A DNA stretch of 64,000 nucleotides from Monocercomonoides exilis PA203 (lineage: Eukaryota; Protista; Preaxostyla). A program made the translations under genes and the position numbers. Positions within the stretch are counted from its first letter, which is position 1. The number at the start of each line of letters is the position of its first letter. This document shows, one piece after another, positions 1 to 64,000 of the stretch. The notes below the pieces were generated by a model that saw only the letters and a program-made list of their open reading frames with translations, was not told where the DNA came from and searched no databases. The stretch covers positions 1-64,000 of the forward strand of contig LSRY02000047.1 of assembly GCA_001643675.2 (NCBI GenBank), read 5' to 3'.

Positions 1-1440
1 AACCCTAACCCTAACCCTAACCCTAACCCTAACCCTAACCCTAACCCTAACCCTAACCCTAACCCTAACCCTAACCCTAACCCTAACCCTAACCCTAACC
101 CTAACCCTAACCCTAACCCTAACCCTAACCCTAACCCTAACCCTAACCTAACCCTAACCCTAACCCTAACCCTAACCCTAACCCTAACCCTAACCCTAAC
201 CCTAACCCTAACCCTAACCCTAACCCTAACCCTAACCCTAACCCTAACCCTAACCCTAACCCCTAACCCTAACCCTAACCCTAACCCTAACCCTAACCCT
301 AACCCTAACCCTAACCCTAACCCTAACCCCTAACCCTAACCCTAACCCTAACCCTAACCCTAACCCTAACCCTAACCCTAACCCTAACCCCTAACCCTAA
401 CCCTAACCCTAACCCTAACCCTAACCCTAACCCTAACCCTAACCCTAACCCTAACCCTAACCCTAACCCTAACCCTAACCCTAACCCTAACCCTAACCCT
501 AACCCTAACCCTAACCCTAACCCTAACCTAACCCTAACCCTAACCCTAACCCTAACCCCTAACCCTAACCCTAACCCTAACCCTAACCCTAACCCTAACC
601 TAACCCTAACCTAACCCTAACCCTAACCCTAACCCTAACCCTAACCCTAACCCTAACCCTAACCCTAACCCTAACCCTAACCCTAACCCTAACCCTAACC
701 CTAACCCTAACCCTAACCCTAACCCTAACCCTAACCCTAACCCTAACCTAACCCTAACCCTAACCCTAACCCTAACCCTAACCCCTAACCCTAACCTAAC
801 CCTAACCCTAACCCTAACCTAACCTAACCCTAACCCTAACCCTAACCTAACCCCTAACCCTAACCCTAACCCTAACCTAACCCTAACCCTAACCCTAACC
901 CTAACCCTAACCCTAACCCTAACCCTAACCCTAACCCTAACCCTAACCCTAACCCTAACCCTAACCCTAACCCTAACCCTAACCCTAACCCTAACCCCTA
1001 ACCCTAACCCTAACCCTAACCCTAACCCTAACCCTAACCCTAACCCTAACCCTAACCCTAACCCTAACCCTAACCCTAACCCTAACCCTAACCCTAACCC
1101 TAACCCTAACCCTAACCCTAACCCCTAACCCTAACCCTAACCCTAACCCTAACCCTAACCCCTAACCCTAACCCTAACCCTAACCCTAACCCTAACCCCT
1201 AACCCTAACCCTAACCCTAACCCTAACCCTAACCCTAACCCTAACCCTAACCCTAACCCTAACCCTAACCCTAACCCTAACCCTAACCCTAACCTAGTTT
1301 GAACCCTAACCCTAACCCTAACCCTAACCCTAACCCTAACCCTAACCCTAACCCTAACCCTAACCCTAACCCTAACCCTAACCCTAACCTAACCCTAACC
1401 CTAACCCTAACCCTAACCCTAACCTAACCCTAACCCTAAC
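1..1440. repeat. Telomeric repeat tract (CCCTAA)n = (TTAGGG)n on the - strand; left chromosome end
   Basis: Near-perfect CCCTAA hexamers from base 1 to ~1440, with occasional CCTAA/CCCCTAA variants; C-rich strand on +, as expected for a left end. Confidence 0.98.
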
Positions 1441-1776
1441 CAAGTCTGTTCTCTTTCCTTGAGCTGGAGGTTCTCCGAATTCCTCATAATCTCCATCCTT
1501 TTTTACATATTCTATACACGCTTTTGGTCCCTTTTTAGGGATTTCTATATCAGCACGTGGACATAGTGCTTTGACTGTATCGAAACTTCTTGGTGTAGCA
1601 AATTGAACATATACATGTATGTGTGGGGTCCCAGTCGAAGGCGCTTTTTCTTTTCCGATAATCATGTATTTGCATCTTACATCTAACAAAGCTTGATATT
1701 CCTCTGGTGTAAAGTTATTTAACGTTAAGAAATAACTTCTATGCTGAGCGTTTCTTTGTTTTTGAATCTTCGGCAT
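1441..1776 (-). pseudogene. rep: Strain-A Rep truncated by the telomere (HUH endonuclease domain only; the frame continues into telomeric VR/LG codons to 1384)
   Basis: RCR motif I FLTLNN, motif II PHIHVY, motif III YVKKD, then ...QGKRTDL followed directly by GTTAGGG repeats; no helicase domain. Confidence 0.9.
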
Positions 1777-1798
1777 TATATATTCCGTTTTATGGGTT

Positions 1799-1836
1799 TA
1801 CGGAAGTTGCCCTTAATATTACTGGCAACTTCCGTA
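1799..1836 (+). promoter_or_regulatory. Rolling-circle origin hairpin 1 (strain A)
   Basis: 13-bp stem TACGGAAGTTGCC/GGCAACTTCCGTA with a 12-nt loop containing TAATATTAC (1814-1822); direct repeat ACTTCCGTAGTC x2 at 1828-1851. Confidence 0.95.
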
Positions 1837-1862
1837 GTCACTTCCGTAGTCAGCCAATTATT

Positions 1863-2282
1863 ATGGGTTGTGATCAAAATTTTTGTATGGTGAGATTTGC
1901 TTGGTTAGGTGATATTCCGGTTACAAAAGAAGCAGTGATTGAAGAATTGGATGTGATGTGGGCTCCGAGATGGACCAGAGCGTGGGAGCTACAGATGGAA
2001 AATGTTGATTGGTATATAGGTAGGGCTTTACATGTAGTAGCCAAAGCTCGAGAGGAGTTTGATAGGGTTTATTTGATAATGAAAGCACGTAATAGACGAA
2101 GGCCTAGGGCTCAGCGTAGGGTAGGCAGTGAGCGGAATCAAATAGCATCATTTCAAAGACATTGTTATCCATTAATTAAAAGAGTTTATAATTTATTTAT
2201 GCATAAACATGTTGAGATTTATAGAGCATTTAATGGTAGATGGAATGTACCTTGGCTATTTCAAGGGATACATTTTGAATAA
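1863..2282 (+). CDS. Viral ORF-X, strain A (139 aa, unknown function)
   Basis: ATG-initiated ORF; shares WAPRWTRAWxLQM, NRRRPR and FxGxWNxP motifs with the strain-B ORF at the same position. Confidence 0.8.
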   Translation: MGCDQNFCMVRFAWLGDIPVTKEAVIEELDVMWAPRWTRAWELQMENVDWYIGRALHVVAKAREEFDRVYLIMKARNRRRPRAQRRVGSERNQIASFQRHCYPLIKRVYNLFMHKHVEIYRAFNGRWNVPWLFQGIHFE

Positions 2283-2348
2283 CCATTATTTTATTTTATG
2301 TTTCTAGATATTGATCTGAAAATTCCTTTTTTTACTTTACATTTTTTC

Positions 2349-3581
2349 ATGTCGATTGTTAAATATAAACCACTACAAACATTAGGTTTTGGATCTAGAT
2401 TGCTGAAATCTTTTTATTCTCATACAACGCCACAAACTAGGCAACGTATGTTTCATGCAGCAGTTAATTTTGGTAGAAATGTAGGTTCTAGATTGTTATC
2501 TAGTGCTAGGGAATCATATAGAGCTGATCGTATTAATCGAGCCAGAAAAATTGGTGCTGATTTGTATGGTCAAGGACGTGTACAAAACTGGAAGCAGGTT
2601 AAACAGACTGGTGTAGGGAAAAAGATACATAGACGTGGACGTAGGTATAAATTTAGACTTAGACGTATGATGAAAAGGAGATTTAGGATAGGGAAAAGAA
2701 AGTATCTAAATTGGATGTATAAGAATAGACCTGCGATTTATAGATCATTTACGTCGGATACTTTTTCAGTTCAAGTTTACAATATGCCTTTTTATCAAGC
2801 TGGTACACCAGCTACTGTTTATCCAGCTAATTCTATATATTCATTTAATGTATCCAATGTGCAACCTATACCATTTTCTAATATAGATGCTGATTATATT
2901 TTATATAAACAACGATGGGAATTTTTATTTAAGTTTATTGGTAATGCTAATGCAACAAAGGATTATACTCATGCATATATTAGAGTTATATCTTTTCGTA
3001 AGTATGGATCTGCTGTAACAAATGATGTTCAAGAATCGCTTTGGTCTATGTTTAAATATCCTTATTTATTAACTTCGGGATATGTGACAGGGTTTAAATC
3101 CCGTTGGCTTAAGGAGTTTGGAATTCAATTATATTCAGATAAACTTCTTAGGGTTTCTGATGATACAAACTGGGCTACGGAATACAAAATTAATTTTTAT
3201 CCTAATATGCATACAAGATATAACAGTTCATTTGATGCTAATAGATGGTTTTATAGAATATTTATTATATGTGGTTTTGGAGTAGAAGATAAATTTGAAA
3301 ATTTATATACGAATACTCCTAATTTAACTTTACAGACTGATTATGTTCGTACTTCCTTATGGAAATTTGTGTCTGGTATGCCATTAGGTACTGGTGATAT
3401 TTCTCGGTTGACAATAACAGGGTTACCTAATAAAAATCAAAGTGTAGCCCCTAGGTTAGGGGGATTTGATGAACGGGAGGGTAGTGGTCTAAGCGGTAAT
3501 GAACCCGCGGGTGAAACAGGCGCCACCGGTTCGACCCCTACCCCCTCCTCTTCTTTTACTATTTTACATGATGATAATTAA
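2349..3581 (+). CDS. cap: Putative capsid protein, strain A (~410 aa)
   Basis: Virion-sense ORF opposite Rep; Arg/Lys-rich segment (HRRGRRYKFRLRRMMKRRFR) followed by an aromatic, beta-strand-like body; start set at MSIVK by alignment with strain B (the ORF track starts at 2298). Confidence 0.8.
   Translation: MSIVKYKPLQTLGFGSRLLKSFYSHTTPQTRQRMFHAAVNFGRNVGSRLLSSARESYRADRINRARKIGADLYGQGRVQNWKQVKQTGVGKKIHRRGRRYKFRLRRMMKRRFRIGKRKYLNWMYKNRPAIYRSFTSDTFSVQVYNMPFYQAGTPATVYPANSIYSFNVSNVQPIPFSNIDADYILYKQRWEFLFKFIGNANATKDYTHAYIRVISFRKYGSAVTNDVQESLWSMFKYPYLLTSGYVTGFKSRWLKEFGIQLYSDKLLRVSDDTNWATEYKINFYPNMHTRYNSSFDANRWFYRIFIICGFGVEDKFENLYTNTPNLTLQTDYVRTSLWKFVSGMPLGTGDISRLTITGLPNKNQSVAPRLGGFDEREGSGLSGNEPAGETGATGSTPTPSSSFTILHDDN
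3479..3543 (+). other. Conserved covarying 65-nt stem-loop in the cap 3' end (strain A copy; strain B equivalent at 6351-6415 and in every B unit)
   Basis: Arms GGGTAGTGGTC/GACCCCTACCC in A versus GGACAGTGGCG/CGCCCCTGTTC in B; same 43-nt interior and same T.C mismatch; four compensatory pair changes. Confidence 0.7.
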
Positions 3582-3674
3582 TAATTTTTTTTTTGAAAAA
3601 AACATTTCAATTATAATAAAATACGCATGTTAAACTTTACAGAGATGACTATATATAAAAATAAAATTTATAAA

Positions 3675-4637
3675 TTAAATTTGGTTAGAAAAATCTGATT
3701 CTTCTGGATTCGGTTCTGTTTCTTGTGTTTCAAATAGATTTGATGGTAGAGGAGTATTTTCATCTTCAATATCTATTGTTGTAATTCTTTCTCTTATTTG
3801 TTGTATATCTTCTGTTCTTAAGCTAGTAAATTTATTAAGCCATTCCGATTCTGGCCCAACTATGTCAGTGAAGTATACTACGTCAGCGCTGAAAACTGTA
3901 CTACCTCCTTTTACAGGTACTGTTGGATTGTACCATGGGTCGCAGATTTTTAACCATAGATTGAATGGCAAACCACAATCTGCTCTAAAGTCGTCGAATA
4001 TAGCTATCTCTTCTCCACTGTAGTTATCTATGAACGAACCTGTTTGTGGCCAATGGTAAATTCTCATACCGAATAATGTTTGCATTTCTTGAGCTCGTGT
4101 TTCAACTAATCTGGTTTTTCCTGTTCTTGCTTTTCCGTGAACCCAAAATACTTTGCGTGGTTCTTTTCTCATGCCTTGTTTTGTCCATACTTTTAGATAG
4201 GATAAATCCTTGATACCTTTTGAATGTAGGATAAATTGATCAGGATGCTCTTCAGATATTTCCATTATAGATTTACCTTCAGCTATTTTATCTGCTACTA
4301 TTTTTAGGTCTGATCTTTTACCCTGAATTGGGCAACTTCCATACTCCTCAAAATCCCCATCCTTTTTGATGTAGTCAATACATGCTTTTGCTCCTTTTTT
4401 AGGAACTTCAATATCTGCTCTTGGACACAGAGCTTTCATAGCATCGAAAGATCTAGGGTTCTCTAGCTGTATGAACACGTGCAAATGTGGTGTGCCTGTG
4501 CTTGGTGCTTTCTCCTTGCCTATTATCATATACTTGCAGCGGACATCCAGCAACGCTTGGTACTCTTCCGGTGTGAAATTATTAAGTGTTAAGAAGTATG
4601 ATCTATGTCTGTTTTGTTTTTGTTGAATTCTCGGCAT
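3675..4637 (-). CDS. rep: Rep (HUH endonuclease + SF3 helicase), B/A chimera, 320 aa
   Basis: Motifs FLTLNN, PHLHVF, YIKKD; Walker A GKARTGKT; Walker B IAIFDDF; Arg finger IRER; identical to strain B from 3954 to 4637 and divergent from 3675 to 3953. Confidence 0.95.
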   Translation of the reverse strand: MPRIQQKQNRHRSYFLTLNNFTPEEYQALLDVRCKYMIIGKEKAPSTGTPHLHVFIQLENPRSFDAMKALCPRADIEVPKKGAKACIDYIKKDGDFEEYGSCPIQGKRSDLKIVADKIAEGKSIMEISEEHPDQFILHSKGIKDLSYLKVWTKQGMRKEPRKVFWVHGKARTGKTRLVETRAQEMQTLFGMRIYHWPQTGSFIDNYSGEEIAIFDDFRADCGLPFNLWLKICDPWYNPTVPVKGGSTVFSADVVYFTDIVGPESEWLNKFTSLRTEDIQQIRERITTIDIEDENTPLPSNLFETQETEPNPEESDFSNQI

Positions 4638-4660
4638 TATATCTTCTGATCTATGGGTGA

Positions 4661-4698
4661 CACGGAAGTTGCCCTTAATATTACTGGCAACTTCCGTG
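4661..4698 (+). promoter_or_regulatory. Rolling-circle origin hairpin 2 (strain B)
   Basis: Stem CACGGAAGTTGCC/GGCAACTTCCGTG; TAATATTAC at 4676-4684; iterated GCAACTTCCGT. Confidence 0.95.
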
Positions 4699-4740
4699 CA
4701 ACTTCCGTGCTTCCGAAATAATTATGGGTGTGATCGATTT

Positions 4741-5145
4741 ATGGAAGTGTTAACCGATGAAATGTGGTTTATTGATGTTCCTGTCACTTTGGAAGCATTT
4801 GAAGAAGATGTTAGTGAGAATTGGGCACCTCGCTGGACACGTGCTTGGGGTTTACAAATGAAGAATGCTATGGAATACTTAGATTTATTGCAGCGTGTTA
4901 GTGATAAAGCATGGGAGAAATTTGCTAAGCTGCATGATTGGATGGTGTTTAAGAATCGCAGACGACCTCGAGGATTACGTAAGCAAGGTTCTAAAGATAG
5001 GCAATTAGTCGCATGGAGAAAATTGTTATATAAATTTTTGAAGTCTCATTTTAATAATTATTTAAGGAATCATAATCAGATATTTTATGAATTTCATGGT
5101 GCATGGAATAATCCTTATATTTTAAGAGAAATTAATTATTATTAA
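4741..5145 (+). CDS. Viral ORF-X, strain B (134 aa from the first in-frame ATG)
   Basis: Homologous to 1863-2282; the ORF-track GTG start at 4657 runs through the origin hairpin and is unlikely. Confidence 0.75.
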   Translation: MEVLTDEMWFIDVPVTLEAFEEDVSENWAPRWTRAWGLQMKNAMEYLDLLQRVSDKAWEKFAKLHDWMVFKNRRRPRGLRKQGSKDRQLVAWRKLLYKFLKSHFNNYLRNHNQIFYEFHGAWNNPYILREINYY

Positions 5146-5211
5146 CCATAATTTTATTTTATATGTCTTGATTTTGATCATGAAATTCCTTCTTTTCCAC
5201 ATCAGTATTTT

Positions 5212-6450
5212 ATGTCTATTGTGAAGTTTACACCTGGTCAATTAACAACAGGCTTACCTAGAAAATTATTTAATACTTTTATGTCTAGGACTACTCCTCA
5301 GACTAGGGCTAGGATTTTCCATGGTGCTGTAGGGTTAGGTAGAACAGCTTTAGGTTATGTTGCTAATGCTGCTCGTACAGCCTATCGAAATGATAGATTA
5401 AATCGTTCTAGGGTTAGCTTATCTAAAATGATAGGTCAGGGAAGAGTGCAGAATTGGAAACAGATTAAGCAAACTGGAACAGGTAAAAAGATTCATAGGA
5501 GAGGAAGGCGTAGTAGATATAGAATTAGAAGGATAAAAGCTCGTAAGTATCGTATTAGAAAGAGAAAATATTTAGGCTGGCTATATAAGAATAGACCTCC
5601 AATTTATCAGTCATATCATGGTGGTGAATTTAAATTTAGTCTTTACAATATGGCTGTTTATGTAGGTGATCAAAGTGTAGAAGAGTATCCTTCTGATAGT
5701 ATATATTCATTTAGGGTTACTGGTGAAGTTCCTCCTCAGTTAGAGTCTCCTAAAGTTGATTATATTTTGTATAAGCAACGGTGGGAGTTTATAATTAATA
5801 TACAAGCTGGATCTCTTCAGCCTTCTGCTTTTACTCATGCTTATGTTAGAGTATTGGTGTTTAGAAAGTGGGGTAGTGATATAACGAACTCGTTACAAAC
5901 TAGTTTATGGTCTATGTTTAAAAATCCTGCTATTATGACTAGTGGTTATGTCACCGGTTTTAGACGTAGGTGGTGCAAAGAATTTGGAGTTCAATTATAT
6001 CAGGATAAATTGCTTAGAATCAGTGATGAGACTAATTGGACAACTGAGTTTAAGTGTAATTTCTATCCTAATATTCATTCAAGATATAACTCTACTTTTG
6101 ATCAAGATTATTGGCATTATCAGATATATCTTATAGGTGGTTATGGCCCTGAAGATAAGTTTAATAATTTATGGAATGGTTCTGGTTCTTCGGAGTTGAA
6201 TGTTAGTGTTAAATATATTAGACTTAATCAATGGAAGTATGTGTCTGGGATGCCTCTTACTGCTGGTCAGTTGGATGTATTTAAGGTTTCTGGTATCCCA
6301 GATAAAATTCAGAGCAATCAACCTCGAATCGGTGGAGTTGATGTAAATGTGGACAGTGGCGGAGAGGGAAAAGATCTGGCCAGTGAAAGCGGCGCCTCCA
6401 GTTCCGCCCCTGTTCATAACAAATCTTTTAATATTTTGCATGATGATTAA
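5212..6450 (+). CDS. cap: Putative capsid protein, strain B (412 aa)
   Basis: Arg-rich segment HRRGRRSRYRIRRIKARKYRIRKRK; colinear with strain-A Cap (shared blocks such as DYILYKQRWEF and TSGYVTGF). Confidence 0.8.
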   Translation: MSIVKFTPGQLTTGLPRKLFNTFMSRTTPQTRARIFHGAVGLGRTALGYVANAARTAYRNDRLNRSRVSLSKMIGQGRVQNWKQIKQTGTGKKIHRRGRRSRYRIRRIKARKYRIRKRKYLGWLYKNRPPIYQSYHGGEFKFSLYNMAVYVGDQSVEEYPSDSIYSFRVTGEVPPQLESPKVDYILYKQRWEFIINIQAGSLQPSAFTHAYVRVLVFRKWGSDITNSLQTSLWSMFKNPAIMTSGYVTGFRRRWCKEFGVQLYQDKLLRISDETNWTTEFKCNFYPNIHSRYNSTFDQDYWHYQIYLIGGYGPEDKFNNLWNGSGSSELNVSVKYIRLNQWKYVSGMPLTAGQLDVFKVSGIPDKIQSNQPRIGGVDVNVDSGGEGKDLASESGASSSAPVHNKSFNILHDD

Positions 6451-6540
6451 ATTTTTTATAAACATTTCATTTTAAATTAACACGCATGTTATAACTGTAC
6501 AGAAGTGACTATATAAAAAATAAAAATGAATTAAAAAGTA

Positions 6541-7497
6541 TTAATTTATTTCTTGTTCTTCGTCATTGTTAGGTTCCGTGTTTTGTGTCTCCAAGAAGTT
6601 AGAAGGTAATGGTGTTTCTTCTGATTCTATGTCAATGATTGTTACTCTTTCTCTGATTTGCATGACGTCTTCATTTCTTAAGGATTTCATTTTGTTTAGC
6701 CATTCGCTTTCTGGTCCGACGATGTCTGTGAAGTATACTACGTCAGCTATGAAAACAGTTGAACCACCCTTTACAGGTACAGTAGGGTTGTACCAAGGAT
6801 CACAAAGTTTTAGCCATAGATTGAATGGCAAACCACAATCTGCTCTAAAGTCGTCGAATATAGCTATCTCTTCTCCACTGTAGTTATCTATGAACGAACC
6901 TGTTTGTGGCCAATGGTAAATTCTCATACCGAATAATGTTTGCATTTCTTGAGCTCGTGTTTCAACTAATCTGGTTTTTCCTGTTCTTGCTTTTCCGTGA
7001 ACCCAAAATACTTTGCGTGGTTCTTTTCTCATGCCTTGTTTTGTCCATACTTTTAGATAGGATAAATCCTTGATACCTTTTGAATGTAGGATAAATTGAT
7101 CAGGATGCTCTTCAGATATTTCCATTATAGATTTACCTTCAGCTATTTTATCTGCTACTATTTTTAGGTCTGATCTTTTACCCTGAATTGGGCAACTTCC
7201 ATACTCCTCAAAATCCCCATCCTTTTTGATGTAGTCAATACATGCTTTTGCTCCTTTTTTAGGAACTTCAATATCTGCTCTTGGACACAGAGCTTTCATA
7301 GCATCGAAAGATCTAGGGTTCTCTAGCTGTATGAACACGTGCAAATGTGGTGTGCCTGTGCTTGGTGCTTTCTCCTTGCCTATTATCATATACTTGCAGC
7401 GGACATCCAGCAACGCTTGGTACTCTTCCGGTGTGAAATTATTAAGTGTTAAGAAGTATGATCTATGTCTGTTTTGTTTTTGTTGAATTCTCGGCAT
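6541..7497 (-). CDS. rep: Rep, strain B (318 aa, intact)
   Basis: RCR motifs I-III, Walker A GKARTGKT, Walker B DDF. Confidence 0.95.
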   Translation of the reverse strand: MPRIQQKQNRHRSYFLTLNNFTPEEYQALLDVRCKYMIIGKEKAPSTGTPHLHVFIQLENPRSFDAMKALCPRADIEVPKKGAKACIDYIKKDGDFEEYGSCPIQGKRSDLKIVADKIAEGKSIMEISEEHPDQFILHSKGIKDLSYLKVWTKQGMRKEPRKVFWVHGKARTGKTRLVETRAQEMQTLFGMRIYHWPQTGSFIDNYSGEEIAIFDDFRADCGLPFNLWLKLCDPWYNPTVPVKGGSTVFIADVVYFTDIVGPESEWLNKMKSLRNEDVMQIRERVTIIDIESEETPLPSNFLETQNTEPNNDEEQEIN

Positions 7498-7520
7498 TAT
7501 ATCTTCTGATCTATGGGTGA

Positions 7521-7558
7521 CACGGAAGTTGCCCTTAATATTACTGGCAACTTCCGTG
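7521..7558 (+). promoter_or_regulatory. Origin hairpin 3
   Basis: Same stem; TAATATTAC at 7536. Confidence 0.95.
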
Positions 7559-7600
7559 CAACTTCCGTGCTTCCGAAATAATTATGGGTGTGATCGATTT

Positions 7601-8005
7601 ATGGAAGTGTTAACCGATGAAATGTGGTTTATTGATGTTCCTGTCACTTTGGAAGCATTTGAAGAAGATGTTAGTGAGAATTGGGCACCTCGCTGGACAC
7701 GTGCTTGGGGTTTACAAATGAAGAATGCTATGGAATACTTAGATTTATTGCAGCGTGTTAGTGATAAAGCATGGGAGAAATTTGCTAAGCTGCATGATTG
7801 GATGGTGTTTAAGAATCGCAGACGACCTCGAGGATTACGTAAGCAAGGTTCTAAAGATAGGCAATTAGTCGCATGGAGAAAATTGTTATATAAATTTTTG
7901 AAGTCTCATTTTAATAATTATTTAAGGAATCATAATCAGATATTTTATGAATTTCATGGTGCATGGAATAATCCTTATATTTTAAGAGAAATTAATTATT
8001 ATTAA
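7601..8005 (+). CDS. Viral ORF-X, strain B
   Basis: Same protein as 4741-5145. Confidence 0.75.
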   Translation: MEVLTDEMWFIDVPVTLEAFEEDVSENWAPRWTRAWGLQMKNAMEYLDLLQRVSDKAWEKFAKLHDWMVFKNRRRPRGLRKQGSKDRQLVAWRKLLYKFLKSHFNNYLRNHNQIFYEFHGAWNNPYILREINYY

Positions 8006-8071
8006 CCATAATTTTATTTTATATGTCTTGATTTTGATCATGAAATTCCTTCTTTTCCACATCAGTATTTT

Positions 8072-9310
8072 ATGTCTATTGTGAAGTTTACACCTGGTCA
8101 ATTAACAACAGGCTTACCTAGAAAATTATTTAATACTTTTATGTCTAGGACTACTCCTCAGACTAGGGCTAGGATTTTCCATGGTGCTGTAGGGTTAGGT
8201 AGAACAGCTTTAGGTTATGTTGCTAATGCTGCTCGTACAGCCTATCGAAATGATAGATTAAATCGTTCTAGGGTTAGCTTATCTAAAATGATAGGTCAGG
8301 GAAGAGTGCAGAATTGGAAACAGATTAAGCAAACTGGAACAGGTAAAAAGATTCATAGGAGAGGAAGGCGTAGTAGATATAGAATTAGAAGGATAAAAGC
8401 TCGTAAGTATCGTATTAGAAAGAGAAAATATTTAGGCTGGCTATATAAGAATAGACCTCCAATTTATCAGTCATATCATGGTGGTGAATTTAAATTTAGT
8501 CTTTACAATATGGCTGTTTATGTAGGTGATCAAAGTGTAGAAGAGTATCCTTCTGATAGTATATATTCATTTAGGGTTACTGGTGAAGTTCCTCCTCAGT
8601 TAGAGTCTCCTAAAGTTGATTATATTTTGTATAAGCAACGGTGGGAGTTTATAATTAATATACAAGCTGGATCTCTTCAGCCTTCTGCTTTTACTCATGC
8701 TTATGTTAGAGTATTGGTGTTTAGAAAGTGGGGTAGTGATATAACGAACTCGTTACAAACTAGTTTATGGTCTATGTTTAAAAATCCTGCTATTATGACT
8801 AGTGGTTATGTCACCGGTTTTAGACGTAGGTGGTGCAAAGAATTTGGAGTTCAATTATATCAGGATAAATTGCTTAGAATCAGTGATGAGACTAATTGGA
8901 CAACTGAGTTTAAGTGTAATTTCTATCCTAATATTCATTCAAGATATAACTCTACTTTTGATCAAGATTATTGGCATTATCAGATATATCTTATAGGTGG
9001 TTATGGCCCTGAAGATAAGTTTAATAATTTATGGAATGGTTCTGGTTCTTCGGAGTTGAATGTTAGTGTTAAATATATTAGACTTAATCAATGGAAGTAT
9101 GTGTCTGGGATGCCTCTTACTGCTGGTCAGTTGGATGTATTTAAGGTTTCTGGTATCCCAGATAAAATTCAGAGCAATCAACCTCGAATCGGTGGAGTTG
9201 ATGTAAATGTGGACAGTGGCGGAGAGGGAAAAGATCTGGCCAGTGAAAGCGGCGCCTCCAGTTCCGCCCCTGTTCATAACAAATCTTTTAATATTTTGCA
9301 TGATGATTAA
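8072..9310 (+). CDS. cap: Putative capsid protein, strain B
   Basis: Same protein as 5212-6450. Confidence 0.8.
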   Translation: MSIVKFTPGQLTTGLPRKLFNTFMSRTTPQTRARIFHGAVGLGRTALGYVANAARTAYRNDRLNRSRVSLSKMIGQGRVQNWKQIKQTGTGKKIHRRGRRSRYRIRRIKARKYRIRKRKYLGWLYKNRPPIYQSYHGGEFKFSLYNMAVYVGDQSVEEYPSDSIYSFRVTGEVPPQLESPKVDYILYKQRWEFIINIQAGSLQPSAFTHAYVRVLVFRKWGSDITNSLQTSLWSMFKNPAIMTSGYVTGFRRRWCKEFGVQLYQDKLLRISDETNWTTEFKCNFYPNIHSRYNSTFDQDYWHYQIYLIGGYGPEDKFNNLWNGSGSSELNVSVKYIRLNQWKYVSGMPLTAGQLDVFKVSGIPDKIQSNQPRIGGVDVNVDSGGEGKDLASESGASSSAPVHNKSFNILHDD

Positions 9311-9400
9311 ATTTTTTATAAACATTTCATTTTAAATTAACACGCATGTTATAACTGTACAGAAGTGACTATATAAAAAATAAAAATGAATTAAAAAGTA

Positions 9401-10355
9401 TTAATTTATTTCTTGTTCTTCGTCATTGTTAGGTTCCGTGTTTTGTGTCTCCAAGAAGTTAGAAGGTAATGGTGTTTCTTCTGATTCTATGTCAATGATT
9501 GTTACTCTTTCTCTGATTTGCATGACGTCTTCATTTCTTAAGGATTTCATTTTGTTTAGCCATTCGCTTTCTGGTCCGACGATGTCTGTGAAGTATACTA
9601 CGTCAGCTATGAAAACAGTTGAACCACCCTTTACAGGTACAGTAGGGTTGTACCAAGGATCACAAAGTTTTAGCCATAGATTGAATGGCAAACCACAATC
9701 TGCTCTAAAGTCGTCGAATATAGCTATCTCTTCTCCACTGTAGTTATCTATGAACGAACCTGTTTGTGGCCAATGGTAAATTCTCATACCGAATAATGTT
9801 TGCATTTCTTGAGCTCGTGTTTCAACTAATCTGGTTTTTCCTGTTCTTGCTTTTCCGTGAACCCAAAATACTTTGCGTGGTTCTTTTCTCATGCCTTGTT
9901 TTGTCCATACTTTTAGATAGGATAAATCCTTGATACCTTTTGAATGTAGGATAAATTGATCAGGATGCTCTTCAGATATTTCCATTATAGATTTACCTTC
10001 AGCTATTTTATCTGCTACTATTTTTAGGTCTGATCTTTTACCCTGAATTGGGCAACTTCCATACTCCTCAAAATCCCCATCCTTTTGATGTAGTCAATAC
10101 ATGCTTTTGCTCCTTTTTAGGAACTTCAATATCTGCTCTTGGACACAGAGCTTTCATAGCATCGAAAGATCTAGGGTTCTCTAGCTGTATGAACACGTGC
10201 AAATGTGGTGTGCCTGTGCTTGGTGCTTTCTCCTTGCCTATTATCATATACTTGCAGCGGACATCCAGCAACGCTTGGTACTCTTCCGGTGTGAAATTAT
10301 TAAGTGTTAAGAAGTATGATCTATGTCTGTTTTGTTTTTGTTGAATTCTCGGCAT
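9401..10355 (-). pseudogene. rep: Rep, strain B, with two 1-nt deletions in T-runs (possibly sequencing errors)
   Basis: T5>T4 near 10083 and T6>T5 near 10114 split the ORF; otherwise matches the intact Rep. Confidence 0.7.
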
Positions 10356-10378
10356 TATATCTTCTGATCTATGGGTGA

Positions 10379-10416
10379 CACGGAAGTTGCCCTTAATATT
10401 ACTGGCAACTTCCGTG
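10379..10416 (+). promoter_or_regulatory. Origin hairpin 4
   Basis: Same stem; TAATATTAC at 10394. Confidence 0.95.
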
Positions 10417-10458
10417 CAACTTCCGTGCTTCCGAAATAATTATGGGTGTGATCGATTT

Positions 10459-10863
10459 ATGGAAGTGTTAACCGATGAAATGTGGTTTATTGATGTTCCT
10501 GTCACTTTGGAAGCATTTGAAGAAGATGTTAGTGAGAATTGGGCACCTCGCTGGACACGTGCTTGGGGTTTACAAATGAAGAATGCTATGGAATACTTAG
10601 ATTTATTGCAGCGTGTTAGTGATAAAGCATGGGAGAAATTTGCTAAGCTGCATGATTGGATGGTGTTTAAGAATCGCAGACGACCTCGAGGATTACGTAA
10701 GCAAGGTTCTAAAGATAGGCAATTAGTCGCATGGAGAAAATTGTTATATAAATTTTTGAAGTCTCATTTTAATAATTATTTAAGGAATCATAATCAGATA
10801 TTTTATGAATTTCATGGTGCATGGAATAATCCTTATATTTTAAGAGAAATTAATTATTATTAA
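10459..10863 (+). CDS. Viral ORF-X, strain B
   Basis: Same protein as 4741-5145. Confidence 0.75.
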   Translation: MEVLTDEMWFIDVPVTLEAFEEDVSENWAPRWTRAWGLQMKNAMEYLDLLQRVSDKAWEKFAKLHDWMVFKNRRRPRGLRKQGSKDRQLVAWRKLLYKFLKSHFNNYLRNHNQIFYEFHGAWNNPYILREINYY

Positions 10864-10929
10864 CCATAATTTTATTTTATATGTCTTGATTTTGATCATG
10901 AAATTCCTTCTTTTCCACATCAGTATTTT

Positions 10930-12168
10930 ATGTCTATTGTGAAGTTTACACCTGGTCAATTAACAACAGGCTTACCTAGAAAATTATTTAATACTTTTAT
11001 GTCTAGGACTACTCCTCAGACTAGGGCTAGGATTTTCCATGGTGCTGTAGGGTTAGGTAGAACAGCTTTAGGTTATGTTGCTAATGCTGCTCGTACAGCC
11101 TATCGAAATGATAGATTAAATCGTTCTAGGGTTAGCTTATCTAAAATGATAGGTCAGGGAAGAGTGCAGAATTGGAAACAGATTAAGCAAACTGGAACAG
11201 GTAAAAAGATTCATAGGAGAGGAAGGCGTAGTAGATATAGAATTAGAAGGATAAAAGCTCGTAAGTATCGTATTAGAAAGAGAAAATATTTAGGCTGGCT
11301 ATATAAGAATAGACCTCCAATTTATCAGTCATATCATGGTGGTGAATTTAAATTTAGTCTTTACAATATGGCTGTTTATGTAGGTGATCAAAGTGTAGAA
11401 GAGTATCCTTCTGATAGTATATATTCATTTAGGGTTACTGGTGAAGTTCCTCCTCAGTTAGAGTCTCCTAAAGTTGATTATATTTTGTATAAGCAACGGT
11501 GGGAGTTTATAATTAATATACAAGCTGGATCTCTTCAGCCTTCTGCTTTTACTCATGCTTATGTTAGAGTATTGGTGTTTAGAAAGTGGGGTAGTGATAT
11601 AACGAACTCGTTACAAACTAGTTTATGGTCTATGTTTAAAAATCCTGCTATTATGACTAGTGGTTATGTCACCGGTTTTAGACGTAGGTGGTGCAAAGAA
11701 TTTGGAGTTCAATTATATCAGGATAAATTGCTTAGAATCAGTGATGAGACTAATTGGACAACTGAGTTTAAGTGTAATTTCTATCCTAATATTCATTCAA
11801 GATATAACTCTACTTTTGATCAAGATTATTGGCATTATCAGATATATCTTATAGGTGGTTATGGCCCTGAAGATAAGTTTAATAATTTATGGAATGGTTC
11901 TGGTTCTTCGGAGTTGAATGTTAGTGTTAAATATATTAGACTTAATCAATGGAAGTATGTGTCTGGGATGCCTCTTACTGCTGGTCAGTTGGATGTATTT
12001 AAGGTTTCTGGTATCCCAGATAAAATTCAGAGCAATCAACCTCGAATCGGTGGAGTTGATGTAAATGTGGACAGTGGCGGAGAGGGAAAAGATCTGGCCA
12101 GTGAAAGCGGCGCCTCCAGTTCCGCCCCTGTTCATAACAAATCTTTTAATATTTTGCATGATGATTAA
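10930..12168 (+). CDS. cap: Putative capsid protein, strain B
   Basis: Same protein as 5212-6450. Confidence 0.8.
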   Translation: MSIVKFTPGQLTTGLPRKLFNTFMSRTTPQTRARIFHGAVGLGRTALGYVANAARTAYRNDRLNRSRVSLSKMIGQGRVQNWKQIKQTGTGKKIHRRGRRSRYRIRRIKARKYRIRKRKYLGWLYKNRPPIYQSYHGGEFKFSLYNMAVYVGDQSVEEYPSDSIYSFRVTGEVPPQLESPKVDYILYKQRWEFIINIQAGSLQPSAFTHAYVRVLVFRKWGSDITNSLQTSLWSMFKNPAIMTSGYVTGFRRRWCKEFGVQLYQDKLLRISDETNWTTEFKCNFYPNIHSRYNSTFDQDYWHYQIYLIGGYGPEDKFNNLWNGSGSSELNVSVKYIRLNQWKYVSGMPLTAGQLDVFKVSGIPDKIQSNQPRIGGVDVNVDSGGEGKDLASESGASSSAPVHNKSFNILHDD

Positions 12169-12258
12169 ATTTTTTATAAACATTTCATTTTAAATTAACA
12201 CGCATGTTATAACTGTACAGAAGTGACTATATAAAAAATAAAAATGAATTAAAAAGTA

Positions 12259-13215
12259 TTAATTTATTTCTTGTTCTTCGTCATTGTTAGGTTCCGTGTT
12301 TTGTGTCTCCAAGAAGTTAGAAGGTAATGGTGTTTCTTCTGATTCTATGTCAATGATTGTTACTCTTTCTCTGATTTGCATGACGTCTTCATTTCTTAAG
12401 GATTTCATTTTGTTTAGCCATTCGCTTTCTGGTCCGACGATGTCTGTGAAGTATACTACGTCAGCTATGAAAACAGTTGAACCACCCTTTACAGGTACAG
12501 TAGGGTTGTACCAAGGATCACAAAGTTTTAGCCATAGATTGAATGGCAAACCACAATCTGCTCTAAAGTCGTCGAATATAGCTATCTCTTCTCCACTGTA
12601 GTTATCTATGAACGAACCTGTTTGTGGCCAATGGTAAATTCTCATACCGAATAATGTTTGCATTTCTTGAGCTCGTGTTTCAACTAATCTGGTTTTTCCT
12701 GTTCTTGCTTTTCCGTGAACCCAAAATACTTTGCGTGGTTCTTTTCTCATGCCTTGTTTTGTCCATACTTTTAGATAGGATAAATCCTTGATACCTTTTG
12801 AATGTAGGATAAATTGATCAGGATGCTCTTCAGATATTTCCATTATAGATTTACCTTCAGCTATTTTATCTGCTACTATTTTTAGGTCTGATCTTTTACC
12901 CTGAATTGGGCAACTTCCATACTCCTCAAAATCCCCATCCTTTTTGATGTAGTCAATACATGCTTTTGCTCCTTTTTTAGGAACTTCAATATCTGCTCTT
13001 GGACACAGAGCTTTCATAGCATCGAAAGATCTAGGGTTCTCTAGCTGTATGAACACGTGCAAATGTGGTGTGCCTGTGCTTGGTGCTTTCTCCTTGCCTA
13101 TTATCATATACTTGCAGCGGACATCCAGCAACGCTTGGTACTCTTCCGGTGTGAAATTATTAAGTGTTAAGAAGTATGATCTATGTCTGTTTTGTTTTTG
13201 TTGAATTCTCGGCAT
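12259..13215 (-). CDS. rep: Rep, strain B (intact)
   Basis: Same protein as 6541-7497. Confidence 0.95.
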   Translation of the reverse strand: MPRIQQKQNRHRSYFLTLNNFTPEEYQALLDVRCKYMIIGKEKAPSTGTPHLHVFIQLENPRSFDAMKALCPRADIEVPKKGAKACIDYIKKDGDFEEYGSCPIQGKRSDLKIVADKIAEGKSIMEISEEHPDQFILHSKGIKDLSYLKVWTKQGMRKEPRKVFWVHGKARTGKTRLVETRAQEMQTLFGMRIYHWPQTGSFIDNYSGEEIAIFDDFRADCGLPFNLWLKLCDPWYNPTVPVKGGSTVFIADVVYFTDIVGPESEWLNKMKSLRNEDVMQIRERVTIIDIESEETPLPSNFLETQNTEPNNDEEQEIN

Positions 13216-13238
13216 TATATCTTCTGATCTATGGGTGA

Positions 13239-13276
13239 CACGGAAGTTGCCCTTAATATTACTGGCAACTTCCGTG
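13239..13276 (+). promoter_or_regulatory. Origin hairpin 5
   Basis: Same stem; TAATATTAC at 13254. Confidence 0.95.
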
Positions 13277-13318
13277 CAACTTCCGTGCTTCCGAAATAAT
13301 TATGGGTGTGATCGATTT

Positions 13319-13723
13319 ATGGAAGTGTTAACCGATGAAATGTGGTTTATTGATGTTCCTGTCACTTTGGAAGCATTTGAAGAAGATGTTAGTGAGAATT
13401 GGGCACCTCGCTGGACACGTGCTTGGGGTTTACAAATGAAGAATGCTATGGAATACTTAGATTTATTGCAGCGTGTTAGTGATAAAGCATGGGAGAAATT
13501 TGCTAAGCTGCATGATTGGATGGTGTTTAAGAATCGCAGACGACCTCGAGGATTACGTAAGCAAGGTTCTAAAGATAGGCAATTAGTCGCATGGAGAAAA
13601 TTGTTATATAAATTTTTGAAGTCTCATTTTAATAATTATTTAAGGAATCATAATCAGATATTTTATGAATTTCATGGTGCATGGAATAATCCTTATATTT
13701 TAAGAGAAATTAATTATTATTAA
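13319..13723 (+). CDS. Viral ORF-X, strain B
   Basis: Same protein as 4741-5145. Confidence 0.75.
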   Translation: MEVLTDEMWFIDVPVTLEAFEEDVSENWAPRWTRAWGLQMKNAMEYLDLLQRVSDKAWEKFAKLHDWMVFKNRRRPRGLRKQGSKDRQLVAWRKLLYKFLKSHFNNYLRNHNQIFYEFHGAWNNPYILREINYY

Positions 13724-13789
13724 CCATAATTTTATTTTATATGTCTTGATTTTGATCATGAAATTCCTTCTTTTCCACATCAGTATTTT

Positions 13790-15028
13790 ATGTCTATTGT
13801 GAAGTTTACACCTGGTCAATTAACAACAGGCTTACCTAGAAAATTATTTAATACTTTTATGTCTAGGACTACTCCTCAGACTAGGGCTAGGATTTTCCAT
13901 GGTGCTGTAGGGTTAGGTAGAACAGCTTTAGGTTATGTTGCTAATGCTGCTCGTACAGCCTATCGAAATGATAGATTAAATCGTTCTAGGGTTAGCTTAT
14001 CTAAAATGATAGGTCAGGGAAGAGTGCAGAATTGGAAACAGATTAAGCAAACTGGAACAGGTAAAAAGATTCATAGGAGAGGAAGGCGTAGTAGATATAG
14101 AATTAGAAGGATAAAAGCTCGTAAGTATCGTATTAGAAAGAGAAAATATTTAGGCTGGCTATATAAGAATAGACCTCCAATTTATCAGTCATATCATGGT
14201 GGTGAATTTAAATTTAGTCTTTACAATATGGCTGTTTATGTAGGTGATCAAAGTGTAGAAGAGTATCCTTCTGATAGTATATATTCATTTAGGGTTACTG
14301 GTGAAGTTCCTCCTCAGTTAGAGTCTCCTAAAGTTGATTATATTTTGTATAAGCAACGGTGGGAGTTTATAATTAATATACAAGCTGGATCTCTTCAGCC
14401 TTCTGCTTTTACTCATGCTTATGTTAGAGTATTGGTGTTTAGAAAGTGGGGTAGTGATATAACGAACTCGTTACAAACTAGTTTATGGTCTATGTTTAAA
14501 AATCCTGCTATTATGACTAGTGGTTATGTCACCGGTTTTAGACGTAGGTGGTGCAAAGAATTTGGAGTTCAATTATATCAGGATAAATTGCTTAGAATCA
14601 GTGATGAGACTAATTGGACAACTGAGTTTAAGTGTAATTTCTATCCTAATATTCATTCAAGATATAACTCTACTTTTGATCAAGATTATTGGCATTATCA
14701 GATATATCTTATAGGTGGTTATGGCCCTGAAGATAAGTTTAATAATTTATGGAATGGTTCTGGTTCTTCGGAGTTGAATGTTAGTGTTAAATATATTAGA
14801 CTTAATCAATGGAAGTATGTGTCTGGGATGCCTCTTACTGCTGGTCAGTTGGATGTATTTAAGGTTTCTGGTATCCCAGATAAAATTCAGAGCAATCAAC
14901 CTCGAATCGGTGGAGTTGATGTAAATGTGGACAGTGGCGGAGAGGGAAAAGATCTGGCCAGTGAAAGCGGCGCCTCCAGTTCCGCCCCTGTTCATAACAA
15001 ATCTTTTAATATTTTGCATGATGATTAA
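13790..15028 (+). CDS. cap: Putative capsid protein, strain B
   Basis: Same protein as 5212-6450. Confidence 0.8.
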   Translation: MSIVKFTPGQLTTGLPRKLFNTFMSRTTPQTRARIFHGAVGLGRTALGYVANAARTAYRNDRLNRSRVSLSKMIGQGRVQNWKQIKQTGTGKKIHRRGRRSRYRIRRIKARKYRIRKRKYLGWLYKNRPPIYQSYHGGEFKFSLYNMAVYVGDQSVEEYPSDSIYSFRVTGEVPPQLESPKVDYILYKQRWEFIINIQAGSLQPSAFTHAYVRVLVFRKWGSDITNSLQTSLWSMFKNPAIMTSGYVTGFRRRWCKEFGVQLYQDKLLRISDETNWTTEFKCNFYPNIHSRYNSTFDQDYWHYQIYLIGGYGPEDKFNNLWNGSGSSELNVSVKYIRLNQWKYVSGMPLTAGQLDVFKVSGIPDKIQSNQPRIGGVDVNVDSGGEGKDLASESGASSSAPVHNKSFNILHDD

Positions 15029-15118
15029 ATTTTTTATAAACATTTCATTTTAAATTAACACGCATGTTATAACTGTACAGAAGTGACTATATAAAAAATA
15101 AAAATGAATTAAAAAGTA

Positions 15119-16074
15119 TTAATTTATTTCTTGTTCTTCGTCATTGTTAGGTTCCGTGTTTTGTGTCTCCAAGAAGTTAGAAGGTAATGGTGTTTCTTCT
15201 GATTCTATGTCAATGATTGTTACTCTTTCTCTGATTTGCATGACGTCTTCATTTCTTAAGGATTTCATTTTGTTTAGCCATTCGCTTTCTGGTCCGACGA
15301 TGTCTGTGAAGTATACTACGTCAGCTATGAAAACAGTTGAACCACCCTTTACAGGTACAGTAGGGTTGTACCAAGGATCACAAAGTTTTAGCCATAGATT
15401 GAATGGCAAACCACAATCTGCTCTAAAGTCGTCGAATATAGCTATCTCTTCTCCACTGTAGTTATCTATGAACGAACCTGTTTGTGGCCAATGGTAAATT
15501 CTCATACCGAATAATGTTTGCATTTCTTGAGCTCGTGTTTCAACTAATCTGGTTTTTCCTGTTCTTGCTTTTCCGTGAACCCAAAATACTTTGCGTGGTT
15601 CTTTTCTCATGCCTTGTTTTGTCCATACTTTTAGATAGGATAAATCCTTGATACCTTTTGAATGTAGGATAAATTGATCAGGATGCTCTTCAGATATTTC
15701 CATTATAGATTTACCTTCAGCTATTTTATCTGCTACTATTTTTAGGTCTGATCTTTTACCCTGAATTGGGCAACTTCCATACTCCTCAAAATCCCCATCC
15801 TTTTGATGTAGTCAATACATGCTTTTGCTCCTTTTTTAGGAACTTCAATATCTGCTCTTGGACACAGAGCTTTCATAGCATCGAAAGATCTAGGGTTCTC
15901 TAGCTGTATGAACACGTGCAAATGTGGTGTGCCTGTGCTTGGTGCTTTCTCCTTGCCTATTATCATATACTTGCAGCGGACATCCAGCAACGCTTGGTAC
16001 TCTTCCGGTGTGAAATTATTAAGTGTTAAGAAGTATGATCTATGTCTGTTTTGTTTTTGTTGAATTCTCGGCAT
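15119..16074 (-). pseudogene. rep: Rep, strain B, with one 1-nt deletion in a T-run (possibly a sequencing error)
   Basis: T5>T4 near 15801 shifts the frame after DYIK. Confidence 0.7.
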
Positions 16075-16097
16075 TATATTTTCTGTTTTATGGGTGA

Positions 16098-16135
16098 CAC
16101 GGAAGTTGCCCTTAATATTACTGGCAACTTCCGTG
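16098..16135 (+). promoter_or_regulatory. Origin hairpin 6
   Basis: Same stem; TAATATTAC at 16113. Confidence 0.95.
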
Positions 16136-16177
16136 CAACTTCCGTGCTTCCGAAATAATTATGGGTGTGATCGATTT

Positions 16178-16582
16178 ATGGAAGTGTTAACCGATGAAAT
16201 GTGGTTTATTGATGTTCCTGTCACTTTGGAAGCATTTGAAGAAGATGTTAGTGAGAATTGGGCACCTCGCTGGACACGTGCTTGGGGTTTACAAATGAAG
16301 AATGCTATGGAATACTTAGATTTATTGCAGCGTGTTAGTGATAAAGCATGGGAGAAATTTGCTAAGCTGCATGATTGGATGGTGTTTAAGAATCGCAGAC
16401 GACCTCGAGGATTACGTAAGCAAGGTTCTAAAGATAGGCAATTAGTCGCATGGAGAAAATTGTTATATAAATTTTTGAAGTCTCATTTTAATAATTATTT
16501 AAGGAATCATAATCAGATATTTTATGAATTTCATGGTGCATGGAATAATCCTTATATTTTAAGAGAAATTAATTATTATTAA
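16178..16582 (+). CDS. Viral ORF-X, strain B
   Basis: Same protein as 4741-5145. Confidence 0.75.
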   Translation: MEVLTDEMWFIDVPVTLEAFEEDVSENWAPRWTRAWGLQMKNAMEYLDLLQRVSDKAWEKFAKLHDWMVFKNRRRPRGLRKQGSKDRQLVAWRKLLYKFLKSHFNNYLRNHNQIFYEFHGAWNNPYILREINYY

Positions 16583-16648
16583 CCATAATTTTATTTTATA
16601 TGTCTTGATTTTGATCATGAAATTCCTTCTTTTCCACATCAGTATTTT

Positions 16649-17887
16649 ATGTCTATTGTGAAGTTTACACCTGGTCAATTAACAACAGGCTTACCTAGAA
16701 AATTATTTAATACTTTTATGTCTAGGACTACTCCTCAGACTAGGGCTAGGATTTTCCATGGTGCTGTAGGGTTAGGTAGAACAGCTTTAGGTTATGTTGC
16801 TAATGCTGCTCGTACAGCCTATCGAAATGATAGATTAAATCGTTCTAGGGTTAGCTTATCTAAAATGATAGGTCAGGGAAGAGTGCAGAATTGGAAACAG
16901 ATTAAGCAAACTGGAACAGGTAAAAAGATTCATAGGAGAGGAAGGCGTAGTAGATATAGAATTAGAAGGATAAAAGCTCGTAAGTATCGTATTAGAAAGA
17001 GAAAATATTTAGGCTGGCTATATAAGAATAGACCTCCAATTTATCAGTCATATCATGGTGGTGAATTTAAATTTAGTCTTTACAATATGGCTGTTTATGT
17101 AGGTGATCAAAGTGTAGAAGAGTATCCTTCTGATAGTATATATTCATTTAGGGTTACTGGTGAAGTTCCTCCTCAGTTAGAGTCTCCTAAAGTTGATTAT
17201 ATTTTGTATAAGCAACGGTGGGAGTTTATAATTAATATACAAGCTGGATCTCTTCAGCCTTCTGCTTTTACTCATGCTTATGTTAGAGTATTGGTGTTTA
17301 GAAAGTGGGGTAGTGATATAACGAACTCGTTACAAACTAGTTTATGGTCTATGTTTAAAAATCCTGCTATTATGACTAGTGGTTATGTCACCGGTTTTAG
17401 ACGTAGGTGGTGCAAAGAATTTGGAGTTCAATTATATCAGGATAAATTGCTTAGAATCAGTGATGAGACTAATTGGACAACTGAGTTTAAGTGTAATTTC
17501 TATCCTAATATTCATTCAAGATATAACTCTACTTTTGATCAAGATTATTGGCATTATCAGATATATCTTATAGGTGGTTATGGCCCTGAAGATAAGTTTA
17601 ATAATTTATGGAATGGTTCTGGTTCTTCGGAGTTGAATGTTAGTGTTAAATATATTAGACTTAATCAATGGAAGTATGTGTCTGGGATGCCTCTTACTGC
17701 TGGTCAGTTGGATGTATTTAAGGTTTCTGGTATCCCAGATAAAATTCAGAGCAATCAACCTCGAATCGGTGGAGTTGATGTAAATGTGGACAGTGGCGGA
17801 GAGGGAAAAGATCTGGCCAGTGAAAGCGGCGCCTCCAGTTCCGCCCCTGTTCATAACAAATCTTTTAATATTTTGCATGATGATTAA
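16649..17887 (+). CDS. cap: Putative capsid protein, strain B
   Basis: Same protein as 5212-6450. Confidence 0.8.
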   Translation: MSIVKFTPGQLTTGLPRKLFNTFMSRTTPQTRARIFHGAVGLGRTALGYVANAARTAYRNDRLNRSRVSLSKMIGQGRVQNWKQIKQTGTGKKIHRRGRRSRYRIRRIKARKYRIRKRKYLGWLYKNRPPIYQSYHGGEFKFSLYNMAVYVGDQSVEEYPSDSIYSFRVTGEVPPQLESPKVDYILYKQRWEFIINIQAGSLQPSAFTHAYVRVLVFRKWGSDITNSLQTSLWSMFKNPAIMTSGYVTGFRRRWCKEFGVQLYQDKLLRISDETNWTTEFKCNFYPNIHSRYNSTFDQDYWHYQIYLIGGYGPEDKFNNLWNGSGSSELNVSVKYIRLNQWKYVSGMPLTAGQLDVFKVSGIPDKIQSNQPRIGGVDVNVDSGGEGKDLASESGASSSAPVHNKSFNILHDD

Positions 17888-17977
17888 ATTTTTTATAAAC
17901 ATTTCATTTTAAATTAACACGCATGTTATAACTGTACAGAAGTGACTATATAAAAAATAAAAATGAATTAAAAAGTA

Positions 17978-18932
17978 TTAATTTATTTCTTGTTCTTCGT
18001 CATTGTTAGGTTCCGTGTTTTGTGTCTCCAAGAAGTTAGAAGGTAATGGTGTTTCTTCTGATTCTATGTCAATGATTGTTACTCTTTCTCTGATTTGCAT
18101 GACGTCTTCATTTCTTAAGGATTTCATTTTGTTTAGCCATTCGCTTTCTGGTCCGACGATGTCTGTGAAGTATACTACGTCAGCTATGAAAACAGTTGAA
18201 CCACCCTTTACAGGTACAGTAGGGTTGTACCAAGGATCACAAAGTTTTAGCCATAGATTGAATGGCAAACCACAATCTGCTCTAAAGTCGTCGAATATAG
18301 CTATCTCTTCTCCACTGTAGTTATCTATGAACGAACCTGTTTGTGGCCAATGGTAAATTCTCATACCGAATAATGTTTGCATTTCTTGAGCTCGTGTTTC
18401 AACTAATCTGGTTTTTCCTGTTCTTGCTTTTCCGTGAACCCAAAATACTTTGCGTGGTTCTTTTCTCATGCCTTGTTTTGTCCATACTTTTAGATAGGAT
18501 AAATCCTTGATACCTTTTGAATGTAGGATAAATTGATCAGGATGCTCTTCAGATATTTCCATTATAGATTTACCTTCAGCTATTTTATCTGCTACTATTT
18601 TTAGGTCTGATCTTTTACCCTGAATTGGGCAACTTCCATACTCCTCAAAATCCCCATCCTTTTGATGTAGTCAATACATGCTTTTGCTCCTTTTTAGGAA
18701 CTTCAATATCTGCTCTTGGACACAGAGCTTTCATAGCATCGAAAGATCTAGGGTTCTCTAGCTGTATGAACACGTGCAAATGTGGTGTGCCTGTGCTTGG
18801 TGCTTTCTCCTTGCCTATTATCATATACTTGCAGCGGACATCCAGCAACGCTTGGTACTCTTCCGGTGTGAAATTATTAAGTGTTAAGAAGTATGATCTA
18901 TGTCTGTTTTGTTTTTGTTGAATTCTCGGCAT
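17978..18932 (-). pseudogene. rep: Rep, strain B, with two 1-nt deletions in T-runs (possibly sequencing errors)
   Basis: Same two homopolymer deletions as the 9401-10355 copy. Confidence 0.7.
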
Positions 18933-18955
18933 TATATCTTCTGATCTATGGGTGA

Positions 18956-18993
18956 CACGGAAGTTGCCCTTAATATTACTGGCAACTTCCGTG
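18956..18993 (+). promoter_or_regulatory. Origin hairpin 7
   Basis: Same stem; TAATATTAC at 18971. Confidence 0.95.
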
Positions 18994-19035
18994 CAACTTC
19001 CGTGCTTCCGAAATAATTATGGGTGTGATCGATTT

Positions 19036-19440
19036 ATGGAAGTGTTAACCGATGAAATGTGGTTTATTGATGTTCCTGTCACTTTGGAAGCATTTGAAGA
19101 AGATGTTAGTGAGAATTGGGCACCTCGCTGGACACGTGCTTGGGGTTTACAAATGAAGAATGCTATGGAATACTTAGATTTATTGCAGCGTGTTAGTGAT
19201 AAAGCATGGGAGAAATTTGCTAAGCTGCATGATTGGATGGTGTTTAAGAATCGCAGACGACCTCGAGGATTACGTAAGCAAGGTTCTAAAGATAGGCAAT
19301 TAGTCGCATGGAGAAAATTGTTATATAAATTTTTGAAGTCTCATTTTAATAATTATTTAAGGAATCATAATCAGATATTTTATGAATTTCATGGTGCATG
19401 GAATAATCCTTATATTTTAAGAGAAATTAATTATTATTAA
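19036..19440 (+). CDS. Viral ORF-X, strain B
   Basis: Same protein as 4741-5145. Confidence 0.75.
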   Translation: MEVLTDEMWFIDVPVTLEAFEEDVSENWAPRWTRAWGLQMKNAMEYLDLLQRVSDKAWEKFAKLHDWMVFKNRRRPRGLRKQGSKDRQLVAWRKLLYKFLKSHFNNYLRNHNQIFYEFHGAWNNPYILREINYY

Positions 19441-19506
19441 CCATAATTTTATTTTATATGTCTTGATTTTGATCATGAAATTCCTTCTTTTCCACATCAG
19501 TATTTT

Positions 19507-20745
19507 ATGTCTATTGTGAAGTTTACACCTGGTCAATTAACAACAGGCTTACCTAGAAAATTATTTAATACTTTTATGTCTAGGACTACTCCTCAGACTA
19601 GGGCTAGGATTTTCCATGGTGCTGTAGGGTTAGGTAGAACAGCTTTAGGTTATGTTGCTAATGCTGCTCGTACAGCCTATCGAAATGATAGATTAAATCG
19701 TTCTAGGGTTAGCTTATCTAAAATGATAGGTCAGGGAAGAGTGCAGAATTGGAAACAGATTAAGCAAACTGGAACAGGTAAAAAGATTCATAGGAGAGGA
19801 AGGCGTAGTAGATATAGAATTAGAAGGATAAAAGCTCGTAAGTATCGTATTAGAAAGAGAAAATATTTAGGCTGGCTATATAAGAATAGACCTCCAATTT
19901 ATCAGTCATATCATGGTGGTGAATTTAAATTTAGTCTTTACAATATGGCTGTTTATGTAGGTGATCAAAGTGTAGAAGAGTATCCTTCTGATAGTATATA
20001 TTCATTTAGGGTTACTGGTGAAGTTCCTCCTCAGTTAGAGTCTCCTAAAGTTGATTATATTTTGTATAAGCAACGGTGGGAGTTTATAATTAATATACAA
20101 GCTGGATCTCTTCAGCCTTCTGCTTTTACTCATGCTTATGTTAGAGTATTGGTGTTTAGAAAGTGGGGTAGTGATATAACGAACTCGTTACAAACTAGTT
20201 TATGGTCTATGTTTAAAAATCCTGCTATTATGACTAGTGGTTATGTCACCGGTTTTAGACGTAGGTGGTGCAAAGAATTTGGAGTTCAATTATATCAGGA
20301 TAAATTGCTTAGAATCAGTGATGAGACTAATTGGACAACTGAGTTTAAGTGTAATTTCTATCCTAATATTCATTCAAGATATAACTCTACTTTTGATCAA
20401 GATTATTGGCATTATCAGATATATCTTATAGGTGGTTATGGCCCTGAAGATAAGTTTAATAATTTATGGAATGGTTCTGGTTCTTCGGAGTTGAATGTTA
20501 GTGTTAAATATATTAGACTTAATCAATGGAAGTATGTGTCTGGGATGCCTCTTACTGCTGGTCAGTTGGATGTATTTAAGGTTTCTGGTATCCCAGATAA
20601 AATTCAGAGCAATCAACCTCGAATCGGTGGAGTTGATGTAAATGTGGACAGTGGCGGAGAGGGAAAAGATCTGGCCAGTGAAAGCGGCGCCTCCAGTTCC
20701 GCCCCTGTTCATAACAAATCTTTTAATATTTTGCATGATGATTAA
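19507..20745 (+). CDS. cap: Putative capsid protein, strain B
   Basis: Same protein as 5212-6450. Confidence 0.8.
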   Translation: MSIVKFTPGQLTTGLPRKLFNTFMSRTTPQTRARIFHGAVGLGRTALGYVANAARTAYRNDRLNRSRVSLSKMIGQGRVQNWKQIKQTGTGKKIHRRGRRSRYRIRRIKARKYRIRKRKYLGWLYKNRPPIYQSYHGGEFKFSLYNMAVYVGDQSVEEYPSDSIYSFRVTGEVPPQLESPKVDYILYKQRWEFIINIQAGSLQPSAFTHAYVRVLVFRKWGSDITNSLQTSLWSMFKNPAIMTSGYVTGFRRRWCKEFGVQLYQDKLLRISDETNWTTEFKCNFYPNIHSRYNSTFDQDYWHYQIYLIGGYGPEDKFNNLWNGSGSSELNVSVKYIRLNQWKYVSGMPLTAGQLDVFKVSGIPDKIQSNQPRIGGVDVNVDSGGEGKDLASESGASSSAPVHNKSFNILHDD

Positions 20746-20835
20746 ATTTTTTATAAACATTTCATTTTAAATTAACACGCATGTTATAACTGTACAGAAG
20801 TGACTATATAAAAAATAAAAATGAATTAAAAAGTA

Positions 20836-21792
20836 TTAATTTATTTCTTGTTCTTCGTCATTGTTAGGTTCCGTGTTTTGTGTCTCCAAGAAGTTAGAAG
20901 GTAATGGTGTTTCTTCTGATTCTATGTCAATGATTGTTACTCTTTCTCTGATTTGCATGACGTCTTCATTTCTTAAGGATTTCATTTTGTTTAGCCATTC
21001 GCTTTCTGGTCCGACGATGTCTGTGAAGTATACTACGTCAGCTATGAAAACAGTTGAACCACCCTTTACAGGTACAGTAGGGTTGTACCAAGGATCACAA
21101 AGTTTTAGCCATAGATTGAATGGCAAACCACAATCTGCTCTAAAGTCGTCGAATATAGCTATCTCTTCTCCACTGTAGTTATCTATGAACGAACCTGTTT
21201 GTGGCCAATGGTAAATTCTCATACCGAATAATGTTTGCATTTCTTGAGCTCGTGTTTCAACTAATCTGGTTTTTCCTGTTCTTGCTTTTCCGTGAACCCA
21301 AAATACTTTGCGTGGTTCTTTTCTCATGCCTTGTTTTGTCCATACTTTTAGATAGGATAAATCCTTGATACCTTTTGAATGTAGGATAAATTGATCAGGA
21401 TGCTCTTCAGATATTTCCATTATAGATTTACCTTCAGCTATTTTATCTGCTACTATTTTTAGGTCTGATCTTTTACCCTGAATTGGGCAACTTCCATACT
21501 CCTCAAAATCCCCATCCTTTTTGATGTAGTCAATACATGCTTTTGCTCCTTTTTTAGGAACTTCAATATCTGCTCTTGGACACAGAGCTTTCATAGCATC
21601 GAAAGATCTAGGGTTCTCTAGCTGTATGAACACGTGCAAATGTGGTGTGCCTGTGCTTGGTGCTTTCTCCTTGCCTATTATCATATACTTGCAGCGGACA
21701 TCCAGCAACGCTTGGTACTCTTCCGGTGTGAAATTATTAAGTGTTAAGAAGTATGATCTATGTCTGTTTTGTTTTTGTTGAATTCTCGGCAT
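20836..21792 (-). CDS. rep: Rep, strain B (intact)
   Basis: Same protein as 6541-7497. Confidence 0.95.
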   Translation of the reverse strand: MPRIQQKQNRHRSYFLTLNNFTPEEYQALLDVRCKYMIIGKEKAPSTGTPHLHVFIQLENPRSFDAMKALCPRADIEVPKKGAKACIDYIKKDGDFEEYGSCPIQGKRSDLKIVADKIAEGKSIMEISEEHPDQFILHSKGIKDLSYLKVWTKQGMRKEPRKVFWVHGKARTGKTRLVETRAQEMQTLFGMRIYHWPQTGSFIDNYSGEEIAIFDDFRADCGLPFNLWLKLCDPWYNPTVPVKGGSTVFIADVVYFTDIVGPESEWLNKMKSLRNEDVMQIRERVTIIDIESEETPLPSNFLETQNTEPNNDEEQEIN

Positions 21793-21815
21793 TATATTTT
21801 CTGTTTTATGGGTGA

Positions 21816-21853
21816 CACGGAAGTTGCCCTTAATATTACTGGCAACTTCCGTG
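21816..21853 (+). promoter_or_regulatory. Origin hairpin 8
   Basis: Same stem; TAATATTAC at 21831. Confidence 0.95.
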
Positions 21854-21895
21854 CAACTTCCGTGCTTCCGAAATAATTATGGGTGTGATCGATTT

Positions 21896-22300
21896 ATGGA
21901 AGTGTTAACCGATGAAATGTGGTTTATTGATGTTCCTGTCACTTTGGAAGCATTTGAAGAAGATGTTAGTGAGAATTGGGCACCTCGCTGGACACGTGCT
22001 TGGGGTTTACAAATGAAGAATGCTATGGAATACTTAGATTTATTGCAGCGTGTTAGTGATAAAGCATGGGAGAAATTTGCTAAGCTGCATGATTGGATGG
22101 TGTTTAAGAATCGCAGACGACCTCGAGGATTACGTAAGCAAGGTTCTAAAGATAGGCAATTAGTCGCATGGAGAAAATTGTTATATAAATTTTTGAAGTC
22201 TCATTTTAATAATTATTTAAGGAATCATAATCAGATATTTTATGAATTTCATGGTGCATGGAATAATCCTTATATTTTAAGAGAAATTAATTATTATTAA
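21896..22300 (+). CDS. Viral ORF-X, strain B
   Basis: Same protein as 4741-5145. Confidence 0.75.
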   Translation: MEVLTDEMWFIDVPVTLEAFEEDVSENWAPRWTRAWGLQMKNAMEYLDLLQRVSDKAWEKFAKLHDWMVFKNRRRPRGLRKQGSKDRQLVAWRKLLYKFLKSHFNNYLRNHNQIFYEFHGAWNNPYILREINYY

Positions 22301-22365
22301 CCATAATTTTATTTTATATGTCTTGATTTTGATCATGAAATTCCTTCTTTCCACATCAGTATTTT

Positions 22366-23605
22366 ATGTCTATTGTGAAGTTTACACCTGGTCAATTAAC
22401 AACAGGCTTACCTAGAAAATTATTTAATACTTTTATGTCTAGGACTACTCCTCAGACTAGGGCTAGGATTTTCCATGGTGCTGTAGGGTTAGGTAGAACA
22501 GCTTTAGGTTATGTTGCTAATGCTGCTCGTACAGCCTATCGAAATGATAGATTAAATCGTTCTAGGGTTAGCTTATCTAAAATGATAGGTCAGGGAAGAG
22601 TGCAGAATTGGAAACAGATTAAGCAAACTGGAACAGGTAAAAAAGATTCATAGGAGAGGAAGGCGTAGTAGATATAGAATTAGAAGGATAAAAGCTCGTA
22701 AGTATCGTATTAGAAAGAGAAAATATTTAGGCTGGCTATATAAGAATAGACCTCCAATTTATCAGTCATATCATGGTGGTGAATTTAAATTTAGTCTTTA
22801 CAATATGGCTGTTTATGTAGGTGATCAAAGTGTAGAAGAGTATCCTTCTGATAGTATATATTCATTTAGGGTTACTGGTGAAGTTCCTCCTCAGTTAGAG
22901 TCTCCTAAAGTTGATTATATTTTGTATAAGCAACGGTGGGAGTTTATAATTAATATACAAGCTGGATCTCTTCAGCCTTCTGCTTTTACTCATGCTTATG
23001 TTAGAGTATTGGTGTTTAGAAAGTGGGGTAGTGATATAACGAACTCGTTACAAACTAGTTTATGGTCTATGTTTAAAAATCCTGCTATTATGACTAGTGG
23101 TTATGTCACCGGTTTTAGACGTAGGTGGTGCAAAGAATTTGGAGTTCAATTATATCAGGATAAATTGCTTAGAATCAGTGATGAGACTAATTGGACAACT
23201 GAGTTTAAGTGTAATTTCTATCCTAATATTCATTCAAGATATAACTCTACTTTTGATCAAGATTATTGGCATTATCAGATATATCTTATAGGTGGTTATG
23301 GCCCTGAAGATAAGTTTAATAATTTATGGAATGGTTCTGGTTCTTCGGAGTTGAATGTTAGTGTTAAATATATTAGACTTAATCAATGGAAGTATGTGTC
23401 TGGGATGCCTCTTACTGCTGGTCAGTTGGATGTATTTAAGGTTTCTGGTATCCCAGATAAAATTCAGAGCAATCAACCTCGAATCGGTGGAGTTGATGTA
23501 AATGTGGACAGTGGCGGAGAGGGAAAAGATCTGGCCAGTGAAAGCGGCGCCTCCAGTTCCGCCCCTGTTCATAACAAATCTTTTAATATTTTGCATGATG
23601 ATTAA
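22366..23605 (+). pseudogene. cap: Capsid, strain B, with a +1 insertion in an A-run (possibly a sequencing error)
   Basis: GGTAAAAAG>GGTAAAAAAG near 22640 gives GKKDS-stop; the rest matches strain-B Cap. Confidence 0.65.
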
Positions 23606-23695
23606 ATTTTTTATAAACATTTCATTTTAAATTAACACGCATGTTATAACTGTACAGAAGTGACTATATAAAAAATAAAAATGAATTAAAAAGTA

Positions 23696-24652
23696 TTAAT
23701 TTATTTCTTGTTCTTCGTCATTGTTAGGTTCCGTGTTTTGTGTCTCCAAGAAGTTAGAAGGTAATGGTGTTTCTTCTGATTCTATGTCAATGATTGTTAC
23801 TCTTTCTCTGATTTGCATGACGTCTTCATTTCTTAAGGATTTCATTTTGTTTAGCCATTCGCTTTCTGGTCCGACGATGTCTGTGAAGTATACTACGTCA
23901 GCTATGAAAACAGTTGAACCACCCTTTACAGGTACAGTAGGGTTGTACCAAGGATCACAAAGTTTTAGCCATAGATTGAATGGCAAACCACAATCTGCTC
24001 TAAAGTCGTCGAATATAGCTATCTCTTCTCCACTGTAGTTATCTATGAACGAACCTGTTTGTGGCCAATGGTAAATTCTCATACCGAATAATGTTTGCAT
24101 TTCTTGAGCTCGTGTTTCAACTAATCTGGTTTTTCCTGTTCTTGCTTTTCCGTGAACCCAAAATACTTTGCGTGGTTCTTTTCTCATGCCTTGTTTTGTC
24201 CATACTTTTAGATAGGATAAATCCTTGATACCTTTTGAATGTAGGATAAATTGATCAGGATGCTCTTCAGATATTTCCATTATAGATTTACCTTCAGCTA
24301 TTTTATCTGCTACTATTTTTAGGTCTGATCTTTTACCCTGAATTGGGCAACTTCCATACTCCTCAAAATCCCCATCCTTTTTGATGTAGTCAATACATGC
24401 TTTTGCTCCTTTTTTAGGAACTTCAATATCTGCTCTTGGACACAGAGCTTTCATAGCATCGAAAGATCTAGGGTTCTCTAGCTGTATGAACACGTGCAAA
24501 TGTGGTGTGCCTGTGCTTGGTGCTTTCTCCTTGCCTATTATCATATACTTGCAGCGGACATCCAGCAACGCTTGGTACTCTTCCGGTGTGAAATTATTAA
24601 GTGTTAAGAAGTATGATCTATGTCTGTTTTGTTTTTGTTGAATTCTCGGCAT
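23696..24652 (-). CDS. rep: Rep, strain B (intact)
   Basis: Same protein as 6541-7497. Confidence 0.95.
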   Translation of the reverse strand: MPRIQQKQNRHRSYFLTLNNFTPEEYQALLDVRCKYMIIGKEKAPSTGTPHLHVFIQLENPRSFDAMKALCPRADIEVPKKGAKACIDYIKKDGDFEEYGSCPIQGKRSDLKIVADKIAEGKSIMEISEEHPDQFILHSKGIKDLSYLKVWTKQGMRKEPRKVFWVHGKARTGKTRLVETRAQEMQTLFGMRIYHWPQTGSFIDNYSGEEIAIFDDFRADCGLPFNLWLKLCDPWYNPTVPVKGGSTVFIADVVYFTDIVGPESEWLNKMKSLRNEDVMQIRERVTIIDIESEETPLPSNFLETQNTEPNNDEEQEIN

Positions 24653-24675
24653 TATATTTTCTGTTTTATGGGTGA

Positions 24676-24713
24676 CACGGAAGTTGCCCTTAATATTACT
24701 GGCAACTTCCGTG
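24676..24713 (+). promoter_or_regulatory. Origin hairpin 9 (innermost)
   Basis: Same stem; TAATATTAC at 24691; identity to strain B ends ~11 nt after the stem. Confidence 0.95.
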
Positions 24714-24827
24714 CAACTTCCGTGTTCCCGAAAAATTATGGGAAAAAGTTAGGATATTCTTAAAGATGAAAGTTGTTTATTAGTATTTTCCTGGTAATTG
24801 TTCAGACTTTCGATTTGTGCTCTGGAT

Positions 24828-24829
<2 letters not shown>

Positions 24830-24862
<33 letters not shown>

Positions 24863-24888
24863 AGAAAGAGAGAGAGAGAGAGAGAAAG
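24830..24888. repeat. Poly(T) run (~32 nt) followed by (GA)n at the virus/host boundary
   Basis: Direct reading. Confidence 0.9.
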
Positions 24889-27061
24889 TTTGATCCTTTA
24901 TTTTTTGTTTGAAAAGATGCGCAAATGATTTGAACTATTACGAAGCTTTTGATTTGCACTTAAATTGAAGCTGTAATTAAAAAAAAAATGAATCCCATAA
25001 TTACGCGCATCTGATATTATTAATGATCAACATTTTCCATAATAAATTTTTGAATGTTTGAAAATTTTTATTTGTTATCAATTGATCAAATTGTTAAGTA
25101 TTTTATAGAAAAAATTTTCTTTGATATTATTTTCTTATTTGAGTTGAAAACCATTTTTATATCCATGTTTTTGACTTATTCAACATCATGATAAATATAC
25201 AATATTTAATATTCATCTTATACACATCTTTTTCCATGTTTTCAGTAATTCTTAAGATACGCATTGTTTCCATTTCCTTAATGCTAAATAAAAAGAAACT
25301 TTTGAAATTCATATAAATTTTCGAGTTTTCACTCATTCGCAAATATTGAATAACTTTAATGTTTTTTCTGTTGCATTTGATTCCTTTTCATTTCAGCCCG
25401 TTTATTCTGAGTATGATTATTCATTCGTCTTTTTCAAAAGCCTTGCAGCTATTTCATGATATATACATCGTAAAGCTCATTAATAAAAAACTCTGAAACT
25501 GTGCAATGCCGACAATCTAAAAAACGATCAACTGATATCACTCTTTCCTTTTGTTGGAAAAGAAACACAAATTTGCAATTTGAGGAAGGCCAAAGGATGT
25601 CGCAAGAATTTTCACCGAGGACTGATAAAATGAGGAAGAAGAAGAAGCCAGATACGTATTATTTACAAAAGCCCTGCAAATATACTTGAAACCGATTATG
25701 CTGATGAAATAACCCACTCTGTGCATCCATCAGAATAAATAAAACAAAAATTTGCAAGTCTTGTGGACGCGATTATGATCTGTTGTATTATTGCAAAATA
25801 CATCAGAAGGAAAAACGACAGTTGTGTTTGAAAGTTGGATCATGTTGAGATCCAATGAAAAAGCGTATGTTCCATCAAAATTCAGACACTAAAAGGAATA
25901 TTGCTTTTTTTTAAGGAAATGCTTCGATACATGAAGTAAAGCAGTTGAAAAAATGAGTGAATTAATATTTTTTTCATCTCAATACGTATAATATCAGCAT
26001 GTGTTCATTGAAACTGAAAAAAGTTTCCTTTGAATGCGTCAAGGAAATCCAATAGAAGAGAAAGAATCTCCGGAACATTGAAAAATGCACTTGTCCCTTT
26101 CATCAAATTAAAAAAGCAACAGCCAATTTCTTGTGTAATTCCTTCCATTAGAATTGCTTCTTTGTTTTGCTCTGAACAAAAAGAAAATATTTGCTAATGG
26201 CTTCCTGCCTTCATCAAAAAACAATTGGAATTCTTGATATATTCCTCTTCCTGGTACTCCTCAACTGAATCAAATGGTTTTTACTGGACACAATTTTTCA
26301 CTCATCCAAAGAAAAAAAGCAACCATCGGTAATTATTTGATTCATCATTTCGAATCGTAGTATTATTTGTGATGGATCTGGCTTTAATTGTTGCTCAATA
26401 AATAATGCACTTCTTCGTATCAAAAGAAGAATTTACTGTTAAAGCAATTAAAATGTTGTACGCTCCATTTGAATCATATTTTCTTCGTATGCTAAATGGA
26501 GATAGGCTCATTGTTTCACTTTATTATTGGTAAATAAAAAAGAATTGAAAATTTTCTTATTCAAAAGCATTCCGGAGAGTCATCTTGAGATGATTATAGT
26601 AGTTCGTAAAATAAGGAGAACTGGTGATGATCCAACGTTCTTATTTTCTGATAGAATCTTTTGTTTCCTAAAAAACAAAAAATATCTCCTACTCACGCAG
26701 TTTGCTGTTTCCCTTTTCTCTTCAGTCAAGATCCACTTCTTCATTTGCAATTTATTCGATTCCATAATCAATTGAATGATATATAAAGAGAAAAAGGATT
26801 TTGAAAAAATAAATCCACTTCAAATAAACTGTTGGTTTGATCAAAAAGAAATGAAATATTTCCATTTTTGATTTAATTCAATCAAATGCAGTGATTTCAC
26901 AGCAATTTATTTTGCACTTCTTTTTATTTAGCCAAAACAAAACAGTTTGTATTGCATTCCAAAACCTTTAACAATATAATAAACTATATTTTTATTACTG
27001 TTTTATTTTGTTGCTTGTCGTACTTTACCCCTCTTTTTGAACATTTTTTGCAACAAGCAGA

Positions 27062-27550
27062 ATGAGTTTGCCAAATAATGATAAGTATGAAGTATGAATG
27101 CAAATGATGACCAAAACGGAGAAGTTTTTAAGTTTGCTCATTAATTTGGATTGAACAATTTTGAACAAAAAAAAATTTTTTTTTAATGCCTTTTGCAGAA
27201 TTTTTCTGTGAAGCGAAATGTTGTAGAGAAATGAACAAAAGCAGAAAATCGAAGAAATGAATAGATTAATTGGTAATATGAATGGAAAAGAATTCAGATC
27301 TGTCTTCGCTTCAAAGTCTTTTGATAAAATTAACTTTCAAATGACTTCAAAATACCTGATTCAATAAGTTGTTTCAATTTATTGAAATGATATGATCGAA
27401 CTTGATGAAGAAAGAAAATGATTTGATATCAAGATTTGCTGAGACAATGTTGGAAAACCAGAAAATTGAAGGGAGACGAGAAAGAGAAGAAGATGATGTG
27501 AAAGATGACAAAAAGTTAAAAGAAAACAATGAATCTTCGATTCGAGGTTG
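27062..27550 (+). pseudogene. Degenerate, internally deleted fragment of an expanded Monocercomonoides-type uncharacterised protein family
   Basis: Residual frame EQKQKIEEMNRLIGNMNGKEFRSVFASKSFDKIN (~27233-27334) resembles, from memory, the N-terminus of that family; surrounded by stops and frameshifts; not verified by search. Confidence 0.45.
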
Positions 27551-28585
27551 TTAGTTTGCCAAAACAATTAACTTTAAAAATAATTACCTCATTTATTGTT
27601 AGAATGCACCTTTGTATTTTGCGATGGTAAATGTCACATTCAAAACGTTAGAAATAAAAGAATAAGTTCAGCCAATGTATTAAAATGAAAAATTGAATAA
27701 GTTGCATATGATAGTTATTCGGTTCAAAGCCAATTATCGAATGACAATCAGATGAACACTCAAGGTCAATACACTAAATTCATTTTTTTTTTTTCTTTTT
27801 TCCAATAAAAATGTTGTTATATTTACAAATTAAATAATTTGGAGACTTTTTTATCTCATTGAAAAGTGAACTGACAACATTCTTTAAAAATTTCAAGAAT
27901 ATTAAAAGTCAAAAGTACCAAAAACAAATGAGGCTTGAGTTTATGATAAGTTGAAAAAAAATGAAAGCTAACTTCATAAAAGAATATGCATAGAACATAA
28001 AACGCAAAATGATTTACAATTCTTGAAAATAACTTTAATTAAATGTGGTTCGTTTGAAATGCTTTTGTACAACAAAAGAACATTAAAAGGATAATAAGTA
28101 TAACTTCTTAAAAATTTTCATTCATTTCTCAAAGCAAGCATAATAAAAAATTAGTTCAGATTAATAAACTTTATTCCTTTTCCAAGAAATACATGAAATA
28201 AAAATTTTAAAAATTTATAGCGAACAAAATACATTGGAGTTATAAATAATGATATACAAATTTAAAAATTATCAATTACTAAAACTCAAATTAACAAAAC
28301 AAGGAAAGATCTATAAAAATGCACAAAAACGTAAATGTTTGCGTTTTGCGTAGAGGCCTTATATGATATATAATGATATATAAAAAATTGAATGAATAAT
28401 GAGCGAATAAAAGACAAATCAAATTATTCAAAAAAAAAATATTATTTTTTTAACTTTCAAAATTGAAAATAAATAGTCATGCAACTCCTTGCAGCCAGAA
28501 AAAATAAAATAAAATAAAATAAAAATAAGGGTCATGAGTGAAGAAGACTTTATAAATAAAAAAAGATGCTCAGAACATATCTCCT

Positions 28586-31500
28586 TTACATATCATTGTT
28601 GTTATCGTTTTCTCCATTTTTTTGTTCATTTGAACCCGTCTTGAAAACAGCGTCTGCAAAGGTGATGTCTTCATCGGTGAAGTGCATGTCAAATAACGAA
28701 ATAAGCTTCCTCTTCCCAACTGCTTTCACTGCATCGTTCTTTGAGCGAAGCTGGTCTCCAATCAGTGTTAGCCTTTGTCTCAATAGTAAATGCTCTCTTT
28801 TGTGCTTTTCAATCCCAGCATAATTCTTCGCAACCATTTCTCTTTCCTCCTCATTGAATACTGCCAATGCTGTTGATGAAAGCTGATAGAATGCTGACAC
28901 CACAGTTTCAAAATCATCATTTTGGTTAATTGAAGTGAGAAGTTGCTGGGCAGTATCAAGAACTGCTTCTCTTCCTTTGTCAAATGATTCATGACCTGTG
29001 ATCATCGAAGACATCATTTCAATCTCTTTTTCACCTTCTGCAATTGGGAGCAATTTACGCAACTTTCCAGACACGCTCTCAATAAACGAGATTTCTCCAA
29101 TCCAGATCAGCCCGTTTCCAAACATAGAAATAAGAAACAGAACGCATAAGCACACGACAACAATAATCAAAATAGCAACTGAATCCTGTACTTCTTTCTT
29201 TCCAGATTCTAAAATCATATTTGTCATTCTGTTTATGCCTCCAACAATATCATTTCGAAGAGCATTCAAAATAAATCGCGCTTCTGAAGTGAGAAATGTG
29301 ATTTCTGAAACATCCATCTTGGAAATTCTCTCCAGATTAATTCTCATTCTAGACAAAAGGGAATTGAGTCCATAAATGGTTCCTCTTATTCCATACATTC
29401 GATTTGATTCCGCCTGAGAACAATCTTCAGAATCTGCAAGATAGCAATCTGCCTTTTGCAGCAAAGTCTCGTGATTAAACTCAGTTGACATGCGTTCAAC
29501 AGAAATTGTATCGTACGTGTAATCGTTTGCGTGCGTGTAATCTGAGTCTCCAAATTGAACATCAAGATGAACTGCTTCGAAGTAATTTGACATCGGAACA
29601 AGCATGTCTCGGGCAGTGATTTGAGAGCCTGAGCAATGGGAAGAGTTGTACATGACCGGATTGTATGACCTCGGGAAAAAGATGCTTTGATCTGTTTTAA
29701 GCATAGGTATTGGCTGGAGAATGGATGTGAGCAAAAACTGGATCTGGAACAGAATCGAAGCACGCATTCCAGATAAGATGATGTTGGCAGAAGTTGGCTT
29801 GAATTTAGTAACATAGACGCATACCAGAGTAATTGTTGCAGCCGTCGTTACAACGCCAAGGGCTGCTGACAGAATTATGGCAACTTTGATTTTTGTGGTG
29901 ATCGGACTTGGTAATTGTTTGTATGCGGCTTCGTGCTTCTCTATTTCCTTCTCCATTTGCTCTTCCCAAGCTGCATCCTCAACTGCATTTCTGACCAATC
30001 CCATCAGTTTGTTTTTTTCTGATTCCTCGCTGTCATCATCATCTAAATTGTATTTTGCATCAATAACTCCATTTTGTTGTGCCTGTACAGGTGTTCCATT
30101 AATATCTGATGTGCTTTGCTCACTTTTCATCGAGTGATCTTTCGCTGTAGGAGTCATTGGTGATTTTTCAACCTGTGGAAACGCATTCTGACTTAATAAC
30201 AATGCTTTGTTCGACATATACAGATTTGGAGACGAAAGACGAGGTGTACTATGCATCGAATTTAAATTAAATCCAGATTCACATTCCGATGCTGAGTGTT
30301 GCATGGATAATGAGCTTGTAGAAAGTTGTCCGAAATTCAATTGATTTCCATTCCCAGAGTAGAGAGAAGGGTAAATCAAAGGTGAGTGAGCAAAGTTGGA
30401 AGTATCATCGTCATGATCAACGATAAGTGGTTTGCTCATTTGAATCACAGATAGCGAGTTTCCTCCTATCAAAGGATGAAACGATATCAGTGATGAACTT
30501 GAATTCGTGATTGCTTTCGTTTCTGCCATTCCGAAATCTTCAGAATTTTTTGCTGCTTCAAGCTCCTGATATGCACTTTCTATCGCGTTAGTATTTATTG
30601 GCGAAATATCATCTTGCGATTTCATCGATAGTTGTTGTGTTGGCATTGAATTTACGTTGATTTCAGCAAGACTCGAACTGCTAAGATGAAAAGTCTGTAT
30701 AGAATTATTCCCGTTATTCTTTGAAAAATCGTTATGGGCTCCTTCATCTGCTCCTTCGTGAGAAGCCGATGCACCTGGATCTTCCAAGAATTCTCCTTTG
30801 CTGTCGCAGTTTCCTTCGTACTGCTTCATTTCCTGATCATCGCTCGTTGCAATGTTAATTGCAAAATCGTCCACTTCCTCTTCGTCTCTCAAAAGTCTGC
30901 GAATGACACTTTGCATCTTGTTCTTTGGAACATCCAGCAACGTTTGATAAGCCCTCATCCGATTTCGAACAGTCTTTTTGGTAAATATGATAAAGAGTGC
31001 AAACAGAGCAATGGTTAGAGGTGGAAGGCAAACAGCAATTATGATAGAAAAGGCAGTAATAATTTGAGTGCATTCTGTGTTCATTAACCCAAAGTAGTAA
31101 ATAATAACTCTTTTTGCTCCATCTAATATTGGTACGGGGCAATTGAACACCAAATATTGTATGTTTGGAATGTATTCAGGGTCTTGAGGGCGAGAAGATA
31201 TATTTGAAAGACGCAGATGATGCGTAATCTGTGAAATTGTAGCAAGAACCTCCAACATCGACGACGAACTGAGGATTTGTGTTTTGGTGTCGATCACCTC
31301 CGTTGTTTCACCACCCTGTGTCTCGTTCTTTGTAGTAATTATGAAAAAATACGTGCTGATATCAGCTGTCTCCCACACCTCCAAATTTGATGTCGATTGA
31401 TGAATGTCTCCAAGCATTGTCGCCAAATTGTCTGAGGTATCCTCAAGCATCTTCATCAGATCTTTCTTTTGAATCATTCCTGATGGCCAATCATCCATCT

Positions 31501-33698
31501 TTGGTGGATCGGAGAAGTTGTATCTTTGATCATACACAAAGAAGTTGTACCCGATTGCTGCTGAGCGAGCAGTGTGGTACGATAAGTCGCACACGTTCCT
31601 AAGAATATCTAAATTGTTCTGATATGTGTTCGTCATAACGACATAAACAACTAATGCAACTATAAGTGCAATGATATCAATAAAATGTAAAGATATAACT
31701 GTGGCTTTTAGCAAAATCATGTTGCTTGCACGATTCCCATTTGCACCGCGTCCGCCCATCATTAGATCGACAATTGCTGCATCTTTCTTCTTCTTCCTCC
31801 TCTTCTTCTTATTCGACATGTGATGCCTTCTGACTTCGTTCGAGGAATGCTGCCAGTGCTTCTCGCTTCTTGCAAGAGATTCTTGATCTCCATCTAAATG
31901 CAGTGCATCACAAGAAGAAGGATCTGTTCCATCTTTGCCATCCGCTCCTTTATCGGCATTTGTACCCTCATAAACACTCCCAGCAGTCACTTCAAAGTTA
32001 CCACGTCTAACTGTTCGAATGTTATTATTTTCAAATTCTGCTTTGTAATCGCCTCTTGCACTCATTTTTCCATTTCCATTTTCTTCGCCTTTCTGATCGC
32101 CAGCTTCGTATTCCTCGCCCGTTCCAAACGAAGCTTCATGAAGTCCCATTGTGTGTGTGTGTGACATTGATTCACTGGATCCAACTGATTCCTCTTCAAT
32201 CAGATCTGCTCGATTCAGAATTAACTCTGCCTCGTCCTCTTCGTTGTAGATGTCCAACAGCAGACGTGCATATCTCCGCAGCACCTCAGAATTTTGTCCG
32301 TGTGATGCAATCAGCTCTTCATAACTCTTTCGCGCAACGCCTTCGTTCTTTGCAATAGAATTCAGAAAAACTGGAATCATCTTGTAATCCGGCTGGATTA
32401 CTGTCATATTCTCGAAAAAGTCCTTCATTGCGCTCACAGCAAGCTCGTGATGCTTCTCTGCCTTTGCCAGAAGAGACGTAAAGGCAAACGAATTCATATC
32501 GCCTGTTCCGTTCCTGTTGTCTCCGTTTGTTCTTCCTCCATTCTCTTTGGCCTTGCAGAACAGAACAAAGTTCAAAAACAAGTTTGGAGACAGCGTTCGT
32601 GCTTTTTGGATGAGAGTATTAGCCTTAATGTAGTTTTTACGATACGCAGATAGAAATGAAGCATACTGGAAGCACAGCATGCAATTGTTCATGTTCGTCT
32701 TCAGTGCGTGTGTGTACACGTAATCCGCAAATGTCAAATGCATCATCGAATTGTATTCTTTCTGTTGAATAAAGCGAAGCGATGCCTCCACTCTTTCTGG
32801 CTTCTTCAGAGGAGGCAGAGCCAATGAAGGATTTTTCGTGCAAATGTCTGACAGCTGGTTGCCAAAAGCTGTTAAGAGATACTTCTTCTCTCTCATCTTT
32901 CGACCAATCTTAGGCAGCAGTACAACACACACAACAATACCAGCTATCAGCGCAAGTGCTTGAAGCACAATTGTGACAATCCAATTATGCGTTGCTCCTT
33001 CAATTGCATACACAATTTCATCAATAAGCCTCAAGCACCCAAATAAGCACCATTTGCTACCCATCAGAAGGTTTCCGCTAAGTTTGTATATCGGCTGAAT
33101 ATACACAAAATATATTATCATCGCCAGAGAAGTCCCAACAGTTACAACTCCACGCCAGAAAGGCCATTCAATCAGTGTTCTCATCGCAAACACACAACCA
33201 AACACAAGAGACGAGTCCACTGCTTGCCACTGCCCGCTTGGAGACGACCACAACCCTCCGTGCTTAGGATTGTGGTTGTATATCATATTGTTTATTAAAA
33301 ATGAAGATATCAATTGAAAACACAGCACAACCACTGATATATCAAATCCCAAAATCGACAAAAAACCGCTTAAGCAAGTGCCTTCAGATTCCCGACGAAT
33401 CATTTGCCCTCCGTATTCATAGCAATCAAAAGCTGTAATGCATATTGAAGTAAATGGAATAAACAAGATCGTGTATGTAACATTCACAATCCAACGCAAA
33501 AGTGAAATAACCCATGGCTGAGAACCAGAAATAGCTCCTTGAAAAATGGCTACAGATACCAAATACACAACGAGCAATACAAAATATGCAGCGCATCCCA
33601 TTAACACAAACGAAATTGATGTCCCAGCAAGATATCCAAGGGATGATCCATCAAGATAGCACAAGTACTGGTGAAGTTTACGTCAAGCAAAATCCATT

Positions 33699-33791
<93 letters not shown>

Positions 33792-34108
33792 CATTTTACA
33801 AAACACAGAAAATGAATTTTTATTGCTAATTCGATTAATAAAAGAAAAAACTGGCAAACCTTTGAAATTCTATTTACTTCTTGCGTAGAGGTGTCGATTC
33901 GAAAGAAACTAAGTGTAACCATTTGGAGCACTGTAACTGCCCATATGAAGATTTCCCAAGTTTTACTCGGATGCTTCGGTTGGTCGTAAAGAGGAAAAAA
34001 TAACGAAAAAACAACTGTTTCCAGTTTATTGAAACCTTCCGCTTGAGAATATTCACTCATCGCTCCACTGGAGGTTGAACACATCGACATACTCTCTTCA
34101 TTCGTCAT
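28586..34108 (-). CDS. Large multi-pass membrane protein, TmcB/TmcC-like, with a C-terminal hemerythrin-like domain; 2 exons (34108-33860, 33667-28586)
   Basis: N-terminal TM bundle, TPR-like segment (YARLLLDIYNEEDEAELILNRAD), paired internal TMs, C-terminal FNEEEREM...HKREH...HFTDED; phase-0 GT...CAG intron containing the CA microsatellite. Confidence 0.75.
33702..33788. repeat. (TG)n microsatellite inside the intron
   Basis: Direct reading. Confidence 0.95.
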
Positions 34109-35791
34109 TTTTAATATCTGTCTTTAAAATGACGTATGAATCAATCAAAACGTTTCGCTGATGATCCTATTGCCATAATTTTAATTAACAAAAACTTTTT
34201 TGTGCACTTGGTTGGTGATTCAAATTTCTCATCAGCTTCGATTTAAATTTTTAACGTTTCGTAGCTTGATAGAAAAGAAATTCCATATTATGTCATTTAT
34301 GAGTGTTTTGTCTTTTGTGGTGAATTTATCTTTCATGATCATTTGTGCGAAAATTTTTGGATAAAAAAGAAAGAATCTCACATGTTGATCTTACAGTTTA
34401 TCTTGCAAATCCTCGCGATTGCAATTGTCCAATTGCGTCTTGCAAATTGAAAAATTGAACAAGATTTCTTCTGAAGAAAGACTTTGAGAATTTGTTTAAC
34501 ATCAATTTTATACAAAATATTATCATTGCTTTATAACATTGAACAACTAATAGCAGACTGCAACTTTGATAAATATGTTTTTGTTGAACTTTTTGAAAAC
34601 ATATCACGATAAAGGATGCCTAGAAGACTGTTTAATTTTGAAGGTTTGTTCAATATTTCTCATTTTTTTTCAACTTTTGATTGATTATGTATAAAATGAT
34701 TTTGTGTGGTTTTGAGAACAGAAGACGAAAATCATTGAAAATGAATAAAAGCGGGAAATCTCCTTATATGGAATGAATATCGAATTCGAGCAGGATGATT
34801 TTTTAAAGACTGTGAGTGATAAATGAATTGGATGGAAATGATGCAGGTAATATTAAGATGAATGAATGAGAGAAGAAGAGTAAAAATGACAGGAAAGACA
34901 GTTTGCGATGAACAAATTGAATGAAGATGAATGAAGAAAGAAAAAAAGAAAAAAAGCCAAACAATCGATAGGAAAGGCAGATAGCTGGTCATTTCACGTT
35001 GTAACGACATTGCTTTTTTTCGCTAGAACAGCTTATCCGACAACTCTGTTCTTTGCATCAAAGGAAAACTTGACTTAGTGCAACTATGGTTTTCCTCGTT
35101 ATGATCAAAGTTGCAAAAAACTATCTGGGTTCTCTCGTTTTGGTATATGTGACCAAGCTGCAAATCCTTGCGCAGCTGGAGTTAATCATCAAAGATAGAC
35201 ATATGATCATCTGCTTTTAATGTCCTGCTTGATAGTCCAGGTTAATGCAGCAAGAATTTATCCGAGTCGCTTTTTGCCTCTTGTGAATGTGATTGATTAA
35301 TTGAAATTGTTTGTTGGAGAAAATGAAACTGTAAAAAGTGGACGAGAAGAAGTAGTTGGAATGCGTTGGAATTAAATATAAGAGCTGCGTTTAAAAAATT
35401 ACACTTTTACAGCTCTATTCAATTCTTGAAACATAAAATTATTTGTTATTTAATTTTTTTCATTCTTTTCAACTTTGACAAAAGCAAATAACATTTCAAT
35501 TATTATTTGGAAAAAACAAGAACTAATATTTTATAAAGGAGTTTTTGTTTTCATTTTCAATGAAAAAGACAGTGTTGTTATTTTGGAAAATATTTTTGAA
35601 TTTTTGAAAAAAACTGTGTTTTGTTACAAAATTTTTCTCCTGCTTTATCATTATAAGTCTTTCATTTCCATGTCAAGAAAATACAGAAAAATTAAAAAAA
35701 TGAGAAATAGGTTCGAATATTCAGGACGGAACAAAATTCATTTAGCAAAAAATATCATCCCATTTCTTTTATTCACCCGTAATTAAATTTA

Positions 35792-37246
35792 ATGAAGTTA
35801 ATTTGTCTTGGAACTGGGTTTTGCAATCATATATTCTGTATTATTGATGTTTCTATTTAAACAGAGCGCCGCTTCCTTCAGAAAAGCGAAATCCTTCATC
35901 GTACGCGCTGAAGTTTCCTGATGAAAGCATTTGGATTTTTGATTGTGGAGAAGGATGCGCTCTTTCTCTTCAAAAGCAATCTCAAATCAATGTTAATAAC
36001 ATAAAAGCTATTTACATTACGCATCTCCATAATGATCACGTTATAGGGCTTTTTTCGCTTCTTTTGTTGCTCCACAAGGACACAAAGATAAAATCCTTAG
36101 ATATTGTTGGCCCGATGGGGATATACGAACTTATTGACACGGTATTCCGTCTTACGCATGGCTATGTTGGATTCCATCTCAACATCATTGAGCTTGTATG
36201 AACTTCAAATTTCAATGTTAAAAAATATTTTTTTTTTTTCGATTTCGATTTTGATATTGATTTTGTTTGTTAATTGGGTGTATCATAGCCGGGAGATGAG
36301 CAAACAGTTTTATCGCCTAGAGTTGCTGCTATTGCTCCGCTTGAGCACATTCAAGAATATTCATTTCCAGTTGTAGCTTTTCCATTATCACACGAAATTC
36401 GCTCATTTGGATATATATTGGACTTACCGTTGAGTCTTTGCGAAAATCCATTAGTTCATTCAACAATGGAGGGGAAATATCACAGATTACTGATTTGTGG
36501 AGATAATGGCGTAGGATTTGGTAGAGAGGCTGGTTCATACAAACCAATTGGAGATAAACTTTCTTCTTCATCTCTTTTGCAAACAATTTCTTGTGCTGAT
36601 GGAGCTTGCGCTTCATCTTCTGCAACTCCGAGTTCATCAATGCCTGTTAGTTCATCTTCTGCTGAGGTGAAATGCAGCATACACAACATTAAACGAGACG
36701 AAGAGCATCCGCACAAGATCAGGCCACAAATTAGTCAGATTGTATATCCAGAATGTCTTTCCTCATTGAAGATTCCTGATAGCATGCTCTGCCTTCCGCC
36801 TTCTCCAGCACCAACTGCTGAATATGGTTATCAACCACCGCTGTTTGCTGGTGATAGAGGAGACTGGGAAAGGATCGTCCGAATGTGCACTCCGGTTGAC
36901 ACGCTGCTTCACGAAGCAACACATTCAGTTACAAAGCTGAAGGTTCCAGAAAGAATGGGGCATTCTTCGTCCGTCATTGCTGCTCAGAGGGCAAATGAAA
37001 TAAAAGCAAAAAGGCTGATTATTACACATTTTCCGTTTGCATTTATTTTTTTTTTGAAATATATTTTCTCCTCTTTTCATTTTAATTATCGTTGAATAAA
37101 TTTTCCACCTGTTTTTAATCATTAGAAGAACAACTCAATTTAGCGAAGGGGGAATTGAAATGCTCGCTCAAGAAGCACGAAGTGCTCTCAACAGTTCTGC
37201 TGAACTGATAGTGGCTGAAGACGGACTTACAATTAATTTATTTTAA
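35792..37246 (+). CDS. Ribonuclease Z family (short form, ELAC1/Rnz-like) metallo-beta-lactamase; multi-exon
   Basis: Spliced reading MKLICLGTG/APLPSEKRNPSS...IFDCGEG...YITHLHNDH (HxHxDH)...ICGD...LLHEAT...GHSS...RLIITHF...VAEDG; several short GT-AG introns, boundaries approximate. Confidence 0.85.
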
Positions 37247-38077
37247 TTGAGATTTAATGTTTTTATTGATTTATTGAAATTTTGTTTTGTTGTTTGTGAT
37301 GCATGTTATTGCTTTGATAGTAAATTTGTTATTAAACTTTATTCTTTGAAATGTGAAGAATAATGAGAGAAAAGACAAACCCTTGCATGTGATTTTAAAT
37401 GAGAAGTTTTTTGTTTTTCTTTTTTGTTGTTCTTTTTTGTTTTTCTTTTCTTTTATATTTTATTCAAGCAAAGATTTATAATTAATATTTCTCAATGGGA
37501 TTAGAAGTTTATAAGTTTCAGCATTTTGAGGTTTAATATTCGATAAAGATTGTGATAAAAATACAGGACATTGAAAAAAATCAGGCACGATATTTTTTTT
37601 TTCAAATCAAGTTTTGAAAACAAATTCACAAGTTTCTCAAACATACGTGGAAAAAAAATCCTAAAAAGATTTTTCTCAGTCTTAGAAAATTTTTCGAGCC
37701 AAATAACAATTATCGCAGGTGCAAAAATAATTCAAGTTCAAGAGAATATATTTTAATTCAACATCTTTTTAAAATATTCTAATTTTCTGTATAAGCTCAA
37801 AATAATGTGTTTCTCCGAATACTTTTTTGAAGGCTTTGAAGCTTCAAAAGCAAGTCTTGGACTTTCAAACTTTGTGATTTTTTTTCTTTTTTTTAGGATC
37901 AGAAAACAAACTTATTTTACAATTTCAGATCATTTTTTGGATTTGAAAATTTGAACCAATCTTCCAAAAATCAGTATTTTTTTAAAGATTGCAAAACAGG
38001 GAAACACTGTTTGATGTTCTGCTTTTTTATTTTCAATAATATTATTGAACATGATCATTTTTTTTTATTATAATCTT

Positions 38078-38475
38078 TTGCCAACATTCAGTTATCGTAT
38101 AAAACACCGGGCATATCATAAAATTCCTGACAAGATCGATTTCACAATAACTGCATGATGAATAATTCTGACAATTTTCCTCAAAATATATCTCATCAAT
38201 TCAAACTCACATGACATACAAGACTTTCAGGACAGCTTCATTTGTGCTCTTAGAAAATTATTTTTTAAATCTCGGAGAATCTCAAAATACTATTTCTCCG
38301 AGATTTCGATATATATATTTTTTTGAGCACTAATGAAGCTGTCCTGAAAGTCTTGTAAGTTACGTGAGTTTGTATTGATGAGATGTATTTTGAGGAAAAT
38401 TGTCAAAATTATTCCTCATGCAGTTATTGTGAAATCGATCTTGTCAGGAATTTTATGCGATAACTGTATTAGCAA
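38078..38475. repeat. Long imperfect palindrome (foldback/MITE-like element)
   Basis: CATAAAATTCCTGACAAGATCGATTTCACAATAACTGCATG (from 38117) is the reverse complement of ...CATGCAGTTATTGTGAAATCGATCTTGTCAGGAATTTTATG (ending 38457); pairing continues inward to a loop near 38285. Confidence 0.85.
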
Positions 38476-39697
38476 TCGAAAAAAGAAATTCTCCAAATCT
38501 TAAAAAAAAAAATGGAACAGAAAAATATATGTGAATATTTGAATCATTTCTCAATTTCTTTTATTTGAATTTTCAAATCGTTCAATTTTTCTTTTCTTAA
38601 CAATGAACGGAATCTCTGGACATTTCTTCTCACTTCTTATTCTTTTGAAATAAGGGGGGGGGGGGGGGGGGGAATGGACTTTCAAGCTTTTTTTTTTTTT
38701 TGCACAAGGTATTGATAAATTGCTTCGCTCATGACTATATTTCGCTTTCTCAGATTTTAAAATAAATTTGATTTTCATATCCGAAAACAGACATCGTTGA
38801 AATCAAAACATAAAGTTTTCCAACATTTCACGAATGTCAAAAAAAGAACCCATTTTTGTGGTGTTTTGTGTTCTGAAAAAGTCAATAAAAAGTGCATTAT
38901 TTTTCAGTGAAAATGCCTGAAGTGATAAATTTTTTCCCATGTTGAAATTTGATTTGACTTTTTGTTTGCATTTTATCAAAATAGCATGACTGTTTCAAGA
39001 AATCAGATTCATTTACATTGCTTTTATAGAGTAATTTCAAATTCATTTTGAATATTATTGTTAAAAATTAATTTAATATGCATTAAAATATACTTCGTTA
39101 TATCGAAGGGAATTAAATTCATTTATTTTTTGAAATTTGAAGTGAGATATTAAACACTTACCTAATCAATACAATACCAAAAATAAATAAAAGTTAAAAA
39201 TATTAAAAATAAAAATAAAAATATAAATTTATCATCCAATAAAACTCAAATGACCGATAATTTCAAAAATAACCACGTTGTTGTGTTTGATTATAGTAAA
39301 AGATTGAATAGAAATATAAAATAAAAGCCGAAAGAATTGAAAAAGACAGCACTCACGTTATTTAATGAGTTGCGGCAAATAAAACATAACTGGATTTTTA
39401 TACAAATGATAATAAAAATAAAATATTAAAAGAACATACAAAAATAAGAAGTGAGTTACGAATTCATTTGTCGCGCCCTTTTCACCTTTCCATATATAAA
39501 GTAATTATAAGTCAAACAAAGTTATCGTATGGTTGCAAAAATAAAAGAAAAAAAATGAATAACGAAAAATGCAAAAAAATCATTGAACAAATGAAGTGCA
39601 AGACCCTCCGCCCTCTTATGTTTTTTGATTTCGTTAAGTGGAAAGTCAATAACTGTACTTCACACAGAAATTATTGAAAATTTGAGACAGATGTATT

Positions 39698-42600
39698 TCA
39701 AATTGAAGAAGAATCGTTCGGGGTCTCGATAGTGTTATCTTGTGAGTCTTCTTCTTCTTCTTCTTCAATTTCGGTATTGCTCGTTCTTGTCGCATTTTCG
39801 CCATCTCTCACGTAATTTGATACTTCTTCAATATCAATTGCATCAGAATAAGTCAATTGAGCAGCGCCGGCTGGGAAGTGTTGGATAAATTCGCGCTTCA
39901 AGTTTGTAAGTGAAAGTCGTTCTTCTGTATTTGACGAGAGGCAAGATTTCACGATATCCTCGAACGAAGATGAAGAAAGCAAACCATAGTCCACTCTTTC
40001 ACCATTCTTTATCTTTGCTCCTGCTGTTTCGGCATCGTACTTAGCAAACGGGATCTGAAGCGTTAGGCATTCCCAAAGCATCAATCCAATTGTGAAGGAT
40101 ACACTTTTATTAGTCGCATCTCTCTTCTCAATCCATTGGAGCTCTGGAGCTTTCCATCGCAAACTTTCATTGACAATTGTCTCATCTTTAAATGTACTGG
40201 AATGCATTTTTCTCCGTTTGCTTCGTTTTCCAGACCGTCTGTCACCATCATATTCTGATACAGAACTTGAATATTCTGAAGCTGATTCCATAGAAGATGA
40301 ATCGTCGCTGTCTTCGGAAGAAAAGCCAGAGTTAAGCGCAATCACAACCACCATTTGCTCCGAGAATAGAACAACATGAGGAGAAAGAGAGTCCAAACAA
40401 GGAGAATATTCGCTATTCCGCTCGAAAGAGTGCAGAGCACCATTTGCCACCCAAAACAGAATCTGCGCAGCTGTCATTTCTCTCTGTTCCATTGTGCCTA
40501 TCGCCATCTCCTTCTTTTCATTCTTCCCGTGAAGAAGCATGAACAGCGAGTCTCTCAGATCCACAATCATCTTTTCATGAGGAGATTCGCATGCCACCCC
40601 ATCCACCAGATTCGACATGGAAGACGTAGTGGGCATCATCGACTCTACGTCCATTAACCTTGTTGTGCTCGTTTTGTCTCCAAATTCCGCTGAAAGCGTG
40701 GCTCTGCAACTTGAATCCTTTTCAGATTTTGAACTTTCTTCATCCTCTTCAGTCTCCTCTTCCACTTTCGCTATTGCCCAATCGGGAATTTCATCTGTTT
40801 CGTTAAGAAGGATTTCTTGGGTTGAACCTACTTCTGCAAGCAAGCATTGCTGAGACTCAGATGTTGCTAGCTTCTTTGCCTGATTCCGCTGCTTTCCAAA
40901 TCCAGATTCTCCTTCGCTCCTTATGCTCAGCCCCTCCCCTGTTCCAAGTCCATATGCAACCATTTCAATTTCTTTTGGATCTTTCTTCATCGTATCGCTC
41001 ACAAATACTTTAAGTTCATTTGTGTAGCGTTTTGCCTTTCGCCATCTGACAACAACAACAATGATAAATAAGATAGTCACAATCAGCAGTGACCCAACAA
41101 CGACCAACGCAACTATTATCCAAGATGGCGTCGTGGTGCTTTCCACAATTCGCTCTTTTATTTCCTCTTTCGTAATGTTCTTTATCACCTTTGACGAAGT
41201 TGAAGATGGCAAATCGGGATTTCCAAATAAAAGCGCGACTGATAATTCTGTCTGTTTAGCTGCTGAAGAAATATCTGTTGATTTAATTGTCGATATTGCC
41301 TCGTTTTCAGATATCCATCCATTGCTGTCGATCTCACGCTTTTCATATACATATTCTTCGTTGGTCTTATAAATAAGTCTTACGAAGAGATTGCAGGGCA
41401 TTAAAAGAATGCCATTCAGAGTAAGCTTTGTTTCTGCGCCTAAATCATCAACTTTGACAGACTCCAATGAAGGAATGAAAAATGGGGATGATCTTTCAGC
41501 AGCGATACCTTCCAATGAGCATTTGTCTGGCAAGACCCAAAGAGAAGAATCATCTTTAAATCCATCGCCTCCTTTCAGACTTACAATATTCAGTGTCCCA
41601 TCTCCAGAGCAAATGATGTTCCGGCGTGCTGATTTATAAGCAGGAATTGACTTGTTATTGTTCATAAATTCGCCTTTTTCTACTGTCAAAACGCCTCCGA
41701 AAACAGTAATTCCACCATCAGAAGAATTGGCAATAGAAGTCTCTTTTATTGTTACTTGGCAGTTTGTAACATCAACAAGTGATCCATTCCATTTGCATAT
41801 TTCTTCTGTAGCATCGCTGTTTGTTGCATTTCCGCTAATCTTTTCCAATCCATCAAAAACACACGCATCAATCGCAATGTTTTTGCTATTAAGCACACGT
41901 ATCTGTTTCCCTTTTGCAGCCAGGCAAGAGCAAAGACTTTGGGTGTTATTTATAAACTGAACAGACTTTTCTGTCAGACAAGATATTACTCTTCCTTCGC
42001 TTCCACCGCAGCTAACATTTGTGAAGGCGCAAAGTGAGGCTGAAAATGCTTTTTCGATCTCTGTTTCGCTGTTATCTGTTATCGGTGTCTCTCCATCCTC
42101 AAAATGTATTGCACTTCCTTCTTCGATATCAACATCCTTTAATTCTGCTTGAAGCAAACTAATAGATGCATTTCCAGTACAAGAGGCAACTGCTTTTTTA
42201 GCTCTCGAAGAGCTCACGGTTAGCTGACTTGCAGCCAGCGTATTTCCAACACAGGAAATCAAGCAATTTCCACGTAATCCTACAAAATGTACTCTGTCCA
42301 TATTTGTAGTTGTGCCTCTTTCACAACTGATAATATGATTAACAACTGAAAACTCGCTAAATGTGGATTCAGTTATTTTCAACACTCCTCCGACAACAGT
42401 AATCAAGCTTCCTTCAATCTGTGCTCCGATTTCTCTACAAACGAAGTTGCATATATTCATTCTAAGTTTGCCTTCCAATATACCAATCAAAGACGGGTGG
42501 GTAATCTTTAATGAACCGCCAAAGTCAAAAGCAACGTTGTCTACCTGCACATTTTCTTTTGTTGTAATTGCAAAATTTCTTTCAGCACTTTTCTCAATCG

Positions 42601-45600
42601 AGCTGTTCATCAAAACTGTGCACGACTCATCCAGCGGCGTCAAGCTTATTCCAATCAAATCTGCTTCTCCTTCGATGCTTGCCTGTGCATCAACAAAGAT
42701 GGTTGGGAGTCTGCCTTCCAAAATATGCCGCACCACTTCATTTATCGTTCTGCATGGGCCTGTAAAGTTTCCGCACCTCTTTCCGTTTTCTCCATTTGAC
42801 GAAACGAGCACTTGCTCCCCTCTGAAGAATCTAATCTCATCAATCAAGTCGCGATCTCTTTCAGAAGCAGCCATGCTTTTTTCCCTTCCAAATATCGCAT
42901 TCCTTGAATCAAATACTGTTTCGTCAAAGTCAATCAAAAATTGATCTTCAGATACTTGAGATTCAATGTTCACGCACAAAATAAATACATCTCTCCCTGA
43001 TTTCGCATCGTTAAAGCTGAAGCGCGCATTCTTAAATCGGAATCCGAGTGGATTGTCATTCGATAAATGTTCATTTCTGCCTGAAGCGGGAATGCTTCCA
43101 CAATCCAAATAGACTCCTCCGCCTTTTCCACTTGCTGTCGATGCTATGCACTTCCCCAGTGATGTTCCATTGATATCAAACATAATTGTGTCGCTGTTTC
43201 CAGGCCCCAACGTAAAGAGCATGCTTCCTCCTCTGGCAGAAGTTTTGCTTTCGCAACCGTTCAAAATGCATCCATTCATTTTGTATTTGATATTGTTGAT
43301 TGCTTCACAGCTCAAAAGGCAGCTTCCTCCATTATCTTTTGTTATCTCATTCATGCGACACGAAATGAGCTCCAGAATGCAATCGCCATTTGGAAGTATA
43401 GAGAAAGATGAGTGAGCGCTACGCTCTCTCCCAGAAAAGGAAGCATGAGTTTCTGGTATCGAAAATAATGGATATTCTAAAGTCAGTCCTTCAAACAGGC
43501 AATTATCCATTTTTCCGTCAATATCTGTTGCGCCGAATTGTATTGGCTTGAAATCAAACTTTAACTCTTTCAAAGAAAAATCTTTAATTTCAAACGCTCC
43601 TGAACGAACTTCAATAAGGCAATAAGTAATTGCATTATTCGTATCGTGGTTTAGCATCATAGCGCAGTTCTTCATGAACAGGTTTCCGCTTGATGACAAA
43701 ATCAGAACTGATTGAGAAGTTGTGAATTCAGTTGGGATGTATAATGTTAGTAACGTAAGTTTCAGTGTCTTATTGTTAAAGAATACACAATCTTCCGATC
43801 CAACAGGAGAAGATAACGAAGATATCGAGGCTGCAATAGAAAGCTCTGCAGGAGTATTTTGCAGTGATCCAATTTCGCGTTCAGATACGTCAAAACAGCT
43901 GTCAACATTTGCTGAATTCTCAATTAGAAGCTGTGTTACAGGCTGGTCAGGCTCTGAAGTACTTGTTATGTGTTGCAATCCTTCAGAAAATGAAGAGCAA
44001 GGAAGAGTTTCCTTTCCACATCCCTTCACATCTGCACCGTAACTGGAAGACACAACAATTCTTTCTGAGTTATAATCGACAATAAAAGCAAGAAGGTCAA
44101 CTGCCTTTGCAGTGAAATACACTGTGTCCATTCCAGAAAATGCATTTGTGTCTGTTATCCACTCATTGAGATTAATCAAAAATTGCTCAAGCTTTACAGA
44201 AGAGCTAAGATCAGTGCATGTGAAAAACACATTCTTCCCCATTGAAGCGACATTATCCGAAAATGCAATATTTGAAAAAACAAAATTGGCATTTGCCCCG
44301 AAAGAGTCGATGAAGCAAAATCCTCCTTTTCCAGTCGCAGGTGAACAACTGCACGAAGAAACAATACCAGGTTCATTGCTTGAATCTCCTTTGACACTCA
44401 ACGATCCGCCTGCTTTGAACTTAATTTTCATTCCTCCACCTTCGTTGCTTTCTAACGCTGTTAAACTTGTGGATGAGCAATTAATTAACGAAAGAGAAGA
44501 AGACAGTGGATCTGCTATGATAACAGATTTAGAAGTGCTTTCTTTCGCAACAATTCTATCGAATGAACAGTTCTTGAAAGCAAATTCAGATGTTGCAGCA
44601 TTGTTGGATTGTTCTGATTGAGCACCAACTTCAGCGGCGTTCAAGAGCGATGCTGTTTGAAGCGTCACAGATAAAAAGTGGCTTTGCTCAAAGGTTGCAG
44701 TGACCGATTGCAATATCATGAAAGGTGATGATGAAAATAGCAGGTTTTCAACTGTGCAGCCATGAAACAACAATTTTCCATTGGTGGCAGATACAAGAGA
44801 ATAACTAATCGGAGTTAGGAAATTGCTTTGCTTAGCAAAATTGCACGAAGAGAGCTGTAACACTCCCTCTGAAGCAGCACATTTGATGACTGATAATTGA
44901 TGTCCAACAAATTCAGATGGCAACGAAAATGAAATGTTGATAAAATTGGTATTCCCTATAATGCCAATCGGTGTGTCTTTGTCACCTGAAGACAGATCTG
45001 AGCAGATGGTCATTCCTGTGTCTTGTGAAGGCGAAGCAGCTGAAAGTGTCAAATTCTGAAATTCGTAGTACGATTCGACTTCAACCAATGTGTCAAAAAT
45101 TATCTCCTTGCTGGTGCTGTCGTTCTTCGCATTTTTCATGCTTTTCCAAATTGAATGGCATGGAAAGTCTGCTGAGCCACATCGAAGGACATCATAGCCA
45201 GTGTTAGACACGTGAACTTTATCCGATACAAACTGAACCAAAAACACAATCAAATTCACAGAATTAAAAATTGTGTCTTTGCCGATGTATGCTTTTCCTC
45301 CTTCGACAGCTGGATCATTAACTGGTAAGAACAGCTTATCAGCAGACACAGACTCGTTCAACGAATCAAAATTAAAGAAGAGATTTTTTCCAATGTGGGC
45401 TTTATTGTTTGAGTATTTTGACTCAACGCTTAAGTTATACTGACCTTCGCTTTGTTGCTTGCTCAAATAGAGAAAACCTCCTTTTCCTGTTGCCTCGTTA
45501 CAGAAACACTCTCCAACTTGGCAGCCAGAAATACTAATTTTTCCTGTGTCTTTCAACCAAATATTGATAACTCCGCCTTCTTTGCATTCTGCATTGCCAA

Positions 45601-48600
45601 CATTGCTGAAATTGCATTCGTAAATGTTAACTGCTCCTTCGAGTTGTGTAGAAATAATTGGACTCATCGTTTCCTGCGGAGAAGCAGAGCATCTGCTGAA
45701 TGAAGTATTCATCAGTGACAAAGTGCTGTGTCCTCCTGTTGTCTCTGAGAAGAAAGTTGTTGAAAATGTAATTGTGCTAATGGAAGTGTGGTTAAGAGTA
45801 ATTGTCGATGAGCCAGTGTATTTGATGAATGAACTTTCCAAACAGAAACTGCGCTCGCCAATAGAGCAATTATTAAGCATCACTGTTCCGGCTTTCACTT
45901 CAATGGCATTCAAATAAACAGAAGAATTTAACTGCTCACTATCAAAATTCGAATCATTTACAATTAGCGAACTGTCTGTTGAAATTAGTGCTTTTAGCAC
46001 GTTTCGCACAGACGGAAAATACACTTTGATTTTGTTAAATGTGAGAATGTCGTGGTTTATTATTGCTGCATCAAAAGTTGTACTTGCAAAGTCAAATGAA
46101 AGTATTGAAGGAGTCGAACTTGAAGATGACAAAATAGTCATCGATGATAAATCAATTGGCTTGTTTATAACAGCTTTCGAAACAATAGATATTCCTTTGT
46201 TTTCAGAAGTTGTATCAAGAATCTTATCCATTCCATATTCAAATGTTAAGCAAGGCTCGCTTTCATTTCCGCATCTGAACCAGTCTTCCCCATGCTCAGA
46301 GCCACTATTCTTCACATTGACAATCTCTCGAATCGTTGTCATCAGCAAAATTAGATCGACATGCTGGTCAATAGAAGAAGTATTGCATCCATACATTATG
46401 TTTTCAATATCAGTTGTTGGAGTAAGAAGATTCCCAAATTTTTCAAATGTCACACAAGAATTAAGATTTGGTGCTTGAATGTATATGTCTCGGCCATATT
46501 TCGCTTTGTTTGACTCAAAACTGCATTCAGTAATTTTATAATCGCTGCTAATATCTTTCAATAGCAAAAATACGCCTCCTCCTTTTCCAGTCAATTCACT
46601 AGCAGTATTAGATGATATTTTGCATTGGCTAATCTCAAATTTTTTACTCGCCCCAACTGCAAAGGAAATGGCTCCTCCATTGATTGATGCTGTGCAAGGT
46701 GACGAAGAAAAATTGCATGATGTAGCATTGAAGGAGCCGATGCAAGTCGAAGAAGAAATAACAACGCATGAACTTGTCTCTTTGGTTGATGAAATTCGTT
46801 CAAATCCACAATTGGACAATTCAATTTGCTGCGAAGATGATCCACTCCCTAATTGTGAAATAAGACCTGCTTTGGAAGAGGTGAACTTCAAGTTAGCAAA
46901 TCGGCTCTCAGAAAATTTGAAAATCCCATTTTGAAGGGAGAACAATGAACAAGAGCAACTTAATTCGCTGGAAGCATTAAATGATGAGCTTTCAAGAACA
47001 AGGCTGCCTCCGCTTATTGAAACGATTGCGATTGTTAAAGTATTCGAAGCACTTCCAACAAAAATACAATTTGAAAATGTTTGGATTCCATTTGTTCCAC
47101 TCAGCAAACTCTGAACTGAACTTCCTTGAGGAACTGAGCCAATTGAATAAACAATGTTTCGAGATTGAAAGGCACCTGATGATATAAGTGCAGAATTCGC
47201 GGTTCCTGCAATTCTGTCAATCGTAACTGAAGCATTCACTGTTGATTCATTTCTTTCAACAACAACATTTGATACATCAGTTCCTGACATAGACACTTCT
47301 ACTGAACCATTCGCTTTGATTGTATGTGAAGATCCATTAAAGCGTTGAACAGCCTGCGTAATCGACTTGCAATGGGCGACTGTTGACCCGCAATACTTTC
47401 CATCGCCTCGCGACGCATTTGAAGCGTGAATTATCGACGATGAGTATCCAAAGATGAACGGCATCAAGTCGAAATCTCCCTGAAACGTTGCATTGTCTCT
47501 TCCATACCATGCATTTGTTCTATTCGGAACATACGTCGAAATTGCTGCAACAGAATAATAAGAATCAAGATTTGCGTTTGGCAATGAAGGAACGAATATA
47601 AATACATCTCGTCCAAAAAGCGCTTGATTTAATGAGAACTGGCATCTGCTTATCGTAAATTTAGACAGTGATCCGTTTGTTGAAAAGTACAATGCTCCTC
47701 CTCTTCCACTGCTTTGACTGACACAGCAACTCGTAAACGTGGTGTTAGAAAAGCTAATTTGAGAATCATCAGTGTTCAAGCATATTGCGCCACCATTCGT
47801 ACCAATCGAATTAAGGCTTGAAACTGAAGATATTGCACAGCTATTAAATGCAAGAGACTTTGGATACTTTGCTGAGATGAAAATAGTGGAATAATTTTTT
47901 GATGAAGTTATATTTGAAAAATTACAAAATGAAAACGTTGCTTTCGTCACCCCATTTGTCATTTGAAATAATGAATTGTATTGCAATTTAATGTTCTTTG
48001 TTGCAACTCTGTTGAAGGAAATGGCTCCGCTCGAAAAATAAAACAAGCTAGAAGAAAATTCGTCAGTCCAGCTGCTTGGTGTTGAAATCGTAATGTCAGA
48101 AACAGAAAGGTTGAAATTACCAGAAGAACCATATATAATACGAAAAGAATTTTTGTTCACATTTATTGTAAATGTAGAAATCGTTGCATTAACAGCTCCA
48201 GAAATAGAAATCATCGTTCCGATGTAACTATTCAAATTAAAAATAACTTTTGTTTGACTTTCTCCGAACGCGTCCACTTTCCCTCTTGCCGCATTAATTG
48301 TCCAAGTATCTATCTCATTATAAGTTCCGTTAAGAAGTTTGATTCTCTTTAAATAGTTTGGTCTCCGATTGCTAATGGCAGTGTTGACTGATTTGCATGC
48401 TGTGCTTGCACTTAATCCACAATTAACTGTAGCACTTCCAGTGGATGCAACAATCTGATACGGATCCATTTTAATAAGCTTTGAATAATTTGCTCCATCC
48501 ATATGCACTCTATTTCCATCATTATATGTAAAACTTGATGAAAATGATATATCTACATCTTTTGTTGTCCAATCGAAATCATAAACATAAAAATCTGGCC

Positions 48601-49626
48601 CAAGATTATATGTTGCCTTGCAATCATAAAAAACATTGTTTTTTATGGTTCCGTATCCAACTTCATTAATGTATATCCCTCCTCCATAATTTGCTGAGCA
48701 ATTCTCAAAAGTACAATTTATGACACTTAGATTATAATTTAATCCTAAAATTGCTCCATTAAAATAAATACCTCCTCCGTTAGTTCCTGTACATCCTTCA
48801 AAAATCGTAGAATCAACAATTGCATTTTTTCCTGTTATGTTTTGCTTTGCTCGAGAAACATGAAACAATGACAAAGAAGGCGTTGAATGCGAGCAGTCAT
48901 AAAATTCGCAAAGATCGCAGACAAAGTCTTGTGATGGAGAAGTAAAAGAAAGCCCATGTACAATGCCTCCATAAAATGCGTCGTGAACCTGGATGAACGT
49001 TGAAGACCTCAGCACCGATGTAAGAATAAAAGAATGATTTTCCTTTGCTGCAGCTTCATTTCCAGTTTTCACCTTGGTTGTTATGTTTGTAAAACAACAC
49101 GTGTTAACAACTTCTTGGTTTCCAATTCCGCTGCAAAGCAAAGATGAAGATTTACTTGATAAGATTGTGAAATCAGAGAAGTTTGAATTAATAAGTTTCA
49201 CTCCAGAAGAAGCTTCATTCTGCAAATTTGCGATAGAAGGCAACTGTCTTTTATATGTGCAAGTGTCTACCGAAATATTATAAAAAGCAATATTGCCTGA
49301 CGAAGCAAACGGAGTCAATACTTTCTTAGAATAAATTAATCTGGTGTTGCAACAAAAAAGCGAAGATTCTCCATCGAGAGCAGTAATTGAATATTGTTGC
49401 AAGTCAATGCAAAAAATTTCGTTAAGTTTTAAAGAAGAGTTTGCCAAAAGAAACAAATAGTTTGAACTTGCGGAATTGCAGGATAAGGCCTGCTGTAATT
49501 GTGTTGAAGTTGAGGTCTTCTTGTTTATAAATATCCCATTTTTTTCATGTATTTCATTTGCAGCTTCAAAAGCTGCGACTGTGCAAAAAATCAAAAACTC
49601 AATCGTTGTAAAGAAGAAGTGATCAT
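39698..49626 (-). CDS. Giant receptor-like type I membrane protein: parallel beta-helix/PMP-like repeats, one TM, C-terminal tyrosine-kinase-like pseudokinase
   Basis: 3298-aa intronless ORF; repeated GG(A/G)(I/L/V)(Y/F) and C-G...PC.(S/T) modules; TM WIIVALVVVGSLLIVTILFIIVVV; RWKAPEL and LMLWECLTLQIPF; probable ATG at 49626 needs one extra base in a homopolymer. Confidence 0.8.
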
Positions 49627-49964
49627 ATAACTATAACTTAATTAATCAATGAACAATTTATTTTGAGAAAAAAATCGAGGATGATTTGAAAATGCAGGAA
49701 AATCAAAGAAATGGTCATTAAAACAAAAAAGAGATGATATTTATGAAAATATGAATTTTTCCAACATTTTCTTGAATCGAGCTATTGAAACGAACAGAAC
49801 AAAAAAGTTTATTTCTCATTGAATTCACATATCATGTAATAAAAATAACTGACATAGTTTTGATATGGATTTGTTTTATTTCTTGTTTTCCAACAGTTTT
49901 TAACTTTGATTGGAATTTATTATTATGGTTATGTTTTCTATTTGGATTTGTTGATTAATTTTGT

Positions 49965-52757
49965 ATGGATGAGGGTGCATCGGTTATGGACTTCATAACA
50001 GTTTTGGAAATGCCATCATGTGGAATTTACCTTTTCCATCTGAAAGAATCTGAGCGTACTATTTATGAAAACGCTACAGTTATTCTTTTTCATCGTTGTT
50101 CTGATAATGCTTCATATTTAGAGCTTCATGGACTGGCCACGCACAGTTTATATTTTTTGATGCCTCCGAATTGCGTTACTTTGAAAATTGCTCCATTTAT
50201 GTACATTCTTTGCAGTGGTGAAAGATGTGTCGGAGTTGCTCTCCCAATGTATGTCCAGTGTTTTTAATATATATTTTCAAAAAAGTATTTGTCTCGCGTA
50301 TGTTGTTTTAGAGGTTCATCTTCTGCTCTTCTTGATAAATGGGAAGAATTTTTATCGCATCATACGTCATATTTTGATAGTTGTAATGCACCAGGAAATA
50401 CTGATCCTTGCAAAAATGAAGCATATCAAAGAAAAATCATTGAATCTCTTTTAAGTGCAACGTCTTTAGAATCACATGAAGTGATTAGTTCAAGCGATTC
50501 TGTAAAGGAGCAAAATCAAGCAGGTTTTGAATCCAATTTTTCCGAAGATATCTTGTCAGAAGAATTCAAAAAGAACTATGGACAAGACAACTCTTATTTA
50601 CAGGAACCGAAATTATGTTTGCAAAATATTTCTGGTTCAAATGTTACAATTGGAAATATGGAAACTCGAAGCAATCAATCAGATTCAAATTTTAGAGGTG
50701 AAGATTTCTTTCAAAATTTTCAAAGTTCTCAAACGCCACTTCTAAATAACGATGAGCCTCGAAGTCAATCGCCTCACTCTGAAAAAGCAGAGGTGAAGCA
50801 CAGCGACAGCAGCGAGTCAGGTGCTCCTGCTCCTTCCGCCATCCAGCACTTCAACAACGCATTCAAAGGGATAGCGCACATTTGCTCGTCAGCAACCACT
50901 TCGATTGCCTCGTTCACGGTCGACCTGGCTGCCGCCGGCACGTCCTCTTTGCTGTCCTTCCTGCACTCTGCCTCAGACATCCTCCACAAGGACAAGATGC
51001 GCCTGGAGGCGGCTGAAACAGGCGGGGAGAAGGAAAAGAGCAAGCTGAAAGAGAAAGAATCATCAAAGAAGCACTCAAAATCTGCACATTCACAACACTC
51101 TTCTCCTTCCTCTTCTCCTTCTGTCGCTGCTTCGTCCCCGCCTTCTGCATCTTCCTCGTCTTCTTCCTCTCCTACCTCTCCTTTTGCTTCTCCTTTTGCT
51201 TCTTCTCGTTCTTCTCATTCTTCTCGTTCTTCTGAACATTCTCCACTCCCTTCTCTTCTCATCCCTTCTGCCACTTCTGCTTTTTCCTATTCTTCTTCTC
51301 AGACACACCACACCCCTTTCACATCCCCCTCACTTCATCCAAACAATCCAAATGGAATGTCTAATCACCAGCACTTTGCATCTTCTTCTTCTTCACCTTC
51401 TTCTTCCTCTTCCTCTTCCTCATATTCTCCTTCATCTTCCTCTCCCTCTATCTCTCTTCTCCCTCCTCCAATTTCTGCTTCTTCTTTTTCCAACACGTCA
51501 TTCTGTGACAGTCCAAAGTTCATTGAGAATATGTCTCCTGCCATTTCTTCTTCTTCTTCCTTTTCTTCTTCTTCTTCTTCTTCTTCTCATTCGAATTCGA
51601 ATTCGAATTCTTCTCAAATCACAAAAGAAATTTCTTTCATGCCACATTCAAACAGCAACACTCCAACAACTAACACTCAAAACATACAAAATGGAAATTC
51701 GAATTCTTCTTCCTCTTCATCTTCCTCATCTTCAGGTGTATCACGAACTTTATCATCATCTTCCTCCTCCTCTTCTTCCTCTTCCTCCTCCTCCTCCTCC
51801 TCCTCTTTTGTTTCACATATCCCTCCGCATTCTGCCCCATCATCCACATCTTCTTCCTCTTCTCCCTCTTCTCCTTCTCAGCTTCCTCAGTCATCTTATT
51901 CTCCTTTCCCTTCCTTCTCTTCTCTTGTCCCTGCCTCTCGTTATGCTCAGCCTTCTTCTCCTTCTCTTTCTCTTTTGAATGGCTCCTCTTTTGGCACATT
52001 TGATATCCCAAACTCTGTTTCTTCTTCTTCTGCTTCTTCTTCATCTTCTTCTTATCCTCATCAATTCATAACATCGTCATCATCACCTTCATCATCATCA
52101 TCTTCTTCTTCTTCTTCTTCTTCCATTTCATTCAACCAGAATAATCTTCCAATCAATTTCATTTCATCTTCTCAGAATAACACAGACATCTCAGCCACTC
52201 CTGTATTTATTCCTCAACCAGATCTTATTGTTCCTATTCAATCTTCTCAAATATTACCTTCCTCATCCTCTTCTTCTTCTTCTTCTTCCTCTCCTTCTTT
52301 CCCCATCTCTCTCCAGCACCCTTCTTCCATCCACTCCCAGCCTGTCCCCATCAGAATCACTGACCCTCAGCTTCTCTCACACAGACAGCGATCTTATTCA
52401 TTCAATGAAGACACAGCCACTTCTGATGCTATTTGCTTCTCTTCTGCTAATCTTTCACCTTGTTCTTTTCCTCTTCCTTCTTCTTCCTCTTCTTCCTCGT
52501 CATCTTCGACTTCCTCTTCCTCTTCTATGCCTTCTTCTTTTTCCTATGCCAATTCCAGTTCTTCTCCTTCCTCTTTTTATTCTCCTTCTTCTCAGCCTAT
52601 TTCTCATTCAGCCACCCCTTCCACCCCCCTCACCCCCCTCACTCCTCTTACACCCATCACCCCTCTCACTCCTTCCTCTTCGTCTGCCTCTCCTTTCTCC
52701 CTCTCCCTCTCTCCTTCTTCTCCTTTCCCTTCTCCTTCTTCCTCTTCTTCCTCTTCC

Positions 52758-52793
<36 letters not shown>

Positions 52794-55082
52794 TCTTCCT
52801 CTTCTTCTCCCTTTGCCTCTCCATTCACTGTCCATCGCAGCCAATCTCGCCATGTCAAAATTCTTCCTCCGCCTCAAATGACTTCTGAGCGTATTCATCG
52901 CTCTTTCTCTCAACTTGCTTCTTCTTCCTCTTCTTCTTCTCATCCAACTCCTCAGCCACCTACTGTACATCATTCAACTGCAACACATGTGAATGGAGGA
53001 GGAGGAAATGTGAATAATAATAATAATTATGGAGTTATTTGTTTGGCATCATCATCTTCTTCTCCCACTTCTTCTTCTTCTTCTTCTGGAGCTAAATCAT
53101 CATCATCCTCATCGTCATCGTCATTGTTATCATCTCCTTCCTTTTCCTCTTCTTCTTCATTCTCTTCCTCCTCTTCCATTTCCAGCCGAAGTTCCTCTTT
53201 CTCCTCCATCCGCTCTCAGAGCAGTCTCTCCCCTTCTGTCTGTCTTCTGTCGGATTTGCCTCTGAATGACTCAACATTCCCTCGCTCTGCTTCACAAACA
53301 CCTCATTCACCTCACTTGCTGAATTCTTCTTCTTCTCCTTCTCCTTCTCCTTCATCGTTAACATCTTCTTCTTCCTCCTCTCGTTCTTCTCCTTCCTCTT
53401 CCTCCTCCTCCTCCTCTTCCTCCTCTTCTTCTTCTCATCCTCGTCGTTCTGCTGCTTCTCCCCCTCTTTTTGTGCAGTCCATCTTCAAACTTGCCCAAAA
53501 AGGTGTCCAATCTTTCTCCCATCTCTTCACAAAGAACAACCAGCAGAAGTCTTTTTTCCCCATCCCTCAGAAACAACAGGGAAATCAGAATATGAATAAG
53601 AGTGTGAATGTGAATGCTAATCTTAATGCTAATGTTAATGTTGGAAGTGATGGAGAGAGGCAAATGTTGTCTTCTTCTTCTTCTTCTTCTCTTTCATCTT
53701 CTTTATCATCATCTTTATCATCAACATCTTCTTCTTCTTCTTCTTTACAATCTCAACCGCAATCTCATCCTCAATCACTTCAACAGAATCAGATGATGAA
53801 TTCATCTCAATCTCAACCGCAATCACAATCACAATCACAATCATTATCTTCATCTCAATTCATTCGTCAGTCTCAACCTCAGCTTCAGCTTCAATCTCCT
53901 TCTCAGTCTCAACCTCAACCTCAATTTCTGTCTTCATCCCAATCTCTTTCTCAATCTCAATCTCAATCTCAATTACAATTGCAATTGCAATCTGAATCAC
54001 AGCCTCAACCTCAATCTTCGTCTCAATCTCCTTCTCCTTCTCAATCACAATCACAATCACAGTATATTTTATTATCTCAGCCACAGTTTAGACAACAAGC
54101 ACAACCTCAAGCACAACTTCAACCTCAGTCTCGTTCTCAATCTTCTTCTCAATCGAATATTCAGCTTCAATCTCCATCTTCATCTCAATTGCAATCTCAA
54201 TCTATTTTCCAATCAGAACAACCACCCATCCATCAGACAAGCAAAGGAGTGAAAGAAGAGCTGTTGGAAGAGATAAAAAAGATGTTTGATGAAGACAATC
54301 AAAAGAATGGCATTTCATCACAAACACAAATAAATGCACAACAACAGAATGGAATGCAAATGGAATCAGATGGAGATTTCCTGAATTCTTTTGCTTCTTC
54401 TTCTTCTTCTCTTTCTACTTCTTCTTCGTTCTCTTCCTCATCTTCTTCATCTTCTTCCTCTTCTTCCTCTTCTTCCTTCTCTTCCTTCTCTTCCTCTTCT
54501 CCTCCTCCTCTTTTATTGCACACTTCCACAGCAGAAGATATATCAAAGGCAAACAACAGTAACACAACAATAACATCTTGTTCTTCTCCTTCATCATCAT
54601 CTTCTTCTTCTTCTCCTTCTTCTTCTTCTTCTTCTTCTTCTTCTTCTTCTTCTTTTGACTCTTCTTCTGACTCTTCTTCTTCTCTTTCTTCTCCCTCTTC
54701 TTCCTCATCCTCCTCATCTTCATCTTCATCTTCATCATTTTCTTCATCAGCACCCCCGCAAATATCACCATCGTCGTTGAATGTTCTATTTGATGAATTA
54801 ACTTCATCTTCTTCTCTTTCTCTTTCTTCTTCTGTTATGCCTCAATCAATCAGAATGGATGAAGAAATTGAATTGAATTCTTCTTCTTTATTATCTTCTT
54901 CTTCTTCTTCTTCTTCTCTTTCTCTTTCTCCATCTCCATCATCATCATCTTATTCTTCCTCCTCCTCGTCCTCTTCCTCCTCTTCCTCTTCTTCTTCCTC
55001 TTCTTCTTCCTCTTCTTCTTCTTCTTCAAATGATTTGTCTTTGTCTTCTGATCATTCTGTGAAAGTTGAGTGCATTTCGTGA
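49965..55082 (+). CDS. Hypothetical protein: small globular N-terminus plus ~1400 aa of Ser/Pro/Gln low-complexity sequence; probable intron ~50249-50310
   Basis: 100-aa ORF at 49965 ends at a GTATGT donor; TTTAG acceptor at ~50310 leads into the 1597-codon ORF. Confidence 0.6.
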
Positions 55083-55881
55083 GCAGAAAGATGAAATTAA
55101 AATGGAACTTCCTTGTTTTAAACTTCCTAAATAGTCACCAATTTTGCGATGTTGTATGCTTATAAAGAGATGGTGCATTCAACGATTTATTGCCATCCCA
55201 CAATTAACTTTTTTTATAAATTGTTTCTTTGTTTTTTGTTGTTGTAAAATTTCCGAATTGTAATTTTAGATCATTTTATAATTATAATAATTAGCATATG
55301 GCGATTGATAGAATTTGGTTTTTTTTGAATTATTTGTTCATAAATAAGTATTATTATTATTTAATAATTATTTTAATTTTTATTTTTATTTTAGCAAATT
55401 ATAGTTTAAATTCATTGCCTTTTATTGTTATTGATTTTGAATTGTGTTTCGAATTGCATGTGATAATCTCCGAGCGGTTTTGTTCTCCCGCTTATTCTTT
55501 CTCTTCCTCTTTCAGTGCTTTACCCTTCTTTAAGCATTATATAGTATTTTCAAATCCAAAGTTGTTATAAATTGCTTCGTATTAATTGCATAGGTCTTTG
55601 GGATTTCTTTTTTGTGGATGTTTATTTATTTTCTAATGCTATCATATCATTTCCAAATTTTTTTAACAGATAAATATCATCTTGTTTGTTTTAAGAAAAT
55701 AATTTTCCTTTTTTTTTATAAAAAACGTAATGTATAATATGAATTGTTTCAATGCATTTTTTATTCACATTTTAACAAGAAATGCAAAACATTTTGTTTG
55801 TATAATGACAACGAAATTGACAGGAAAAATCAAGATAATTAGAATGGGGTTGATCATTCAATTTGTAAGAATTTACAGAAA

Positions 55882-58029
55882 ATGAGTGAAAACAGTTCAA
55901 GTGTCAAAATGGTTCCTCTGCGATCTGAAATTGATGACAAATACAAATGGGATTCATTTTTGTGTGAATTAATTCAATGTTTCTTGGTTTTTGATAATTT
56001 TTGGCATGTCTTCAATTAATGTTAGCGTTTATCCTTCACATAAAGCATGGAAAGAAGATTTTGATACATTAGACAGTATGATAAAACCTATTGAAGAATT
56101 TAAGGGGCATCTTCACGAAGGACCTGAAAAAGTTGTGGAAGTTTTCCGCTTGGATGAACAACTTGACTTGAAATTGCATTATCTTGAAGTTCATATGAAC
56201 TTAGCTGTTTTCGAAGATCGAGGAGATAGCGAGGCACAGGGAATGGAATCTATGTTTAATACAAAAAAAGCAGATCTTTCATCAAAATTATCTTGGGTCA
56301 GACCTGAAATTTTAGCGTTGCCAGACGAAACTTTAAACAAATATCATGAATATAGCGGAATGAAGGAATGGATGCGTGCTTTCGAAGAAATTGTTCGTTA
56401 TAAACCTCATTCTTTGTCAGCAAAAGAGGAAGAATTACTTTCTGCTGCTGCTCCCGCATTAGATGCAAGCAGTCAGACATTCACCATGCTTTCGGATGCT
56501 GATCTCACTTTTCCTGTTATTGAAAACGAATCCGGAGAGAAAATAGAATTAACTTCAGATAACTATATTTCTTTTCTTGAATCGAGTGATCGAGAGGTTA
56601 GAAAGAGAGCATTTGATGCCACGTACAGTACCCACATCGCGAAGATAAACACCGTATGTAGTCTGTTTGATGGCCAAGCAAAGAAGGAGATTTTCCTTTC
56701 AAAAGCCCGGAAGTTTCCGAGTTGCGTAGAGCATGCTTTGTTTGGCGATAACATCCCATTGTCTGTATACACGTCACTTATCGAAGCGATGCACCAATCG
56801 CTTCCCTCATTCCACCGCTATCTCTCTATGCGGCAGCGCGTCATGAAGCTTCCCTCGCTCGACATGTACGACTTGTATGTGCCGCTGGTGAAGGACTACA
56901 AGCTCAAGATACCCTACGAGCAGGCTGTGGAGTGGTCGCTGGAGGCGCTGAAGCCACTGGGCGAGGAGTATTGCGAGGTGGCGCGGAAAGCATTGATAGG
57001 CGGAGACAAATGGGCAGATGTGTACCAGACGAAAGGCAAGAGGGGCGGGGCGTGCTCGTTCTCGATGTTCAAAGGGAAGCAGTTCATGATGATGAACTAC
57101 ATGGACAACTTGGACTCTGTCTTCACTCTCATCCACGAGCTGGGACATTCGATGCACTCGCACTACTCCAGCCTCTCGCAGCCGTTCCGCACCTTCGAAT
57201 ATTCTCTTGCGGTGGCAGAGATCGCGTCGACGCTGAACGAGGCGCTGCTGGCACACTATCTGCTCGAAAAGGCGCGGAAGGAAGGGAACAAAGAAATGGA
57301 GATTTATCTGCTCAATCAGAAGTGCGAGACATTCAAAGGAACGATCATAAGGCAGGTGCAGTTTGCTGAGTTCGACTTGCGCTTCCACGAAATGGCTGAG
57401 AAAGGCGAGCCACTCACGCCAGACTCACTGGCAAAACTGTACAAGGATATCAACGATGTTTACTATGGAGATCAGTGCTTAGTCAAAGATGGAAGTTTGG
57501 GGGAAAAATTATTACTTTTGTTATTTTTATTCATATATATTATTTTCATTGTCTTTCTCTATTGTGTTTACTCAAAAATATTCAATTCTTATTCACTTTT
57601 CCTCTAAGAGCCTGAATTCCCCCATGTCTTGAAGGCTGATCCACGCATTGCATATGAGTTTGTGAGGGTGCCCCACTTTTTCTTCAATTTCTATGTGTAC
57701 AAATACGCCACTTCAATGTGCGTCTCTGAAGCAATCGCTAACAGGATCCTCAAAGGAAGCAAAGAAGATCTTGAAAAGTACTTCAGATTTCTCAGAGTTT
57801 GTTCATTATTGATATGCACTTGTTTTATTGAAAATTATTTCTCTTTCTTTATTTTATTTTATTTTATTTTATTTTATTTATTTTTAATTTTCAGGCTGGT
57901 TCATCAAAAGACCCTCTTGAAATCATCGAAGATGCAGGCATCGACCTTCGAACTCCACAGCCATATGTCGAAGCAATGGAAGGCTTCAAGTTTTATCTTG
58001 ATGAGCTCGAAAAAATGCTTGCAGTTTAA
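55882..58029 (+). CDS. pepF: Oligoendopeptidase F (M3B metallopeptidase); multi-exon
   Basis: N-terminal RSEIDDKYKWD, KGKRGGA, zinc motif TLIHELGHSMH, AEIASTLNE, C-terminal PHFFFNFYVYKYAT and AGSSKDPLEII; ~3 introns. Confidence 0.9.
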
Positions 58030-58842
58030 GCTATCTTACAAGAAAAATTAAAAAAAGGAACTATTTAAATTGTTCCGTCTTCATTTTGAAAGCTAAACAT
58101 GCCTTTAGTTTTATGTAGTAAAAATAGATCAGCAAATGTGTGCTATAGAAAAACACGATTTTTTTTTTATTTCCTAAAGTTACGAACGTTCTGAAGCATG
58201 TGTCTTTCAATTTTTTATTTGTTTATTAGTATGAGAAAGAAATATGTATCACCTTTTCATAATTATTTATGAAGATTTTTTTTATCGAACTATTGATTAA
58301 TCCAGCAAAAATGGTGAAATTTTTTGAACTTTTGAAATTATCCAATAAATATTTTGAGAGCAGCTTTTATTCCAATGGAGGATTTGCTTTTCAAATACGA
58401 CCAAATTCACGATAAAAAAATGAAACTGAATTTTAACAAACAAACGAAGAAAAAAAAAAAAAGAACCTTCGACTTTGATTTTTTAAAACAATTCAAATAT
58501 CAAAAATGAATTTGATGGATCAAATTATTCCTAAGAATTTATTTCGAGCACCAACTTGTCTCTAGGTTCTGATGCTTAATGGTTGATTCATTTAATAGTT
58601 ACAAACCAATCTTTTTGAGTTGGAGGGTTTTAATAATTTGCACTTTTTTCAAAAAAATCCAAAAACTCTCAAACAATGAATTGTTCCTTTCAAATGAACA
58701 TTTGCCAATAGATCTGATGTATTTTATTTTAACTTCAAATTAGACACTTATCGCTTTTCTATTATTTAAAATTTGAAATTTTTTATTTCTTCATATTGTA
58801 CGTAATGGGTGGATCTCCCATTATTAATCAATTTGAAATCAC

Positions 58843-60157
58843 ATGGCAAGAGAATTGGCACAAACATATGGTACTGAACAAGATCGGGTACACTGCCCTT
58901 TTTATTTTAAGATGGGTTTGTTTCAATCAAATGAAGTCCGTTTTGAAAAAATGATTTTTTAGGAGCCTGTAGATATGGTGATTCTTGCAGTAGAAAACAC
59001 ATAAAACCGGAGTTTTCTCAAACTGTTCTTCTTGCTCATATGTATCCTAATCCAATTGCTTTTGAAGGAAGTGCATCATTTTCAAAAGAAGTTCTCCAAC
59101 AAGTTTGGTGAATATAAAATTATTTATTTTCATGCATCAATTTTTGTTGTTGTTTTTACATATATATTTCGAAGCATTTTGAAGAATTCTATGAAGATGT
59201 TTTTGAAGGTTTATCAAAATTTGGAAAAATTGAGGAAATGTACGTTGTTGACAACATATGCGAGCATTTATTTGGTATGCATAATTTGATTCTAATGACA
59301 TAAAAATCAAACTGTTTTTTTGTAGGAAATGTATATGTTAAGTTTGAAGATGAAGATTCAGCTGCGCGTTGCGTTGAAGGTCTTAAAGATAGAACTTATG
59401 CAGGTTTGAAAATGAGTTATTCTTGACAAATTTTTAAATCGAATTTTGGTTACAGGAAAACCTGTTTCTGCAGAACTTTCACCAGTTACTGACTTCAAAG
59501 ATGCACGTTGCAGGCAATTTGAAACCGGTATTTTTTGTGAATATTAATTTTTAAATTTTTGTTAACATTGTTTCATTTTTAGAGGGATGTACCAGATCAG
59601 GTCAATGTAATTTTATGCATCTGAAACGTATTTCAAAAGAGCTTGAAAGAAGACTATTTCGTAAATATCGATATCATTCTCGTTCAAGATCATATTCACG
59701 CTCCAGATCAAGATCAAGATCTCGATCTCGATCTCGCTCTGATTCAAGAAGAGGCTCGAGAAGGCGTTCTCATTCTTCGTCAAGGCGCCACTATCGTCAT
59801 CGCCGTGACCGAAGCAGCCGATCAAGCAGATCATCCCGCGATAGTAGACGTCATCGTTCGCGTCGCCATCACAGCGAGTATGATAGAGACGATTATGAAG
59901 ATGGACGTGATAGGGATAGAGACAAAGACAGAGATAGAGACAGAGACAGAGATCGAAAGGAAAAGACGAATCGAAATGAAGATGAGAAAGATGCTGAAGA
60001 TGCAAAGGATTCGAAGACAAAGTCAGAAGATACAACATCGTCTGATTCTTCAGATGGTTCAGGAAGAAGGAGAAAGAGAAGAGAGGAGAAATCAAAAAGC
60101 GAACAAAAAAATGATGAAAACTCATCCAAAAAGGAAGGTAATGAGAAAAATGAATGA
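58843..60157 (+). CDS. U2AF1: Splicing factor U2AF small subunit (U2AF35); multi-exon
   Basis: [32 protein letters not shown] with [32 protein letters not shown]-rich tail. Confidence 0.93.
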
Positions 60158-61700
60158 ACTCTCTTCGTTTCAAATTGTGGTTGAGATGAACTCAAACTTA
60201 ATTCTTATTTTGCTTTTACGCTAAATAAGATGTGGATTAATTTTGACAATGTCTTTAATAATTGTTTTCTTTCAGTTAACAACAGGATATAATTGCCTTC
60301 ATTTCACAATAGCATTGCGCATACCTTCTGTTGATGGCATGGGAGGTTTTTTTTGAATTATCTTTTTTTATGCATTTGTTTTTTCTTCCCTTTCAGGAAA
60401 GATACATTTAGTGAAAAAATTGCTTTCATGGAATGGATTTCTTCAAATAACGATTTGCAATCTTAGACAAATTGCTTGAAAGGTGCCTGTGCAACTTATT
60501 AGTTTGAATTTTAACCTTATTTAGAATGCAGAATAAATTTAACTATTATGTTTAAAGCATAGGGCATTGAATCATAAAGATCTTGTTAATATCAAATAGT
60601 TAATGATTGGACAAATGAAAAGAATGATTGATTGTAAAAATTAGGTTGAATGATTTAGAAATTAATGAAAAAAATGTTCCAGATGCTTTCTGGCCAAAAT
60701 GTTGTATTTATTGAAGGAATTTGAAAACAATGGAAATGTTTCGTAATATTATTTAAGATGTGCTTTTAATATTGAAAGTGTTTTTTTGGATGTTTGGAAG
60801 AGAATGTTAAATAAAGCTTATGATAAACGGAAACAAGTAATCTAATTATTTATTTTTTTATCCAATTTGTTTAAATAATTCTTTGAAAAATCCTTGCTTC
60901 TTTATGATTTCTCTCGCATGTTGATATTTGATTAGTTAGCATTTTTTGTGTGTCAATTTTGTTTGAAACTGAATAAGTTCAAAATATCAGATTTTTATTA
61001 AAGATACTTTTTTTTTCAAAATTATAAAAGTTCTCTACTAATTTTGGCTATAAGCGTTTTGAAAAGAAACTATGAATTATGCAAAGTGGTGATGTATTTG
61101 TTTTGTTCTTCGTCCATTTGTTATCATCAGATAGAAGTGTATAAAAACACACATCTCATTTTGCAAATGAAACTGGATTTATCTTATACAGTTTTTCAGC
61201 CGGAATTGAGAATTTTGCTTTTTGAAAAATGACAAGAAAATTGTCGTCTATCATTAAGTTAATGAAACAACCTCACTGGAGAATCTTTTTATTACTAATT
61301 GAAAATGCATCAGACCTTCAGATTATTATCAACAAAAAATGATTTTTTAAAAGTGTTGTTTTTCCTTAATATCTGTTAAAGAGGAAAAAAGTGCGTTTGT
61401 TGTGAAATAAATGCTAAATTCTGAATATCTAACGATACAAGATTACTTCAGGAAGTGGGCCTTATTCGTGAAGTGAATAGAACTTTGAAAAAAAATAAAT
61501 AGTCTTTTATGTATCTGGAATAAATTGTAAAAGAAAGAAAAGCCAAAGCAGAACTGAGAATAAGGCAATAAAGTTCTAATGTGAAAGTTGAGAATTAACA
61601 AAATGACATTTGTAAACAATTCGTTAGGATTAAAAGAACAAAGCATTGTTTTTAATAACCTAATTATTATTTTGAGTTATAAAAAAAAAATGTTATTGGC

Positions 61701-63456
61701 TTATTCATCGTCTTCGTCATCGTCATCTTCGTCATCATCGTCTTCATCGTCATCTTCATCATCGTCCTCGTCTGCTTCATCAGCTTCATCTTCGGCTTCG
61801 AAGTTGTCTGTCTCTCCAACAAAGAAGTAATACGAGTTAGGCACAATTGTGTATGCAATGAACACAACAATATCAGAAAACGTGTCTGCTGCATCAGACA
61901 GGTTCATCTGCGCAAACTTCCACTCCTTCTCAATCTCTCCCATCTCTTCGTCGTCTTCGTCCTCTGAGTCGTCGTCTGAGTCGTCTGAATCATCCGAGTC
62001 AGAATCAGAATCTGCTTTGCCTGCTCCATCTTTCTCGTTCTTTCCACGCATCGCCTTTCTCGCCTTCGCAACTTCCTGTGGTGGGTATGCTTCGATAGAA
62101 TCGCTGACCTCCTTCAGCCTCTCCTTCAACTCGTCGCTGCGCAGAAATATGTCAAAGAACGTCCCGCGGTGCAGCTGCACTGTCTTCAACACATTCCTCA
62201 TTCTTGGTTTCTTCCCTTTTTTGCCTCCACGTTTGGATGCTTTCTTGGATTCTTTAACTTCTTCTTTAACTTTCATGACAACCTCTTCATCGCCCAGTCG
62301 CTTTCCTTCCTTCCATCGTATTGTCGGTCCCAATTTTGCAGCTTCCTCCAAAGCCTTCTTTCTCCTCTCTTCTTTCTCCTTCTTTTCTTTCTCTTTTTCT
62401 TCTTTCTTCTTTTTCTTTTCTTTTTCTTTTTCTTCATCGTTTTTATCGCTGTCATCATCACTATCTTCTTCGTCATCTTCATCATCGTCTTCGTCATCGT
62501 CTTCAAAGTCATGCGGAAGATGAACGCAAATATCACCATCTGAATCATAACTTATTATTAGCTCAGTCTTCAGAACTTCATTCTCAAAATATGGATTTGG
62601 AGCGAAGTGAAATTCCAAAACAAGTTTGTATCGTTGGTCTGGTTTAATAGAAGATGTCTGCTGTTCTCCAGATGAAGTTTCTGATGAGGATGTCTCCTTT
62701 TCTGACTTCAAAACACTTGGCTCAACCTCAGTTTTATCATCTGCTTTCTCTTCGGTAGGCTCATAGGCTAACTTTTGTGTTCGTATATCTGTTATGTAAT
62801 CAAGAGCAGCAATATCTCTTTCGAATATGCACTGATTCAATGTTTTGCTGTTTATCAAACATAATTTCCAAAATGAAGGTATTCCTGAAAAAAATAAAAA
62901 AATGGAAATTAATAAAAAAAAAATTGAACAATGAAATATTTATCTTGAAAAAAATAATACCTTTTTCGTCACGAACATTGCTTGGGCTTTCTGCTCCAGA
63001 AGATGGCTCAGAAAATGGAAGTTGTCCAACTGGAGCAAGATCTTCTTCTGTCGGTTCATATTCACCGCTAATAATCTTTTGCTTTTTCGCAATTGTTTCG
63101 TCAAATAATACTTCAAATTTTTGGCGAAGTAAAGCTTCTTCAACAAGAAACTTTTGATGCATTTTTTCATATTCTTCGTGAAGTTTTTTCACAGCTGAAA
63201 TTCTTTTTTTAACAGGGGCAGTGTACATGTGAAAAGATAAAAGCTTTTCGTCTTAAAGATTGAAATTTGATTTTGTCGGTCAATATATTTTTAAGATAAG
63301 GGATTTTGGAATAGTTTTATTAAGAAACTCATAAAATATAGAACGCAAACTAGTTATTTCATCGTTTGCATCATTTTCATTGACGCTATTTGTGTTATCA
63401 CTTTTTATATCGGTTTTTCCGTCGGATGTTGGTAATTGGGTTGATTCACTCGACAT
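61701..63456 (-). CDS. Nucleosome assembly protein (NAP1/SET family); multi-exon
   Basis: VKKRISAVKKL...IISGEYEPT...KGI, ALDYITDI, LEFHFAPNPYFENEVLK, IRWKEGK, FFDIF, acidic tail; exon boundaries approximate. Confidence 0.88.
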
Positions 63457-64000
63457 TATTATCGATCAAAATATGATCTTGTGTAATATTCCTATATTAG
63501 AAATCTCATTTATAAACTTTTTCATAAAAACAAAAAACACGTGAAGGAAAAAATAAAAAATTTATTTTTTAATGAATATGTTTTTTATTTTTGGTTCATT
63601 GTTAAAAGTTATTTAAAATGAAAACATATTGTTTCGTTTCTTTTTTTTTTTTTCTTATTTTTCTAAATGCATAAGTGAAGATATTCTTGAATTGAAAATA
63701 ACGTTCCATACAGCATAATTAAGACTTTTTCGAAATTCAATATTTAATAATAAATTTTTTCATTATTATGAAAGACTTAATTATATGACAACAAAAAAAA
63801 GTTGGAACAAATCGTAGTCTTTATCAAAAAAAGCAAAATTTTTGCTCCATATCCTTTATGAAGTCAAACAAAAACGATATTGCATTTCACTCGGGTGTTT
63901 TTGCACAATCTTCTTCCAATTTAAAAAATTAAACAAAGCATTAATAAAATTTCAAGTACAGATGAAAAAAAATTCATTTTGCATTCAAAAAGAATCTTAA

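Follow-up and report, generated by a model that had tools for sequence, protein, structure and literature searches.

The chromosome end of Monocercomonoides exilis PA203 described here is a telomere-capped tandem array of CRESS virus genomes, and at its tip two viruses, likely distinct species and designated types A and B, are joined in a real and recent recombinant that keeps the Rep gene open. The window, i.e., the whole stretch of 64,000 nt (LSRY02000047.1:1-64000), follows the chromosome from the telomere through type A and the type B array to host DNA. Type A (1441-3953) covers 88% of one unit, and ~350 nt of it, corresponding to Rep codons 113-228, are missing from the window. Each unit carries Rep on the minus strand and ORF-X and the capsid gene on the plus strand. 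The features, counted from the first letter of the window, are as follows.

1..1441, no strand: telomere, (TAACCC)n.
1441..1776, minus strand: N-terminal part of the type A Rep (112 codons), truncated by the telomere and comprising the nicking domain and its motifs I-III; 79% amino acid identity to B.
1799..1852, plus strand: type A origin, a stem-loop with the nonanucleotide TAATATTAC (1814-1822) and repeats that presumably act as iterons; z -5.2.
1863..2282, plus strand: type A ORF-X, 139 aa, common to Banfec virus 5 and to gene models at other host loci.
2298..3581, plus strand: type A capsid gene, 63% amino acid identity to the Banfec virus 5 capsid and 53% to B; predicted jelly-roll fold.
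3675..4637, minus strand: chimeric Rep, 320 aa, open frame, codons 1-228 of type B and 229-320 of type A; 94% identical to the B Rep.
3953..3954, no strand: A/B switch, with 3953 as the last A-specific base; the actual crossover is at 3954 or slightly to the right of it.
3954..24724, plus strand: type B head-to-tail array, seven complete units, each 2858-2860 nt long, and the partial one within the chimera.
24725..24742, plus strand: inner junction, an imperfect copy of the right arm of the B origin, followed by AT-rich host DNA.

The final difference between A and B is found at 3953 (against 6813), and from 3954 on there is none at an offset of 2860. Sliding-window comparison of the first unit with the second showed a sharp rise of identity, from 50-76% before 3914 to 100% from 3954; in 100-nt windows the values are 0.50-0.76 (1814-3913), 0.91 (3914-4013) and 1.00 (4014-4675). 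The switch lies 11 codons past Walker B, at 33 nt from both Walker B (3987-4007) and motif B' (3903-3920), and precedes helicase motif C (3864-3878). The original prediction had placed the last difference at 3953/6813 and the crossover in the helicase between Walker B and motif C with the frame kept; base comparison bears out the former, and the located motifs together with the open 320-aa ORF agree with the latter. Codons 1-228 of the chimeric Rep match B at every base, whereas codons 229-320 share 78% of amino acids and 69% of nucleotides with it. Over the 348 nt for which A's own sequence is lacking, the probability of zero differences would be 10^-34 to 10^-48 at 20-27% divergence. Because not one difference exists in 228 codons, the donor is, as judged from the sequence, exactly this B genotype. 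Motif C usually carries an Asn, which is absent from it in A, in B and in their closest relatives.

Overall, A and B share 65% nucleotide identity over 2481 aligned columns, with 53% amino acid identity in Cap and 37% in ORF-X, and 101 of 333 bases differ in the N-terminal part of the A Rep (1441-1776). Synonymous differences (pS) amount to 0.60-0.91, near saturation, and non-synonymous ones to 0.14-0.45. Genomes of this kind are placed in the same species at identities above ~77-80%, and the 65% found here lies below that range. Owing to this low identity and to synonymous sites near saturation, A and B likely represent two species and not strains; the divergence recognized by the original prediction is thus genuine, but its term “strain” is too weak. 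All three A genes are open across 2.5 kb, and both types probably evolved under selection as viruses. The iterons had also been listed as differing, which holds for the flanks of the origins but not for the 36-nt stem-loop and the core repeat, common to both types.

The junction was further compared with short-read contigs, not single reads, of four runs (X1-X4) that represent one sample, possibly the source of the window; no single read leading from the telomere by way of A and B to the host DNA was seen. In three of them (X1, X2, X3) the A-specific contig ends at 3983, i.e., 30 letters into the B-identical sequence, and the next contig (738 nt, 3954-4691) is unbranched. Type A sequence left of 3953 is in these three runs tied to B on the right, as had been proposed, and a branching of B into an A-type central Rep is not encountered in these contigs. 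In X4 no A contig is present at the junction, and A is thinly covered (depth 0-2.4). The 418-nt left arm of A, extending 29 letters beyond 1441, is present in all four runs, and the telomere join is supported there by the length of this arm and not by its letters. Unitigs simulated from the window (k=31) reproduce the ends at 1412-1829, 3983, 3954 and 4662-4697, the simulated left arm (1412-1829) being likewise 418 nt long with telomere as its first 30 letters. The B:A depth is 7.4, 7.6, 8.9 and 6.6 in the four runs against a predicted value of 8, which, as a rough measure of depth and not of copy number, leaves little room for further A or B copies. An assembly switch between two loci, or between an episome and the chromosome, could be favored by an array whose 23 kb consist of nearly identical repeats and whose homopolymer indels look like those of long-read error, and by the inability of short-read contigs to link the A pieces over the shared origin and over the conserved end of Cap; it is nevertheless very improbable, because the contig ends agree with the window's own graph and the depth ratio fits, in addition to the presence, in three runs, of the junction word, which consists of A base 3953 and the 30 letters of B that follow. 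Breaks predicted from the homopolymer indels and from a 3-base origin variant are absent from the contigs, either because these variants were collapsed by the assembler or because they are long-read errors. For a free type A with the B centre already in place, 350 bases without a difference would have to lie between saturated flanks, which would again imply a very recent exchange with this B.

The same contigs contain a further virus type of ~2.9 kb at 5.5-5.9x the depth of A (X2, X3, X4), likely another tandem array elsewhere in the genome. Another type, of 2488 nt and single-copy depth, adds cover only in X2 (one of the four runs) and could reflect filtering or a changed culture; positions 1830-2003 of A are uncovered in X2. 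A second chimera, between types C and D, was hinted at by X2 contig ends and was set aside, as a short shared stretch explains them equally well.

Concerning the nature of the virus, Rep matches the Pfam family RNA_helicase above the cut-off, and Viral_Rep and Gemini_AL1 below it. A Rep with HUH nuclease motifs I-III and an SF3 helicase, an origin stem-loop with nonanucleotide and a predicted jelly-roll capsid place it in Cressdnaviricota, known here from integrated copies only, with free relatives in existence. The capsid structure model (pLDDT 63) has its best matches in STNV, geminivirus and CRESS capsids, and the protein is predicted to form a single jelly-roll. ORF-X gave no match in Pfam or in the Atlas. 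In the Rep tree A and B are sisters with a support of 100/100, while capsid A is joined to Banfec virus 5 in the capsid tree (94/90, not starred); the two trees conflict, support on the Cap side being moderate, and some of their rows are trimmed sequences of spliced gene models. In a 14-row tree the B Rep clusters, at 95/96, with the Reps of Banfec 5 and Sigmofec and with other M. exilis ones. Among the best 120 of 618 and the best 150 of 13048 matches there is no Rep labelled as belonging to Naryaviridae, Nenyaviridae, Vilyaviridae, Redondoviridae, Kirkoviridae or Pecoviridae. The closest free viruses among the matches listed are Banfec virus 5, Sigmofec virus UA08Rod_11492 and Dipodfec viruses RodF1_112 and UA06Rod_92. 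The Banfec viruses come from coyote faeces, and the Sigmofec and Dipodfec viruses are presumably of rodent origin, judging from their names. Banfec virus 5 has ORF-X in common with the present virus, a Cap 63% identical to that of A and a Rep 42% identical to that of B. Its “capsid” record consists of an ORF-X-like part nearer B joined to a capsid nearer A; splicing may link ORF-X to Cap, and the virus group appears mosaic. The Rep of Sigmofec virus UA08Rod_11492 and another M. exilis copy share 86% identity across 198 aa, which points to a very recent integration and to an oxymonad host for these faecal viruses.

Eight of the 13 capsid matches are M. exilis gene models, distributed on five contigs, and a related Rep is repeated on a sixth, so that related virus genes occur on at least six contigs. 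Alternating accession numbers suggest that several of these loci are separate arrays, and at one of them the NCBI label reads “putative replication-associated protein.” In a scan with the Cap alignment, none of 56 candidate stretches in viral contigs and none of 99 in metagenome contigs proved to be a relative; the Rep scan of viral contigs led to 47 distant loci with a best segment of 27-43%.

The B origins are located at 4676, 7536, 10394, 13254, 16113, 18971, 21831 and 24691. The window holds nine copies of TAATATTAC, three of which were folded (z -4.9 to -6.0). B units differ from each other only by 1-nt homopolymer indels and by the 3-base variant, which occupies the left arm of three of the eight B origins (16080-16088, 21798-21806, 24658-24666) and is interleaved with the common form. 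One-base homopolymer differences (window 7536-24690), which may be errors of the long reads, interrupt three B copies of Rep and one of Cap. In both of its arms the innermost origin departs from B, and it may be what is left of an older genotype; its altered right arm (24725-24742) forms a small hairpin. Because the repeat right of the innermost nonanucleotide is of type B and not of type A, it was B that joined the host DNA, and A lies outside B. Tblastn gave no viral matches in 24751-64000, and no subtelomeric repeats were seen in the window between the array and the host genes. The latter encode a TmcB-TPR protein (28586-33601, minus), a 2934-aa kinase (39698-48502, minus) and an M3 oligopeptidase F (56006-57607, plus), and a host ORF (36466-37095, plus) has a weak metallo-beta-lactamase-fold match.

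At the outer side, 214 of the 239 telomere repeats are perfect and 23 are off by one C, the telomere being clean up to the junction with no degenerate repeat zone at the virus side. Base 1441 is compatible with both the telomere repeat and the viral codon, and the frame of the A Rep N-terminal part continues into the repeats, with a stop at 1384 in the present assembly. This telomere-cut Rep (1384-1776, minus) retains its nicking domain; helicase-less Reps are able to act as inhibitors in geminiviruses. The M. exilis telomere repeat is given as TTAGGG in PMC6759080. The join, 373 nt away from the nearest origin, does not coincide with the Rep nick site, and telomere addition at that site was ruled out. 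Virus-borne telomeric repeats as the cause were dropped as well, since right of 1441 there are no runs of two or more telomeric hexamers and only three single hexamers occur in 1442-4700. Clean repeats directly after A, far from the nick site, are as expected of new telomere addition.

The likeliest history, to which we give somewhat better than an even chance, is that a chromosome end finishing in type B was extended by copying a circle of the second virus, type A, from a short homology and was then capped by telomerase. A short match within the helicase region of Rep would be the starting point, and after 2.5 kb, with 88% of A copied, synthesis would stop at Rep codon 112 and telomerase would re-cap the end there. 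By convention the strand bearing the nonanucleotide is the virion strand, and at this end TAATATTAC stands on the C-rich strand of the telomere; the chromosome 3' end would hence be the virus complementary strand, which could anneal to an incoming single-stranded circle without strand invasion and prime synthesis toward the tip. The B repeats themselves could stem from the same priming plus strand displacement. At 65-75% identity classical homologous recombination between A and B is unlikely, and since identical runs outside the origin measure 20 nt at most, short-match priming or template switching seems to be favored. PMC8516963 reports that metamonads have no Ku-dependent end joining and are capable of break-induced replication. 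Capture by recombination or template switching followed by telomerase capping had been suggested by the original prediction, and it survives here apart from the classical homologous route. The idea of an incoming A upon a resident B is upheld as to A lying outside B; a later arrival does not follow, as the geometry sets only the chromosomal order and both viruses could have been captured in one co-infection. Most likely, end repair went astray in a host that is often co-infected, and no dedicated trap was at work.

Alternatively, the recombinant may have formed among circles or concatemers in a co-infected nucleus, been joined to the chromosome, or recombined by its B part into the B array, and then been truncated by telomere addition, which would leave an identical sequence; we regard this as possible but unlikely. 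Chimeric Reps are present in ~71% of unclassified CRESS viruses according to PMC5923481, the conflict between the Rep and Cap trees suggests module swaps among free members of the group, and the two interleaved origin-arm variants of the B array look as if derived from mixed templates. On the other hand, a second crossover, later lost, or a single co-infection event would be needed, no extra A or recombinant population accompanies the ratio of one A to eight B in the depth of all four runs, and the perfect match over 228 codons indicates this very B genotype as donor.

Going beyond the favored copying of an A circle by a B-type end, the chromosome ends of this oxymonad might prime directly on incoming single-stranded circles and build a time-ordered archive, used for defence or for Rep-driven release of recombinants, a proposal that we find doubtful. 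It is slightly more doubtful still that this tip is a polarised site archiving successive viruses (old origin remnant, B, A) and defending the host through small RNAs or a helicase-less Rep. The innermost origin, unlike B on both arms, could be such an earlier-genotype remnant, the cut A Rep keeps motifs I-III with an origin upstream, one further virus type appears in only one of the four runs, and small RNAs against CRESS integrants have been reported in Entamoeba (PMC7493932). However, this tip displays one clear addition only, and the other types reside on five further contigs, where alternating accession numbers in several cases hint at arrays of their own. New types therefore settle at many sites, which speaks against a dedicated trap, and the earlier suggestion that the locus traps new strains at its tip becomes unlikely.

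That A was the resident, with B inserted or overwriting it from inside, is hardly credible: the shared 36-nt origin could hide a second crossover and the left-arm variant at three inner origins is nearer A than the common B arm, but the repeat beside the innermost nonanucleotide is that of B, and the three open A genes give no sign of greater age.

The array is of interest beyond this locus. Both parents of a chimeric Rep are preserved side by side, in a process for which trees of free viruses are as a rule the only source of inference, and an array of whole CRESS genomes is itself the chromosome end. An oxymonad host is indicated for a group of faecal CRESS viruses for which no host assignment was found. 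With a culturable M. exilis and related genes on several contigs, CRESS integration, persistence, recombination and protection become testable.

Whole-genome and tandem CRESS integrants (Entamoeba, Giardia) and a subtelomeric CRESS integrant of a chytrid are already known, and chimeric Reps are common. An oxymonad CRESS virus or a telomere-capped array of two viruses was not found among the titles listed for the literature outside subscription journals; the text of PMC9615429 has no oxymonad term, that of PMC8767320 does not contain “virus,” “viral” or “tandem,” and six gene names had no match in four supplementary files of the latter. Table S11 of PMC6759080 counts 196 genes as transposition-related or derived from integrated viruses, and may already label some of the virus genes discussed here.

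Among the known systems, mobile DNA also forms the chromosome end in the telomere-integrating herpesviruses (HHV-6, Marek's disease virus) and in the telomeric retroelements HeT-A/TART of Drosophila and GilM/GilT of Giardia, the retroelements being head-to-tail and polarised. Unlike the herpesviruses, the present virus bears no telomeric arrays, and unlike the retroelements, no reverse transcriptase was found among its ORFs. The CRESS elements of Giardia duodenalis and Entamoeba (Vilyaviridae, Naryaviridae, Nenyaviridae) are likewise whole Rep and Cap genomes in gut protists, and one of Giardia is a 10-kb tandem element resolved by long reads, similar to the array described here (PMC7493932). 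In the same report recombination served as evidence of a shared host; these elements belong to a different host lineage, the main text mentions no telomere, and its sections that deal with them describe neither a two-species array nor an in-chromosome chimeric Rep. BdDV-1 of Batrachochytrium dendrobatidis is also a CRESS integrant near a chromosome end, accompanied by Rep-like ORFs of different ancestry (bioRxiv 10.1101/2023.03.16.532857), but its 4.4-kb locus lies 21 kb off the telomere, with no occurrence of “tandem” or “recombin” in that preprint, whereas the M. exilis virus forms the last 23 kb and touches the repeats. Finally, the chimeric Reps of unclassified CRESS viruses likewise arose by in-frame recombination inside rep (PMC5923481); the comparison there is between nuclease domains and helicase domains of free viruses, whereas in M. 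exilis the switch lies within the helicase, the parents are adjacent and the donor is 100% identical.

Follow-up and report, generated by a model that had tools for sequence, protein, structure and literature searches.

A possible tRNA-derived Pol III RNA gene nested in the capsid frame of a CRESS-DNA virus array in Monocercomonoides exilis

Introduction

Why should the 3′ end of a viral capsid gene, where it encodes disordered protein, hold a GC-rich hairpin whose pairing outlives changes in its sequence? CRESS viruses are treated as a Rep, a capsid and an origin hairpin. The hairpin lies in the window analyzed here, the first 64,000 nucleotides of contig LSRY02000047.1 of the oxymonad Monocercomonoides exilis PA203. 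The initial annotation read it as a selected ssDNA or RNA structure. We argue, at a probability of about one half, that the element is a tRNA-derived gene for a rod-shaped RNA of ~80 nt that would be transcribed by Pol III and is nested in the capsid frame.

Results

Virus array and host

A telomere tract (about 1-1440) opens the window, and a tandem array of CRESS-DNA virus genomes (1814-24699, + strand) adjoins it. The array comprises one unit A (1814-4675) and seven near-identical units B that are ~75% identical to unit A, with nine TAATATTAC origins as bounds. Each unit encodes a 134-139 aa ORF and the capsid on the + strand and Rep on the - strand; the Rep of unit A (3675-4637, - strand) combines an HUH endonuclease with an SF3 helicase. 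Over window positions 1-24740, whole CRESS genomes of at least two strains follow one another head-to-tail, with the replication origin as the point of junction, and the telomere repeats are entered by a partial third Rep (1384-1776). The Reps of A (3675-4637) and B (6541-7497) are 95% identical, with the partial third Rep more distant, whereas the capsids of A and B share 53%, a contrast that suggests recombination between capsid and Rep. In some B copies (7537-24691) the Rep or capsid frames are broken by differences of one or two bases, which may be long-read assembly errors or decay.

The array capsids match the M. exilis proteins MONOS_16681 and MONOS_18112 at NCBI, and their other relatives are Banfec virus 4 and 5, Sigmofec virus UA08Rod_11492 and three Logan proteins. 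Related capsid copies are integrated on at least seven M. exilis scaffolds, several of them as multiple copies. These relationships suggest that Banfec virus 4 and 5 and Sigmofec UA08Rod_11492 have an oxymonad host, a statement that we found in no paper; the Banfec viruses are reportedly those of Hess et al. 2023. Nor did we find a published description of this unclassified protist virus lineage, or, in a search that took in few subscription papers, a paper joining Monocercomonoides with CRESS or endogenous viruses; a further search returned a paper on another protist. The words viral, virus and CRESS occur 0 times in the main text of a host-genome paper.

Capsid gene A occupies 2349-3581 on the + strand, in an ORF open from 2298, and capsid gene B 5212-6450 on the same strand. 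The predicted structure of the capsid core is a jelly roll, closest to the capsids of STNV and geminiviruses, and it is followed by a disordered tail (residues 353-410, pLDDT < 50), part of which the element encodes. In strain A, 38 bases separate the end of the element from the end of the capsid stop codon. Behind the disordered linker, nearly all capsids carry a C-terminal I-L-H-D-D motif (3561-3578), with a counterpart in tail-less capsids, that is possibly a real protein signal. Upstream of the capsid, the 134-139 aa ORF (1863-2282, 4741-5145) has no Pfam match; host gene models and the annotations of Banfec 4 and 5 fuse it with the capsid, which suggests that it is the N-terminal exon of a spliced capsid. 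In the small intergenic region that follows the capsid (3582-3674, 6451-6540), the block ACGCATGTTA...ACAGA...TGACTATATA is kept in strains A and B and is a candidate minus-strand priming site, polyadenylation signal or TATA-like element.

A stem maintained by compensatory changes

The rod hairpin of strain A lies at 3479-3543 on the + strand, with arms at 3479-3497 and 3525-3543, 16 of 19 positions paired, and room for extension to about 3475-3549. Its counterpart in strain B (6351-6415, + strand) likewise pairs 16 of 19 positions, two of them as G·T, and recurs in identical copies at 9211, 12069, 14929, 17788, 20646 and 23506, so that strain B is one sequence in seven identical copies and not seven data points. 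As first described, the two 65-mers align without gaps (41/65 identical) and differ by four double-sided swaps, at pairs 3-63, 4-62, 10-56 and 11-55, along with a change from G-C to G·T at pair 2-64 and a common T·C mismatch at 7-59. The helix is larger than first noted, with 19 positions, a fifth double swap at 19-47 and a second G·T. The island is GC-rich as claimed (0.63 versus 0.35-0.36 for the units). The claim of poor protein conservation stands in part: A and B agree at 41% of the residues in the element-encoded peptide and at 54% in the rest of the capsid, but the peptide is recognizably conserved in 11 of 13 aligned capsids.

The element is the best jointly pairable helix across the whole A/B capsid alignment, with 84% of positions paired at the true register versus 37-55% at slid registers. 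No shuffle matched the helix when codon columns of the whole gene (0/60), local codon columns (0/5000) or local base columns (0/5000) were permuted; synonymous recoding that left both proteins unchanged did so 6 times in 5000 at each of two GC3 settings. In a scan with a step of 5, the element was also the lowest-energy 75-nt window of units A and B, both as RNA and as DNA, with DNA folding z-scores of only -0.75 to -2.4.

A third strain, F, was reconstructed from the database proteins P0032 and P0031, which translate the same stretch in two frames and together fix every base of the element, provided that the two copies are otherwise identical. F has 43 of 65 bases in common with A and 38 with B, and 33 of 65 are invariant in all three. 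Loss of pairing in further homologues had been named as the observation that would count against a structure; F retained the pairing, with 16 of 19 pairs at the register pre-set by A and B and the T·C kept. Synonymous recoding equalled this pairing 223 and 241 times in 100,000, and the stem together with a 10-nt palindrome in the loop 18 and 7 times. Counts of G·T wobbles in A, B and F are 0, 2 and 4, and those of A·C are 0, 0 and 0. The stem in three strains and the direction of the wobbles uphold the earlier suggestion of a selected + strand structure. A result against the Pol III reading is that the strain A RNA folds better as the minus strand (-38.0 versus -30.4 kcal/mol).

A contig from a fourth strain, obtained when three of four sequencing runs were aligned to B, fits B only at 6367-6418 (42/52) and nowhere else in 6200-6600. 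Its loose ends, which translate to the tail of P0006, hold by eye the same outer 5′ arm, TGGCTCA at the A-box position discussed below and a T-run at +11; the inner pairs 9-57 and 10-56 are, also by eye, broken. For nine other capsid tails read in the register of the element, the protein alone makes pairing certain at 27 positions and rules it out at 8. Of 11 registers, this one alone gave an excess of pairing (1/1000 column shuffles). Across these nine, pair 3-63 is G-C, A-T or T·G in six and broken in P0003, P0004 and P0011. The tail counts exclude the tail-less P0025/P0026 and the fragments P0010, P0019 and P0028; P0002/P0005 duplicate A/B, P0001 is nearly identical to A in the element stretch, and P0033-P0040 looked unrelated (4 of 8 viewed). 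Because the strains are related, mostly coming from one host genome, and the box tests below were framed after seeing A and B, the strain counts are not independent.

Wider searches found no DNA relatives of the capsid in IMG/VR or JGI metagenomes. A Rep scan returned 47 loci at only 27-42% identity, and 0 of 56 fetched loci had a capsid match. Two loci with repeated phage-type matches from a scan for the element-core pattern, and seven from a scan for the origin pattern, none with a Rep or capsid match, were set aside as chance. Phage blastn gave only short matches (E 3-10, mostly tail genes). A search of sequencing runs returned no RNA data set carrying the sequence, which bears neither way on expression.

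Loop palindromes and internal motifs

The loop carries a self-complementary 8-mer in strain A (CCCGCGGG, 3504-3511, + strand; a 10-mer with 3503 and 3512) and another in strain B (CTGGCCAG, 6376-6383, + strand), and the palindrome of strain F (CCACGTGG) is a third, different self-complementary sequence. The palindromic property is thus common to A, B and F despite their differing sequences, and it is preserved through the non-synonymous swaps PAG, LAS and PRG. Duplexes of the 14-mer loops reach -22.9 and -15.7 kcal/mol; the cofold dimer energies include no kissing-loop model and partly reflect arm exchange. The initial annotation reported the palindrome, GTGAAA and GGCGCC in both strains, and all are indeed common to A and B, but GTGAAA is absent from F. 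GGCGCC (3519-3524, + strand; 6391-6396 in B) is invariant in A, B and F, a second palindrome held constant at synonymous sites in three strains of an AT-rich genome.

Several known motifs were tried against the element and rejected. A hammerhead ribozyme fails on the absence of C3, G5 and U16.1 and on a GAAA that is not kept in F, a K-turn or SECIS core, which needs tandem sheared GA pairs, on a GA at 35-36 that varies in F, and GTGAAA as an anticodon loop on its loss in F and on the failure of the cloverleaf. An Rfam search, proposed in the initial annotation, returned no family at the gathering threshold (best 24 bits versus 82, for mir-1908, a generic hairpin).

Fixed bases follow tRNA positions and Pol III boxes

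We number element positions as in class I tRNAs and score the 20 (semi)invariant positions of standard tRNA numbering. At class I spacing, A holds 18 of these 20, B 17 and F 18, and the total of 53 of 60 compares with a maximum of 47 in shuffled columns with free offset and strand (0/3000). Cloverleaf arms do not form (acceptor 2-4/7 pairs, D 1-2/4, anticodon 3/5, T 2-4/5) and U33 is absent in A, B and F, so the element is not a tRNA gene; ARAGORN found no tRNA in the element, and Rfam scans gave no tRNA match.

The bases that are fixed include those of the internal Pol III promoter, which we scored with A- and B-box matrices from PMC12498455. In the 5′ arm, TRGYNNA...GG is present in A, B and F. 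The A-box-like TGGTCTAAGCGG of strain A (3485-3496, + strand), with tRNA bases T8, G10, A14, G18 and G19, fits this consensus and scores only -0.7 bits, while the A-box TGGCGGAGAGGG of strain B (6357-6368, + strand) scores 9.7 bits, a value matched by 43 of 20,000 shuffles. Strain F scores 8.4 bits, but 5,709-18,271 of 100,000 recodings do as well, so this A-box adds little once the peptide is given. A14 is retained under four different codons, for Leu, Gly, Gly and Ser.

In the 3′ arm, the B-box GGTTCGACCCC of strain A (3528-3538, + strand) scores 14.6 bits, the best of unit A on either strand, and places G53 44 bases after T8; 16 of 20,000 shuffles match this score. Shuffling of columns gave an exact B-box in A along with TRGYNNA in both rows 3 times in 200,000, in a test framed after inspection. 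Against the B-box consensus GTTCRANNC, F scores 9.3 bits and the degenerate AGTTCCGCCCC of B (6400-6410, + strand; C at 57, G at 58 in place of A58) 0.3 bits, and the B locus ranks fifth among paired A- and B-boxes in unit B. GTTC and C61 are invariant in A, B and F, and R57 is broken in two of the three strains: position 57 is G in A, C in B and T in F, tracking its pairing partner and not the consensus. Nine of 11 tails have Thr, Asn or Ile at the codon that holds A58.

Stem pairs 8, 9, 12, 14 and 15 are invariant on the box side only, as is expected if promoter and stem share bases. The T·C mismatch kept by all three strains places T8 opposite C61, although conserved Ser and Pro residues would fix it too. 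The first T-run after the stem, TTTT at +11 (3554-3557 in A and 6426-6429 in B, + strand), would be the Pol III terminator. It recurs at +11 in F and, by eye, in the fourth strain, and no T-run of at least 4 interrupts the body. This evidence is weak because TTTT occurs in 14-15% of 14-base windows; here it falls on two codons for Ser-Phe or Asn-Phe, which P0003 and P0007 do not have. Against transcription by Pol III, six of 11 tails permit, from the protein alone, a B-box of at best 6.3-11.0 bits, and P0003 allows no A-box at the ungapped register.

Gain or loss of the segment

Two distant capsids are without ~30-32 codons of the element segment and keep both flanks. By eye, the distance from the PR motif to I-[VI]-x-D-[DE] is 5 residues in P0025, 3 in P0026/P0029 and 35 in A, and the extra 30-32 codons fall in 3456-3560, spanning the predicted transcript (3475-3557). 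P0026 is a gene prediction whose short flank match could be chance. In an unrooted tree built from 12 rows, a 90/87 branch sets the tail-less capsids apart from the others, and the branch of P0026 is long; a single gain or a single loss would therefore be enough. Together with the disorder of residues 353-410, their absence of the segment agrees with the earlier proposal that the G/S-rich tail is a by-product of the structure.

Discussion

Proposed RNA and its competitors

The predicted transcript of strain A covers ~83 nt (3475-3557, + strand), with a putative start and a fold of -29.9 kcal/mol. Host TFIIIC would bind the A- and B-box on the double-stranded replicative form, and Pol III would start about 10 bases before T8 and stop at the T-run. 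The loop palindromes of two RNA copies would probably pair into a dimer, the 8-mer being too short-looped to fold on itself. The role of the RNA is the least certain step and is drawn from analogy: it might act as a nuclear replication cofactor like BocaSR or as a structured-RNA decoy like VA RNA. The G/S-rich peptide would be the tolerated translation of an in-frame insert. A fuller history, which we offer more tentatively, is that an oxymonad-infecting CRESS lineage acquired a tRNA gene of its host, placed in frame at the C-terminus of the capsid, and kept its internal Pol III promoter while the cloverleaf became a rod with a dimerization loop, to serve today as a VA- or BocaSR-like RNA.

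The same tRNA-derived relic might instead act within the 3′ end of the capsid mRNA, in stability, export, localization or dimerization through the palindrome, with no transcription by Pol III. The G·T wobbles, which favor + strand RNA, would suit this reading, as would the proximity to the capsid stop codon (38 bases to its end in A), the behavior of position 57, which obeys pairing over the B-box, and the loss of the B-box in B. Left unexplained would be the fixed GTTC, T8, A14 and G18G19, whose partners vary or are mismatched, and the constant offset of the T-run across four strains, and we regard an mRNA structure as unlikely.

A virion-sense ssDNA hairpin, acting as a complementary-strand priming site or packaging signal beside the small intergenic region, was the leading idea of the initial annotation. 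We have demoted it, since the four G·T in F suit RNA over DNA and the invariant bases are those of tRNA and Pol III promoter positions, a signature that would here be coincidence. The element is the lowest-energy DNA window of both units, adjoins the small intergenic region and sits on the TAATATTAC-bearing strand of a virus with a geminivirus-like capsid fold, and primers of ~80 nt near potential stem-loops are described for mastreviruses and babuviruses (PMC10653810). Yet its DNA z-scores are modest, and the DNA fold of F (-10.9 kcal/mol) is near the -9 to -10 of the next-best A and B windows. Known sites of this kind are non-coding, a separate conserved block lies inside the intergenic region itself, and two relatives' capsids are without the segment. 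A DNA site is, to our minds, similarly doubtful.

We give far less credence to the boxes being a TFIIIC site on dsDNA only, one that would separate the transcripts of capsid and Rep, which converge, as a boundary or barrier, with the hairpin secondary. Unit A's best B-box does lie here, between converging genes, but stem and palindrome co-vary, which a dsDNA binding site would not need, and B is without a good B-box. That a conserved Gly/Ser/Pro peptide with three Gly-X-Y triplets created a GC island with accidental pairing is the least credible explanation and already largely refuted: conservation of the peptide does extend to 11 of 13 capsids and similar triplets draw phage tail-fiber DNA matches, but with proteins fixed the A/B helix arises in only 6 of 5000 recodings and the F helix in about 230 of 100,000, and the palindrome survives its non-synonymous swaps.

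Significance and comparison with known systems

If the Pol III reading is true, a circular Rep-encoding ssDNA virus has a Pol III non-coding RNA, and a Pol III unit of tRNA shape within the coding sequence of a capsid tail would show how such RNAs arise from tRNA genes. The host is cultured and its genome carries several strains, which makes the idea directly testable. Even if untranscribed, the element is a covarying cis-element in an unclassified protist virus lineage.

One formal match is a class I tRNA gene, with 17-18 of 20 (semi)invariants at standard spacing; the element differs by its lost cloverleaf and by having no U33. In vault RNAs, the boxes lie in the closing stem. Vault RNAs also resemble the element in their 80-140 nt, internal A- and B-boxes and likely relation to tRNA (PMC7916137). 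They are cellular, unlike this viral element, for which Rfam gave no vault, Y, VA, miRNA or ribozyme family match at threshold.

The Pol III pre-miRNAs of BLV (PMC4267658, PMC12498455) are likewise compact hairpins that carry the A-box in their 5′ arm, end at a terminator and have degenerate boxes. Their B-box follows the terminator, whereas the element has its B-box within the 3′ arm; its loop of 27 nt and its interrupted stem are not pre-miRNA-like. The primer sites of the mastrevirus SIR and babuvirus CR-M match the element in their ~80-nt scale, nearby stem-loop and position by the small intergenic region; they are non-coding, and the accessible part of PMC10653810 mentions no Pol III boxes, while the element is coding.

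In a literature search on Pol III RNAs of ssDNA viruses that took in few subscription papers, we found BocaSR and herpesvirus cases and no CRESS-virus Pol III RNA. Adenovirus VA RNAs and EBV EBERs (PMC4378190) are like the predicted RNA in being viral, transcribed by Pol III and highly structured with a 3′ U-tract; unlike it, they belong to large dsDNA animal viruses and have known protein targets, and VA RNA is about 160 nt long. BocaSR of human bocavirus 1 is a 140-nt Pol III RNA from the 3′ end of an ssDNA virus genome that acts as a replication cofactor, and it is termed the first Pol III RNA among polymerase-less small DNA viruses, circoviruses included (PMC11194592). BocaSR comes from a non-coding region of a linear parvovirus and has demonstrated expression and function, whereas the element described here is a candidate known from its sequence, of ~80 nt, set within the capsid frame of a circular protist CRESS virus.
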